This document shows, piece after piece, positions 1 to 64,000 of a DNA stretch of 64,000 nt. The translations under genes were made by a program, and so were the position numbers. Within the stretch, counting starts at the first letter, position 1. Each line of letters begins with the position of its first letter. Source of the DNA: Sphyrna mokarran (lineage: Eukaryota); assembly GCA_024679065.1 (NCBI GenBank), contig JAGIQG010000013.1, positions 12,028,001 to 12,092,000 of the forward strand. The letters run 5' to 3'. The notes below the pieces were generated by a model. The model searched no databases and was not told the DNA's origin. It saw only the letters and a list, made by a program, of their open reading frames with translations.

Positions 1-321
1 GTGGATAAGGAGCAGCTGTTCCTCTTAGTTGAAGGGTCAGTCACAAAGGGACATAAGTTCAAGGTGAAGGGCAGGAATTGGGGAATTGAGGAAAAACTTT
101 TTCCCCAAGGGTGATGATAGTCTAGAATGCGCTGCCAGGGAGATAGTTGAGACAGGTTGTCTCCCGTCCTTTAAAAAGTACTTGGATGAGCACTTGGCAT
201 GTCAAGACATTCAGAGTTATCCATACACTGGTTGATGGGATCAGGTAGGTCAGGTGTTTCTCACGTGTTGATGCAGATACAATGAACCAAAGGGTCTCTT
301 GTGCACCGTGTGATTCCGTGA
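1..321 (+). mobile_element. CR1 (HER1-like) LINE 3' fragment
   Basis: Degenerate ORF2 C-terminus (gggacataagttcaaggtgaagggc...ctagaatgcgctgcc...tttaaaaagtacttggatgagcac) followed by a CR1-type tail. Confidence 0.8.
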
Positions 322-721
322 CAACTCACCAAGTGCCTTTTGGAAGTCCAAGTACACAATCAAGTATTTGATGCCTAAATACTACAAAGGCCCCAGCATC
401 AAATACATCCTCGGTTTCTAAATGGGGTGGAACAGCAATAAACAACTTGTGATTTGTTTTAATTGATCTTGTGGACAGCAATTTAGAACATTCTCATGAT
501 TGGCCTCTTAGTAAATTGCTGTTTGAGATTGTTGCACTCAAACAGTTGGAAGAAAGACTTGAACATAATTTTATCATGATTTCCAGGAAAACTTCAAAGA
601 GCTTGATGAAGCATTAATTACTCCGAAGCGCAGTTTTGTAGATAAATACAAACCCAGCCATTTGATACACCAAGGGGCTATTTAACAGGATGCATCATTT
701 TTTTTTTCCCCCTGGTGGTAT

Positions 722-1698
722 TGTTATGACTGGGATGAGAGAAGTGCACAGTTGATTTAGCCCCACTACTCCTTAGGTAACACCATTAGTTAAAAAGTTT
801 AATTCACTCACCAAAATGACCAATTATTTATCTTCACTGCTGTTAGATCCATACTAAAAGCAACTTAAAACTGGCGTCTTTCAGTAAACTCAGAATGATT
901 GATTTATTATAAAACATAAGTTATTTTTTATTACAAGTTACAAGAACTGGTACACACACAAAATGTAGTCTGGAGTTATAACTATCTATCCCTTTCTAAA
1001 GATAGCCCAGCATACGTACACATGCTTATACACACACCTACATGTACGCACGTACACGCACACACGTACATGCGTACATGTATACACACGTGCATGCACA
1101 CACATATTATGCACACACGTATGTACACACACACACAAAGGACAAACAGATTGGGTTTCTGCAGACAGGGGCTTTGGAGGGTAAACTTTGTAAAGGATAA
1201 AGTTCACAGTGTTTTAGATACTGTTGATCTGGACTTCCCTCATGCGAACCCGATAGTTGTCTGGAGGTTCTCACCAATGGTGCTTTGGCATGTAGAAGAA
1301 TATAGAGCTGGAAAAGCTCTTCTAATCTCAGCTTTTCAGGATTCCAAATGCAGACAAGTTGGGGATTCTCTGGTTGATAACCACACACAATTTTTGGCAA
1401 GACGGGGAGAGAGTGAGTTACGGCAGGCTTCCTTCTCAGTTTATTCACGACTGATTTCAAAAACCACCAGTCCAAAACTGCTTGTCTCTGTCATGTGATT
1501 TCCAGTAAATCACAGACCTTTACTACTTTATCCCCATCAAATAAATTGATTGCAGTTCAAAATAAATAAACAGCTCCTCAACCACCATGCTGATCAAGGG
1601 ATTTCTTAGAAAAGACATGGCTGTTGGCAGACCAAAGGTGAACTTATGATCTTTCTTAAAAAAAAACTCCAGGTCAGCATCCAAATGGCTCGATAATA
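722..1698 (-). mobile_element. Probable solo LTR (Gypsy-type)
   Basis: Starts TGTTAT and ends ATAATA (near-inverted termini); minus-strand AATAAA at ~903; no clear TSD. Confidence 0.45.
1011..1137. repeat. (CA)n/(CACGTA)-type alternating purine-pyrimidine microsatellite
   Basis: catacgtacacatg...acacgtacacgcacacacgtacatgcgtacatgtatacacacg...cacacaca. Confidence 0.9.
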
Positions 1699-1740
1699 AA
1701 GTGTCTTTCCATATTTTAAAAGAAAAATGCAATTTGTGAA

Positions 1741-1833
1741 GACAGAAACAGAAAATGCTGGTAAATCTCAGCAAGTCTGCAGAGAGAACAGAATAGAGCT
1801 CATGTTTCACAACTGGAGGACCCTTCATCATAG
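1741..1833 (-). mobile_element. Penelope-like element terminal (pLTR) fragment
   Basis: acagaaaatgctggtaaatctcagcaagtctg...gacccttcatca, same family as 10674-10896. Confidence 0.6.
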
Positions 1834-2004
1834 TTTGTGAAGGTATAGTTTTCGCAACAGTTTTGATTGAGGGAAATTTATTAGTCAAGTTTCTGAGAGA
1901 ATTCCTTTCTCCCCTTCAGATAATGCCATGAGGGTTTTACTGTCCATGTGAATTATGTGACAGACGGGTACACATTGGGTTAACACTTCATTCTCCCTCA
2001 GCAA

Positions 2005-2276
2005 TAAATTTGAAGTTTGTTTACTTGAGTCACAAGTAGGTAATGAAGTTACTGTGAAAAATTCCCCAGTCGCCACACTCCGGTGCCTGTTCAGGTACAC
2101 TGAAGGAAAATTTAGCATGGCCAATGCGTCTAACCACCATGCCTTTTGGATTATGGGAAGAAACTGGAGCACCTGGAGGAAACCACATAAGCACAGGGAG
2201 AACCTGCAAACTGCACACAGACTCAAGCAGGGAATCGAACCCGAGTCCCTGGCACTGTGAGGCAGCAATGCTAATC
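2005..2276 (-). mobile_element. V-SINE (HE1-like), Rex1-type tail subfamily
   Basis: B box (rc of ggaatcgaacc), V-domain (rc of ggagcacctggaggaaacc), tail rc of tcacaagtagg...ttactgtgaaaa. Confidence 0.9.
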
Positions 2277-2357
2277 AGAGAAACTCTGAGTGTCGTCCTT
2301 AATTCCTTATTCACTTTATTCAAAGTCACAAGTGCACCTAACTAACAATTTTAAAAT

Positions 2358-2415
2358 GTAAGTTTAAAGTTTATTAGTATCACAAGTAGATTTACATTAA
2401 CACTGCAATGAAATT
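2358..2415 (-). mobile_element. Isolated 3' tail of Rex1-tailed V-SINE
   Basis: gtttattagtatcacaagtagatttacattaacactgcaatgaa. Confidence 0.8.
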
Positions 2416-2417
2416 CC

Positions 2418-2486
2418 CTTAGGTCATTTGATAACACCAGCTTAGGTCATTTGATAGAACCAACTTAGGCCATTTGATAGCATCTA
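2418..2486. repeat. 23-bp tandem repeat, 3 copies
   Basis: cttaggtcatttgataacaccag / cttaggtcatttgatagaaccaa / cttaggccatttgatagcatcta, starting at 2418, 2441 and 2464. Confidence 0.9.
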
Positions 2487-2582
2487 TCGCTCTGAATGAA
2501 GAGATTGTGTGTTCTATCTCCAATCCAAAACCCAAGTACAAACTAGGCTGAAGTTGAAGTGTAGAGCTGAGAAAATGGTGCA

Positions 2583-2672
2583 TTGTGGATGCTGGAAATT
2601 GGAACAAAAATAGAAAATGATGAAAATTCTTAGCTGGTTTGGCAGCATCTTTGAAAAGGGAACAGAATTAAT
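2583..2672 (-). mobile_element. Penelope-like pLTR fragment
   Basis: tgtggatgctggaaattggaacaaaaatagaaaatg...tggcagcatct. Confidence 0.6.
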
Positions 2673-2751
2673 CGGCAGCATTTTACGTGGCCTTCGCATG
2701 TAAAAGTCAATGCCTTGTCATCAAATCCTGTTGAAACAAAACTATTAAGGG

Positions 2752-2891
2752 GAGGGGGGAGGACTTTCCACTGTTCACATTGGAGGGATTTTCCAGTCCC
2801 ACTGCAGTGAAAGGAGATTTGGCTGAGAGCCAAATCCACTGCCCTCGCTTGTAGAACCTGTGAGACTTGAAGTGAGGGAAAATTCTGGCCC
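2752..2891. mobile_element. Short non-autonomous TIR element (MITE; PIF/Harbinger-like, inferred)
   Basis: Imperfect inverted ends ggggaggactttcc ... ggaaaattctggccc. Confidence 0.4.
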
Positions 2892-2919
2892 ATGTCTCTG
2901 GGCCCTGATAGTTCAGGAA

Positions 2920-3130
2920 AATATCAAAATACAATATTCAAAGGAATTGTGGGAGACACTTTCAGTGCCTTGGCCAATATTCCTTGTTCAGCCTTCAGTT
3001 CTAAAGATTCGTCATCCATCTTGTTATTTGTAGAAGCTTGCTGTGTGCAAACAGCAGGACACTAGTAGCTACTGCATTTCAGCGTAGTTCATTACATGCG
3101 AAGTGAATTAAGTGATATAATATGGAGTCA
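2920..3130 (+). mobile_element. DeuSINE (SacSINE1/AmnSINE1-like) 3' relic
   Basis: ccttggccaatattc...tttgtagaagcttgctgtgtgcaaa...gctactgcatttcag resembles the Deu domain and tail. Confidence 0.5.
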
Positions 3131-3857
3131 TATATGTAATAGAGGAGAGGAGAGAAGTTCCAGCATTAATAAATGCCCTGATGATAAAAAGCCTTGCTCT
3201 CCTAGGCCGTGTTTGATTAGTTATAGCATGATCAAATTTCCCACAGTTGCCTTATTATTGTGAATCAGTTCAGTCTATTGGCTCCATTTCCCCACACTCT
3301 CCTGTTGTGCAGCCTGTATCCCGCCTCTGGATTCACCTTGGGGGTTTTCTGAGTGTTGGATCATTGCTTTATCAGAATAGCTTGCTAAACATGTTCGTAC
3401 TCCAGTCCATTTGCCTAGTTTTTAATGTCACTTACGGAACTGGGCAGTGATACTGCAGCTTATGTTTCATGAGATGTGCATCAAGGGAAAGAAAATCACG
3501 TTAAAAGAGACACACTGTTGGTTTGGTGCTGCCTGCGAGCCAGTGTGAGCTATGGAGGGGAAATTATATAATTGTGACTCTGCATGCTGCCAAACAACCT
3601 TTGAATCCTAACCAGGAGCAATATAAAGATAAATCCATTTTCAAATACTTCAGCTCATGATTTGGTCAAATAAAAGTAGATCAAACTAGTGGGCAGTTGC
3701 TGAATTCCATAACAAGATGCTATGCTCCAAATCCTATTTGACTTAGTAGCAGCATAGAATCTTTCTTAAGGAACTTGAGGACATGCTCTGAATCATAGAA
3801 TCTATGTCAGGGGCATGTTTTTAAGGCAGTATGATACACCCACACTTATACCATGCT

Positions 3858-4179
3858 CATTGAATTCCACAGTGCAGAAGGAGGCTATTTGACCCGGTTG
3901 AGTCTGCATTAATGATAATTCCACCCAGACCCTATAACTCTACATATTTACCATGCTAACGTACACATCCCAGGACACTAAGGGCAATTTAACATGCCCA
4001 ATCAACCTAACCCTGCTCACCTTTGGACTGTGGGAGGAAACTGGAGCACCCAGAAGTAACCCACGCAGACCTGAGGAGAATGTGTAAACTTCACACAGAC
4101 AGTGACCCAAACTGGGAATTAAACCCAGGTCCCTGGAGATGTTAGGCAGCAGTGCTAACCATGGTGCCACCATGCCACC
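3858..4179 (-). mobile_element. V-SINE HE1-like, CR1-type tail, full length
   Basis: rc reads ggtggcatggtggcaccatggttagcactgctgcc...V-domain...cctccttctgcactgtggaattc. Confidence 0.9.
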
Positions 4180-4644
4180 TGTTAGGGCCTGAGGGTCTAG
4201 TAATCCAGCAGTAACATAATACTAATGATTTTGAGGGAATGAAGGCATTGGGGGTGATTCTTCTGACCCGCTACACTACTCGAGCAGCACAGTGAGCTGG
4301 GAGACATCAGTGGGATTCACACTGGGTGCCATGGCCTCTGTGATTACCATGTGGAAATTGGAATTTCCTTATGGGGAGCCGTATGGACTCTGGCTAATCA
4401 TCCACCTCATCTTTGCTTGATGATTCTGACTAAAACACGAGTATGGGCTTTGTACAAGTACAGCAGTGGGCTTGATTTTTTTTTATGGCTGGCTAACAAG
4501 ATCTAGCCCAAGCACAATGAAGATGCCATCAGGTTAAAATTCAACTCGGGTGGGACCTTCAGATCATCCATATTCCCACTAATGGTAAAAGATGTTTGAG
4601 GGGCTGAGTGGCCAAGTCCTGTTTTGATATTCCTTTGCTACGAT

Positions 4645-5050
4645 AGGCTAATTTTAACGCTCCCTTGTTGGCAGGTTTGAAGGTGCATTGTATCTCGTGC
4701 ATGGCCTGCCCACCATCTATCTGCATGTCCTTGTCCCCACCACTTTGCTGGTGGCGATCAAGTTGCCAGCTGCCCCATCTGCTAGTGAGCCAATTGAGGC
4801 CCTTAAGTGGGAAATGAATGCCAAAATAAGGGTCTCATACCACCGCTACAGGGATTAAACCAGTGAATGAAGAGTCCATGCCAGGCAAGCAGCTGGGCAT
4901 GTTACCCTGCACAGGTTGGTAGTGGGCAGATGGGTTCTCCCACATTAATTGGTTTCCTGAGCCCACAAAGAGTCCTCCCCAAGGTCTCACCCACAGGTTC
5001 TCCTCTCACCCATGGCCTCTTAAATCCAGATCTCCAGTTCCCTCCATGAC
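4645..5050. mobile_element. Degenerate non-autonomous DNA element
   Basis: Terminus aggctaattttaac; internal caattgaggcccttaagtggg recurs inverted at ~27765. Confidence 0.35.
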
Positions 5051-6019
5051 ATTGTTGATCTTGGTAGTTAAGGTTGTGAGTTTACAAGTTACTCGAAGGG
5101 ACCTTTGCTCATTTCCAGAAGTACATCCCGTAGAATGTACACAATGAAATGTTTTGAGAGGAAAATGGCAATGTGTACAGTGGGCATCCAATCCCATACT
5201 GCCTGTTTCACATCTTGATCGATGCTAAATTTCATCCTCCATGTGTGTCTGCTCCGTTAGCACACATTCACAAGGGTAATTAGGAATGGGCTTAGCCAGC
5301 GATGTCCACATCAGGGGAAGAGACAGAAAAAAAAGTGAAGAATCAAGGCAGTGGGTTATAATGTTGGATTGTAGTGCGATATTGGACGTGTTCATGATTT
5401 AAGTATTAGGGCACATTCTTGGTGGTTCCGAACTGTTCTCAACACAGCTTAATCCCATCTCAGAATTGAAATTCTGCTCTAAAGTCAAGCCTGGCGTAGA
5501 GGAAAATTGTGAAAGGCAAGCTTATTTGTCAGATTGTTTTTTTTAATCAGCTGGGAAATTGACCTTGTTCCATGAAGTGCATTGATCAGCGTGGAGTCAT
5601 GGTTGTGATGAGCTCCACATGTTCAGAACCATTTCATTGCCCTGGCTGATAAGGACATTCTGAGTAACAATATTATTTTGTGCCTACAATGGTTATTTAT
5701 TTTTCTGCTTTTAACAGCAGCTCTGCATTTTCAAACAGCTCTATTTACTCACTTCCCCACTGTCTCTCACCTGTTTCCCAGCTGCCCCATGTTCCCGGGC
5801 AGGCGCGAATATTTAGTACAATCTTGCTGCTCACAGCGCTTCATTATACATAAAGGCAAGATTCTTGGATTCTGACTGAAAATCTCCCAACAACACCTCC
5901 TGCAAGAATTCAAAATATTATTGTTTAAACAGAGCTTCCAAAATAAATTCTCTTCAGAATCATTGGCCAACTACAAGCATGAAAGACACCAAGGATTTTT
6001 TAAAAGTGCAATCACATAG

Positions 6020-6585
6020 AGGAAGCGATGGCTTCAAGATATTGACTATTAATCCAGGATCTCAGCTAATGTTCTGGGGACATGAGTTCGAATCCCACCA
6101 TGGAAGATGGTGAAATTTGAATTCAATCTGGAATTAATAATCTACTGATGACCATGAAACCAGAGGGTGGTGAGTGAATGGAATCGGCTGCCGTCGGTGG
6201 TGGCAGAGGCGAACTCGCTGGGTCTTTTAAAAGACTTCTGGATGAGTATATGGGAACTAATGGGATAGGGGGTTATAGATAGGTCTATGGCTTGGTAGGT
6301 ATAGATGTGATTGGCGCAACTCGTGGGCCGAAGGGCCTGTTTGTGCTGTAGTGTTCTATGTTCTATGTGCTATGTTCTATGAAACAGTTATTGGAAAACA
6401 TAATCTGGTTCACTAATGGAACTAGAACTTTAAGGAAGGAAATTTACCATGTTTACCTGGTCTGGCCTACATGTGACTGCAGAGCCACAGCAATGCAGTT
6501 GATTCTCAACTGCCCTTGAGCAACGAGGGATGGGCAATAAATGCTGGCCAGCCAGTGACATCCGTGAATGAATGAATAAAAAAAA
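6020..6585 (+). mobile_element. tRNA-derived SINE family B, interrupted by CR1
   Basis: B box gagttcgaatccc; body gatggtgaaatttgaattcaa...tctggttcactaatg; tail gggatgggcaataaatgctggcc...gaatgaatgaataaaa. Confidence 0.85.
6161..6380 (+). mobile_element. Young CR1 3' fragment inserted into SINE B
   Basis: cagagggtggtgagtgaatggaatcggctgcc...(gttctat)n, flanked by atgaaac on both sides. Confidence 0.9.
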
Positions 6586-6726
6586 GTAATGACACATTCC
6601 TTATGACATAACACCCCTAAAGTTAGCAGTGACACAAAACATTCCCATTTTTTTCCTCGGAAATGTTATTATTTGATAGCTATCCCTTCTTTCTCAGACA
6701 GACACACGATGCATGGTAGTTTATTT

Positions 6727-7040
6727 TTGATTTGGTTCAATTTATCATTGTCACATATATAAACATACAGTGAAAAGTATTGTTTCTTGCGTGCTATACA
6801 GACAAAACATACAGTTCATAGAAGAGGAAATGAGAGACTGCAGAATGTAGTGTTACAGTCATAGTTAGGGTGTAAAGAAAGATCAACTTAATGCAAGGTA
6901 ATTCCTTTCAAAAATCTGATGGCAGCAGGAAAGAAGCAGTTCTTGAGTTGGTGTGTGTCCTCAGACTTTTGCATCTTTTTCCCGACAGAAGAAGGTGGAA
7001 GAGAGATGTCTGGGGTAAGTGTGGTCCTTAATTATGCTGG
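6727..7040 (-). mobile_element. Rex1/Babar LINE 3' fragment
   Basis: rc matches the 3' end of the plus-strand Rex1 copies (ccaactcaagaactgcttctttcctgctgccatcaga...ttttcactgta...tgtgacaat). Confidence 0.85.
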
Positions 7041-7984
7041 CACGGTTACTGAAGGATCACTTACTGCCCCCATCCCCTCACCACCCTCCTCCCCAAGCTC
7101 CAATCAAAGCTTTGGCTAAGTAAGTTTGATGGTACTGGCTGAGACATTCAGCTTAGGCCTTGTCTGCTTATTTTAGTGGTTCACATGGATGTTAAATAAT
7201 TCTTGGCACCTCTGGGAGAGCAAGGAATTCATCCAGTACCTGAACCAACATTCCTTCCCTTAACCAACATCCACTGAGAAACAGAATGTCTGCTCCTTCA
7301 TCTTATCTTGTGGCCAATGGACAATTGATGTATTAACTTATAAAAAGGTCACTGCTCTTCAAAAAAGAAATTTACCGTCCGATGCATTGAGATGTTTTGA
7401 CATGAGAAGGTGCTCTCCAAACTCAAACACTTTTTTTTAACAGCAACAGGAAATCTTGATTTGGACAGAAGGCTGGAAATGGTAAGGATATTAATTCTGC
7501 TTTGTGCTTGGTTTTTGTAAGTTGGTTTCCTCTTGGCGTTGTGGAAGTTGGAAAGCATGCTCAGGACAGGAGAATTGGCGAGACAACAAGTTACATAAAA
7601 CACTTGAAAATGATGGGCGGGATATATTGGACAATGCATCAATCTTGTCCCACACTCTTAGCGATTGAGACATCAAGGTTAGCTACTTTTTTCCAATCTG
7701 TAGCCATGTCATCTTCAGGAGGGCAAACAGAGAAAAATGCACAATTAAAAAGGAGAAAATGCTTAGGAAAATTCCTCTCTGATCCCTTATAGTTATAAAG
7801 CCCAATTCTCCCCCAAAAATTGTAGGTGCTGAATTCACGGAAAACTGGTGTAAATCACAATTGCTTTTTCAGTGGGAGTTCAGACTTGAATTCCCCCACA
7901 CTGTGCACTGCAGAGATCACAATTGTGAATATCATTAAAAACTCAGGGGGTGGGGCATATTCACACTGAGTCTGACAGTTCCAC

Positions 7985-8130
7985 TAGCATCTTGATAAAT
8001 CTTTTCTGCACTCTTTCTAGTTTAATAATATCTTTCTATAATAGGGTGACCAGAACTGTGCACAGAATTCCAAGTGTGGCCTTATCAATGTCTTGTACAA
8101 CTTTAACAAGACATCCCAACTCCTATATTC
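7985..8130 (-). mobile_element. CR1 RT fragment
   Basis: rc encodes LYKTLIRPHLEFCAQFWSPYYRKD. Confidence 0.8.
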
Positions 8131-8489
8131 AGGCAATTGAAACAATTTCTGGAGATCACATGGACAAATTCTCTTTGGTATTGTTGGCTTGTTGCCCTTG
8201 AGAAGATGGTGGTGAGCTCCTTCCGGAACAGATGCAGTCTGTAGTGTAGGTACATAGGAAGTTCATGAAAGAGTTCCAGGATTTTGACTCAGTGATAGAA
8301 GAGGAACGGCGACATATTTCCAAGTCAGGATGGAAGTAGCTTAATGGGAATTTCCAGGTGGTCTGCTGCCCTTGTCCTAGATGGTAGAAGTTGTGGGTTT
8401 GGAAAGTGGTATTCAAGGCATCTTTGTGAGTTGTTGCTGTGCATCATGTAGATGGTACAGACTGCTGCCACTGTGTGTTAGTGCTTTAT

Positions 8490-8845
8490 TAATTATTCAT
8501 TTACAAAATGTGTGTGTTGCTGATTAGGCCAACATTTATTGCCCAAGCTTAATTGCTTTCCACTGAACAACTTGTTACGCCATTTCAGAGGGCATTTAAT
8601 AATCAATCACAATGCTGTGGATCTGGTGTCACATCTCAGTTAGGATGGCAAATTTCCTTCCATAAAAGACATTAATGAACCAGTTGGATTTTTATGATAA
8701 TCGACAATATTTCATAGTCATCATTAATTCTTTTGGTATTGAATTCAAATTTCATCATCTGCTGTGGTGGGATTCAAACTTTGATCCCCAAAACATTGCC
8801 TGGGTCTCTGGATTACTAGTCCAGTGACAATGTTAATAATATACC
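8490..8845 (-). mobile_element. SINE family B
   Basis: rc of the 6020 family (ggccaacatttattgccc...gaattcaaatttcatcatctgctgtggtgggattcaaac). Confidence 0.85.
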
Positions 8846-10324
8846 GGGCGTGAATGTTTGAGATAGTGCACAGGGTGCCAAGCAAATGGATTGATTTTTC
8901 CTGCAATGTACTGAACTTCTTGGGTGTTGTTGGAGCTGCACTCTGCCAAGTGGAGAATATCCATCAAATATCAATCAAAATTCTTACTTGTGTCTTGTAG
9001 ATGGTGGACGGGCTTTGGGAGTCAGGAGGTGAGTTACTTGCTGCAGCGTTCTTTGTCTCTGACCTGCTTTTGTACAGTGTTTGTGTAGATAGTCTAGTTC
9101 AGCTTCTGGCCAATGGAAGGATTCGGTGATGGTAATGCCATTGAATGACAAGAAGCAATGGTTAGATTCTCTTTCATTGGAGATAGTCATTGCCCAGCAC
9201 TTTTGAAAATATGACTATTGCTTGTCACTTATCATCCCAAGCCTGAATGCTGTCTAGGTTTTGATGCAACCATGGGCTGCTTCAATATTTGAGCAGTTGT
9301 GACTTGTACTGAATGTTGTGCAGTCATCAGCTAACATCACCACTCCTGGTGATGGAATGAAAGTCATTGATGAAACAGCTGAAGACGGTTGGGCCTATAC
9401 ATTATCCTGAGGAACAGATGCTGTTATATCATGGGACTGAGTAATTGACCTCCACATTCACAATCATCTTCCTTTGTGGCAGGTATGAATCCAATCAGCA
9501 GAGAGGTTTCCTCCTGATTCATATTAACTTTTGCTAAAGCTCCTTGCTGCCATACAAGATCAACATGACGGTCATTCTCACCTCATCTTTTCAGTTGTTC
9601 TTTTGTCAATGTTTGAACCAAGGCTGTAATGAAGTCAGGAGTTGTGTGGCTTTGGCAAAACCCAAACTGAGTGTCACTGAGGAGGTAATTGCTGAGAAGG
9701 TGCAGGTCCTGCTTGCCAGCACTGTCAATGATACTTTCCATCTCTTGGCTGGTAATCGAGAGGATTCTGATGGAATGGTAATGAGGACAGGACATACCCG
9801 GTTAATTTTCCATGTTGCTTAGTAGAAAACTGTGCTATAGCTGTATTGGAACAACTTAATTAGGGGTACAGTCTTCTGTACTATTGCTATAATATCATCA
9901 ATTTAATTGCTTAATTATGTACCACCATTCAACACTGAATGTGAAAGACTGCAGAGCTTAGATCCTTTAGTTGTTGAATCACTTACTTCTAACTCCTGCG
10001 TGCTGTTTCTGCTGTAAGTAGTCCTGTGCTGTAACTTGACAAGGTTGGCACCTTATTTTATGTATGGCTGGTGATTCTGACATATCCTCCTGAATTCTTC
10101 ACTGAACTGGGTGAATCACCTGGCTTGACGGTAATTGTAGAAATTACAGATTGTGATTGAATTCAATTCTGCTGCTGAAGATGGCTCACAACATCTCATG
10201 GATGCCCAATTTTGAATTGCTGGACCTTTTTTAAAATCTATCTCAGTTAACATGATGCTAGTGCCAGACCTGCATGATGCAGAGTATTCTTAAAGTGAAG
10301 ACAGGACTTTATACGGTTCAAAGT

Positions 10325-10537
10325 GAAATACTGAGGATACTGGAAATCTGAGATAAGAACAGAAAATATTTGAAACACCTCGCAGGTCTGGCAGTGCTTT
10401 TGGAGAGAGAAAAGGAGTTAACCTTCTGGATTGGAAAGATGTGTAAAATCATCATTTTGACCTGAAACGTTAACTCTATTCCCCTCCACCGATGCTGCCA
10501 GATCTGCTGAGTTTATTCAGCATTTTCTGTTATTTTC
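10325..10537. mobile_element. Penelope-derived palindromic element
   Basis: acagaaaat...gcaggtctggcag is inverted relative to ctgccagatctgctgag...cattttctgt. Confidence 0.7.
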
Positions 10538-10673
10538 GGACTGTGAGGTTGTAATTCCTACAACAACTGGATTGGTGAGGTTAAGATGAAGTAGCTTTTT
10601 CATTCTTGTTGTTTCCCTCACTGTTTGTCGTGGACCCAGTCTAGCAGCTTGGCCGACTCAGTCAGCAGTGGAT

Positions 10674-10896
10674 AAAAGCAAATGACTGCAGATGCTGGAA
10701 TCTGAGACCAAAAGAGAAAACGCTGAATAATCTCAGCAGGTCTGGCAGCATCTGTACAGAGAGAAAAGAGCTGACGTTTCGAATCCAGATGACCCTTTGT
10801 CAGAGCTCATCTGGGCTCGAAATGTAAGCTCTTTTCTCTCCGTGCCAATGCTGCCAGACTTGCTGAGATTTTCCAGCATTTTCTCTTTTGGTTTCA
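10674..10896. mobile_element. Penelope-derived palindromic element with decayed hammerhead motif
   Basis: Arms of ~95 bp: ccaaaagagaaaacgctg...ctgacgtttcgaatccagatga versus tcatctgggctcgaaatgtaagc...cagcattttctcttttgg; flanked by tcagcagtg/tcagtagtg (possible TSD). Confidence 0.8.
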
Positions 10897-11919
10897 CTCA
10901 GTAGTGACATGCCCGAGCTGCCTTTGGTGATGGACATTGATGTCCTCACCCAAGTGTGTTCTGTGCCTTTGTTAGCCTCAGTGCTTCTACCAACCAACAT
11001 TCAACATGGAGGACTACTCATTCATCTCCTGAGGCGGTACTGGATAGATGGAATCAGTAGGAGATTTTTTTCACCTACATTTCACAATTGTTGGTGCCTT
11101 CATTTGAAATAGGCAAATGCCTCAGTGAAAGTATCAAATAGAAGAACTTCATGTCAATGTGTTCTTGGCCACGCACCATTCCACAAGCCTGAATTCAAGT
11201 TATTAAGGTGAAACTGAACTGGAAGTAAAAGAATGGGGAGAATATAATCAACTGAAAAAAATGTGTGGCATTGGAAACAGATAGTAATGCCCTGAGTAAA
11301 TGATGGGACAAGGTTTCCAAAATTGTCATACAGGCTTTTAGGCAAGAAAGTATTATTTAAATAATACATTATCTTATTTGGAATAAGTTTAGCAGAATAT
11401 TTAATCATTGCAGTGTTGAACATTTTATATGGAATGTTTCAGTGATTTCCAATTCAGGGCGTAGCATTTTTACGTTATTAGTTATGGTCAGCTGTACAGC
11501 TGTTTGCTTTTGTTTCTTGGTTAACAAACTAGTTTAGCTGTTCTAATTTGAGACCGGATATCTGCACAATCACTAGCATACAGGCTAAAGTAAGTGTTAC
11601 ACCAGAAGCAAAGTAAGTTGTACATCCTGTCCTATTTGGTTACTGGCACAAGTATTACATGGGCCAAGTAGTGACAGTTTGGGCTGAAAAGAAATGTATG
11701 CGTTTCAAACAAGACGCTGTCTTATATCTCTCAGGATTATCTTAAAGTGCATATGGAATCATCGAATGGGTACAGCACCGTAGGGGGCCATTCAGCCCAT
11801 CATATCTCAGTGCTGGCTCTCTGCAAAATCCTATTTCCCTGTTCTTTCCCCATAGTCCTGCAACCACATATTTGCCTTCAAGTAACTACAAGTATAGATT
11901 AATATATTAATATGATAGT

Positions 11920-12200
11920 TCTGAAAATTATATCACATGCAGCAATTGCTTTTGAATGCAACAATGTTGCTATCTATGCAAATACTGCACATTTTGCGTG
12001 CAGCAATAAGCCAAACACACCGTGTGTTAGTTAGGAAGGAATAATATGTACCTAAACTGCTGGAATAACCATAAGATGCTTCACTTGAAAGCCAACACCT
12101 CTGACAACTCAATCCTCATTCAGCATTTCCCTGGAGTGTCAGACATTTGTACATTCAATCATTTAAGTGCAAGTAAGAATATTATCCACAGAGTTAAATT
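11920..12200 (-). mobile_element. DeuSINE relic
   Basis: gcttttgaatgc...cacattttgcgtgcagcaa...gaaagccaacacctctgacaac...ctggagtgtcag. Confidence 0.45.
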
Positions 12201-12624
12201 GACTTTAAAAGGCTGATTGGTACATGATAGCTTTGGCAATTAGTGCTTGATGATATTACTGTCTGCAGTGTCATTCCTGCCTCCTTCCGTGTAACTGTAA
12301 AGTACTTTGGAACATAGTGACATTACAATGGAAGGATTTGTTCTTCCCTCCCTCTCTCTCTCTCCTTCGTTTCCTCATTCCTCCATTCTTTCTTTCTACT
12401 TTCTTCCTTCATCCCTTCCTCCCCTGCTTCCCACCCTTCTCTCATCTCCTCAAAAAAACTTTTACAAAACCTATTTCTGTGTCCCAGTTCTTTAGTTGCC
12501 AGCGTGATCCTTCTCCCATTTTTACTCAGTGTCCAGTTATCTGTGTTCCAATGAAATATTTTGAGAGGCTTTATTCAATTAGTGTCACTACTTAAATCTG
12601 GTGTTGATTGTCTCTCTTGCTTTT

Positions 12625-12896
12625 CAAGTGCAAGTTTATTTATTGGTCACAAATAAGGCTTACATTAAGACTGCAATTAATTTACTGGGCAATTGCCCAC
12701 ACTTAGGCATCTGTTCGGTTCAATACACCTAACCAGCACATTTTTCAGACTGTGGGAGGAAACCAGATAAAACCTGTGCTGACAGGGGGAGAATGTGCAA
12801 GCTTCACATCGACATTGACCCAAGCTGGGAATTGAACCCAGGTCCCTGGCGACTGTGAGGCAGCAGAGCTAACCATTGTGCTACCATGCTGCTCCA
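12625..12896 (-). mobile_element. V-SINE, Rex1-type tail
   Basis: gtttatttattggtcacaaataaggcttacattaa...gggaattgaacccagg...gctaaccattgtgctaccatgctgc. Confidence 0.9.
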
Positions 12897-13669
12897 CGGG
12901 ACACTTGATGTGGTAAATGTTAGTGTGTAGTGCTCCCCTGATCTATGATTTGCACAACAGATACCATTATTGGAAACTTTGAGTGCATCTGGTTTCTAAC
13001 CCTTGTGATTAATGAACAAGAAAATGCTTGAGCCATGAATTGTTGCATGGTTTTGGCACTTAGAGTCCTTGTATTCATCCCTATTGTACAAATCTCTGCA
13101 CCAGTAAATATTGAAATGTACCTCTGTATCATTTTTTCTGTCTGGTCATAAACAACTGCCCTGACAACAATTGAAGATGGATAGCTATTATTGTTTTCCT
13201 TCTACTTCCATACCGAGGATTGTGTTCTGTTATTAAAGGGTTCTTCCATGGAATTAATGTTAGGAAGCACAACTTGTACAGCCAGATGGATTGTGTTACT
13301 GTCTTAGAGAAATAATGTTCGTAAGTCTACAAATTAATTGAAGAGCATCTCCATAAGACATCACTGGCCATCTGGAGCTTGTCTCTCTTTATCCAAACAG
13401 TTCCAAAGAAGAAATGAGAAGTAGAGACAAATAGGTTTGCTCAGTACATTTATTCGAATTATTAAAGCTATTGAGGTACAATGTAGTTGCTCACTTTGTC
13501 ATCCTTATTTCTCAATATAAATTGATTTACGTGATCATGATTCTTCCTTTCCTCTGGCATCTTTCCAAAGAATAATACACATGTATGTGATTTCCAGGTG
13601 AGAGTCCTTTAAAGTCTGACTCTGCTGAAATCATGATTTGTACAATGTTTGTGTGACTCTGTTATGTTT

Positions 13670-13932
13670 TATACCTGATTCATTAATTTCCTTAAGGGTA
13701 AGGTGTCTGCAGCCTCTTTCCTAGTTTGGCCGACATGTACTCACGACAATATGATTGACTCTCAACTACCCTCTGAAAGGCCTCACAAGCCATTCAGTTG
13801 TATCGAACTGCTATTGAACAGTCAATATTGGGTGCAGTGCAGCAGATTGAGAAAGCATCAAGGGCAGCTGGGGATGAGTAAAAAATCATGGTGGCTTTGC
13901 CAGCGATGCCTACATCCTATGACTGAATAAAA
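13670..13932 (+). mobile_element. SINE family B, 3' half
   Basis: ttgactctcaactaccctctgaaaggcc...gccagcgatgcctacatcctatgactgaataaaa. Confidence 0.7.
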
Positions 13933-14004
13933 GAAAATCTGAGAAAGTTTGTGGATGATGTTAATGTTGTGTGATGGTGTAAAATGATTTGGATATATAT
14001 TCCT

Positions 14005-14175
14005 GTTTTTTCACTGTTGCTGGGTCAAAATCCCTGTGAGTATATGTGCGCAATAGGGACTGCAGCAGTTCAAAAAGGTAACTCATCACCACATTCTCAA
14101 GGGGTAATTAAAGATGGGCAACAAATAGTGGTCTAGCTAGTGATGCCCACATCTCTCAATGAATTTAAAAAAATA
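14005..14175 (+). mobile_element. LINE B 3' end
   Basis: gggtcaaaatccc...gactgcagcagttcaaaaagg...gatgggcaacaaat...gatgcccacatc. Confidence 0.8.
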
Positions 14176-14827
14176 AACATTTCCCTTCCCATTTTTATTT
14201 CCATTAAGATCTACTTTTAATTTCAGTAAAAGATTAATTGATGTGAACCACAAGGGCCAATAATGCAGGCATCGTGAATGAAATAAATATCAAATGAAGC
14301 GACTCTGTTACAATTTACACTCCTTTCCTTCAATCACTTATCTAGCCTGTTCTTAAATATATACACAGTCTCTACTGTGAAGAATACTTGTACATTTCAC
14401 AATACATGGCTAGCTCTGTTCTAACTCTAAGACACTATCTGTATCAATGTTCCTGAGTTGTAAATTGCTTAAAAATCTGGAGCTAACAGCAAAGAAACCT
14501 CGTGGAATACATTTAAGTGTTACATTCAAGGATAGGGCACCACTTGGGCTGGAGTGAAAATGATAGAGCAAGGCTGGTGGTGAGGCTTTGCTGCTCATTG
14601 TTCCCTTAGATCTGGAGGAAATATAAGTCAAAATAAATACCTATCAGAAGTAACTATTTTCCATGTACTTTATCCCATTCTTTCATATTTTTAAAAGCCT
14701 CTATTGAATCATTCTGTGACCTCTATATTCAAATGAAAATAGTTACATTTTGTTAAGTTTTATATTATTTCACGTCAGCTAACAGTCTTGTGAGCCTGTG
14801 CTTACATATATATGCATGTAGATGCAC

Positions 14828-15430
14828 AGAACCTCTACAGCCCAGCAGGAGGCCTTTCAGCCCATCGAGTCTGCACTGTGACTCTGTATAAACATTCTGC
14901 CTAATCCCACTCCTCTGTTTTATCCCTGTAACATTGCACATTCTTTCTTTTCAGACAGCAATAGTATTCCATTTTGCATACCTCGATCAAATCTGCTCCA
15001 CCCACTCAGGAAGTTTGTTCCAGACTCCAACCCCCCTTTGGGCAAAAAATATTTCCTCACATCACTTTTACTCCTTATGTCCATTACCTCGAATCTGTGT
15101 CCTCTAGTTTTTGATACTCTCTTGAATGTAATCAGTTTGTCATCATGTACACTGTCTAAATCCTTCAGGATCTTGAAAACCTCGATCAAGTTTCCTCTCA
15201 CCCTCCTTTACTCCAAGGAAACCCAAACTCTCCAATCTATGAGGCTATTTGGTCCAACGAGTCCATGCTTGTTTTTATGCTCCAGCCAAACCTCCCTCCA
15301 TCTTTCCTCATCTAAATCTACAAGCATACTTCCATTCCCTTCATTCATATGCTTATCCAACCTTCCCTTAAATAAATCTTATAATATTTGCCTCAACTAT
15401 TTCCTGTGGTAGGCATATTCTCACAACCAT
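14828..15430 (-). mobile_element. Two adjacent CR1 3' fragments
   Basis: ORF 14920-15201 RGNLIEVFKILK...KTRGHRFEV; second CR1 tail at ~15240-15430. Confidence 0.85.
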
Positions 15431-15444
15431 TTTTCTTTATTCTT

Positions 15445-15780
15445 TTAAGGGAAGGAGGCCAGCATTTGTTGTCCATCCCTAAATGTGCTTGAACTGAGTG
15501 ACCTGCTGGACCATTTCAGAGTCAAGCACCTCACTGTGGGGATCTGGAATCAGACCAAGTGAGGATGGCAGATTTTCTTCCCTAAAGGGACATGGTAAAA
15601 CGAGATGCCTTTTTATGATGATTGATAGTAATTGTCATGGTCACCATTACTTATGAAACTATACTTTCAAATTTATGAATAGGATTCAAATTCTATCAGC
15701 TTCTGTAGTGGGATTTGAACCTTAGATTAGGTCTCTGGATGGTGAGTCCAGTGATGTTACCACTGTGTCACATTCTCCCT
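15445..15780 (-). mobile_element. SINE family B
   Basis: ggccagcatttgttgtccatccct...ttccctaaagggac...gtgggatttgaacc. Confidence 0.8.
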
Positions 15781-16304
15781 GAAAGAAAGATAAATAGTTT
15801 CTTCTGATTGCTTATTTGATTTTTTGATTCTATAATAGAATTTGACATTTTTAAATGTGAGAACAAATTGTGTTGTATTCTCTTTATTGCTTCAATACAA
15901 TTCCAATAGAATCAGTCCCAAGCTGTACATATTGCACTAACTGTGGTCTGACTAAACTGTTACATAGATCTACCATTACATTCCAACTTTTTCATTTCAT
16001 TCCGCCTGCCATTAAGCACCATTAACATTTTATGGTCTTAGTCATTTGATTTATTATCTTGATTCTGAATCCCAAATATGTTGATTATCCCATTAAAAGG
16101 ATTCTATCATTTTCCCTTTGGAAGCATTAAATATTATTTCCATTTTTTGAATACAAAATTTGCGACCTAATTTTTACTAATATTGGCTTAGAGCTTTTTT
16201 TATAAAATGGGCGCTATGGACAAGTTGGGCAAAGGGCCTGTTTCCAGCTGGAAACTTCTATGATAATTCTAATGAAACCTTATGTCATCCCCTCTGGTGA
16301 GCTT

Positions 16305-16558
16305 GTTTATTTGCTAGTGTCACAAGTAGGCTTACCTTCACACTGCAATGAAGTTACTGTGAAAATCCCCCAGTTGCCATACCCTGGCGCTTATTTGGAT
16401 ACACTGAGGGAGAATTTAGCATGGCCACCTAACCAGCAGATTATGGGAGGAAACCAGACCACCTGGAGGAAACAGACTCTGCACATATAGTGACCCAAGT
16501 TGGAAATTGAACCCAGGTCCTGGTGCTGTGAGGCAGCAGTGCTAACCATCATGTGCCC
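16305..16558 (-). mobile_element. V-SINE, Rex1-type tail
   Basis: gtcacaagtaggcttac...gttactgtgaaaatcccc...ctgagggagaatttagcatgg...ttgaacccagg. Confidence 0.9.
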
Positions 16559-17239
16559 TTTGATTTGATGGTGGGGGAGGGTCGAGACCCTGCCACCATC
16601 CACTTCCATCCTGTCTCATTCCAATGGTGAAAGCTGTTTATGGACAGCTTTCCAGCCCCCACTGCAAATTCAGATCCTTAAGATGGCCATTAACACTGGC
16701 ACTAGTATTAACCCAGCAACAGGTCAGGGATCGTCAAACAGGCTGTATAATAAGCAAACTCATGTGGAGTTGTTTCCAGGCTCCCAGGAGGAGTGTCTCA
16801 GTAAAAGGTACTCAGTGCCTGATAGAGGGTCCTAGCATCAGTAAGGGGCGTTCACTAAGAGTCAACCCCTAACCCTTGCTGCCAACTTTCTTCAAATCTC
16901 TTCTCTATGAACTCCCCCATCACCTGCCATCATTCACATCTAGCCTGGGACCCACCAGTGATGTAGACATCAGGTGATGTTGTACTAGCAGTAGCTCATT
17001 GCCAGAAGGTCATGGCAGGCAGGATTTCTGCCCCTGAGGTCCCTGATCCTGGAGGGAGGTTGTTTGTTGGTGATAAAACCACCAGCTCATTGTTTCTCCT
17101 CAAATGAAATTTCTGGGAGGTGTAAAGTGACTTGTCAGTTTTACACAACGGACATAAGTTAACATTTATCCCAATGGATGGAATATCGTGGAGCCATGTG
17201 TCAGCTGAGATTCCGTCCATTGGGATAAATTTCATTTGA

Positions 17240-17620
17240 GGGGAGGTGATGACCTAATGGTTGTACTGCTAGATTATTAATCCAGAAACTCACTGGACCC
17301 GGATTCGAATCCCACCAATGGCAGATTGTGGAATTTGAACTTAATAAAAATATCTGGAATTAAGAACTTACTGATGACCATGAAACCATTGTTGATTGTC
17401 AGAAAAACTGATCGGGTTCACTGATGTCCTTTAGGGAAGGAAATCTAATGTTCTTACCTAGACTGGCCTACGTAAGTCCAGGGCCACAGCAATGTGGTTG
17501 ACTCTCAACTGCTGCCCTGAAATGGCCTAGCAAATTTCTCAATTCAAGCGCGATTAGGGATGGGCAATAAATGCTTGCCTAGCCAATGTTGTCAGTGTCC
17601 CATGAATTAATAAAAAAAAT
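17240..17620 (+). mobile_element. SINE family B, full length, inside a degenerate TIR element (~16560-17687)
   Basis: A box tgacctaatgg, B box ggattcgaatccc, tail gggatgggcaataaatgc. Confidence 0.9.
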
Positions 17621-17919
17621 GTCATTTCCATTGGTTCCAGTGGAATTCAGCTGATTTTCCTGATAAAATGGAGTGAAAATCTGCCCATGAATTCCATTGG
17701 CCAGTGCTTTTATGCCTATTCCATTGGATTATCAACATCATTCTTTCAGCCTCATTTATCTTCTCTTCTATTAGTATGTTCTACAAGTTTGAATGTAATT
17801 CCCTCTAGCCCTATCTTGCAACAGTAAAACAGATTGAAGACTAAAGGTCAGAGAATAATTGACATCAGAAACCATGTGGTTTTTTTCTTGGTATCCATCC
17901 AAGTGTGAATGAGCTGTCA

Positions 17920-18255
17920 GAAGATCTTGAGTTAAAAACAAACCTCTCATGGGATACGGATGTCACATCATAATTGTCCTTGAATGGTTTGCTCAGCCAT
18001 TCCAGAGGGCAATTAGTAGCCAACCACATTGCCGTTGGTTTGGAGTTACACATAGAGCAGGTAAGGATGGCAGATTTCTTTTCTGAGAACACATGAGTAA
18101 ATTAGATGGGCATTGATCATCATGGTCTCAATCATTATTGAGACTAACCTCCAGCTCCAGAATGTTTTTATTATCTGAATTTATACTTAAATAAATTCCA
18201 GCTTTTACCACGTCACCGGATTTGAATCATTGCTGTCTGGATTATCTGCTCAGTT
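17920..18255 (-). mobile_element. SINE family B, decayed
   Basis: ccattccagagggcaatt...caaccacattgc...ggatggcagatttc. Confidence 0.7.
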
Positions 18256-18257
18256 AT

Positions 18258-18670
18258 ACAAACATACAAATTAGGAGCATGAGTTGAGCCTATGTTGCTA
18301 TTCAATAATATCATGGCTCATCCGTTTGTGTTTCAAGTTCCACATTTCCATCTACCCTCGATAATTTTTGATTCCCTTGCCTAACAAGGGAATTTACATC
18401 TGACTTAAAAAAATCAACAACCCCACTCCATGGCTTTCTGAGACACAGAAACCGCAAAACCCTCTGAAAAAAATTTTTTTCCTCATCTCTGTCGTATAAT
18501 GGTGATCCCCTCAATGCCCCCCTAGTTCTGGACTCACCCAAGAGGAAATATCCTTTCTACATACACCATATCAAGATCACTGGGGATGTGATACACTTCA
18601 ATCACTCTTTTAAACTCCAGTGGAAATAATCCCAGCCCTTCCACCTACCCTCAGAAGACAATCTCCTAGA
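18258..18670 (-). mobile_element. CR1 3' fragment
   Basis: ORF 18311-18541 begins GESRTRG...NFFQRV; CR1 tail. Confidence 0.8.
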
Positions 18671-19827
18671 GGGAGACTCACTGCTGGCCTGTAAACTGTT
18701 TGAATGAGAGTCATAACACCACCATCTCTACCTAGGGTAGTACAATTCCAATTCTGAGCATGACAGAGCTTTACAGAGGGTTAAAACTTATTGAAAGGTA
18801 TTTGAGATGAGGAAACTGAACCTTTTCAAGGAGAGGGTTGAGTGATGTAGGAGATGTGGAGGTTTCATTAGAGGTCGGAAGCAAAGTCCTTTGACAATCT
18901 AAAAAATTAAGTAGTCTGATGAATAGGAAGTGATCTGGTGCTTTGGAATTCCACATTTGGGGTTGAGCATATGTTTATCTGGGTCAGCTTTAATACAACT
19001 AAACTGCACAATTAAAAGAGTTGACTAATATTTATAAATGGACGTGGCAGAATGTGGCTGCATGGAGATCCCTGTGGAACAACAAACTAGTGGAGCTGCG
19101 TTGCTTTGTCAAGATAGCCAAATTCAATGAATATAATTAATATTTATTTCATGCCACTAATGAATTGCACCGGTTAGTCATAACTACAGACATGATGAAG
19201 GAAACAGATTTGAATTATGGTGGGAAAACGTATGGTTTTGGTATCGACTGTATAAATATTTGAGTTAACTCTTAGATCCAGCGTCACAGCTCACTGTTTT
19301 GCAAGGAATAAAAATAACATGCCTCAGCAGGAGAAGGTTGATGTTCTTGTGAGAAAGCTGCTGTTTCATTTGTGTCATTTCAATATGAGTTAGCATCGTC
19401 TAGAAATCCTTGGAAGTTTTATGGGAATGTCAACTAGCGCAAGGTGGCTAGGAAATGGTGCCAAATTAAGCAGAATGAATCTCGTGTTGCGTGGATGTAA
19501 CAAGATGAATGATCTGGGAACTGACATCAGTGACCCAGGAACTGCGGCGATTATTTCACATGCGTGATGTGAGGTAACACGGTTATAATTCACTTGTCAG
19601 CATTTTTTTTGTATTTTTACTCAGCAATTACCATTCAAATGTTGGCCCTTGGAAAGTAATTCTGCTCTGAGAAAAATGAAAGAATTCTGAGGAAAATACA
19701 GAGTTAATGGCCTAGAGCTTCTTGAGTGGGTGTTGTGGAACTGGGAACATATGTGCTTGTGTGTGTGTGCGTGGGTGTGTGGGTGTGCGTGTTTGGGGGG
19801 AGGGGGAGAGTGGGATGGGTGGACTGT

Positions 19828-20417
19828 GTTCGACGTTGATGCTATAGATAAGAAAGCCCATCAATGCCTCTACTTCCTCAGGAGGCTAAGGAAATTTGGC
19901 ATGTCAGCTACAACTCTCACCAAGTTTTACAGATGCACCGTTATATACATGCTTTTTGGAGGTATCACAGCTTGGTATGGCTCCTGCCCTAACTGAGACT
20001 GAATGAAACCACAAAGGGTATGAACGAAGCCCATTCCATCAGGCAAACAGACCTCCCATCCATTGACTCCCAGCTGCCTTGGAAAAGCAGTCAGCATAAT
20101 CAACAATCCCATGTACCCTGGATATTCTCTCTTCCAGCTCCTTCCATCAGGAAAAAAAGTACAAAAGTCTGACATACCAACCGACTCAAGAACAGCTTCT
20201 TTCCTGCTGCCATCAGACTTTTGAATAGACCTATCTTATTTTAAGTTGATCTTTCCCGACACCCTAGCTATGACTGTAACACTACATTCTGCACTCTCTC
20301 TCTTTCGCTCTCCCCTATGTACTCTATTAGTGGTATGCATAGTCTAGATAACATGCAAGAAACAATACTTTTCACTGTATCCCAGTGTATGTAGAATAAT
20401 AAATCAAATTAATTCAA
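19828..20417 (+). mobile_element. Rex1/Babar LINE 3' fragment
   Basis: KKAHQCLYFLRRLRKFGMS...FYRCT...ITAWYG, then tail aataaatcaaa. Confidence 0.9.
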
Positions 20418-20418
20418 A

Positions 20419-20724
20419 TTGCTGCAGGTCTCACACCCCCATATCACAGATTTTACATCGGCCATGATAGATCCCAGATATTTTTTGTGTGCATATTGTT
20501 GTTGTAGAAAATGGCAGTGATTTAAAGCTCTTCCCATGATTTGCAATATGTTTTGGTCACAATGTGCTGCTCCATCTTCCAAGATGTATTGGAAGGTATG
20601 ATGCTTTCTGTAACGTGGTAAGGTTGCTGGCCTTTCCTGACTATATAACTGATCTTGCAATGAGTGGTGGTGTTTGTACCTCTATGTATGGACAGATTGG
20701 AGTTCCATTCCTCTGCATTCAAGC
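20419..20724 (-). pseudogene. Possible decayed Ginger/GIN-like integrase N-terminal (H2C2) fragment
   Basis: ALNHCH...KKYLGSIMADVKSVIWGCETCS resembles the integrase H...YYW..I..DVK..I..CxxC motif; needs frameshifts. Confidence 0.35.
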
Positions 20725-20964
20725 CTGCAGAAAGAAACTACTGGAAGTTTTGATCCAGTGAGCATTTAAACACAACAAAACCCGTGATACCTGTGCATCT
20801 ATTTGAAAGATCTATCCGCATGGTCTATTCTATTGTGCTTTCATCAAATCATTTTAATGTATTTTTTTTACATTTCAATAATCTGCACAAAATAAATTCC
20901 CCTCTCTCTGCATTCTTATGGTGGTGACTGTGAATGTATGACTCAGTGTTAATGACTCACTAAT

Positions 20965-21248
20965 ACTAGGAATGTTTTTTCCCAATTCGCCTTTATCATA
21001 ATCTCTTGTAATTTTGGATCCTTGCCTGAGATATTGTACGCTCAGGATCCCCAACTGGAAAGAAGCATAGTTTATTACAGAATGCAAAGTAAAGCCATTA
21101 CCATGGTGTATACACACCAGTCTCTGTTCGGGACTACTGTTGAGCAGGCCCAGTCCTGGGTCTGCTTTATAAATGGAAGTAAGGAGTTCCAACTGGGCAG
21201 GCTATTGCCTGTTACCAGGGGAACTCAAACTCAATGAGTCCCACAGCA
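20965..21248 (-). mobile_element. LTR-like repeat, copy 1
   Basis: ~200 bp similar to 21805-22008; minus-strand AATAAA; ends in CA. Confidence 0.55.
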
Positions 21249-21279
21249 AGATCAATCACTGATTCCCTATAGATTTTGT

Positions 21280-21620
21280 GGGGTTTTCACAGATATTTAA
21301 TGAAAAGGTTCTAGTTTTTCACTTTTCTTCTTCAAACTGAAACCTATCTTTTTGATATATAAAACAACTGAAGAATGATGGGCTAATGGCCCATCAATGT
21401 GCCCCACAATAACATCATTATGCAGAATCTCTTCTGCAGCTCCTCCAAGCACTTGATATCCTTCCTAAATTGAGGCGTCAAGAAAAGATTATATTCTATC
21501 TGCATTCTAACCAATGATTTCTGTAAATTTAGCATTATCTCTCTGCTTTTGTGCTCCATGGGTGGAATTTTAAGAGACTGATTCAAAGTATCCAGCTGGC
21601 GTGAAAATGGGAGAGTTCCT
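21280..21620 (-). mobile_element. Old CR1 RT fragment
   Basis: ORF 21383-21649 KSREIMLNLQKSLVR...FRKDIKCLEELQKRF. Confidence 0.75.
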
Positions 21621-21799
21621 GATCCATATTTTGGATGAGTTTTATGCATTTAGTCATTGAAAAAATGATGTAGACTGTTTCTAGCTGCTGCAGGCAATGG
21701 GCTGGGTTTAATTCGTTAGCCAGCCTGCATCCCATCCCATAGTCTCTGCCCCCTGTTCGGTATTGCCCAGGCGCTATCATTTCAATGTATTTAAATAAA

Positions 21800-22008
21800 C
21801 TTTTCCCAATTAACCTCATAATCTCCTGTAATTTTGGATTCTTGTGTGAGTTTTGTAAAGACTCAGGAAATCCGACTGGAGAGGAATATAGTTTATTACA
21901 GACTGCAAAGTAAAGCCACTACTGTGGTGTACACCCACTAGCTCCTGTCTGGGACTACAGTCCAGCAGGCTCAGTCCTGGGTCTGCCGCATAAATGGTTA
22001 GATAAGGC
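21800..22008 (-). mobile_element. LTR-like repeat, copy 2 (truncated)
   Basis: tcataatctcctgtaattttgga...tagtttattacagactgcaaagtaaagcca...cagtcctgggtctgc. Confidence 0.55.
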
Positions 22009-22294
22009 CCGACGCTGTCCTTGCCAGAAGTCTGGCTCTTGTAAAATCGTGAGAGCCGAGAAATCGAGCATGATTCTGGCTTTTGTCTCTTGCGTGATTT
22101 TACTAGCTCACTCCACCCATCGACAGGAAGGACGATATGGTATAATTCCGCTCAGTGCATCTATTTATAAAATCTAGCATCCATTTATCTACTTAGTTGC
22201 TTTATCAGCATGTTCTCCCATTTTTAATGCATTATGTAATCAATTCCCGAAGTCCTCGACACTGATAATGGAAACATTCTATGTAAACACTTTC

Positions 22295-22602
22295 TGTCAC
22301 AGTGGGATGACAGGTCTTGCCTAAGGAATTTACTGTACATTCAGAGACTCACCCAGATCTTGTTTGTTAGCTGCACCTGCCTAGAGAGCAATGATAGAAA
22401 AATTCAGCAATCTGTGAGATAACTGCGGTGATTGTCCCTTTAAGGATCAATTGGCAGAGAAAGAGTACCAATCAGATAGAAGGGTGAGGGTTCACTCTGG
22501 TAAGGTCAGGATCCTGTTCCAGAGCCTTGTCTATTTGGCTTTTCCCTGTAAGTAAACGTGTTATTGATTTTCCCTTAACTGGTGAACAAGAATTATGATG
22601 GC
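22295..22602 (+). mobile_element. Probable solo LTR
   Basis: TGTCAC...ATGGCA termini; CCAAT-like motif and agtaaa signal; no TSD seen. Confidence 0.4.
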
Positions 22603-22789
22603 AACAAGACTTTCAAAACATTAAAAACATAAAAGAAGGGGAACTGTGAACTTTGTTGACTTCACCATGAAGTAACTGGTATAAATACAAGGGATTGCCA
22701 ATGAATATTAAAGTTGTGGTATTCTTATTTTCTGTTCTTCACTCGCCCCACTCCTATCCATCATCTTCCTCCTTCAACCAGACCCAACT

Positions 22790-23120
22790 GGGTCATGGTG
22801 GCACTGTATTAACATTGCTGCCTCACGGCGCCAGGAACTCAGGTTCAATTCCTGGCTTGGGTGCCTGTGTGGAGTTTGCACATTCTCCCTATGCCTGTGT
22901 GGGTTTTCTCTGAATGCTCTAGTTTCCTTCCATAAAGTCCAAAGCAAGTTAGGTGGATTGCCCCTTAGTGTTCAAAGATGGATAGGTTAGGATGGATTAG
23001 TCATGATAAATGCGTGGCGTTATGGGGATGGGAAGGAGGGGAGGGCCTGGTGGGATGCTGTTTTGGAGAGTTGGTGCAGACTCGATGGGTTGAATGGCCT
23101 CTTCCAGCACTAAAGCTTCT
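22790..23120 (+). mobile_element. V-SINE HE1-like, CR1-type tail
   Basis: ggttcaattcc B box; gtgtggagtttgcacattctcccc; gtgcagactcgatggg...tggcctcttcc. Confidence 0.9.
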
Positions 23121-23635
23121 GTCTGGGCGGTACTGAAAAGGTCAACATTTATCACCCATCCCTAATTGTCCCGATAGCTTCACCACCTGCCCCCATAATT
23201 CTTCTTCAAATAAAACAGAAAGCCATCAAAGTTTTATAAGGTAACTTTACTGAACACTGCAGAATTTAGGCTATTTTACTGATGCGTCTTTAAGGCTATG
23301 CCAGATTTTAATACTGAAACTTTATATGTTGTAATCTGTTCTAAAAATATCCATCTTTTACACCAACAGCTGTGATTATTGGTTTAAACAGATTAGTGTA
23401 AATTTAATATCCATTTACTAAAATAGAAATGGCTTTACACCTGAGCTAAAACAGCACAGGCATGAACTAAGCCAATCAGAATTGATTTTATGATGCATAA
23501 AATTTAAAGTTCTCATCCTTGTTCTACCTGTAGAAATTTCTGCTTTCCCTTGTCCTAACTGTAACCTTCTTCAGTCCTTGAACCATCTGAGATCTCTCAG
23601 ATGGAGAGGGGTGTGGGGGTGATGGGGTGTGGTTT

Positions 23636-23700
23636 TGTGTGTGGGTGTGTGTATGTGTGTGAGTGTGTGTGTGTATGTGTGTGTGTGTGTGTGTATGTGT
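23636..23700. repeat. (GT)n microsatellite
   Basis: Imperfect gt run. Confidence 0.9.
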
Positions 23701-24664
23701 CTGAAATGAGTTTATGAGCAAAGGTCACATCGCTCCTTCCCTGACAAAATGACGTTAAGACTTGGAAAAAATTGTTGAAAACAGAACATTTTAATCATAA
23801 TAAATATCTACATATAAGACATGGAAATATCTTTAAAGTTTGTTTTTGAATATTTGTGCCTATTGTGCAATAATCATTTTTGTGATTTAATTCTTCTACG
23901 TAGTCAGAGTGTTCCCTATGGGGTTCTGTCAGTACTCGCGGATCTCGAAATGGTTCCATGGCTGGAAGAGTTTGGAAAACCTGGCCGAAGCCCAAACTCT
24001 GTAATTCCCTCCTTAATCCTCTCCATCTCTGTTTCGCTTTCCTTTATTCAGTCATCCTCTTAAATCTATCACTTTTATTAATGGATTGTGATCTAGTAAT
24101 GTTCCTGCAAAGTGCCTTTAGACAGTTTTACCACATTGATTATGTCAATGGGAATTTGTATTGTATATTACTTGGTAATCAATTAAAAATACATTTTTTA
24201 CACTGTTCCTGAAGAGATAAAACAAAACCTCTCTCCAAATTTGTTCACACTGACCTAATTTCCACATTCCAGGTCATTCACCTTCCTCTAAACACTACCT
24301 CACCCACACCCCTCGTCTCCCATCTCTCAACATCTGCCTGACTGAATTATTCCTTTGGAGATACATAAACTGTACTGGCCGAGGAATTGGCTTGTGGGGC
24401 AGGGAGCAATTCCTACATGGGAACAGGTATGCCTGAAATCCATTCAATGTTAGGTATTAAACCTCATTGAGGTCAGGCTGATGCACTGGAGATATGAACT
24501 ATTCATCCTCAAATAGCGTGCCTCAGAGAGGATTGCATCTTTGTGTTGTTGCATCAGTGTTAACAGCCCTCAGTGAAGGAGAAGTGGGTGGAGATCGTTA
24601 GGAAGGTATGGTGACTGGAAGAAAGGAATGTGGGGCAGAAACAGGGGATGAGAGGCGGCAGAGA

Positions 24665-26670
24665 TAATGAAGAGAATTGCTTCTTTTGTCTCTAATGGGC
24701 CCTATTCTTTTTTTAGTCATTCTCTTGCTCTTAATATACTTATAAAACATCTTGGGATTTTCCTTAATCTTAGCTACCAATGATATTTTGTAGCCTACTT
24801 TGCCCTCCCAATTTCTTTTTTAAGCAATCCACCCCTCCCCCCCACATTCCTGAAGGGTTTCCCCCATTTTTAGTGCTTTATACCAACCACATGCTTTCCT
24901 TTTTACTTCATCAAACTCTCGCTATCCCTTGACATCCAGAGTTCCCTGGATTTGCTGCCCTTTCCCTTCACTCTCAGAGGAACTCATTAGCCCCGCACAC
25001 TTGGTATTTCACTTTTAAAAGATCCCACTTTCCAAATATAGATTTACTTGCAAGTAGTTGCTCCCAATCTATTTTTTTTTCCAGATCCTGTCTAATGATA
25101 TTGAAATTGTCCTTCCAACAATTCTGATATTTTACGTGATGATATTATTAAAAAAATCCAAAGTGCCAAAATGAGTGTTAAAACAAGAGAAACCATGCTT
25201 TGTTTTGGATGGCTTATAAGTTGAATCCTAACACATTCTGGCAAAAAAAAACTTGACAAACTTGAAACTTGCAAGTACAGTGAGTGGTTGGGGCTTAAAT
25301 TGCCTGAAAGCTCTCCGAGAGCAGCAGAGAGCACCATTGCGCATGTGCAGGTTCCTATGCTCTGAGAATACAGATACTTGCCCCCATTGTCCCTGCTGCA
25401 ATCAACTGGCTTCCACGACCCAGCAACCCTTATCCTCCACTTGTGATCGTGATTCCCCCACTACCGGAACGGTTGTTCGCCCCCCCCATTCCGGCTCAGA
25501 ACGATGACCATCCCCTCTCAACATGATCGTTATTGCAGAGTGACAGTGATCCCCTCCCTATTGATTGCTGTGGCAGGCTGCTCAGTGTTTCTCTTTCCAC
25601 CCCCTCCCTCATGATCGCTGTGTCTGCCCCAGTCTGGCCCCAACCTCTCAGGCCCTGCCCCTCAGGCCTCACCCTCTTGGCACTGCTCAGTACCAGGCTG
25701 ACACTTCCAGGGTGCCCAGTGGGCAGTGTCAGGCTGGCTTTACCCAAGGGGCACTGCCCCTGTCCCTGAACTTCTCAAAAGCCATTCGTTCTACTGGCAA
25801 GGACACCACGTCTTGATGGGGGAGCCATATGTGATTCCCAATGAGACCACAGTGGCAAGCAAGCCTAGACAATTCCCTTCTAGGCTCGCTAATTACACTA
25901 AAATTAGAATACAATACATTTGAATTATATTTCCATCCTCACACCCGAATGCATCAAATATCCAATGCTGGCAAGATTGCAATAGGCGAGAAATGATTTC
26001 TTGGCTCTCTCACAATCTTACCAGCTCATCCTGCCCATCAGTTGGTGGGTGCAACAGTAAGATCACCCACTGAGTTTCTGGGTTATCTTTTCTGTTGCCA
26101 TAATGACTTTGATAATTACAGTTACTACACTCATGTCATTATCACCAAAATGTTTGCCCACTGACACTTCAACTGCTTGCCTGATTTCATTTTCTAGGAT
26201 TAGATCAAGCACTGCCCCATTCCTTGTTGGACTATCTATGTATGGGCATAAAAAGCTCCCCAGATGCACTTTATAAATTCCACCCCATCTAATCCTTTCA
26301 TATTAAGATAATTCCAGTTAATATTGGTGAAGTTGAAATCCCCTGTAACCTATTCCTTCTCACACTTCTCCGTGTTTGCCTACTTATCTGCTCCTTTATC
26401 TCCTCTGACTGTTGGGAGGCCTATAGTATAATCCCCATAAAATGATCACTCCTTTTTTATTTCTCAGCTCCAACCAAATGTCCTTATTTGAAGAGCCTTC
26501 TAAGAAATCCTCCTGCATTACTGCAGTGACAGTCTCTTTTCATCAATAATGCAATGCTCCTCCTCTCTTACAATGGCTATCCCCCCATATCATGTCCAAG
26601 CTTCTATACTCTGGGATGTTGAGTTGGCCATTCTGCTCTTTTTTCAACCATATCTCAGTGATTCCTACAA
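24665..26670 (-). mobile_element. CR1 ORF2 APE endonuclease and linker, split by a ~0.9 kb GC-rich TIR element (~25150-26085)
   Basis: SPTRNGAVLDLILENE...VSVGKHFGDND (APE) and KIKENPKMFYKYIKSKRMTKKRIGPI. Confidence 0.8.
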
Positions 26671-26679
26671 TATCTTAAA

Positions 26680-27230
26680 TGGGAGAACTCTTAGTTTGAA
26701 AATGTGACTCATAGTTCTAAATTCTGTCATGAGTGGAGGCATCCTCTCAGCATAGACCTTGCCATGTCTCCTCAGAAATTTGTTAGCTCCATAGATTATT
26801 GATTCAATTTGCTCAATCTTTCCAACAAGACTTTTGTCCCAGGAATCAATTTAGTGAACATTATTTGAACTGCCTTCAATGTCAATATATATCCCCTTGA
26901 ATAATGAGACTAAAACTGCACGCAAAACATTTATATTCCATGCCCCCTTTTCAATAAAGGAAACAACCATTTCCTTTCTGAGTGGCATGCTATCAGTGCA
27001 TGCTAATTTTTAAAAAATCCATGTACGGGAATACCCAAATCTCTCTGCCTGTATCATTCTTCAATCCCTGTCCCTTTAAATAATGTTCTGCTTTCCTATT
27101 CTTCCCAAACAGAAACCTCATCATTTCCTCCATTATAATTTCCAATTTTTACCCATCCAATCTGTTTATCAATCCCTTTACGGAAGCTACACATTATATT
27201 TTACACTGACAGCTAACTTCCTGCACTGCT
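26680..27230 (-). mobile_element. Old CR1 RT fragment
   Basis: ccaggaatcaatttagtgaac...gagactaaaactgcacgca, rc of the conserved CR1 RT 3' region. Confidence 0.7.
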
Positions 27231-28039
27231 GTGTAACTATCAGAGGTGAGCTTGATTCTGGTTGGCTGGCCTGCCATGCTTTAATTTATTGGCCAATGTG
27301 CTTTTAATTGAGGTTAGCCATCTATTCCTCACCTGGAAGAGGTCCAGACTCATCGAGTTGTTGCCACGATGCAGCAGCAATGGCACCATCAGGAGCAATG
27401 GCGACTGCTGGTACTGCAGGAGGACTGGAAGAAAGCATTCAATGATACGTCTGGACTTACAGTTAAGTCCAAGATCTTGGGATGATAGGTCTCAGCCAGG
27501 GGGTTGAGGGGAATGGGTTGGGAAAGAAGCATGTGGGACAGGATAGGGAGTTTGGTGACGGGCACGTGGAGGGAAATCTGTGGATATTGAGGAATCTGGG
27601 AAGGGAACGCATTTTCCTGGATTTCCCAACATCCACAGATTTCCCTCTGATTCCAACAGCTTGCAGGGACAAATCTTCCTGACTGCACTTTGGGTACAGG
27701 CCTCTCCTACTGGCTGTTAACTCTGAATGGTGACAGGATGAGATACTTGAGTTATCATTACTTGCCCACTTAAGGGCTTCAATTAGAATGAGTAGGCATA
27801 GTGCCACTTTCCCAATGACAGATGTTATGCTAACTGGCCTAAAATTTCCTGCTTTCTGTCTCCCTTCTTACTTTAGCATTTATGGTTTTCCAATCATCTG
27901 GGACATTTCAACTATCAAGGGCATTTTGGAAGATTACAACCAGTGTGTTCACCAACCAAGATTTTAGATTGCATAGATTTGGGAGAAATTCCAGCTCTGC
28001 ACATTCAATTTCTAAATATGTCTGATTAAGCATCAGATT

Positions 28040-28605
28040 TCATTCAGGGTGGAGGATGCCAAGTGTGGTGGCAGGTGAAGCAGAAGACCTGCCTCTGTGC
28101 TCCATACCTCTGACTTGTGTAGTATGGATGACAGACAGGCTTTGGGAAGTCAGGAGTTGAATTGCATGCTGCAGGATTCTTAGCCTCTCATCTGCACTTG
28201 TCGTTTTTATATGGTTAGTCCAGTTCAATTTCTGGTCAATGGTAACTCCCAGAGTGGGAGCCCCAGCGATAGTAAGGTCATTGAATATCAAAGGGCAATA
28301 GTTAGATTCTCTCTTTTTGGAGATAGTGATTGCCTATTTGTGTGGCACACATATTACTTATTACTTGTCAGCCCAAGCTTGGTTTTGCATTTGGACATGG
28401 ACTGCTTCATTACCTGAGGAGTTGTGAATGGTATTGAGTATTATACAATCATCAGCAAACGTCCCCATTTCTGATGCTATGATGGAAGGAAGGTCATTAA
28501 TGAAAGAGCTGAAGCTGGGTGTAGGACACTACCCTGAGGGACTCCTGCAGTGATGTCCTGGAGTTCAGATGATGGACCTCCAATCACCACAACCATCTTC
28601 TCTTC
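28040..28605 (-). mobile_element. LINE B RT fragment
   Basis: LGVTIDQKLNWTNHI...LRILQ..IQLLTSQSLS; rc of atcatcagcaaac encodes the RT motif FADD. Confidence 0.8.
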
Positions 28606-28984
28606 TGATAGTGATTCTGCTAATTGCTTTTGCCCCTTAAATTTCTACTATTTTGGGGATGTTATTTGTGTTTTCTACCACAAAGACAGATATTAAAATA
28701 TTATTATTAATAGTTATTTATATGATTTCTCCATTAGTCTCCCCCTCCGAGGGACAAAAGCATACTTCAGCTACTCTTTTGCTTCTTACGTACTTGCAGA
28801 AATTTTACTATCGACTTTCATATTGTAAGTTTTCTCATTGTTCAACTTCTCTCTCCATTATTCCTTTGATCATCCCTCACTAATTTCTATAGTTTTCACA
28901 ATTCTCTGGCCTACCATTAACCTTTGCATCTGTTTTTCAAATTTTATACCATTCTTAGTTAGCCATGGATGATGTTATTTCTTA

Positions 28985-29140
28985 GCGTCACAAGTAGGCT
29001 TATCTTAACACTGCAATGAAGTTACTGTGAAAATCCCTTTGTCGCCACACTCTGGCACCTGTTTAGTTACCCTCAGGAGAATTTAGCATGGCCAATGCAA
29101 ATAATCAGCATTGATTTCGGACTGTGGGAGGAAACAGTTG
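28985..29140 (-). mobile_element. V-SINE, Rex1-type tail (3' half)
   Basis: gtcacaagtaggcttatcttaacactgcaatgaagttactgtgaaaatccc. Confidence 0.9.
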
Positions 29141-29184
29141 GTTTCCTACAAGATGCCAAATGGATACCAATTCTCTTTTCTTCT

Positions 29185-29667
29185 TCCTTGCTATAGAGGG
29201 AGTACAGTGAAAGTTTATCAGATTTGTCATATGAGGAGACATTAATTTGGTTAGGATTATATTCACTGGAGTTTAGAAGAGTGAGGGAGGATTTCAAAGA
29301 AACTTATAAAATTCTAACAGTGTAGATTCAGAAAGAATGTTCCCAATGGTGAAGGAGTCCAGAACCAGGGGACATAGTTTGAGGATAACGGGTAAACCAT
29401 TTAGAACTGAGATGAGGAGAAGTTTTTTTCACCCAGAGGATGGTATGTGGAACTAACTATCACAGAAAGTAGTTGAAGCAAAAATGTTGTCTGATTTCAA
29501 GAAGGAATTAGGTAAAGCTCTTGGAGTAAAGGGATCAAAGGATATGGGGGGAAGGAGGATCAGGATATTGAATTCAATGATCGGCCCTGATCAAGATGAA
29601 TGGCAGAGCAGACTTGAAGAGCTGAATCGCCAACTCCTGTTTCTAGTTTCTATGTTTCCATGTTTCC
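29185..29667 (+). mobile_element. CR1 3' fragment
   Basis: ttgtcatatgaggagac...tcactggagtttagaaga...gtttctatgtttcc tail. Confidence 0.85.
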
Positions 29668-31132
29668 AAAAATCTGTGGCCAGAGCTATCAATACCCAAG
29701 GTGGGTATGTTGGCCAGAGTTTCAATGTTCAAACATGGATTCCTCCTCAGGCAATTAGCATTTGGCCATGGTTGCATTTTCCTACACGATAGTCAGTGCA
29801 TCTCACGAGAGATTTGTGATACAAGAAGCTTTTGAAACAGAGGGAAAGAAAAAGGGGGTGCTGTTTAAATGCAGACCTTGCTTTCCATCTTCATATTGGT
29901 CATCCACTGTCCCTGACTGTTGCGACTTACACAGGAAGAACAGTGTATCGATTTTAATCAGGCAATTGAGGTTGGCCTGCTAGAATATGAACTCCCTGAT
30001 TAAGGGCCCAATTGATCCAGTTGACCCAAAAGTTCAATCAGGGTGCCCCATGCTTTGTACTTAAACGGAAGTGTCAATTCCTCTGGCACTCCGGATGTAG
30101 ACTGCATACTGCGAGCACTCTGTATAGTGCTGTTGGACCTTGTAAATGAAAGAATTTTGGTGAAGGAATTTCCACCTCTGAGGACTAATTACAAACAGTT
30201 ACTTGGGAAAGGCAATGTATTGCAGCAAAAACAGACAGCTTCAGCAGAATGAAGATTGTAACAGGATTTTAAAAAAGTTGATGAAGTAGTTTCAAAACCT
30301 CACCCTGGGCTTTTTATCAAATAATAATAATGCACACAATCATGTCAGATCCCATGACGATTGTTAGCATCTGGTTATGCTTATAGTTCTAGGAATTAAA
30401 AGAGCAACATGTACTCCTTTCCCTCTGAGAAGTCCCTCCAAAGACATGCTGCATTTCTCAAAAAAGCCCTTACAACTGTAAAGGCAGCAATATGACTACT
30501 GTGTGCATGCAGAAGAAAATAGGAATGAGAAAATGGCCTGAGATCCCTGAGCTTGCTTTTTGTGTCATATGTCAGCAGTGTTGTTAATTAAGGGGTGTGG
30601 TGGATGATTATTATGGGCTAGGCTTGGCATATCTCCAAGTGCCTATGGCTGAATACAATGCAATATTTTTCTTGTGGGTTTCCCCAGGAGATTTAATGAT
30701 TGTTGCAACAATCACTCTTTGTACTGTATCCTAAATATATTAAAAAAACAGACTGCAGATTGTCTTAAATTTAAGTACAAAAGGCTTGTCTTTACTTCAA
30801 AGTCTGTCTTATGCGCTTTTATTTCAGGGCACTATCTTCACTGAAAATGTGCTCCTAAGTGCGGAAACAAAAAACGATACACAATTATTTTACGGTCAGG
30901 TTTGTTTGAGTGGGACAATAACACTGCTTGAAATTTCCTGACTGTTGTTACTGGTTCAAAAAGACAATCTGAACATGCTGTAAGTTCCCTTATCAGCTGA
31001 GATATTAGTCATGCAAGTTCCAGCAGCCCTCAAAAGTTTGAAATCAAGTTCATTTAATGAGTTGTCATCACAGAACTCCTATGGTGCAGAAGGAGGCCAT
31101 TCAGCCCATCAAGTCCACAAGTAGGATATTGA

Positions 31133-31415
31133 ATTGTCACAAGTAGGCTTACATTAACACTGCAATGAAGTTACTGTGAAAATCCCATAGTTGACACATT
31201 CCATAGCTTGTTTGGGTACACTGAGGAAGAAGTTTGCCTGGCAATCCACTTAACCTGCACGTCTTTCAGACTTTGGGAGAAAAGTGGAGCACCCAAAGGA
31301 AACTCATGCATACAAAGGGACAACGTGCAAACTCTGCACACACAGTGACCCAAGCTGGGAATCGAACCCAGGTCTATGGAATTATGAGGTAGTAGTGCTA
31401 ACCACTGTGCCGTGT
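31133..31415 (-). mobile_element. V-SINE, Rex1-type tail
   Basis: attgtcacaagtaggcttacattaacactgcaatgaagttactgtgaaaatccc...gggaatcgaacccagg. Confidence 0.9.
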
Positions 31416-31744
31416 AGCTTATATTAGACTTATCCCCTAGTGGAGAAGGTTGAATGAATAACAACTACTTTGCACGTTCCTCAAGGTAGACACAGCAGTT
31501 GAGGAGAAGCTGGTTCACATCTCCCTCATGGAATTGGGTGTATGTCTTGTTACTTATTAAGTTCCTTCTTGGAAGCAGGGCTGACTAACAGTCTCAAACC
31601 TCTCCATTTCAAATATTGCTGACCGTTATAATTCCAAAGGATGGTGTCAGCAACCGAAAGGAAAATGGTTGCAGAAAACATTGCATGGTACTAATAAATA
31701 TATTAGTATGTCAGCAGCTACCGGGAAAAATATAGAATCCAGAA

Positions 31745-32236
31745 TTCATATATACCTTACAGTGCAGAAGTAGGTCATTTGGAGGACAGTGGGTCCCACC
31801 TATAACAATCCTACCAAGCTACGTCTTATCCCTGTAACCCCACATATTTACCCCACTAATCCCTCTAACTTACACATTGCATGACACAAAGGGGCAGTTT
31901 AGCATGGTCAATGCACTTAAGCTGCGCATCTTTGGATTGTGGGAGCAATCTGAACACTGCATTTGCCTGAGGAAGACACAGAGTGTTGAAAGCTCGCTTT
32001 TTTACTATCAAATAAATCGGTTGGATTATAAATTGGTGTTGCTAAATTCTTACTGAGTTCTTACCACCCCAATCCAACGCCGGCATCTGTATATTGTGGG
32101 AGCAAACCAGAGTACCTGGAGGAAACCTGCGCAGACATGAGGTGAATATGCAGACTCTGCACGGATAGTCACCCAAGCTGGGAATCAAACTCAGGTCCCT
32201 GGTGCTATGAAGCAGCAATGCCAACCACTGTACCCT
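31745..32236 (-). mobile_element. V-SINE HE1-like, CR1-type tail, interrupted by a Penelope end
   Basis: V-domain duplicated around the insertion: gcatctttggattgtgggagcaa / gcatctgtatattgtgggagcaa. Confidence 0.85.
31951..32088 (+). mobile_element. Penelope-like pLTR 3' end with minimal hammerhead ribozyme core
   Basis: CTGAGGA-a-GACAC-aga-GTGTT-GAAA-gc-tc-gc-TT, then caaataaa...ccaatccaacgccggcatct as in 51690-51770. Confidence 0.75.
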
Positions 32237-33243
32237 TCTTGACGCTCTGTGTTTCCTGGATCCCAAGAAATCTTGTTGCCTCCACTCCATTGGTCTGTTT
32301 TCCAGTGGGCTGAATAGCAGTGCTGAAAAGGTTAAATTATGAGGACAGGTTGCACAGACTAAGGCTGGCATTTTCCAGCACTTCCTGCCTGCATGATCTT
32401 CCAGTTCCACCACAAATTGACACCTTGTGGAGGGTTCCAAAGTGATGGGGCAAGTGAGCTATGCAAAATCCCACAGATTTCAGCAAGACCAGAAGATCCT
32501 GCCAGCAGCCATTGATTCTGCCACGAGAAAATGTGGTGGGGAGGAATTCTGACCTGGATTTCCTTGAGTTCAGAGATTAAGAGTTGGTGTCAATGAGGTT
32601 GTTTTGAGATGAATAATAAAGATAATAAAGGGAAACTTCTTTCCTGAAATGCTGGCAGACACTGGAATTATCTCCATATATGTTTTATCAACAAGAACCC
32701 CTTGGAGCACCAGTGGGCTTTCCTAACACCATCGAGATTGGAAACCCAGCTACATAACAGGTTCATTTATCACGTAAGTTCACAGCAACTCTATCTTCCC
32801 AGTATCTACCCTAAGGTTTCCAAGCTGACTAAAGGAGCTAATAGGACTGACAGAAGTGATTTTCAATGGTGGACAAGTTCAGAACCTTAAAAATTGAGGA
32901 AGACCACTCAGGGGTGATATCAGGAAACTCATCTTCACACAATGGAATTTGAAATAACTTTGCCACAAAAAGCTGTTGAGGCTTTGTTAGGATTCCTGCA
33001 GAGATATACACACCTAAAGAATTAAATTTACCGAAGGACCCCCAGTGAAAATATCAGTGGGCAAGATGACACATTTATAACTTTTATTTAACAATCTAAG
33101 AAAAGTCAAACAAGAATCAACAGAAAAATTTTGGCCACTGTAAATTATAAGTAGTTTTTAATGACAGATACAACAATGATAAACCTCACACATCTACTGA
33201 GCAATTCACTCAGCAGTTATAGCACTCATTTCAATGCTAAGTC

Positions 33244-33650
33244 ATAGAATCATAGAGTCAGAGAGGTTTACAGCATGGAAACAGGCCCTTCAGCCTAACT
33301 TGTCTACGTTGCCCTTTTTCTAAACCCTTAAGCTAATCCCAATTGCCCGCTTTTGGCCTATATCCCTCTACACCCATCATATCCATGTAACTATCTAAAT
33401 GCTTTTTAAAAGATAAAATTTTACTCTGGCAGCTTGGTCCAGACACTCTATTCTTTGAGTGAAAAAATTACCCTTTTGGACACTTTTGTATTTCTCCCCT
33501 CTCACTTTAAACCTATACCCCCTAGTTTTAGACTCCCTTATATTCAAGAAAAGATATTGACTACCTACCTTGTCTATGCCCCTTAGCCTCCCTATACTCC
33601 AGAGGAAAAAGTCCCAGTCTATTCAGTCTCTTATAACTCAAGTCTTGGTA
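33244..33650 (-). mobile_element. CR1 3' fragment
   Basis: catagaatcatagagtc tail, acagcatggaaacaggcccttcagcc, ORF2 end. Confidence 0.85.
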
Positions 33651-33901
33651 CATCATTGTAAAAGTCCTTCAAAGCTCTGAATTTCTTCATGGAGAATTCC
33701 AGTTTCTTTTCTTCAAGGATTTAGCTACCAGTTCTTAACTGATAGCAGGTCCCCAATCCACATGAGTTCCACCACAATCGCACATTTCTGCAGGGCCTCC
33801 TTCACTTTGTTCTTGACAGTCTTCGCAGTGTAGATCCACCGTAATCAACTTTATCTGAACCCTCAGCCTTGTGCACTGCATGGCTGGCAGTGGTCAACTA
33901 A

Positions 33902-34238
33902 GGGCGGTATGGTGGTACAGTAGTTAGCATTAGTCAGAGCGCCAGGGATCCAGGTTTGATTCCTGGCTTGGGTCGCTGTCTGTGTGGAGTCTACATGTTC
34001 TCCTCGTGTCTGGGTGGGTTTCCTCTGAGTGCTTAGTTTCCTCCCAGGCTCCAAAGATATGTGGGTTAGGCACATTGGTCATGCTAAATTGCCCCTTGGT
34101 GTCCCAGAATGTGTAAGTTAGAGCAACTAGCAGGGTACATATGTGGGGTTACAGGGATAGTGCTTGGGTGAGATTGTGGTAAGTGCAGACTCGATGGGCC
34201 TAATAGCTTCCTTCTGCACTGTAATGTTTCTGATTCTG
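33902..34238 (+). mobile_element. V-SINE HE1-like, CR1-type tail, full length
   Basis: gggcggtatggtggtacagtagttagca...ggtttgattcc...gtgcagactcgatgggcc. Confidence 0.9.
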
Positions 34239-34584
34239 ACAAATTCCTTTAAAAATAAGTGAAGCAGTGGCAGTAACCTTACCTTCCTTCTCTTCTGCCC
34301 CAGATCCAGCCTTCAATTTCCCAACTTTTCAGCTGCAGCCCTCTCCAACACCCTCCTGTAAAATCTGATCCCATGGGGTTTCTGAGGCACCAGTCTTAAC
34401 TGAAGGAACTGTCAGAGTGGCTTTCTGACAGGTACAGAGAGAACCAAAAAGAAAGAAAAGCTACTTTACTGTGTCGCTGCCAACCTGTTGTCAAAAATGA
34501 AAGTATTGGTAGGAGTGACTATTGCACAGTCTATGTAGATACCAAGTCCCATTTCTATCCTGAACATCAAGCTAACTTATTTTT

Positions 34585-34950
34585 TCTCTATTCATTCATG
34601 GGATTTGAGCATTGCTGGCTAGTCCAGTATTTATTGCACATCCCTAATTGCCCTTGAGCACATTTCAGAGGGCAGTTTCTTTTAAAATCAACCACATTGC
34701 TGTTAATCTAGAGTCTCTTGGAGACCAGACTGGGTTACATTTCCTTCCCTAAAGGACATTAGTGAACCAGATGGGTTTTGTTTGCAACATCAGTAATGGT
34801 TTCATGGTCTTTATCATTAGACTTTTAATTCTAGATTTTTATTGAATTAAAATGTCACCATCTGTTGCATTGGGATTTGAATCCCAATCCCTGCAACTTT
34901 ACCTGAGTCTCTGATTTACCAGTCCAGCATTAATAGCATCACTTCAGAAC
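34585..34950 (-). mobile_element. SINE family B
   Basis: ttcattcatggga...ttccttccctaaaggacattagtgaaccagatggg. Confidence 0.85.
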
Positions 34951-34959
34951 AGATCCAGC

Positions 34960-36040
34960 AGCTCAAAGCTGGTTCACTAATGTCCTCCATGTGGTCTGAC
35001 ATATCCCTCACTTTAACATTTCCATCAAGCCAGGGGACCAACTCTAGTTCAATGTGAAGTGAAGGGAGTATGCCTAGATTAGCACCAGGCATATCTGAAA
35101 AAAAAGATGTCAAGTTGATGAGACTACAGCACATGGAAGTGAGCCAAAGGAAATAGCATGCTATATCAGAGCTAAGTGATCCCACAACCAGTGGATCAGG
35201 CCAACCTCTGCGGTAGTGCCACAAGCAGTCATGTGTGACAATGGACAATTAAATAACTAACAGCAAGATGAACATCCTCAAACATCTCCATGCATCCTCA
35301 ATGATGGGGGATCCATTGCTTCAGTGCAAATGACAAGGCTGAAGTATTTTCAGCCACGGAAGTGCCAAATGGAGGATTCAACTTGGCCTTCCCCTGTGGT
35401 TCCCAGCTACAGAAGTCAATTTTCAGCCAATTTGATTCACTCCATGTGAGGTCAAGAAATGGCTCAAAGCATTGCATGCAACACAAGCTGTTGGCTCTGA
35501 CAAAACCTCGCCAGTGTACTGAAGATTTGTGTTCCAGATCTATCCATACCTTTAGACAGACTGTGCAAGTACAACACTGGGATCTACCTGGCAATGTGGA
35601 AAATTGCCTAAGTGTGTCCTGTTCAGGTAAGTCAGGATCAATGCAATCTGATCAATTTTTGCTCCATCAATCTACTCTCAATCATAAGCAAAGTGATGGA
35701 GTGTGCCTTGACTATGCTATCAAATAGAAGTTACTGAACAACAATCTGTTTTTGCTGCTCCATTCAGTTTCCATCTAGCTCCTGGCCTCATTGTAGACTT
35801 GATCAATACATGGGCCAAAGAGCTGAAGTCCAGAGTGAGATGATGGTGATTTCTCTGAAATCTAAGGCGGTATTTGCCTGAGTATGGCACTCACACCATA
35901 GAGGGCCCTAGCAAAATTGATGTCAGTGGGAATCAGGGGGCAAACTCTCCACTGGTTGCAATCTTGGCTGGCAAAAAGAAAGATGGTTATGGTTGTTGGG
36001 TGTCAATCATCTCAGTTCCAGGACATCGCTGCTGGAGTTG
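34960..36040 (+). mobile_element. LINE B ORF2 fragment
   Basis: Homologous (rc) to 9000-10300; contains atgtggaaaattgcc...caatctactctcaatcataagcaaagtgatgga. Confidence 0.75.
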
Positions 36041-36211
36041 AAAATGCTTGTTAGATACTCTGTTCAGTACTGACAATTCAGCAGAGAGGACATTAGGCCA
36101 ATAATTAGGACATTAAATGATCTGATGCCCATTTAAAGCGGCCATAACAGACACCTGAATATATCCGATTTCAGTGAGGTATTGAATGTATTTCCTGAAA
36201 ATTGGGATGCA

Positions 36212-36780
36212 TAACTTAGTAAAATAAAGGAGCAGAATTAAGCCCTTCAGCCCATTGAGTCCACTTCGCCATTCAATCTTGGCTGATATGCTCCTCATTC
36301 CCATTTTCCTGCCTTCTCCCCATAACCCTTTCAACCCATTACCAATTAAAAATCTAACTCCTGCTTAAATTTACTCACTGTCCACTGCCCTTTGGGATAG
36401 GAAATTCCACAGATTCACAACCCTTTGGGAGAAGTAGTTTCTCCTCAACTCTGTTTTAAATTTGCTGCCCCTTATCCGAAGACTATGACCGCTTGTCCCA
36501 GAATGCCCCACAAGAGGAAGCATTCGCTCCACATCTACTTTATCAATATCCTCAATATGATCTTCCCTCATTCTTTTAAATTCCAGAGAGTACAGGTCTA
36601 AACTGTTCAACTTCTCTTCATACGACAAACCCGTCATCTCTGGAATCAATCTAGTGAACCTCCTCTGAACTGTCTCCAATGCCGCTACATCTTTACTCAA
36701 ATAATGGGATCAAATCTGTGCACAATACTCCAGGTGCAGTCTCACCAATGACTTGTATAGTTGCAACAATACTTCTTTAC
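36212..36780 (-). mobile_element. CR1 RT/ORF2 3' fragment
   Basis: KDVAALETVQRRFTRLIPEMTGLSYEEKL...RRNYFSQRVVNLWN. Confidence 0.9.
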
Positions 36781-36814
36781 CTGTCCAATATCTCAGTCAA
36801 ATATAAATCTCTTC

Positions 36815-36945
36815 ACATTTCTGAAGAAGAGTCAGACTGACTCAAAATGTCAAGTCTGTTTCTTTCTCCGCGTATATTGCCAGAGCTGCCGAGTTAATTC
36901 AGCGTTTTCTGTTTTTTATTCAAATTTCTAGCATCGGCAGTTTTA
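36815..36945 (+). mobile_element. Penelope pLTR end with decayed hammerhead core
   Basis: CTGAAGA-a-GAGTC-agact-GACTC-AAAA (GAAA lost). Confidence 0.65.
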
Positions 36946-37693
36946 TCTTGGGGTTTCAATGTAATCTAGTCTGAAGCCACAGATGATTTCTTTCTCCTAG
37001 TTTCTAATATATGGAGAGCCAGAAGTTCTTGTTGGCTGTATACATTTTCAACCACTTTGTTTAAATAAATCAGGTCTGCCTACCCTATTGAGTTACCCCT
37101 GTAGTGCTGAGCATCTCTGTAAATTTGAATGTGGAACTTAAGATTGGTTTGCTTCAGGTGCCCAGAATGTGCTCAAGTGATTAATTGTGGTGCTGTGGTC
37201 TCTGTTTACGTGGCTGTGAGCCGATAGGAAACAAATGAGGACAGAGATCTTCTTAACTAGTTGCGATGTCTTTACAGACACATCTTTCATGGGCCTCAAA
37301 GAAGTACAGAGCAAGAAGTGGTTGCCTGACATGTCGAACACCTCCTTCAAAAGTCATTCCCCTAGAGAAAACATCAATAAAAGTCCCCATTATAAACTGA
37401 ATTCATCTCATGTCCATCATTCTCCAAACATAGATTAAAGAGTGAAATGTGAGACAGCAGAGGCACTGGCAAAGCCACAGTATTAATTTCTTTCCCTCGT
37501 GGGAAAAGGCAGGTGTTTGTCAACCTTGGGCTAAGAAACACTTCAAAAAAGATTTCCGGAAGTGAATTTTAATTTACAGAAAGTCAGGAATTAGAGCTAT
37601 TTTGAGGCCAGTGTCTTAACCATGAAACTCAGATTACAAGAATAATTTAAAGGTAAATATAAAAACAATATCATTTCTTAAATGCGTAGTTCA

Positions 37694-37980
37694 TTTTATT
37701 TATTTATTATTGTCACAAGTAGGCTTATATTAACACTGAAATGACGTTACTGCAAAAATCCCCTAGATGCTCCACTCTGGCGCCTGTTTGGGTACACTGA
37801 GGGAGAATTTGGCATGGCCAATGTAACCAACCAGCATGTCTTTCGGACTGTGAGGAAACTGGAATGCCCAGAGGAAACCCAGGTAGACATGGGGAGAATG
37901 TGCAGACTCTGCACGGATAATAATCCAAGCCAGGAATTGAACCTGTGTCCCTGGTGCTGTGAGGCAGCAGAGCTAATTAT
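37694..37980 (-). mobile_element. V-SINE, Rex1-type tail
   Basis: tttatttatttattattgtcacaagtaggc...ctgagggagaattt...ggaattgaacc. Confidence 0.9.
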
Positions 37981-38323
37981 TGTATATGGTTCAGAAAACT
38001 CAATCATTACTTCCTGATTTAACCTGTGCTCTCTCGTAAGATTCTTATTTCCAGTTTTCATGGTGTTTTATACTGTGGGTCTTGGACTTTCATTGGTTTA
38101 TGAATAATACAAAAACACTTGTCGCAGTTACTTTTAACCACGTGGAAATCTGGCTCCAATGCATTCCCCTCTATCCATTGTGAATCTACTGCACAATATT
38201 AAATATTGTGGATATATTCAGTACTGGTGCTGATCTGCAACAGTGTCATTACCCTCCCTGTCTCACCTGAAGCTATACTTGCCCCTGCGTCACATTATTC
38301 ACTGATTTGATTTAACCTAGCCT

Positions 38324-38647
38324 TGGGTGGTACAGTGACACAGTGGTCAGCACTGCTGCCTCACAGCGCCAGGGACTGGGATTCAATTCTGGCCTCGGGT
38401 CACTGTCTGTGTGGAGTTTGCATTTTTTCATCGTGCCTATGTGAGTTTCCTCTGGGTGCTCCAGTTTCTTCCCACGGTCTAAAAATGTGTGAGTGAGGTT
38501 GATTAATCATATTAAATTGATGCTTTGTGACAGGGGATTAGCAGGTAAATGTGTGAGGTTATGGGAATAAGAATTAGGTAAGATTGTGGTCAGTGCAGAC
38601 TCGATGGACCAAATGGCCTCCTTTTGCACTGGAGGGATTCATGATTC
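38324..38647 (+). mobile_element. V-SINE HE1-like, CR1-type tail, full length
   Basis: gtgacacagtggtcagcactgctgcctcacagcgccaggg...gcactggagggattcatgattc. Confidence 0.9.
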
Positions 38648-38977
38648 AAAGAGATCAACGCCAAAATCTGAAGAACAACATGATGAACCATTTATTTACT
38701 CTGATTCAAAAAAATGTTCGTGTTCTTACAGTCAAACGTCCTGATACCAAAAACCACTTTGAAAAATGATCCTTTCAAAATAAACTCTGATCTTGCCCTC
38801 CTGCTTCCGAGTGGATCAGATGGTGTTATACTACATGCCATCTGGTAGGAAGGGTTTAGTTGGAAACAATAATATTAAATGAAGCTGTGCCGGACATGCC
38901 ATCTGATGTTACACGTACCACAGTAGGTGGTCTCAAGACAATGCTAAGATTGTATCATTGTTGTTTTTTTTAAAGCA

Positions 38978-39355
38978 TGTTTTATTCATTCATGGGATAT
39001 GAGCATCACTGGCTGGCCAACATTTATTGTCAATTCCTAGTTGCCCTTGAGAAAGTGGTGGTGAGCTGCCTTCTTGAATCACTGCAGTCCATATTCTGTG
39101 GATTGACTCACAATGCCGTTAGGAAGGAAATTCCAGGATTTTGACCCCAAAATTGTGAAGGACAGTGAGTGGCTTCGAGGGCAATTTGCAAGTGGCGGTC
39201 TTCCCATTTATCTGCTGCCCTTGCCCTTCTACACGGAAGTGGCCGTGGGTTTGGAAGGTTCTGGGTAAGGATCTTTGGTGAATTTGTAGATAGTACACAC
39301 TGCTGCTACTGAGCGTCAGTGGTGAAGGGATTGAATGTTTGTAGATGTGGCGCCA
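38978..39355 (-). mobile_element. LINE B 3' end
   Basis: ttattcattcatggga...gcccttgagaaagtggtggtgagctgccttcttgaa...ttccaggattttgaccc. Confidence 0.85.
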
Positions 39356-39645
39356 GGGATATATCCAGACAATATACATCCACAGCAGTCCTTTCCATTG
39401 AGCTTACAAGTAAATCAAAATAACACAGACTGTCGCACTGCAGTGGCTGCAATAAATATGATTGCAATGATTATCACTAATGCAATGTGAATGACCAAGT
39501 GCAGCTCTGGGGGAGGGTGGGGGGGGGCATTATCTTCCTGTGCCCCCCAATCATTTTAGGGTCAGCCACTGCAACCTTGGAGGATCACCTCTCTTTCACA
39601 TCACCCAGTCTCTCATCATCCTTTTCGGCTTCCTACTTCAAAAAA

Positions 39646-39789
39646 TGGGCAGGATTTTCTGACCCCTGACAGTGGTGGGCATCGTTGCAGGTGGTATGGG
39701 AAAATTTGGAGAGGTGCTGTTGTTCTCCAAATTTTTCCATCCCACTTGTAACGGTACCTACCATTGTTGGGGCTAGGATCTCCGGTCCA
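39646..39789. mobile_element. Short TIR element (MITE)
   Basis: Imperfect inverted ends tgggcaggatttt ... ggatctccggtcca. Confidence 0.4.
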
Positions 39790-40214
39790 ATGAGTCTGTG
39801 CAGTTCCCAACTTGGCCTTTGGAACTGGCTGATTGGCATTCCTGTCTTGCCCAAGTACATTTACCTTCCTGCCAAGTTGGTCGACTTTGACCCTCACCCG
39901 CTTGACCAGACTTTAACTCTGCCACTGGATTGTAATGAAGGCACAATAGCTGAGTGTCATGTGATTGCAATGATCAGCAAGGTGAGCAGGTGTAATGGGC
40001 TGAATGGCCTAATCCTGCTCTTATATTTCTATGTGACTGGAATTTTGAGGAAGTCGAATGGCAATGTAACAAGATTACAAAGATTCTAAAACAATACTTG
40101 TGTTTATACCCTTCTTTCCAAGACATTAGGACATTCTAAAGTGGCTGACAGAGAACAAAATACCTTTGAATCATTTATAATATCAGAACACAGCAATCAG
40201 TAAAGTGAAAAACA

Positions 40215-40475
40215 AGTTTATTTATCAGTCACAAATAAGGCTTATGTTAACACTGCAATGGAGTTACTGTGAATTTCCTCTAGTCTCCACACTCCGATGC
40301 CTATTCAGGTCAATGTACCAAATCAGTACTTCTTTCGGACTGTGAGAGAAACTGGAGCACCCGAAGGAAACCCAATGCAGACATGGGAAGAATGTGCAAA
40401 CTCCACATAGACAGTGATTCAAGCCGGGAATCAAACCTGGATCCCTGGCACTGTGAGGCAACAGTGCCACCACGC
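40215..40475 (-). mobile_element. V-SINE, Rex1-type tail, inserted in a DeuSINE relic (~40085-40650)
   Basis: gtttatttatcagtcacaaataaggc...gggaatcaaacc; flanks aaacaag/aaataag. Confidence 0.9.
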
Positions 40476-41497
40476 AAATAAGCTCCCACAAAAAGAAATG
40501 CGATCATGACATTTGTTTTAGATGTGATTTGACCATGCTGCAGTCTCTCAGTACTGCACAGGAGTGCCTGGCTATGTTCAAATCTCTGGAGTGGGATTAT
40601 CTTCTAATGCTGAATTAAAAATGTTACCCACTGAGCTACATGGCTGAGACCCGAGTAAGTATTTGGACGCAATGGCAAAGCAAGATGCAATCAAATCAGA
40701 ATACAGTTGTCTTGTGCAGTACAAGAGCAATCCATGTACAGAATGAAAACCCAATGGCTTTGTGCAATCAGCAAGTATAATGAAATGCATGTAGCAAGTA
40801 TTGACCAAGTCTCAACATCAATTGAGTTGTTCAATTACGCTGAACATTTGAACAAGAGCAAAAAGTGGAAATGCTCCATCAACCCCCTAGAGGATATTTG
40901 TCTGCCTTACAGATTTAACGCAGATCATCAGAGTTATATCCTCTGAACTGCAGCTGATCTGTACTATACTTAACCTTGGACTGTTTTGCCTAATTGCGAT
41001 TGAGCCTCAGTGCAAAGTGGAAAATGTTCCTGTCCCACGCCTAAACCATCCCCCCACCCTCGATGACCATAACATCATTACCCACCAGCAAAGGAAACAA
41101 AAGCCTCTTTCATCCTCTGGTCCCTGAAGAGCTTGGCCAATGGCTGGAGTACTGAGCAGGGCCTGACAGACAATCTTTCTCCCAAGGCGAGTCCTCGCAG
41201 ATGAACTTGAATCAGATCAAATTCCAGTTGAAACCATATTTTAAATGTCCCAAATTATTATTTTCCTGCACTTTTAACCCCAAAGAGATCAGGTTGCAAG
41301 TAAAATTGTATTTTGTCAAGGCTGAGTTGCAGTAGCTGCATGCAGCTGTCTGCATAGGCCACCCTGACTGTTATTTTTCTCTTGTGGAGGCAACGCTCAG
41401 CATTTTGATGTATCATCTCCCATGATGTAGGCATGGTTGCAGATTTGAACTTCTCCTGACTTGGGGAAGTTTCTGCTATAAGAATATATGCCTTTCT

Positions 41498-41895
41498 TAA
41501 GAACATAAGAAATAGGAGCAGGAGTAGGCCATCTAGCCCTTTGAGCCTGCCTCCATATAATAAGATCATAGCTGATCTGAAGCGGATCAGTTCCATTTAC
41601 CCATTTGGTCCCCATAACTCTTAATTCTCTTATCGATCAGAAATCTATCTGCGTGACTTAAATATATTCAACAAGGCAGCCTCCACTGCTTCAATGGGCA
41701 GAGTATTCCAGAGATTCATTACCCTCTGAGAGAAGAGGTTCCTCTTCAACTCTGTTCTAAACTGTCTCCCCCCCCCCCCCCCCCCCCCCCCCTTCCCACC
41801 CCCCTTATTTTGAGACTGTGCCCTCTAGTTCTGGTTTCATTTCTACCTCCACCCTATCTAGCTCCTTCATTATTTTGTAAGCCTCTATAAAATAT
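41498..41895 (-). mobile_element. CR1 3' fragment containing a C25 run
   Basis: taagaacataagaaataggagcaggagtaggcc tail; poly-C at 41768-41792. Confidence 0.85.
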
Positions 41896-42172
41896 CTTGT
41901 TATCTTGATTCTTGTTATCTTCAAATGCCAATGGGATGGGGAAGTGATATTGACGTTATTGTTAAACTAAGAATCCAGAAACTCAGCTAATATTCTGGGG
42001 ACCCGGGTTCAAATCCCACCGTGGTAGATGGTGGAATTTGCATTCAATAAAAAATATCTGCAATTAAGAATCTACCGATGAACATTAAACCATTGCCAAC
42101 TGTCAGAAAAGCCCATCTGATTCACTAATGTTCTTTAGGAAGGAAATCTGCGATCCTTACGCGGCCTGGCCA

Positions 42173-44241
42173 CTTCATCATTATGCAGTGCTTCAAAAGG
42201 CTAGTCATGGCACATATCAATTCCAGCCTCCCAGACTATCTGGATCCATTACAGTTTGCCTACCACTACAACAGGTCCACAGAAAACATCATCTACCTGG
42301 CCTTGCACTTAACGCTTGAACACCTAGATAACAAGGACACCGACGTCAGACTCCCATTTATTGACTACAGCTCAGCCTTCAACATCATTATTCCCATGAA
42401 ACTCATCTTCAATCTCCGTGGCTTGGGCCTCGGCATCCCTCTGTGACTGGATCCTGAACTTCCTAACTCAAAAACCACAATCGGTAAGCATATGCAACAA
42501 CACTTCCTCCACGATTATCATCAACACTGGTGCCCCTCATGGCTGTGTTCTCAGTGCCCTACTATATTCCTTATGACTATGTGGCCAAATTCCCCTCCAA
42601 TCTGATTTTCAAGTTTGTTGAAGGCACCACTGTAGTGGATCGGATCTCAAACAATGATGAGACAGAGTACAGGAATAAGATAGAGAATCTGGTGAACTGG
42701 TGCAGCAACAATAATCTCTCAAAAGACAAAGAACAAAACAGCACGGGAAACAGGCCCTTCAGCCCAACGAGCCCGTGCTGCCACCCCAATGTTCCCACCT
42801 CTACCTGTGATCCCTGTCTATGTTTATAGATCTATGAATTAAAAACCAAATTTGAGACAATTTAGGGAGAATTTGTTTTCCCAATTAGCCTAACAGCACA
42901 TCTTTGGGATGTGGGAGGAAACCAGAGCACCCGGAGAAAATCCACACAAGCATGGGGAGAATACACAAACTCCCACAGACACAGGCCCAAATCCATGTAT
43001 CTGCACAGCACAGCGATAGTCACTGAGCTGTCGTGTTGCCCATCAAATGGTCCAGGTCAAGCGTACACCAATAACGTGAAGCACTAGGATACTCTTGAAA
43101 AATCCAACTCAGACCTTCCATACGAAGCAGCATCCTGGTAAACCTCCTCTGCACTCTCTCCAGAGTCTCCACATCCTTCCGGTAGTAATGCGAACAGAAC
43201 TGGACGCAGTATTCCAAATGAGGTCTAACTAACGTTTTATACAACTGCAACATTAAAGGCCAGCTCTTGCACTCTATACTCCTTCCTATAAAGGCTAGCA
43301 TACCATATGCTTTCTTCACAATCTTCCCCACCTGCTCTGCCACCTTCAGAGAGTTGTGCACCTGCACCCCCAGGTCCCTCTGCATTTCTATACTCTTAAT
43401 AGGTCTACCCTTTATCATATACCTCCCCCTACATTCTTTCTCCCGAAATGCATCACTCCGCATTTATCAGGATTGAATTCCATCTGCCATCTATCTGCCC
43501 AAGCTACCAGCCTATCTATGTCCTGCTGCATCGCCTGACAATGCTCCTCACTATCCGCAAGTCCAGCCAGAATGAAAGATTGTAAAGGAGAACATGCCCC
43601 TGCCTCCATCAACAGGGACGAAGTAGAAAGGGTTGAGAGCTTCAAGATTTTTGATGTCCAACTCACCAGCCACTGTCCTGGTTCTCCCCATACTGTACTA
43701 TAGTGAAGAAAGTCCAGCAATGCCTCCACTTTCTCAGAAGACTGAGGAAATTTGGCATGTCAGCCACGACTCTCGCCAACTTTGCAGATGCATCATTCTT
43801 TCCGGTTCTATCACAGTTTGGTATGGCTCCTGCTCTGCCCAAGACAGCAAAGAAATACAAAAGGTCGTGAATGTAGCCCACTCCATTACGCAAACCAGCT
43901 CCCATCCATTAACTGTCTACACTTCGGAAAAGCAGGCAGCATAATCAAGGATCCCACGCACACGGATATTCTCTCTTCCACCTTCCTCCATCGGGAAAAA
44001 TACAAAAGTCTGAGGTCACCTACCAATTGACTCAAGAACACCTTCTTCTCTGCTGCTGTGAGACAGTTGAATGGACTTACTTTGCATTAAGTTGATCTTT
44101 GTCTACACCCTAACAATGACTGTCACATTACTCTCTTGTTTCCTTCTCTATGAACAGCATGCTTTGCCCGTATAACACGCAAGAAACAATATTTTTCACT
44201 GTATGCGAATACATGTGACAATAATAAATCAAACCAAATCA
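42173..44241 (+). mobile_element. Rex1/Babar LINE RT (parts 42173-42722 and 43573-44241)
   Basis: MQCFKRLV...[15 protein letters not shown]...[13 protein letters not shown] (Rex1 RT); tail tacatgtgacaataataaatcaaa. Confidence 0.9.
42724..43572 (-). mobile_element. CR1 LINE with V-SINE-derived 3' UTR, copy 1 (internally deleted)
   Basis: RT RDLGVQVH...LYKTLVRPHLEYCVQF joined at ~43107 to a 3' UTR shared with 58872-59254. Confidence 0.85.
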
Positions 44242-44482
44242 GAATACTCCAGAATCAGAGCAATGCGTTGACTCTCAACTGTGCATGGGCAATTAGGATG
44301 GGCAATAAGTCCTGGTCAGCCAGCCGGCTATGCCCATGTCCCACAAATGAATTAAAAAAAAGCATTTCTCCAGAGAATGGCTTGTCCTCGGTTTTGAGAC
44401 TGCCCACACCCGCACAGTTAGACCTTGTGTCTGGGCTATTTGCTGGCTCTGTCTTACAAGTTGCAAACTTCCCAGTACAGTG

Positions 44483-44760
44483 TAGTGGCACCGTGGCACA
44501 GTGATTAGCACTACTGCCTCATAGCACCAGGAGTCAGGTTCAATTCTGGTCTTGCTCACTCTCTCTGCGGAGTTTGTACATTCTCTCTGTGTCAGTGTGG
44601 GTTTCCTCCAGGTACTCTGGTTTTCTTCCACAGTCCAAAATATGTGCTGGTTAGATGAGTTGGCCTTGCTAAATTCTCTTTTAGTGTTCAAAGATATATA
44701 TAGATTAAGTGAATAAGCCCTGGTAGATGTATGGGATATCGAGATAGGGCAGAAAGGTGG
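44483..44760 (+). mobile_element. V-SINE HE1-like (CR1-type branch), 3' truncated
   Basis: gtggcaccgtggcacagtgattagcac...ggttcaattc...V-domain. Confidence 0.85.
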
Positions 44761-44929
44761 ACAAGTAGACATAGAGGGATAAGCAATTTGTAAACACATG
44801 GATCTCCTGAGGAGTAGAGAGGCATTTCAGCAGTCAATGTGACCATCAAGAAATATTTTCCAACCTGTGAGTACCTGATCAACTTGTTATCAACAGGTAA
44901 GAGTAATATTAATAAAGAGAGTTGTAAGC

Positions 44930-46120
44930 TGTTGGGGTAGGAGTTGGTGGAGTGTGGGGAGGTCACATCATGGGGCAGGGAACCAGAAGAGAGAGAGATT
45001 CCAACAGCTGGTGGCTTGGACAGTCTGGGGTGTGGGGGTGGGGGTCAGGCTGTGGTTGGACAGTTGTAGGTGTTTGGAAGTCTGAGGAGTGCGGGTTGGT
45101 TGGACAGTTAGGGGCATGATTGGGGCAGCTGGGGGGATAGGATAGTCAGGTAGATTTGTACAGTTAGTGGGCAGACCATCAAGTGTGGGGTCTATTGTCT
45201 CTGCCTAAACTTCATGCTGCCTCAGAAAAGTAGCCAGCGTAATCAAAACCCTGCACACACCAGACATTCTCTCTTCCACCTTCTTTTGTCAGGAAAATGA
45301 TATTGAAGTCTGAGGGCATGTACCAACCGACTCAAGAGCAGCTTCTTCCCTGCTGCCATCGTACTTTTGAATAGACTTACCTTGCAGTAAGTAGATCTAT
45401 CTCAACATGCTTGCTATGACTGTAACATTACATTCTGCACTCTTCCCTATCCTTCTCTATGAACGGTATGCTTTGTCTGTATAGTGTGCAAGAAACAGTG
45501 CTTTTTGCTGTATCCCAACACATATGACAATAATAAATTAAATCAATTCAAATCAAATCAAAAGATATTTGGGTGTCAGAAAGTTTGGGAAGATCACAGA
45601 TTAGGTGGGTGACAGTTGGGGCAGAGAGGTCAGAGAGTCAGGTATCGGACAGCTGATGGTGTCGTACAGTTGTTGGGGGCAGTTGGAGAGTTGGTAGGTT
45701 GGAGAGCTGGGGGTGGGGGTTGGAGAGGTGGGGGGGTGAACAATCAGTGGGGGGAGTCAGATTGTTGGGTGTTGAACAGTCGTGTGGGGTTTGGAGATTC
45801 AATGGATGGACAGTTGATAGAGGGCAATCATTTGGGGGCGGATTTGGCAATGGATGGGGGGTGGTCAGGCTAGGCATGGGTTGGTAGTCGGAGATAAGGG
45901 GGATCTCCCAGGACAGGGGCGTTCCAGTACGGGTACATTGTTGAGGGATGGGGGAAGTTCCCTGGTGATTTGGGTGTTGGGGTGTCTGATTAGACAGGAA
46001 ATGTTTATGTGGGACTATAATTTGGGGAGTGGAAGGAGACCCCAGGAGTAGTAAGCTGATGGGGAGAGTCATCTGGCAGTTTGGGTGGGAGGGACAGAGG
46101 TGGTCTTGTAGGGAATGTGT
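44930..46120. repeat. G-rich low-complexity tract with degenerate GGACAGTT units, interrupted by Rex1
   Basis: Many ggacagtt/gtacagtt/gaacagtc motifs among G-runs. Confidence 0.6.
45190..45561 (+). mobile_element. Rex1 3' fragment
   Basis: ccaaccgactcaagagcagcttcttccctgctgccatc...tgacaataataaattaaatcaa. Confidence 0.85.
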
Positions 46121-47054
46121 GAGTCTATACAGTAGTTACCCAGAAGTTAGAATTGGTTTTAGTTCTTTCAACTTTCTCTGAGTAACTATTAATGTAACAA
46201 TAGCCGGAAACTTAGTCATTGAAGTCATAGTATGGGATGTTTCCCAGTGCCGTGTAACTGCTCCAAGGGAGATTTCACTTCCTGGGCAATTGCCATGTAA
46301 TCCTTACTTGGAAATGTCTAAGGGGGTTCCTTAACACATCTTCAAGGTATTCATCACATACATTCCCCCCCGGCCCCCCCCACCTAAGGTCAGACGTAAT
46401 GGCCCATTATACATTATAAGGATGTGAAGGTCAGGAATCACACTGTTCCAATTGTAATGTGAAAACATGAGTCTTCTTTTGCATATTCTTTAACATGTCT
46501 TTCCTTTCAGTTGCAGTGAGTGACTTCTATTTACTTTGGAGCATTTGGATTACAAATAGACGGAAGGAACAGTCAGTACAAGGCGGGGAGGAAGAAAGAG
46601 GTTTAATTATTTCCTTTGGCAATTAATTAAATCACATTTTGCTACTTGACAGAGTCAAGATGGCTCCCTCTTTCCCTAAATCAAAGATTGCGGGTTTAAG
46701 AGCTATGTTGGTGCCGCCTGGGAATGCTGGTTCATTGATTTGTTCACCAATCTTGACCAAGTGAAAGAAAAGAAGCCATTTGACAATCTATACTGCGGAG
46801 TGACTGACATGTTTGTTACATGCGTGGAGTACCAAGTATCCCGTGCAATGAAATGTCGGGTCTGTATTGGGAGACGTGGGCTTGTAGTCAGAGGTCTGGC
46901 GTGTGGTTTCAGGTGGAGTATACTTTGTTTGGTATTTCTAAACTTAAGCAGAATATTTTCTCATTCCTTTGCCTTAAGTTACACCGCATGTCTTTTTGAA
47001 AAAGGGAAACCAACAGGGATTATCCACCCGTGCTGCTGTGAAGTGATATTTGGC

Positions 47055-47442
47055 CGTTCTGAAGTACTTTACAGCCAGTGAAGTACTTATGCATTCGTAC
47101 TTTTGAAGCATAGCCACTGTTTTATTGTGTGAAGCAAGGCGGCCAATTTGAGCAGAGTAAGGTCCTCCAAAGAACATTGTGATAAAGACCAACTGATCTG
47201 TTTTAGTCATATTGAAGGGGAAACATTGGCCAGGGCACAGGCTGTTTTCATTTTAATAATGCCATGGGATCTTTTCTGTCTGCCTGAGAAGGGAGGTGGG
47301 GCTTCAGTTTAATGTATCATCCAAAGTACAGCACCTCCGCCTGTACAACACCCCTTCAGCACTTAGATTTTGAATTCATGTCTGGGCTTGAACCCAGAAC
47401 TTTTAATTCAGAGGTGAGAGTTATCCACTGAGCCATGGCCAT
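47055..47442 (-). mobile_element. DeuSINE (SacSINE1/AmnSINE1-like), near full length
   Basis: rc: gccatggctcagtgg...ggttcaagccc...gaggtgctgtactttggatgatacattaaactgaagcccc...aaaagatcccatggca...cctggccaatg. Confidence 0.75.
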
Positions 47443-47602
47443 CATCAATTTCCCATTGCTTTGCTGGTAGGCTGAATAGTCAAATACTGCATCGATCATC
47501 TGAGAGAGATATCCTGCTGATAAGTAGAAAACATCGGTGAGAAAATTCTGAACACAAGACCATTCATTGGTCTTGTATTGTCAAATGGCTACATCTGTCT
47601 TT

Positions 47603-47897
47603 TTTGTTTATTTATTATTAATGTCAAAAATAGGCTTACATTAACGCTTCTGTGAAAGTTACTGTGAAAATCCTCTATTCGCCACACCCCGGTGCCTGTT
47701 CAGTACAGTGAGGGTGAATTTAGTATGGCCAATGCACCTAACCAGTACATCTTTCAAACTGTGGGAGGAAACTGGAAAACCCAACGCAGAACGGGGAGAA
47801 CATGCAAACTTCACACAGACTGTGACCCAAACTGGGAATTCAACTCAGGCCCTTGGCGCTGTGAGGCAGCGCTGTTAACCACTGTGCCACTGTGCTA
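47603..47897 (-). mobile_element. V-SINE, Rex1-type tail
   Basis: taggcttacattaac...gttactgtgaaaatcc...ttaaccactgtgccac. Confidence 0.9.
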
Positions 47898-48479
47898 CCA
47901 ATCCTATCACCCTATACTTTCCTCATGCTCTTAAGTATTATTTGTTATGAACTGTTAGTGCTGACTAGCTCTTTTTTCTCCTCAATCACTTCCGAAAGGC
48001 ACTCGTTTGGAGAGTTCCTCACTTGTCCCACTTCAGTTCTGCCTATTTCTACCTTTGGATTGAAGTTTTCATAAACTCCATTCCCTGGTCGTTAATTCCA
48101 TCCCTGTCTCTGGTCACCATCGCAGTTGAATGGGAATGACTAACTCTGAACTGAACTGAGCTTCTGGCTCTAGGGGGAGTAATTTTCCCACCTTGCCGCA
48201 CCTGGTATGGATAGCACTAATCTTGGAAAATAATGTGGGGGCCCAAAAATCAATTGTTTGCAATCGTCCCTCCTCCCCGGAATGTTTCTCACCGGCGGGA
48301 GGTCACTATGGATCTCCACTGGCAGAGACCTGGCACGATGGTTGCATTGAGACACAAGGAGACCATTGAAGCTCCCGGTGGTCTGGGCATGGCTGGGAAG
48401 TGACCACTGGGCAATGCCAACCTGGCACACCAGCAGTGCCCACTGGACACCCTAGCAGTGGACACTGTGTCTGTGCTGG

Positions 48480-48740
48480 CCATCGAGTACCTATCTTTTC
48501 TAATCCTATTTTCCAGCACTTGGCCCATAAATTTGTACTCTGTGATATTTCATGCGCTCATCTAAATGCTTCTTAAATGTCACACAGGTCCCCACCTCTG
48601 TCGCCCTTTCAGGCAATGAGTTTCAGATTCCCAACACCCTCCGAGAAAGAGCATTTCTTCAAATCCCCACTGAATCTCATGTCCCTTACTTAAATCTATG
48701 CTTCCTGGTTATTAACCCTTCTACTAAGGGAAAAAATAGA
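48480..48740 (-). mobile_element. CR1 3' fragment
   Basis: gctcatctaaatgcttcttaaatgtc...ttcaggcaatgagtttcagattcc. Confidence 0.75.
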
Positions 48741-49014
48741 CTAGGGCAACGGCAAAGGGGTCTGGGCTAAGGGGGAGCCATGATGGGTTGACTATGCAGA
48801 TTGGAAGAGTGCTCTGATGGGGGTGTTGTGCAGGGTCAGGGACCAGATGGGGGTTTGTGTGTGGGGGTGGGGGATATCTCTCAGTGCACTGTGAGATTGG
48901 GGTGCCTTTGTAAAATGGCACCTGAGTACTCTGAAATTGATGCAGTTAGGCTCTGCCCCCACAATACCCAGCCCCCCCCATCCCCAATACCGATGTGGAA
49001 CTCCTAACCCTCCA

Positions 49015-49790
49015 AAAAATTGACCTAGTGTGCGAAAAATGTGATGTGATGCCTTTTGGGAGGACTAACAAGGCAAGGAAACATATATTGAGTGATAGGA
49101 TGCTAGGAGTTACAAAGAACCAGGCGGATTCAGGATGCATGTTCAGAAATCCCTGAAGGCAGCAGGACAGACAGAGAAGGAGATTGAGAAGGCAAAAGGG
49201 AAACTTATTCATTGAGGCATAGAATATAAGAGCAGGGAGTTTATGATGGAGCTGTACAAAACCATCATTGAGCCACAGCAAGAGTTCTGAGTACAGTTCT
49301 GGTCGTCACATTAGAAGAAGGATGTGATTACATTGGAGGAGGTACAGAGGAGATTCACTAGAATGTTGCCTGGGATGGGGAGTTTCAGCTTTGATGAAAG
49401 ACTGGTTAGGCTGGGGTTGTTTTCCTTAGAGCAGAAAAGGCTGAGGGAGGAACATGATTGAGGTATACAATATTATGAGAGACATAGATAAGGTAGATAG
49501 AAAGGAACTTTTTTCCCTTAGTCGAGGAGTTAATAACCAAGGGGATCAATTTAAGGTATGGGGCATGAGATTTCTCAAAGGGTGATGGGGATCTGGAACT
49601 CATTGCCTGAAAGGATCGTAGAGACAGGAACCTGTGTGACATTTAAGAAGCATTTAGATGAGCACCTGAAACATCTAATTTATGGAAGAAGTGCTGGAAA
49701 ATGGGATTAGAATAGATAGGTGCTTGATGGCCAGCACAGACATGATGGGCCAAAGGGCCTCTATTTGGTTTTAAAACTTTATGACTCTTC
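49015..49790 (+). mobile_element. CR1 ORF2 3' fragment
   Basis: aaatgtgatgtgatgccttttggg...ttctggtcgtcacattagaagaaggatgtg...gggccaaagggcct tail. Confidence 0.85.
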
Positions 49791-50369
49791 CCTTTTAGCT
49801 GCTGCTATGTCTGTGGCTCATTAGAGTAACATCTGAGATACTGTGATAGATTTCTAACAGTTTGCACAGAGCCAGTCCTCACACACTCATACACAGGTTA
49901 AGAAATGAAACTTCCACCTGCTTCAGATCGCAAAGTCTCCCTGTTACCAGAGTGATTTAGCAGCTCTGGAAATCAGTGGAAGGTGGAATGCATCATGTGC
50001 TACCTCTGACCACAACCCCCATTTACAGATGGATGCAGGACTCTGCAGAGACAAAGTTGATCTCTGTTTCTTGGTGAAGGGGGTAAAGTTTCAGGCAAAA
50101 CATCTCCTTGGACTCTGAGTGACTTCATTGTTTTTAAAGAGAAATTAAATTCCTAGTGTTAAAGGGACAAGCTGTCTTATTCAGAACGGTAGTTTCAGAC
50201 CAGAATAAATGGCTGATTAGATGAAATAACATTCTTGTTTTTATAAGACAAAATATCTGACTCCAAGTTGGCTATACTAAGGCAAATCATTTACACAAAC
50301 ATAGAAAACAATTGAACCTGTTCTGCAAGTAAGTTTGTGCTCCAGCTTTCACTCTCTGTTACACTTCAG

Positions 50370-50650
50370 TTAAAATGAGGAGTTAAAATTGAGGTGAGGA
50401 GAAATTTCTTCACTCAGAGGGTGGTGAATCTGTGGAATTCACTACCACCGAATATGGTTGTGGCCAAAATACTGTTTCATTTCAAGAAGGAATTAGATAT
50501 CGCTCTTGGGGCTAAAAGGATCAGGGGGATAGGAGGAAGGAGGGAATCAGAATATTGGAATTCAATGATCAGCCATGATCAAGATGAATGGCGGGACAGG
50601 TTTGAAGGGCCAAATGGCCTCCTTCTGCTTCTATTTTCTATGTTCCTGTA
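50370..50650 (+). mobile_element. CR1 3' fragment
   Basis: RRNFFTQRVVNLWNSLP...FKKELD. Confidence 0.85.
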
Positions 50651-51295
50651 CAGATAACCACAATATGTGTCACGTTAAAACAAAAATTGAAATATATACT
50701 CCTGTACCGCCAATTCATACAATATCCTCAACATAAAAATAAACTTGGAGCCGGTAATAATGACATCAGAATACAAATCAACTTTGTTTATTGTCTGACT
50801 TCTAACTGTAACTGAGTGAATCTCTGGATCCTGGCTGGGCAGCCAACTTCAGCCAACAGCTTTGTTGTGCTACAAAGGGACAGATCAGGTTAATAATTCA
50901 CATCTCGGCCTCCTCCAATCAGCTGGCTGAAAGATGTTTCCATGGATGTTTATTTCTCCTATTCTTTCATGCCAGGAAATTGCAGAATTGTGTTCTCGTT
51001 TTCCCGAAACTGCTGCTGTCTTGACTCAGAATCGTTCCCAGATTCTGTTGTTCTCAGTGTTCTGACAGCTATGGTTCAGTGCATGGCATTTTCATATCTG
51101 AATTAGAGCAGACCCGCCCTCGAGACTCAAGCTGTTTACTAGGGCTGACAATCCCAGTACAGTTTTGAGGGAGTACTACACTATTGGAGGCGCTTGTCTT
51201 TCAGGTGAAGTGCTGAATTGAATCTCTGATGTCCTTGAATCCTGGCCTTGTTTTGAGAAGTAGATGTTCTGGCCAACATTTATCCCTCAAATAAG

Positions 51296-51481
51296 ACCAT
51301 TGTCGCTGGGTTAAAATTCTGGAACTCCCTTCTTAACAGCACATTGGATGTACCAAAACAACATGGACAGCAGTGGTTCAAGAAGGTGGTTCAACGTCAC
51401 CTTCTCAAAGACAATTAGAGATAAGTAACAAATGTTGGCCTTGCCAATGATGATTATATACCAAGAAAGAACTTAAAAAAA
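51296..51481 (+). mobile_element. LINE B 3' end
   Basis: gggttaaaattctggaactcccttcttaacagcac...ggttcaagaagg...caaatgttggccttgcc. Confidence 0.85.
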
Positions 51482-51525
51482 GCTATTTCTCGGTCTTGCA
51501 TCTCACTGGTGTTTATGGGAGCTGG

Positions 51526-51773
51526 AAGAAATCTCACAGGCCAGGTTAAAGTCCCACAGGTTTTTTTGGAATCATGAGCTTTTGGAGCTGCTCGTTCATC
51601 AGATGAGTGGAGAGGTAGGTGTGGTAGGTAGGGAACTTACCCCTCACTCACCTGATGAAAGAGCAGCACTCTGAAAGCTTGTGCTACCAAATAAACGTGT
51701 TGGACTTTAACCTGGTGTTGTGAGACTTCTTACTGTGCCAACCCCATTCCAATGCCGGCATCTCCACATCATG
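51526..51773. mobile_element. Penelope-derived inverted-pLTR element with hammerhead core and TSD
   Basis: ccaggttaaagtcc inverted against ggactttaacctgg; CTGATGA-a-AGAG-cagca-CTCT-GAAA at 51652-51676; atgggagctgg on both flanks. Confidence 0.85.
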
Positions 51774-51832
51774 TTAATGGGAGCTGGCTGGGTCTAACTT
51801 GGCTGACAATTTTCTATACAATGTAAAAGTGA

Positions 51833-52327
51833 GTCATTACAAGAAAGATGTGGAAGCTATTGAAAGGGTGCAGAGGAGATTTACTAGGATGTTGTCTGGA
51901 TTGGATGGCATGTCTCATGAGGATAGGTTGAGGGAGCTCGGTCTTTTCTCCTTGGAGAGACGAAGGATGAGAGGTGACCTGATAGAGATTAATAAGATGT
52001 TGAGAAGTATATATCACGTGGATTCTCAGAGGCTATTTCCCAGGGCTGAAATGGTCAGTATGAGAGGACACAGGTTTAAGGTGCTGGAGAGTAACTACAG
52101 AGGAGATGTCAAGGGTAAGATTTTCACTCAGAGGGTGGTGGGTGAGTGGAATCGGCTGCCGTCAGTGGTGGTGGGGTCTTTTAAGAGACTTCTGAATGAG
52201 AACATAGGATTTAATGGGATTGAGGGTTATAGATAGGTCTAGTAGTAGGGATATGATCAGCGCAACTTGTGGGCCGAAGGGCCTGTTTGTGCTGTGGTTT
52301 TCTATGTTCTATATTCTATGTTCTATG
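51833..52327 (+). mobile_element. Young CR1 3' fragment
   Basis: HYKKDVEAIERVQRRFTRML...FTQRVVGEWNRLP; (gttctat)n tail; same subfamily as 6161-6380. Confidence 0.95.
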
Positions 52328-52711
52328 ACTCCACTTTGACAGAATTTCATTGACTATACAGCACTGTGAGATGTAACAAAAATATTACTCTATAAATACG
52401 AGACTTCCTTGTTTTCTGAGGCCCAAGATAGTAAACCCTTACAGACCAGGGATAAACAGAAAGCACGTCCCTCAAAAAATGTATCTTTGGAAAGGGGAGT
52501 TCGCACCTGATTCCTTGGAAATGTTGGTACGCAGGATTGTACCTCTTTGTAATGAGTTTCCCATCTTAGATGCTTGGTCACTAGGATGGAGGTGAGAGGA
52601 AACACTGAAGATTTCCCATCCTCCATGATGGAAATCAGAGGAAGGTCAGCAGAGATTTCTAATGTGTCTGGTTGGTTAGAAGTAGCAGATGAGTATGTTA
52701 TCATTATTATG

Positions 52712-53056
52712 ATTCTGTCTACATTTCCCACAGCCTTGGAAAAGCAGCCAGCATAATCAAGGACCCCACGCACCCTGGACGTTCTCTCTTCTACCTTCTT
52801 CCATTGGGAAAAAGATGCAAAAGTCTGAGCTCACGTACCAACCGACTCAAGAATATCTGCCATCGGACTTTTGAATAGACCTATCTCGCACTAAGTTGAT
52901 CTTTCTCTACACCCTAGGTATGACTGTAATACTACATTCTGCACTCTCCTGTTTCCTCCTCTATGAACAGTATGCTCTCTCTGTAGAGCACGCAAGAAAC
53001 AATATTTTTCATTGTATACTAATACACTGCTAATAATAAATCAAATTAAAACAAAT
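52712..53056 (+). mobile_element. Rex1 3' fragment
   Basis: gaaaagcagccagcataatcaaggacccc...aataataaatcaaa. Confidence 0.9.
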
Positions 53057-53205
53057 AGATGAGGTTGTTCATGGAGAAAGTTGAGAGATTCTGTTGAAGG
53101 CAAGGCTGCTGGCAAGCTTTACAGTTATTAGACTTTATATAATCTATATGCAGTACAAGACTTCGCTTGTCTTACCTCACTGTTGATTTGCATTGTCTAT
53201 TTAGA

Positions 53206-55510
53206 TGTTGAACATTAACCCTTTGCAATAACTTTGGCTCACACGTTAGGTATGAAACAACTAACATTTATTTACAGTGTACTATCTTACAGTCTTGCAG
53301 CTGCTTGTCAACATCTGTTGTCGATCCACGGCAAAAGCCTCATTTGCTAGGGTGAGCCCCTACCCTGGTCCCTTGATTGGGTTTCCCTGGTCATGTGACC
53401 CTGTTGGCCAATGGACCATTAAAGGGGCCAGACATCACATCTTTTATCCTGCAAATCCAATCAAGTCTCTAATTCTATCAGATATGTTATTTACATTATC
53501 CTACACTCCTCCCCCGCCCCCTCCCCCTCCACTCTACACCACCCACAGAAGTCTCTGCTTTGTTTGCTGATTCTCAGAGATAAACATTATGGTGAAATCA
53601 CCAATCTTTCTGACTTTGCTCTCTCAGAGGATTGAAGATCTCCATGTTCTCTCTCAAACTCTGTAGAGAAACATGTGAATCACCAGAGACTAGCAGCTCT
53701 CTATCCAGGCTGTCTTCTCGATTTTCTGGATAGTTGGCCCATTTCATTGATTATCTGCATCTTAGAAACACAAGTGTGCCTCTGTTTCTTTTCACAATTC
53801 CATTTTCAGTCTCTGCAAGACAAGATCAGAGATGCAGTAATTTCTTTTCAAATATGGCCTTCACAATTCTGGTCATGCTTCACCTGGCCGCAATTCTGGT
53901 AAATCATGCACTCTATGTCATTAATTTGAGTCATAGAGTCATACAGTTCAAAAAGGCCCTTCGGCCCATCGAGTCTTACTGACAATATCTACTATGAAAG
54001 ACGCATTCATCCCATTTTCCTACATTTGCCTCACATTGTTGAATATTATGATATTTCAAGTGCTCATCCAAATATCTTTTAAAGATTATGAGGTTTCTGG
54101 CCTTGACTACCTTCCCAGGCAGTGTATTCCAGATTACCTCAACTCTCTGAGTGAAATTGTTTTTTTTCAAACCCCCTCTGCTTTGATTTGCAAAATGCTC
54201 ACCTTCTTTATCTCTTAGTCTCACCTTAGTTGCTTTGATATATGGCATAAGCTTGTGCAGAAGAACAGGGAGCCATATCTTTAGTCATCTTCCCATTTGA
54301 GGTTCTGGTGAAGCCAAACCATTTGGGAGTGGTGTGGGATGGCAGCCAAGTGGACATTGTCATTTTTCTTCAACTATTCCGTTAACTTTCATATGCTCCT
54401 TCTGGCCTCTTCAGTAGCTTCTGGGTATCTGAGTGAATTAGTCATATGGACAAATTCACAGGCTTCTGTGAACTGCTTAAAACATTTGTTTGCAAACTGT
54501 GGGCCATTGTCTGAAATGACTAGATTTGGAATGCCATCTGTGGCAAACATGTATTTTAGTGATTTAATAACTGCTTTCAAGGTTATAGAATAAAAACATT
54601 GAACTTCAATCCATCTGGAGTGATAGACAACAATTCTAAGGAATGTCTCCCCTTTGAGCTTGAAAAGACCCATTTTGGGATTTTCCCATAGTCTAGACAG
54701 AAATGTGGATTTCATCAGTGGTTCCTTTCATTCCAAATGATTCAAAATCACTTCCTCTGGTGACTTTGAGATCCCTGGTCATCAAACAGAATTTGGGCTC
54801 TAACTTTAGAATGTCCAGGGTGTTCCTGATGTGTTCTCCGAAGGATCTCAAGTCTGAAGGCTCTATTTATGACCAATCCCTCATCATAAAGCACCATTCA
54901 TCCACAACACTGAGATACCTTAATTAGTCAAAATATTAATTCAGGTGGAGATTGTTTGGAACATATTCTGGCTATCCTTTGTTGCAGAATTCCTGAATTT
55001 TAGCACAATCTTCATCTGCTTTTTGTGTCTTTCAAATTTCATTAAACTCTGCGTTTGTGCTGGTAGGAATTTTGTGGTCAATGAGGTGTAGGGCTCCACA
55101 TCTGTTGTTCAGGCTTTTCAACTGGAATGCATGACAATGTGTCTGCTGTTTGCTGTTTTTCTTAGACATATTCGATTGTGGCATCAGATCTTAAGAGTCT
55201 CAGACAACATTTCTGGATCCTTGGTGTTACCTTTGTTAATTCTTTAGCATTTGATAACTTAACTAACAGCATGTGGTCTGTCTCAGTAGTCAACTTTAAG
55301 CCTAAGCCGTAGTCAGTTCTCACAGATCCATGTAGCTGCTAATGCTTCTTTTTCGATTTTAAGATGCATAGTATCCTGGTCTTTGTTTTCCATTTGGAAG
55401 AGTGCTGCTCTAGGCCAGCCGCTTATGCACCCACTGAAACTGTCATGGGTATTTCTGGATCATGATGTGCCAATATGTCTGGTGAAATATGCATTTTTGT
55501 TATCTTTTAG
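53206..55510 (-). mobile_element. Gypsy (Ty3) LTR retrotransposon remnant: RNase H, integrase, PPT and 3' LTR
   Basis: Integrase YHSRWIE...FATDGIPNLVISDNGPQF...SLRYPEATEEARR (54389-54715); RNase H IEKEALAATW...ETDH (~55270-55360); PPT 53506-53530 abuts an LTR at 53206-53505 that starts TGTAGG on the minus strand. Confidence 0.85.
53925..54190 (-). mobile_element. CR1 3' fragment inside Gypsy
   Basis: FTQRVEVIWNTLP...FKRYLDEHL plus tail. Confidence 0.85.
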
Positions 55511-55539
55511 GAGATTTTTTTGATATTCCATGCTTAGAT

Positions 55540-55852
55540 CCATTAAAGACCTCATGCATCCCAGACATATCGTCTCCCACCTCCTTTTGTCAAACGAAAG
55601 ATACAAAAGTTTGAGGTCACATACCAACCGATTCAAGAGCAGCTTCTTCCTTGCTGCTGTCAGATTTTTGAATGGACTTACAATGCATCAAGTTGATCTT
55701 GCTCTACATCTTAGCTATGACAGTAAGACTACATTCTGCACTCTATCCTTTCCTTCTCTAAGAACAGTATATTTTGTCTGTATAGTGTGCAAGAAACAAT
55801 GCTTTTCACTGCATACTTAATATGTGTCAATAATAAATTAAATCAAAATCAA
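55540..55852 (+). mobile_element. Rex1 3' fragment
   Basis: RYKSLRSHTNRFKSSFFLAAVRFLN; tail aataaattaaatcaaa. Confidence 0.9.
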
Positions 55853-55874
55853 GTGGTCTTACAGAGACTTATTT

Positions 55875-56095
55875 GGGGCGGTTCAGTGTCACAGTGGTTA
55901 GCGCTGTTGCCTCATAACACCAGGGATCCTGGATCGATTCCCAGCTTGGATCACTGTCTGTGTGGAGTTTGCAAGTAGATTGGTCATGTTAAGTTGTCCC
56001 TCGGTGTCAGGGGTTATGGACTGGGTGGGATTCTGGTCAGTGCAGACCTGATGAGCTTAACATCCTCCTTTTGCATTGTAAGATTCTATGATTCT
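55875..56095 (+). mobile_element. V-SINE HE1-like, CR1-type tail, internally deleted
   Basis: ggatcgattccc B box; tail gattctatgattct. Confidence 0.85.
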
Positions 56096-56154
56096 ACATG
56101 TGACAGTTGAGGGAGGAATTTGCCTATTTTTTTTGACCTTTCCCATGATTCCCA

Positions 56155-56750
56155 TGGGGATTGAATTTCGGAGCCGCAACGTCATGTTGCAACTGTACAA
56201 AACTCTAGTGCGGCCGCACTTGGAGTATTGTGTGCAGTTCTGGTCCCCACATTATAAGAAAGATGTGGAGGCATTGGAGAGGGTACAGAGGAGGTTTACC
56301 AGGATGTTGCCTGGTATGGAGGGCAGGTCTTATGAAGAGAGGCTGAGGGATTTGAGGTTGTTTTCGTTAGAAAGGAGGCGGCTAAGAGGGAACCTAATCG
56401 AAACATATAAGATGATTAGAGGTTTAGATAGGGTGGACAGTGATAGCCTTTTTCCTAGGATGGAGAAAGCTAGCACGAGGGGACACAGCTTTAAATTAAG
56501 GGGTGATAGTTATAGGACGGATATCAGAGGTAGGTTCTTTACCCAAAGGGTGGTTCGGGAGTGGAATGCCCTGCCTGCAGCAGTTGTAGATGCGCCAAGT
56601 TTGGTGGCGTTTAAGAGGTTAGTTGATAAGTATATGGAAGAGAAGGGAATGGTTTAGTTTGGAGGGGCATTGCTTTTTATATTAGTCGGCGCAACATCGA
56701 AGGCCGAAGGGCCTGTTCTGTGCTGTAATGTTCTATGTTCTATGTTCTAT
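56155..56750 (+). mobile_element. Young 5'-truncated CR1 with open ORF2 C-terminus
   Basis: GIEFRSRNVMLQLYKTLVRPHLEYCVQFWSPHYKKD...TRGHSFKL...FFTQRVVREWNALP with no stops; (gttctat)n tail; CpGs retained. Confidence 0.95.
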
Positions 56751-57087
56751 GAAACACTAAAACTCTAAAGCTGTGAGATGGTGGAAAATATTTTAGTATC
56801 TTGGTCTTTTTGGGCCTGATGCCTGATGAATAAACAGTATACCTGAGAAATTTAAATAGTTGGTTGTGAAAACACCCTCAATTATTGTTGAGAGTTAGTC
56901 TTGCTTTTTCCAAGTATTGCAATATTGTTCTCGCTCTTTTGTCATGCTTCTGTGGGATGGACCTGTGGATCAAGATGTCATCTATGTGGCAGATGACCCT
57001 CTCTAGTCCTCGTAAAATGCCTGTCATTGTCCTCTGAAAAATCTCCAATTGCAATGTAATTCCAAAGGAGAATCACAAAGCAATTAG

Positions 57088-57572
57088 GTCGAGTTTGGAA
57101 TGCACTGCCTGGGAATGTGGTGGAGGCAGGTTCAATTGAGGCATTCAAGAGGGCATTAGATTTGATTGTGATTTGATTTGATTTATTATTGTTCTCAGCG
57201 TACAGTGAAAAGAATTATTTCTTGCTCTATACAGAATACATAGGGAAAAAGGAAAAACAAAGGTGTAGAATATAGCATTACATTCATAGCTAAGGTGTAG
57301 AGAAAGATATAACATAGATCCATTCATAAGTCTGATGGCAGCAGGGAAGAAGCTGTTCTTGAGTCAGTTGGTATGCGACCTCAGACTTTTGCATCTTTTT
57401 TCCAACAGAAGCAGAAGAGAAAATGTCCAGGATAATTATTTGAATAGAAACAATGTGCAGGGGTATGGAGAGAAGGCAGGGGAATGGCACTAAGTCACAA
57501 TGCTCATTTGGAGAACTGGTGGGGACACGATGGGCCAAATGGCCTCCTTCTGCCCCGTAACAATTCTGTGAC
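57088..57572 (+). mobile_element. CR1 3' fragment split by Rex1
   Basis: gcattcaagagggcattagat | gataattatttgaatag...gggccaaatggcctccttctg. Confidence 0.8.
57160..57430 (-). mobile_element. Rex1 3' fragment
   Basis: (gattt)n tail; tctgatggcagcagggaagaagctgttcttgagtc. Confidence 0.9.
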
Positions 57573-57749
57573 TGTGTAAGATTGAGGAAATATCTCCCAG
57601 TGGTGTGATGTGGGTAGTTTGAACACCTCGTCCAAAGGTAGTTGTCAGAAACCTCTGCACCTAATTTTGTAAAGAGTGTGCTTCTTGCTTGCTTTGCCAG
57701 ACTGTCATCCACAGATGTCATTTGGTTATTCCCACTCCCAACTGCTTTG

Positions 57750-57950
57750 TTCAATTGCCAGAGGAAGTAGTAGAGGCAGGCACAATTTTGTCTTTTAAAA
57801 AGTATTTAGACAGTTACATAGATAAGATGGGTACAGAGGGATATGGGTCAAATGCAGGCATTTGGGAATAACTTAATGGTTAAAAAAAAGGGTGGCATGG
57901 ACAAGTTGGGCAGAAGGGCCTGCTTCCATGCTGTATACCTCTATGACTCA
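57750..57950 (+). mobile_element. CR1 3' fragment
   Basis: LPEEVVEAGTILSFKKYLD plus tail. Confidence 0.85.
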
Positions 57951-58149
57951 ATGAGATTAACACAGATTTGTATGGAGACAATTTGTTTTGGTACAGGAAC
58001 CATGCATGAATATCAAATTGTAAGTTTGGTCATAGGCACATATTAACCAAATTTCCTATTTCTGTAAAAGTGAATGTGGAACTTCCTTTGGGGTGAACAG
58101 GCACCCTGCTTTGTATCTGATCTGTAATGTAGTGTCAAAGCACTGTTTT

Positions 58150-58774
58150 GGTCAGCACTGGAGTGTTGCTTTGGGCTGCATTAGAGAGCTTAAAATAGAC
58201 TTTGGAGATTGAGGGAATTTGAGGACTGAGTTAAGGGTTAACTTTTATCTGAAGTCAAGTCTTTCTTGAAATTAGGAATTATTTCAGATTTGCTGTTTAG
58301 GTTGGAAGAAGCCCGATTCACTTTAAAACAAGGCTTATAAAGGCACTGCTTGCAGCTGCAACAATTTAATTATATAATTGCTTTAAACAGGTTTACAAGA
58401 TGCCTGATTGAGAGATCATAAAAAGCAGGTTGCTTTCAGTACTGCTTTTTTCTGTACAAGAGAATTGCTTTGGACTGCAGTAGAGTGCTTCAGGTAGAGT
58501 TTGGTGACTGAGGGAATTTGATGAAAAGGGGTCCAATTGATCCTTTCATTTTCTACCTTTCTTCAGAAAGAAGACCTGGAAGGACCTAGTGACCTATTGT
58601 CCTTAATGTTCTCTGAACTAGAAGAAGTAAAAAGTGAAGGGAGTAATTTAAGGATAAGTTATGCCAGGGCAGCACAGCCATATGAAATGCTCCTCCTGTG
58701 TGATGTGGGAACTCAGGGACACTTCCAGTGCCCAGATTGATCACGTGTGCTGGAAGTGTCTTCAGCTGCAGCTA
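58150..58774 (+). mobile_element. CR1 5' UTR and ORF1 zinc-finger start
   Basis: 58661-58774 encodes MPGQHSHMKCSSCVMWELRDTSSAQIDHVCWKCLQLQL (CxxC...CxxC); ~57-bp direct repeat at 58166 and 58465. Confidence 0.75.
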
Positions 58775-59965
58775 TTTATTTTATTTATTAGTCACAAGTA
58801 GGCTTATATTAACATTGCAATGAAATTACTGTGAAAATCCCCGAGTTGCCACACTCCGGCGCCTGTTCGGGAACAAAGAACAACACAGCACAGGAAACAG
58901 GCCCTTTGACCCAATGAGCCCATGCTGCCATTTTAAAGTTCCCACTTCCACCCACCACCCTTGTCTATGTTTATGGAAATCTGCATTGGAACCAAATTGG
59001 GGAGACAATTTAGGGGCAATTTGTTTTGCTAATCAGTTTAAGAGCACATCTTTGGGGTGTGGGAGGAAACGGGAGCACCCGAAGAAAACCCACGTAAGCA
59101 CAGGGAGAATGCGCAAACTCCCAGATACCAGCCCAAATCCCTGTATCTGCACAGCAACAGTGGTAGTCACTGAGCTGTTGTGTTGGCCATCAACTGGTAC
59201 AGTTTAAGCATACACTAGTGATGTGAAGCAATAGGCTACTCTCGAAAAATCCAAGAGCAGCCCTCTCATGACCCATCGTGTGTATGCCCCTTGTTGGACA
59301 ATAAGGTGGACTGAAGAACCTGTAGGATAAGAGAAATACATAATAACATGCACAATTTATGCAATTCCCAGGAACATCCCAAGGCTCATGATCCCTATTT
59401 AAATCAGTCTACTATATCCTTCCATCCCTATTCCGCTCATGTGCCTATCTAAGTATCTCTTAAATAACTCAGCGTGCCTGCCTCCACCACCTTACCTGGA
59501 AGTGTAAGTGCATTCCATACCTCCACCACCTCCCTCTAACATCCAAATTATACCTTGCCCCCCTCACCCTAAGCCCGTGGCCCCTCGTAATATTTGATTC
59601 CAACCTAGGAAAAAGCTTACCACTGTTTATTCTATCTATACCCTTCATAATCTTGTACACCTCTATTAGATCTTCTCTCAGTCTCCATCTTTCTAAAGAA
59701 AACAGCCCCAATTTGCCTAACCTTTCCTCGTAACCCAGTCCTTCCATACCAGGCAGCATCTTGGTAAACCTCCTCTGCGCTCTTTCCAGGGTCTCCATGT
59801 CCTTCCGGTAGTAAGACAACCAGACTGGACACAGTACACTGAGGGAGAATTTTGTATGGCCAATGCATCTAACCAGCACGTCTTTTAGACTGAGAAGAAA
59901 CTGGAGCACCCAAAGGAAACCCAGACAAACATAGGGAAAATGTGTAAACTCCACATGGACAGTGG
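58775..59965 (-). mobile_element. V-SINE, Rex1-type tail, split (58775-58871 and 59836-59965)
   Basis: cctgttcggg | gtacactgagggagaatt rejoins the SINE consensus seen in intact copies. Confidence 0.85.
58872..59835 (-). mobile_element. CR1 LINE with V-SINE-derived 3' UTR, copy 2
   Basis: ORF2 YYRKDMETLERAQRRF...TRGHGL...FKRYLDRHM ends ~59400, followed by a ~530-bp 3' UTR containing a V-SINE body (~59010-59190). Confidence 0.85.
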
Positions 59966-60300
59966 AGTTTACTGCATATTTTTGAGCAGGGAGCCATTGG
60001 ATTCCAATCCAGGCAGAATCCAGGCTGAATTCCCTGACCTACAAATCCATCAGGACCCTCCTGCCTTTCCTGCCGGATCAGTTCCCACAGCATTGCCCAG
60101 GCTTTCAGATACTGGCATTGTGCCAGGTAAATTGGGTCAAGTACATACCAACAGAGAGCCACCAGAATCTCCTGAATTAAAAAGGAATGTTGTAAGTGGG
60201 GGGCTCCTTGTTTTAGTTGGCAGGTAGTCCAGCTGTTGCTCTGTGCCAGGGGCCATGTTTGTATGACAGTGTGATACACCCGTGCTTATACCATTGCTCA

Positions 60301-60585
60301 GAGAATCGCAGAATCCTGTAGTGAAGGAGGAAGCCATTCGACCCATCGAGTCTGCATCGACAACAATCTTATCCAGGTTCTATCCCTATAACCACATACA
60401 TTCACCCTAGCTAGTGCCTCTAACACGAAGGGGTAATTTAGCATGGCTAATCCACCTGACCTGCACATCTTTGGACACTAAGGGGCAATTAGCATGACCA
60501 ACCTGCCTGACCTGCACATCTTTGGAGGAAACCAGAGCACCTGAAGGAAACCCACACAGACACAAAGAGAACGTGCAAACTCCTA
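60301..60585 (-). mobile_element. V-SINE HE1-like, CR1-type tail, with internal ~52-bp duplication
   Basis: aggggtaatttagcatgg...cctgacctgcacatctttgg occurs twice. Confidence 0.85.
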
Positions 60586-61007
60586 ATCCCCCTCTCTCAG
60601 TCACGGCATAGTCTCTCGGTTCAGGTTTTCATCTTGTTATTGAACTTTTCTCTTTAACTTAAATCAGACTGAGTACACAGGAGTAACCTGTAAGGGTGTA
60701 ATAATATTTACATTGCATTTAACACTGTGGTTCAAATCCTATGCCGAGCTGTGTGCCCACAGTGCCCTCCATCTGACCCTGCTTGATTGCTTCCACATTA
60801 CACATCTGGATATATTGTTCATGGGAGATATGTGCAACTGTCTTAGGTCCCTCAAACCATTCCTAGAAGATAATCCCTGCTTTCGAACAATCACTGATCT
60901 CTCCAATTCAGCTCCCAGAAATATTTGCTTTTTGTGTTAGCTATTGACGACATCAAGAGACGTGCAGTTTTCACCAGACTTTGATACAAGCAGTGTGGTT
61001 CAAACTT

Positions 61008-61080
61008 TAGTTAAAGTTTATTTATTAGTTACAAATAAGGCTTACATTAACACTACAATGAAGTTACTGTGAATTTCCCC
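61008..61080 (-). mobile_element. Isolated tail of Rex1-tailed V-SINE
   Basis: gtttatttattagttacaaataaggcttacattaacactacaatgaagttactgtgaa. Confidence 0.85.
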
Positions 61081-62004
61081 TTAATCCTTCAGGCTCATTG
61101 GGTAAAGAATGAGAAAAAACAGAAAATAAGAACATTTGTTCATATATGAAACTTTCCAGTCTTATAGTTAGAAATTTGATCTTTGAAATTCCAGCTTGCC
61201 TCTGGCATGGAACCAGTGCAATCTGGGACAGGGGTTGGGGAGCGACTTGATCAGAAATCATTTTCCACTGAGTTTTTATCCCTTTCTGAGATTGCAATTA
61301 TTCTTCTCAGAACAGCCTCTCCCCTCCTCACCAGGTCACAGAATTGGGGCAAAGGGTAGGTGTTGGCAGAGAGATAAGTGGTCTCTGTCCAGTGTATGGC
61401 CAAATGAACATGTATGGTATGTATATGGAGTGTAAATACAGTTCACCCTGTCATCTGCAATATCTGCTTCCTCCCTTGGACAGACAGGCTGCTGTTATAG
61501 AAAGCAGCAAGGGGACATTTGGGAATTAAAAGTGCAACTTTCGGTCACTCTAGTTCACCTGCTTCCACACCCCCCTCCCCTCCAACTACTGAGGTATCTT
61601 CGGACTTCCAATTACATCTGAAAGTATTGCTCGCAAATTCCCATGCCACACAACATGCATATGCTCATGGCATCATGCATGACATGGGCAACTGTCCCTT
61701 TTTCTGCAAGTTTTTGCTTCCTGTATGAGGTTATTTCAGAGGAAGACATGTGCATGCAGATCCTGTCCTTTTGCACATCTGGTGCTGTGGTTGCAGCAAT
61801 TCATTGGTCCTTAGTGGGCCTAATCCACCAGTGCGTCTCCCCCCCCCCACCCCCATTTTAGGTTTAGCCCCATCAGATCTCTGCGCTCTTCCAATTCTGG
61901 CCTTTAGTACCTTCCAATTTTCTTTTTTTTCATTACTGGGGCTGTGGTTTCAGTTGCCTACAGCCCATAGAATTCCCTCTCCACCTCTACACTGTCCTCT
62001 ATGT

Positions 62005-62316
62005 TTGTTTATTAATCAGTTACAAATAGGCTTATCTTAACACTGCAATGAAGTTACTGTGAAAATCCCCGTGTTGCCACACTCTGACACCTGTTTGGAC
62101 ACACTGAGGGAGAATCTAGCATGGCCAAAGCACTTTACACACACATCTTTGGATTGTGAGAGGAAACCTGAGCATCTGGAAGAAACCCACGCAGACACAA
62201 GGAGAACGTGCAGACTCCACACAGATAATGACCCAAGTTGGGAATCGAACTTGGGTTCTTGGCACTCTGAGACCCTGTGCCACTGAGACTCTGAGATCAC
62301 TGTGCCACTGTGCTGC
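62005..62316 (-). mobile_element. V-SINE, Rex1-type tail, inside an L2-like 3' relic (~61860-62440)
   Basis: gttactgtgaaaatcccc...ctgagggagaatctagcatgg...gggaatcgaac. Confidence 0.9.
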
Positions 62317-63576
62317 TCTGTTGCTCCTCAAACCTGCTTCTTTGAGCAAAGGTTCGGTTACCTGTGTGATTACCTCTTTTTATTTGATTACGCTCTTGGA
62401 CTTGGGACATTTTACTATGTTAAAAGCACTATATAAATTGACCATGACTTACAGTGCATCTATTTCCACACCCCTATGTTGGGTTGAAGCTGCCAACAGA
62501 AGTACAACCCTGTGCCTGCTGTATGCATATCTCTAGTGGCTTACAGTGAGTACATCTTACTGCCTGGCAACAGCACTGAATCCCTTAAAAACACAAAGTG
62601 TCATACTAGGGAAAGCTTTGATTCAGAAAATGCCTCCATGGTTGGCTTTCTACAGATATCTAGTTACGTGCTGTACAGAAATCCATCAGCAAGCTTCAGA
62701 ATTTGTGCCAAGTTACAGGTGGGGATTAATGCTGACTGGGGGTAATAGTGTAAAGTTGATAATACTGATACTACATTCCTTTTCATTCATTTTTTTATGG
62801 AAGGAAAGTCAGGAGAGAAGTCCAATGGGTGGCTGATCCAATGTGCATTTTACCGCTATCGTAAGTGGAGGGTGGGATTGCTGCACAATTGTGCAGAAGG
62901 ATGATGGAAAAGAACTGAATAGCCTCCCTCTTCTGTACTTAATTTTGAGATCCCTGCAATCTGACGGTAATACTGTGCAGGAGGAAAAGCAAAAATGTTC
63001 CATCCGCCATTACCGACAACCTTCCACCCTCGAACGGGACAAAGGAACGATTTGGGTGATTTTCCTTTTTGACAATTCCAAGCCTTTAATCAATTCACTT
63101 TCTATTGAATCCTTGAAAGGATCCAGAGCTTTCTGCTGGAGAAAACTTCCAGCTGATGATTGATGCTGCCTGTCTGAAAGAACCAGTCGTGTCCAGCGAG
63201 CGAGCAGCCTGAACACATTTGGAAAGTCCTGGGGACTCGTTTAGCATTTCCTGCAAACTCTGAACCATGAGTGATGACACCTGGTTGTGCATCTCTTATT
63301 TCTTAACTACTGTATGTGTAATTCCTCCCAGTCTATATTTTATTTTGCTGTGCTAACTGAACCATATGTTTCAGGTGAAAAGTTGCACATATTTTATTCT
63401 GGTATTTTTGGGGGCAAAATGGCAGAAAATAGTGTGTACGAATCTCTAACATATCATGTAATGTTGTAAACCTAACTCTTAGCATGCTGCTAATAGAAAA
63501 CAACGGACCTAGCTTTTAGTGCACTATTGTTGGAATAAGGCCCTAACTCTTAGCATACCTCTGCTAGAATATAACA

Positions 63577-64000
63577 TAGTAGGAAGTCTCACAACTCCAG
63601 GTTAAAGTCCACCAGGTTTATTTGGTAACACAAACTTTCATAGTGTCACTCCTTCTACAGGTGAGTGAGGAGTTGTGTTCACAAGCAGGACATATGAAGA
63701 CACAAACTCAATTTACAAGATAATGGTTGGAGTGTGAGTCTTTACAGCTAATCAAGTCTTAAAGGCATAGACAATGTGAGTGGAGAGAGGGTTAAGCACA
63801 AGTTAAAGAGATGTGTATTGTCTCCAACCAGGATAGTTAGTGAGATTTTACAAGCACAACAAACAACAATGCAGAATTGCTGAGCAGAAACTAATAGCCA
63901 AGTTCGGCACACATGAGGACGGCCTCAACCAGGATCATGGGTTCACGTCACACTATCTAACTCCCACAACTTGCCTGGGCTTGAAAAATCTCACTAACTG
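63577..64000 (+). mobile_element. Penelope-like element: inverted pLTR followed by GIY-YIG C-terminus
   Basis: 63861-63960 encodes KQQCRIAEQKLIAKFGTHEDGLNQDHGFTSHY; aatctcactaact at the window end is the rc of agttagtgagatt at ~63835. Confidence 0.85.

What the first reader, a model, noticed from the sequence alone, without database searches (positions are those of the whole stretch)
31133..31185. V-SINE tail swap from CR1 to Rex1, with a compensatory base pair in the 3' stem
Seen: one SINE head and V-domain carry two alternative tails. The second reads ttttTCACAGTA-acttcattgcagtgttaatgtaagcc-TACTTGTGA-caat. Rex1 ends here read ttttTCACTGTA-tgcgaa-TACATGTGA-caataataaa (44196-44218). Both form the same 8-bp stem with a bulged T, and a T-A pair becomes A-T, while the SINE loop is extended (cttcatt pairs with aatgtaag). 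Established: HE1 SINEs use the HER1/CR1 tail, and stringent LINEs recognise 3' stem-loops. Inference: this subfamily switched to a Rex1/Babar partner, and the covarying stem marks the RT recognition element.
Basis: partly seen in the sequence, partly recalled or inferred. Interest (0 to 1): 0.7.

Follow-up and report, generated by a model that had tools for sequence, protein, structure and literature searches.

The report
Shark V-SINE with Rex1-type tail
A common short mobile element in this shark-like genome comes with two different tail ends, one of which looks borrowed from a Rex1 retrotransposon; this is a further case of a known tail-swapping process, and the claimed base-pair proof of the recognition hairpin is weak.

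Summary
Observation real. One tRNA-headed V-SINE carries two tails: a CR1-like tail (type A) and an 85-nt tail (type B, 12 copies). The B end matches the 3' end of a Rex1-clade LINE (7 ends here). A two-block model trained on the LINE ends ranks 11 of 12 B tails among its top 18 hits. CR1 and L2-like ends do not match. Profile HMM and covariance searches miss the link: only about 30 nt are shared.
The 'compensatory' pair is fixed between families (A-T in 11 of 12, T-A in 6 of 7) but is one event beside a bulged T. The 5' change alone costs 0.0 kcal/mol because the bulge slides, and 68 of 1224 double changes are tolerated. The SINE stem is marginal and competes with two other folds. The exact partner family and the direction of the swap are not shown.
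Tail swapping and Rex1-partnered SINEs are published; a Rex1-tailed shark V-SINE was not found in 10 paper searches, but Repbase, Dfam and SINEBase were unchecked. New variant of a known kind; interest 0.35.

The parts
31347..31411 (-). tRNA-like Pol III head of the focal SINE copy
   Evidence: Weak match to a tRNA-like Rfam model (mascRNA, E 0.014, below gathering). ARAGORN finds no tRNA gene. A/B-box reading is from established knowledge.
31218..31346 (-). Body and V-domain, shared by both tail types; the tail switch point is at its 3' edge (31218/31217)
   Evidence: by-eye match to the frog V-SINE Racla in the supplement of PMC5804259.
31133..31217 (-). Type-B tail (85 nt); the first about 35 nt have no counterpart in the LINE ends
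31172..31179 (-). 5' arm of the proposed stem; key base A at 31175 (T in the LINE)
31158..31165 (-). Second possible partner of the 5' arm inside the loop (short 5-nt-loop hairpin); a perfect 8-bp match only if position 31175 carried the LINE base
   Evidence: (p 0.003 against shuffled loops, post hoc)
31137..31145 (-). 3' arm of the proposed stem; partner T at 31142, bulged T at 31141 (interchangeable)
31068..31119 (-). About 50-nt type-A (CR1-like) tail fragment directly behind the focal copy's B tail
   Evidence: (score 54 against the A tail)
42168..44240 (+). 5'-truncated Rex1-clade LINE (RT to 3' end), split by a CR1 insertion at about 42722-43583
44196..44218 (+). LINE 3' hairpin with 6-nt loop; key pair T44200-A44213, bulge T44214; followed by a 5-nt micro-repeat
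2020..2095 (-). B tail copy (15-nt deletion in the loop)
2371..2418 (-). B tail copy (5'-truncated)
12640..12718 (-). B tail copy
16311..16399 (-). B tail copy
28979..29066 (-). B tail copy
37704..37792 (-). B tail copy
40222..40309 (-). B tail copy
47615..47703 (-). B tail copy
58784..58871 (-). B tail copy; its body lies at 59834-59964, separated by a CR1 insertion
61022..61087 (-). B tail copy (5'-truncated)
62015..62099 (-). B tail copy
33902..34236 (+). Type-A copy with CR1-like tail (others at 3858-4179 -, 38325-38647 +, 60311-60583 -, 31754-31958 -)
6740..6788 (-). Rex1-like 3' end (others at 20357-20405 +, 45490-45538 +, 52994-53042 +, 55791-55838 +, 57180-57223 -)

Best explanation
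Type B is a tail variant of an HE1-like shark V-SINE whose 3' end came from a Rex1-clade LINE and which was copied by Rex1 ORF2 protein through target-primed reverse transcription. Shown: two tails on one body, junction at the V-domain edge, terminal about 30 nt co-terminal with and similar to the Rex1-like ends. Inferred: (a) a template switch during reverse transcription joined the V-SINE body to a Rex1-type end, either directly from a LINE RNA or by way of another SINE; (b) the donor was probably a different Rex1 family from the one sampled here, since loop, upstream sequence and terminal repeat differ; (c) the RT reads the terminal stem plus the A-rich end; (d) type A is the older state. 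The T-A to A-T change is best read as a structure-preserving drift next to a mobile bulge, not as proof of one required pair. Rough odds: Rex1-clade origin 0.8, stem is part of the recognition signal 0.55, direction CR1 to Rex1 0.7, strict compensatory pair 0.3.
For: Rex-trained two-block model: top 18 hits in 128,000 positions are the 7 training ends and 11 of 12 B tails; 7 of 12 B tails exceed the 95th percentile of the window-wide null maximum. Reverse test: LINE ends score 8.0-24.1 (4 of 7 above the null 99th percentile 12.7), 11 CR1 ends <= 3.0, 2 L2-like <= 4.3, 4 DeuSINE-like < 0, 4 type-A ends <= 10.2. Pairwise alignment 0 of 5000 shuffles; controls 1076 and 2939 of 5000. MAFFT aligns both arms unaided and 84 of 90 cells pair. 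LINE identity: PF09004; 34 RT relatives, named ones from salmonids, catfish and whale shark; both published Rex1 primer sites correspond to its peptide motifs, 570 nt apart in two homologues against an about 550-bp product. Similar ages: B 14.4% (9 copies), LINE 13.1% (7), A 16.7% (5) from their consensus. Tail change by template switching is the published model (PMC4824008 passages). HE1 with HER1 tail is reported from four sharks and rays (PMC3747384 table).
Against: A profile HMM of the LINE ends finds no B tail below E 0.097, and the B-tail HMM finds no LINE end. A covariance model of the LINE ends finds 2 of 12 B tails, at E 0.84 and 3.1. With the A-rich end removed only 2 of 12 B tails exceed the null 95th percentile, and an unrelated site (56095) scores higher; the pairwise p rises to 0.03. 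Two of the 11 model hits (2388, 61039) use a wrong register. The block boundaries were chosen after seeing the finding. No LINE with the long loop was found in the window. The proposed SINE stem has probability above 0.5 in only 2 of 12 copies, and RNAalifold gives no consensus fold. The body tree does not split A from B cleanly. No named Rex1 reference sequence could be aligned.
Confidence: 0.72

Rival explanations
1. One reading: the Rex1 family seen here is the donor and partner, the loop grew afterwards, and the swapped pair is a true compensatory change that marks the RT-binding helix.
For: Pair fixed on both sides in both families; covariation score 0.332, 1 of 500 shuffles; chance that two arm changes hit one pair and stay Watson-Crick about 0.02; stem probability 0.96-0.97 in two of five contexts; LINE hairpin z -3.0.
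Against: One event counted many times (the tool warns of this). The 5' change alone and the double change both cost 0.0 kcal/mol; 68 of 1224 double changes are tolerated. No covariation among LINE copies. Upstream tail and terminal repeat are not shared.
Confidence: 0.2
2. The tail is Rex1-derived but the working structure is another fold: a short 5-nt-loop hairpin (5' arm with 31158-31165) nested in a long helix that pairs the 3' arm with the upstream tail segment, or a switch between these folds.
For: With the LINE base at position 5 the short hairpin is a perfect 8-bp stem (p 0.003). The LINE consensus also has a distal alternative (z -1.63).
Against: The distal helix vanishes in the other end variant (0.00-0.02). 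The real short hairpin has an A-A mismatch and is unremarkable (p 0.22). Sequence homology of the loop to the LINE arms is not significant (p 0.03-0.80). Several folds were tried, and consensuses come from 12 and 7 decayed copies.
Confidence: 0.2
3. The likeness is convergence or chance: an A/T-rich end plus a short hairpin, with a real partner in another LINE clade not present in this window.
For: HMM and covariance searches fail; significance drops to about 0.03 without the A-rich end; only 64 kb were sampled.
Against: Both blocks lie in the same order at the very end of both elements; 11 of 12 B tails outrank every non-family site; no other LINE end in the window comes close.
Confidence: 0.1

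Closest known systems
HE1 V-SINE with HER1 (CR1) partner, sharks and rays (Ogiwara 1999, 2002; seen only through the table in PMC3747384 and passages of PMC4824008)
   Same: tRNA head, V-domain, elasmobranch-type host; type A here has a CR1-like tail.
   Different: Type B has a different tail after the V-domain, Rex1-like at its end. HE1 and HER1 reference sequences could not be aligned.
SINE2-5_NV with Rex1-24_NV (sea anemone; table in PMC3747384)
   Same: tRNA SINE with a Rex1-derived tail.
   Different: Not listed as a V-SINE; not a vertebrate; sequences not compared.
Salmonid SlmI, HpaI (CORE) and OS-SINE1 (Deu) with RSg-1 (table in PMC3747384)
   Same: Fish SINEs of several superfamilies sharing one LINE tail. 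That RSg-1 is a Rex1-clade element is recalled, not from a call (search gave no confirmation).
   Different: Other central domains and another host lineage; tails not compared.
Bivalve V-, CORE- and Meta-SINEs with several LINE partners (PMC4824008, PMC11481361)
   Same: One conserved domain on several tails; partner inferred from 35-61 bp of 3' similarity and compensatory changes in a stem-loop, the same argument as here.
   Different: Partners named there are CR1, CR1-Zenon, L2 and Nimb; 'Rex' occurs 0 times in either main text.
CmiSINE and SacSINE1 with L2-2_CM (PMC5499810)
   Same: Tail sharing among chondrichthyan SINEs.
   Different: CORE and Deu domains with an L2 tail, not V with Rex1.

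Membership tests
V-SINE superfamily | tRNA-derived Pol III head | tested here: met
   tRNA-like fold at 31347-31411 (weak Rfam match); conserved in both tail types.
V-SINE superfamily | About 80-bp V-domain | tested here: met
   By-eye comparison with the V-SINE Racla printed; no computed alignment.
HE1 family | HER1 (CR1)-derived tail | tested here: not met
   Type B against type-A tail: 1076 of 5000 shuffles score as high. Type A does resemble CR1 ends in the window (scores 21-45, no shuffle control).
HE1 family | Identity to the published HE1 consensus | not testable with these tools
   Ogiwara 2002 not held; no Repbase, Dfam or SINEBase access.
Rex1/Babar LINE (putative partner) | RT falls in the Rex1/Babar clade | tested here: inconclusive
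   Motifs match both Rex1 primer sites at peptide level, not at DNA level; 55-75% identity to fish RTs; a salmon homologue hits these copies (E 2e-46), one L2-like fragment weakly (E 0.009) and no CR1 copy. No tree with named references.
Rex1/Babar LINE (putative partner) | Conserved 3' UTR followed by a 5-7-nt tandem repeat | tested here: met
   7 ends align, 85% mean column identity, 5-nt repeat; feature from PMC4635592 and PMC6274825.
Rex1/Babar LINE (putative partner) | AP endonuclease upstream of RT, no ORF1 | not testable with these tools
   All copies here are 5'-truncated.
Stringent SINE/LINE pair | Shared 3'-terminal sequence | tested here: met
   About 30 nt in two blocks; missed by HMM and covariance model.
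Stringent SINE/LINE pair | Conserved stem-loop with compensatory changes | tested here: inconclusive
   1 of 7 pairs changes on both sides, one event, neutral intermediate.
Stringent SINE/LINE pair | Same terminal micro-repeat | tested here: not met
   B copies end in an A-rich 4-nt type repeat, LINE ends in a 5-nt repeat.
Stringent SINE/LINE pair | Trans-mobilisation by the LINE protein | not testable with these tools
   Needs a cell assay.

The most novel reading that the evidence does not exclude
The B tail preserves a structural transition. Its 5' arm has two partners: an inner one that still fits the LINE base and gives a Rex1-sized short hairpin, and the outer LINE-like 3' arm that fits the new base. 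One substitution beside the bulge moved the preferred pairing from the inner to the outer partner, leaving a two-state RNA. If so, this first Rex1-tailed V-SINE shows which features a Rex1 RT needs (helix and A-rich end, not the loop), unlike the loop-reading L2 elements (recalled), and how a SINE can remodel a captured tail without losing mobility.
Probability: 0.12. Interest if true: 0.6.

Novelty: new variant of a known kind. Interest (0 to 1): 0.35.

Why it matters
It adds Rex1 to the LINE partners of V-SINEs and shows both tail states of one SINE side by side with a sharp junction at the V-domain edge, which bears on why conserved SINE domains persist (module-exchange idea, PMC5804259). 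I found no description of how Rex1 RT recognises its RNA; a natural SINE that keeps the arms and replaces the loop is a ready test substrate. A specialist would not be very surprised: tail switching and Rex1-partnered SINEs are in print.

Tried and rejected
Searching for a long-loop LINE: none in the window. In prokaryotic genome contigs, tried for host contamination, 77 pattern matches held no RT relative and the hairpin pattern gave 0 matches; these blanks say nothing about sharks. The Rex1 consensus library in PMC13343379 is cut at 400 characters per cell, so its 3' ends could not be seen. Viral and metagenome contig collections stayed unchecked.
Copy-level covariation was rejected as evidence: copies decay neutrally, and loop columns are as conserved as arm columns (270 of 297 against 87 of 94 and 100 of 108). 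RNAalifold gave no fold for B and an unrelated 4-bp helix for the LINE. For one search, 5 of 12 B copies and 1 of 7 LINE ends were left out because of indels.
A degraded C-terminal fragment found no homologues. A translated-SINE search for host range gave 29 hits, none named, so no taxonomy. No convincing target-site duplication in 15 copies. The covariance-model hit at 16042-16110 is not a LINE end. Loop as duplication of the LINE arms: not significant. Host gene: 212 open frames scanned in Pfam gave only mobile-element or sub-threshold hits; a candidate exon at 1154-1360 found nothing. No Rfam family at gathering score.

Full report
Setting. The window is 42% GC, repeat-rich vertebrate DNA with tRNA-headed V-SINEs, CR1, L2-like, DeuSINE-like and Rex1-like fragments. 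An elasmobranch host is inferred from this repeat set and a whale-shark RT homologue at 63% identity; the species was not determined. The family names CR1, L2 and DeuSINE for window copies are recalled from their motifs, not from a library search.

The observation. The quoted stretch lies on the - strand at 31133-31185, at the 3' end of a SINE spanning about 31130-31411. Alignment of 19 copies shows one head and body with two tails that part right at the end of the V-domain; the shared part is identical at 159 of 182 consensus positions. Type A resembles CR1 ends in the window. Type B occurs 12 times. Seven LINE 3' ends share a short hairpin with a 6-nt loop.

Is the LINE Rex1? The element at 42168-44240 carries an RT fragment with 34 relatives, the named ones from salmonids, catfish and whale shark, and PF09004 near its C-terminus. 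The two published Rex1 PCR primers translate to peptides that match its motifs, at the expected spacing in two homologues, though they do not match the window at DNA level. Rex1 is described as having a conserved 3' UTR and a 5-7-nt terminal repeat, as seen here. Sharks do carry Rex1; three catshark families are listed. No tree with named references was possible, so I rate Rex1/Babar at about 0.9.

Is the B tail related to it? For: consensus alignment beats all 5000 shuffles, while the A tail and the reverse strand do not. A two-block model trained on the 7 LINE ends ranks 11 of 12 B tails in the top 18. The reverse model scores LINE ends 8.0-24.1 and the 17 CR1, L2-like and DeuSINE-like ends at most 4.3. 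Against: profile HMMs in both directions and a covariance model do not make the link at significance; without the A-rich end the pairwise p is 0.03 and 2 of 12 B tails pass the window-wide null. The shared part is about 30 nt. The upstream 35 nt of the tail, the 26-nt loop and the terminal repeat differ. Published SINE/LINE homologies in bivalves span 35-61 bp (PMC11481361), so this is at the short end. The likeliest reading is a Rex1-clade donor, probably a family other than the one sampled.

The compensatory pair. It is A-T in 11 of 12 SINE copies and T-A in 6 of 7 LINE ends. On a 13-sequence alignment (7 of 12 B, 6 of 7 LINE) it is the only one of 7 pairs that changes on both sides. This is one evolutionary event; a naive chance estimate is 0.02. 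The pair sits beside a bulged T. Changing only the 5' base in the LINE hairpin costs 0.0 kcal/mol, because the new A pairs with the former bulge; the second change then alters only the bulged base. Of 1224 double substitutions in the arms, 68 are tolerated at a loss of 0.5 kcal/mol or less. So the difference is compatible with a conserved stem (p about 0.05) but does not single out a required pair. Among LINE copies no pair covaries, as expected for neutrally decayed insertions.

Which fold? The LINE consensus hairpin is well defined (z -3.0; pair probabilities 0.7-0.8 in the full tail). The SINE stem is marginal (consensus z -0.78; above 0.5 in 2 of 12 copies). In five consensus contexts its probability is 0.05, 0.97, 0.96, 0.26 and 0.32. 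Two rivals appear: a short hairpin between the 5' arm and 31158-31165, and a long helix between the 3' arm and the upstream tail. The short hairpin would be a perfect 8-bp stem if the key position had the LINE base (p 0.003 against shuffled loops, found after several tries). That suggests, without proving, that the loop holds an older partner of the 5' arm.

Mechanism. Established: stringent LINEs recognise a 3' sequence or stem-loop, and SINEs gain new tails by template switching (PMC3747384; PMC4824008). Inferred: a switch at the V-domain edge gave an HE1-like SINE a Rex1-type end, and Rex1 ORF2 then amplified it. B, LINE and A copies differ from their consensus by 14.4, 13.1 and 16.7% (9, 7 and 5 copies; ranges overlap). 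One CR1 family inserted into both a B copy and the Rex1 copy, so both predate it. Direction rests on the wide published range of HE1/HER1 and the slightly higher divergence of A; the body tree does not resolve it.

Literature seen. Passages: PMC3747384, PMC4824008 (two of three supplement files searched), PMC6887750 (supplement listed only), PMC5786205, PMC5804259 (whole supplement), PMC11481361, PMC6274825, PMC4635592. PMC5499810: parts 1-2 of 6. PMC13343379: abstract, passages, section 15, supplement part 1 and searches; its sequence cells are cut at 400 characters and may hold the partner. Ogiwara 1999 and 2002: nothing seen directly.

Verdict. A real tail variant of a shark V-SINE, probably Rex1-dependent. 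The tail-swap idea holds; the covariation claim is overstated. New variant of a known kind, interest 0.35.

Noticed in passing
window 58876-59834 (-) and 42722-43583 (-): Two copies of one CR1 family share a long 3' region (81% over 385 bp) that holds a sense-oriented V-domain remnant (about 58990-59130 and 42860-42995) before the CR1 tail. PMC5804259 states that such domains have not been found in LINEs; a V-bearing LINE would give homology for SINE-LINE tail exchange.
   Followed up: partly
all 12 type-B copies: All lie on the - strand (binomial p 0.0005), while type-A copies and Rex1-like ends are on both strands. 9 of 12 carry a polyadenylation hexamer, but so do 7 of 7 LINE ends. No host gene was found to explain it.
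   Followed up: partly
window 31068-31130 (-): The focal copy is directly followed by a 50-nt type-A tail, with a 10-nt repeat of its own 3' arm at the junction; it carries both tails in tandem.
   Followed up: partly
window 44480-44760 (+) and 22795-23115 (+): A third tail form. The 44.5-kb copy has B-like body positions but an A-like continuation and groups with B copies in the body tree; possible intermediate or mosaic.
   Followed up: no
window 40213-40473, 12631-12897, 61016-61087 (-): A B sub-type with an extra T before the 3' arm and a G-U pair in the stem; the two longer copies also lack about 25 nt at the V-domain end.
   Followed up: partly
window 17295-17619, 34575-34927, 41966-42160, 6044-6587, 8525-8824; 38974-39147, 51308-51484: A second SINE family, DeuSINE/SacSINE1-like by recall, sharing its tail with L2-like ends, as described for sharks in PMC5499810.
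   Followed up: no
window 54392-54727 (-): Degraded integrase core fragment (PF00665, E 1.5e-5, below cut-off), probably an LTR retroelement remnant.
   Followed up: no
window 1154-1360 (+): Exon-like open stretch between possible splice sites; no match in Pfam, PDB or the ESM Atlas.
   Followed up: partly

Follow-up and report, generated by a model that had tools for sequence, protein, structure and literature searches.

V-SINEs are defined by a V-domain of ~80 nt that follows a tRNA-derived head (PMC4824008), and V-domains are described from cnidarians to vertebrates. In sharks and rays, the V-SINE HE1 is partnered with HER1, a CR1-type LINE (PMC4824008, PMC3747384). Ideas on the role of conserved SINE cores, as laid out in parts of PMC5499810 and PMC6887750, include SINE-LINE interaction, recombination sites and a service to the host. 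The composite element described here, in which a SINE head and V-domain are located in the 3' UTR of a CR1-type LINE, offers a way to probe why V and similar cores have been conserved, which is still an open question. Since this LINE carries V in cis, apart from Pol III transcription and mobilisation in trans, an effect of V becomes measurable.

Judged by analogy, the closest precedent of the composite is the spread of a headless V-SINE by the MITE MER6. MER6/MER6A is a mammalian Tc1/Mariner MITE that holds an Ac1-like V-SINE (PMC6887750, in part). As in the composite, a nearly full V-SINE lies inside another transposon, the head function is lost and V was spread by the carrier. MER6, in contrast, is a non-coding DNA element with V outside the transposition RNA, whereas the carrier of the composite is a LINE and its SINE piece is reverse-transcribed. 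HE1 and HER1 share the tRNA head, the V-domain and the CR1-type tail with the composite. HE1, however, borrows a LINE tail according to the available descriptions; in the composite, head and V come after ORF2, no B box is left and the tail resembles LINE tails more than those of free SINEs. In the pectinoid MESC SINEs and LP-SINEs, LINE sequence is likewise fused upstream of a tRNA head and a switch to Pol II has been proposed (PMC4758252, in part), but these elements are non-coding and their LINE part is ~70 nt of a 5' UTR, while the upstream part of the composite is a coding LINE 3' end. For the LINE Ingi-3_AC, a gain of SINE-related sequence through recombination has been proposed; that proposal was made as a possibility only and differs in concerning a Ceph-SINE/RTE-like segment of ~70 nt in the 5' UTR with no tRNA head (PMC5786205). 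Persaeus, an internally deleted CR1/Zenon derivative, is comparable to the second copy of the composite (copy B, see below) as an internally deleted CR1-group element, but it has kept both the 5' and 3' ends of the LINE, and the available text describes no SINE part (PMC6740152).

Apparently new in the composite are the covarying hairpin of the head and the carrier, which as a LINE belongs to the class with which SINEs are partnered. The full-text literature searched contained no account of a LINE whose 3' UTR includes V-SINE sequence; Repbase and Dfam lie outside this scope, and a consensus of the composite may already be deposited without comment. Four motifs had 0 matches in the available part of the supplement of PMC13343379, which holds CR1-group consensuses from a study including several sharks and rays; these consensuses end at 400 letters, leaving 3' UTRs invisible.

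The composite was found on the minus strand of a 64,000-nt stretch of Sphyrna mokarran DNA (contig JAGIQG010000013.1, positions 12,028,001 to 12,092,000), hereafter called the window, whose numbering is used throughout. Two copies, A and B, are present (Table 1). In copy A, a CR1-type ORF2 end is followed by a linker, a tRNA-derived head, a V-domain, a post-V segment and a CR1 tail; we take the LINE to be of the CR1 class, and the name V-domain is likewise assumed. ORF2 is open for 96 codons (59834-59547), followed by a deletion and a frameshift, and ends with a stop codon at 59401-59399. In these respects the initial annotation was confirmed: it had placed the ORF2 end at ~59400, followed by ~200 bp of unique UTR, a clear V-domain and a terminal CR1 tail, and indeed the linker matches only copy B within the window, the V-domain aligns with the 14 free SINE copies of the window and the tail is a CR1-type stem-loop.

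Table 1. Features of the two composite copies and of the SINE interrupted by copy A (window positions).
Feature	Position	Strand	Remarks
Copy A, whole composite	59835-58872	minus	
Copy A, ORF2 3' end	59399..59835	minus	CR1-type, 5'-truncated
Copy A, linker	59191..59398	minus	~210 nt
Copy A, tRNA-derived SINE head	59129..59190	minus	A-box position 59177-59167; hairpin 59178-59151
Copy A, V-domain	59012..59122	minus	core 59122-59044; 3' part 59043-59012
Copy A, post-V segment	58930..59011	minus	~80 nt; common to copy B
Copy A, tail	58872..58929	minus	CR1 LINE-type; stem-loop containing an internal loop, followed by short simple repeats
Host free V-SINE, 5' part	59836..59964	minus	copy A inserted at the V-domain 3' edge
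Host free V-SINE, 3' part	58772..58871	minus	resumes at 58871
Copy B, second composite	about 43570-42722	minus	
Copy B, ORF2 fragment	43107..43570	minus	5' end approximate
Copy B, linker end, head, V-domain, post-V, tail	42722..43107	minus	

The junction between copy A and its host shows short microhomology and no target duplication, and removal of copy A restores the host SINE. Contigs of uninterrupted SINE copies contain the empty-site joint (58839-58870 to 59833-59835) in 4/4 public runs. The insertion (59836/59835) is located approximately where two free SINE subtypes diverge into different tails. The SINE homology inside the composite also stops close to the 3' edge of the V-domain, and this edge may be a favoured junction. 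A free SINE at 60420-60540 carries a local duplication at the V-domain 3' end.

Copy B is 85% identical to copy A over the 106 nt of ORF2 they have in common and 81% identical over the last 385 nt. It carries an internal deletion of 478 nt (corresponding to 59732-59255 of copy A) with a 2-nt microhomology and retains only the last 64 nt of the linker. With these 478 nt missing, the junction of the ORF2 stop with the linker is seen once in the window. The host of copy B is an opposite-strand reverse-transcriptase relic, presumably Rex1-like, and its frame continues on both sides of the insertion; as the hosts differ, A and B are separate insertions. Of the proposal that the same architecture recurs at 42724-43107, the different flanks and the similarity over the last 385 nt stood, while the 478 nt absent from copy B limit the match. 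Splicing was rejected as the origin of this deletion, as the junction, inspected by eye, shows the 2-nt microhomology and no GT-AG ends. The linker of copy A contains a pyrimidine run ending in CAG (59340-59310, minus strand) that resembles a splice acceptor and is unused by the deletion. The host relic of copy B (42400-42722 and 43570-44100, plus strand) seems to miss ~15 codons at the insertion, and more copies of the reverse-transcriptase relic are located at ~6.8, 20, 45, 52.8, 55.6 and 57.3 kb.

To characterize the family beyond the window, contigs of public sequencing runs were aligned to 58400-59899 at 80% likeness, a level at which ORF2 contigs may include other CR1 subfamilies. Four of the 24 listed runs, among which no RNA run appeared, were covered (X1, X2, X12 and X16), with X1 holding 0.75 of the sampled words and perhaps representing the source sample. 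In X1, every 50-nt bin from the tail to the ORF2 end has 4,318-149,092x the depth of the single-copy flank, and still at least 139x after division by 31 for overlapping words; the summed depth does not equal copy number, and some X1 differences are uncounted. Linker bins reach 113-14,209x flank depth in X2 and 126-12,935x in X12. The post-V bin has 29x and 13x flank depth in X2 and X12, respectively, and the bin after the stop codon 113x and 126x; the post-V and post-stop parts vary or differ in the organisms of these two runs. The post-V segment is the part that changes fastest within the composite, and both flanks of the head and V block seem to turn over faster than the block itself. Among individual bins, 58950-58999 and 59350-59399 are deep in X1 and thin in X2 and X12.

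Bridging contigs connect ORF2 with the linker in X1 (59345-59495 and 59250-59426), the linker with the head in X2 (59156-59291) and the V-domain with the tail in X1 (58879-59043). They differ from copy A by 18-26 letters and therefore come from other loci. Three further X2 and X12 contigs pass the stop codon by ~35 nt, and each of five sites in the linker and at the head edge is found in at least 114-127 X1 contigs. At the 3' end, 782, 548 and 377 contigs continue into unrelated flanks, some of them perhaps from other CR1 families. Within the overlap of the two copies, the majority letter is present in copy B at 14/14 sites where the X1 depth mostly disagrees with copy A (34 of 259 differences were examined), and at 59248 the letter shared by A and B is dominant in X1 but not in X2 and X12. 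No contig of the four runs covers the whole element. In X16 (organism H), the flank and the host SINE are covered and head, linker and post-V segment are without cover; this pattern, to which no evidential weight is given, would be in keeping with a clade-restricted family.

The composite architecture is real and family-wide, with neighbouring parts linked in three organisms. Two outcomes had been named in advance as speaking against it, namely a linker that is not consistently joined to both ORF2 and V-domain in other copies and a SINE part with its own target site duplications in each copy. The joints of the linker with ORF2 and with the head recur in contigs from other copies; in A and B alike the sequence 5' of the SINE part is the same, and flanking duplications do not exceed 5 nt. 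The core of the initial annotation, a LINE family with V-SINE sequence in its 3' UTR that has lost the B box and transposes as one unit, is supported by these results.

The head of the composite is found in none of the 14 free SINE copies of the window. An 18-nt deletion just 3' of 59128, common to A and B, removes the B box: the best match has 4 mismatches in the composite and 0-2 in 14/14 free copies, scored against box consensus motifs that we presume to be correct. The best A-box match has 2 mismatches, an identical pair of changes in A and B, compared with 0-3 in the free copies. The absence of a recognisable B box was correctly noted at the outset; of the reported A-box decay, the two changes shared by both copies were verified, but the mismatch count is within the range of the free copies. 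The composite accordingly combines one V-SINE hallmark, a V-domain of ~80 nt after a tRNA-derived head, with the loss of two others: the internal Pol III promoter of A and B boxes is broken by the B-box deletion, and the unit does not start at the head, as the same linker is located upstream in A, in B and in a contig from another organism.

The heads of A and B fold alike. In the head hairpin, 11/12 pairs are Watson-Crick after 9 changes in 24 positions, two of the 12 pairs having been added after the data were seen. Random placement of the changes leaves 4.7 pairs on average and at least 11 in 3-5/100,000 trials (346-399 when G-U is counted); when only the 10 pairs present in the free consensus are scored, the values are 301/5,000 and, with two double changes, 129/5,000. 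Four double changes keep the hairpin: two replace G-C by A-T and two turn mismatches into pairs. Two of these affect the conserved letters at either end of the A box. Free SINEs with 8-9 changes keep 2-6 pairs, whereas A and B keep 10. The pattern hints at a head that was kept as a hairpin rather than simply decayed, and at constraint on the RNA, although a different donor subfamily or gene conversion might also have produced it. The clearest sign of constraint in the element lies in this tRNA-derived head, which had originally been taken for decay.

For the V-domain, changes common to A and B were counted against the consensus of the 14 free SINE copies; the source state of the composite obtained in this way rests on two copies. 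The V core has 6/77 shared changes compared with 19/55 in the head (Fisher p = 0.0002) and the V 3' part has 8/28. Free SINE copies, in contrast, decay evenly (0.22 in the head, 0.18 in the V core and 0.23 in the V 3' part). A and B differ in the fold of their V core. An origin of the V-domain within the composite LINE was rejected, as V spans cnidarians to vertebrates and here follows a decayed tRNA head.

SINE homology ends at ~59012. Comparisons of the post-V segment with post-V segments of the free SINE subtypes of the window gave 0/12 tests below 87/1000 shuffles. A reading of the segment as CR1 pre-tail sequence was rejected, with 0/10 tests significant. The tails of A and B score 35.5-51.5 against five CR1 LINE tails and 11.5-33.5 against six free-SINE tail windows; if the SINE window at 31085 is left out because its boundaries lie too far 3', the SINE range becomes 14-33.5 and stays below all LINE scores. 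The tail hairpins of the composite (z -2.4 and -3.1) share their topology with the CR1 tail at 52258. Because the tail is LINE-like and the post-V segment is unmatched in free SINEs, the captured part can be stated as head and V-domain in a UTR with a LINE-type tail; neither the capture of an entire V-SINE nor a tail supplied by the SINE, both originally suggested, was borne out. Searches with Pfam gave 0 families for 5/5 proteins, including a 72-codon stop-free frame in the linker, and Rfam gave four matches on 58760-60010, all far under their gathering scores.

The ORF2 end is 60-84% identical to six unnamed or uninformatively named proteins. One of them (P0001) is uninterrupted over 218 aa and 82% identical to the frame of copy A, and the majority letters of X2 and X12 at 59411 and 59404 encode its last residues. 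Eight ORF2 sites split X1 from X2 and X12, and splitting sites are also found in the linker. At these ORF2 sites 5/8 changes are synonymous, compared with 22-31% expected (p 0.015-0.063) and with 2/6 at sites private to copy A (p = 0.30). Two hallmarks of CR1 elements are present, a 3' stem-loop with short simple repeats and 5'-truncated interspersed copies without target duplication (copy A, with copy B in a different host). The composite LINE family is likely autonomous, the synonymous lean at the ORF2 sites and the matching end of P0001 being hints in this direction; an intact ORF2 joined to the composite UTR was not seen in contigs of the four runs. A protein search of genome and viral contigs detected no related loci, and pattern scans of metagenome, genome and viral contigs gave no match. 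The one match of a second metagenome pattern (L001) was rejected as a chance 24-nt match in bacterial-looking DNA.

The preferred origin starts with a source CR1 LINE that would have gained ~460 nt of extra 3' UTR once, the gained block consisting of the V-SINE head and V-domain with unrelated sequence on each side. An RNA polymerase II transcript of the LINE would read through the block and end in the CR1-type stem-loop, which the ORF2 protein would use for target-primed reverse transcription; as the transcript carries the block to the CR1 tail, each new copy would have the SINE piece. The B box was presumably deleted in the source lineage together with the function of the internal Pol III promoter, so that the SINE piece would be unable to be transcribed or to move alone. 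The family would have amplified widely and would have gone on changing beyond the split of related species. The captured block was probably not inert, with the tRNA head preserved in hairpin form and the V core least changed, and the likeliest cause would be that the RNA structure of the UTR matters for stability, export or folding of the tail. We hold this scenario of a one-time capture, loss of the Pol III promoter, transposition by the CR1 tail and some selection on UTR structure with moderate confidence.

A stronger form, in which an autonomous CR1 domesticated its parasite, compensatory changes remodelled the head into a hairpin once the Pol III promoter was destroyed, and hairpin and V core act in cis to make the LINE RNA more stable or more active in retrotransposition, appears unlikely at present and is put forward as a tentative proposal. 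The main rival, held to be somewhat unlikely, is the reading that the same capture left the SINE piece as a neutral passenger, with the differences of the head owed to another, perhaps extinct, V-SINE subfamily or the hairpin completed by templated repair between its arms, and a V core refreshed by conversion or template switching with the highly abundant free SINEs. It draws on the exchange of heads and tails among V-SINE families that share a core (PMC4824008, PMC5499810) and on MER6, which spread a V-SINE with no benefit demonstrated in the available text (PMC6887750). Copy B, moreover, dispenses with most of the linker, though perhaps through loss after insertion, and the folding energy of the head is ordinary (880/5,000). 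Against a neutral passenger, double changes at the first and last A-box letters (of a consensus that we presume) would be unlikely in a donor with a working Pol III promoter, and none of the free copies in the window offers the composite head.

Two capture routes remain, insertion into the UTR, or read-through into a second tail further downstream while the first one decayed; the latter is compatible with either functional view. By this second route, which the initial annotation implied and which is possible but rather doubtful, a CR1 transcript read through a weak end into an entire same-sense V-SINE, or into a SINE piece plus CR1 tail stub, and the downstream tail took over while the original one decayed. 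At other CR1 ends of the window the UTR is ~80 nt long, and the first ~15 nt of the linker resemble the start of such an ordinary short UTR. Segment 59385-59323, which may represent the decayed original tail, aligns in place with short CR1 tails slightly above shuffles (anchored, 20/2,000 shuffles summed over 6 targets), but one of four linker controls is nearly equal (z 2.06 compared with 2.36) and the unanchored search of the linker for an old CR1 tail was negative in 6/6. The distance from the V end to the tail is similar to that of free SINEs with CR1-type tails, and tail-only CR1 stubs are present in the window; the LINE-like tail and the unmatched post-V segment speak against the route, as does the observation that the UTR start after the stop codon and the terminal tail could together make up a single short UTR (1/4 tests at 17/1000). 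That the composite is instead a non-autonomous chimeric RNA with partial ORF2, mobilised in trans by a short-UTR CR1 in the manner of SVA, SIDE or LP-SINEs, is improbable. Neither window copy reaches past the last ~0.8 kb of ORF2, copy B is internally deleted and no long contigs were seen in the four runs, but other CR1 copies of the window are also mostly short and 5'-truncated, the lineage-specific ORF2 changes lean towards synonymous and P0001 has an open C-terminal frame with a matching end. A chance nest of LINE end and SINE that was duplicated once, or an assembly artefact, is refuted and retains next to no probability. The 64 kb contain only two copies and are crowded with SINEs and LINEs, but hosts, 5' ends and tails of A and B differ, and high depth and bridging contigs from other loci were found in three organisms.

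If the domestication proposal is true, V would have an activity that is independent of Pol III and portable, which would bear on its conservation across animals. Many composite copies will be annotated as a LINE plus a separate SINE, distorting SINE counts and ages. The composite family may also yield clade markers.

The free SINEs of the window, which we take to be HE1-like, have one head and V-domain and two unrelated 3' tails, CR1-like or an AATAAA-rich run (examples of the tail types are located at 37629-38035 and 61935-62345 versus 33889-34266 and 38290-38694). The two tail types suggest two partner LINEs. Adjoining the tail of the SINE that hosts copy A, a low-copy repeat is located at 58630-58770; X2, X12 and X16 contain contigs from other loci that match it.
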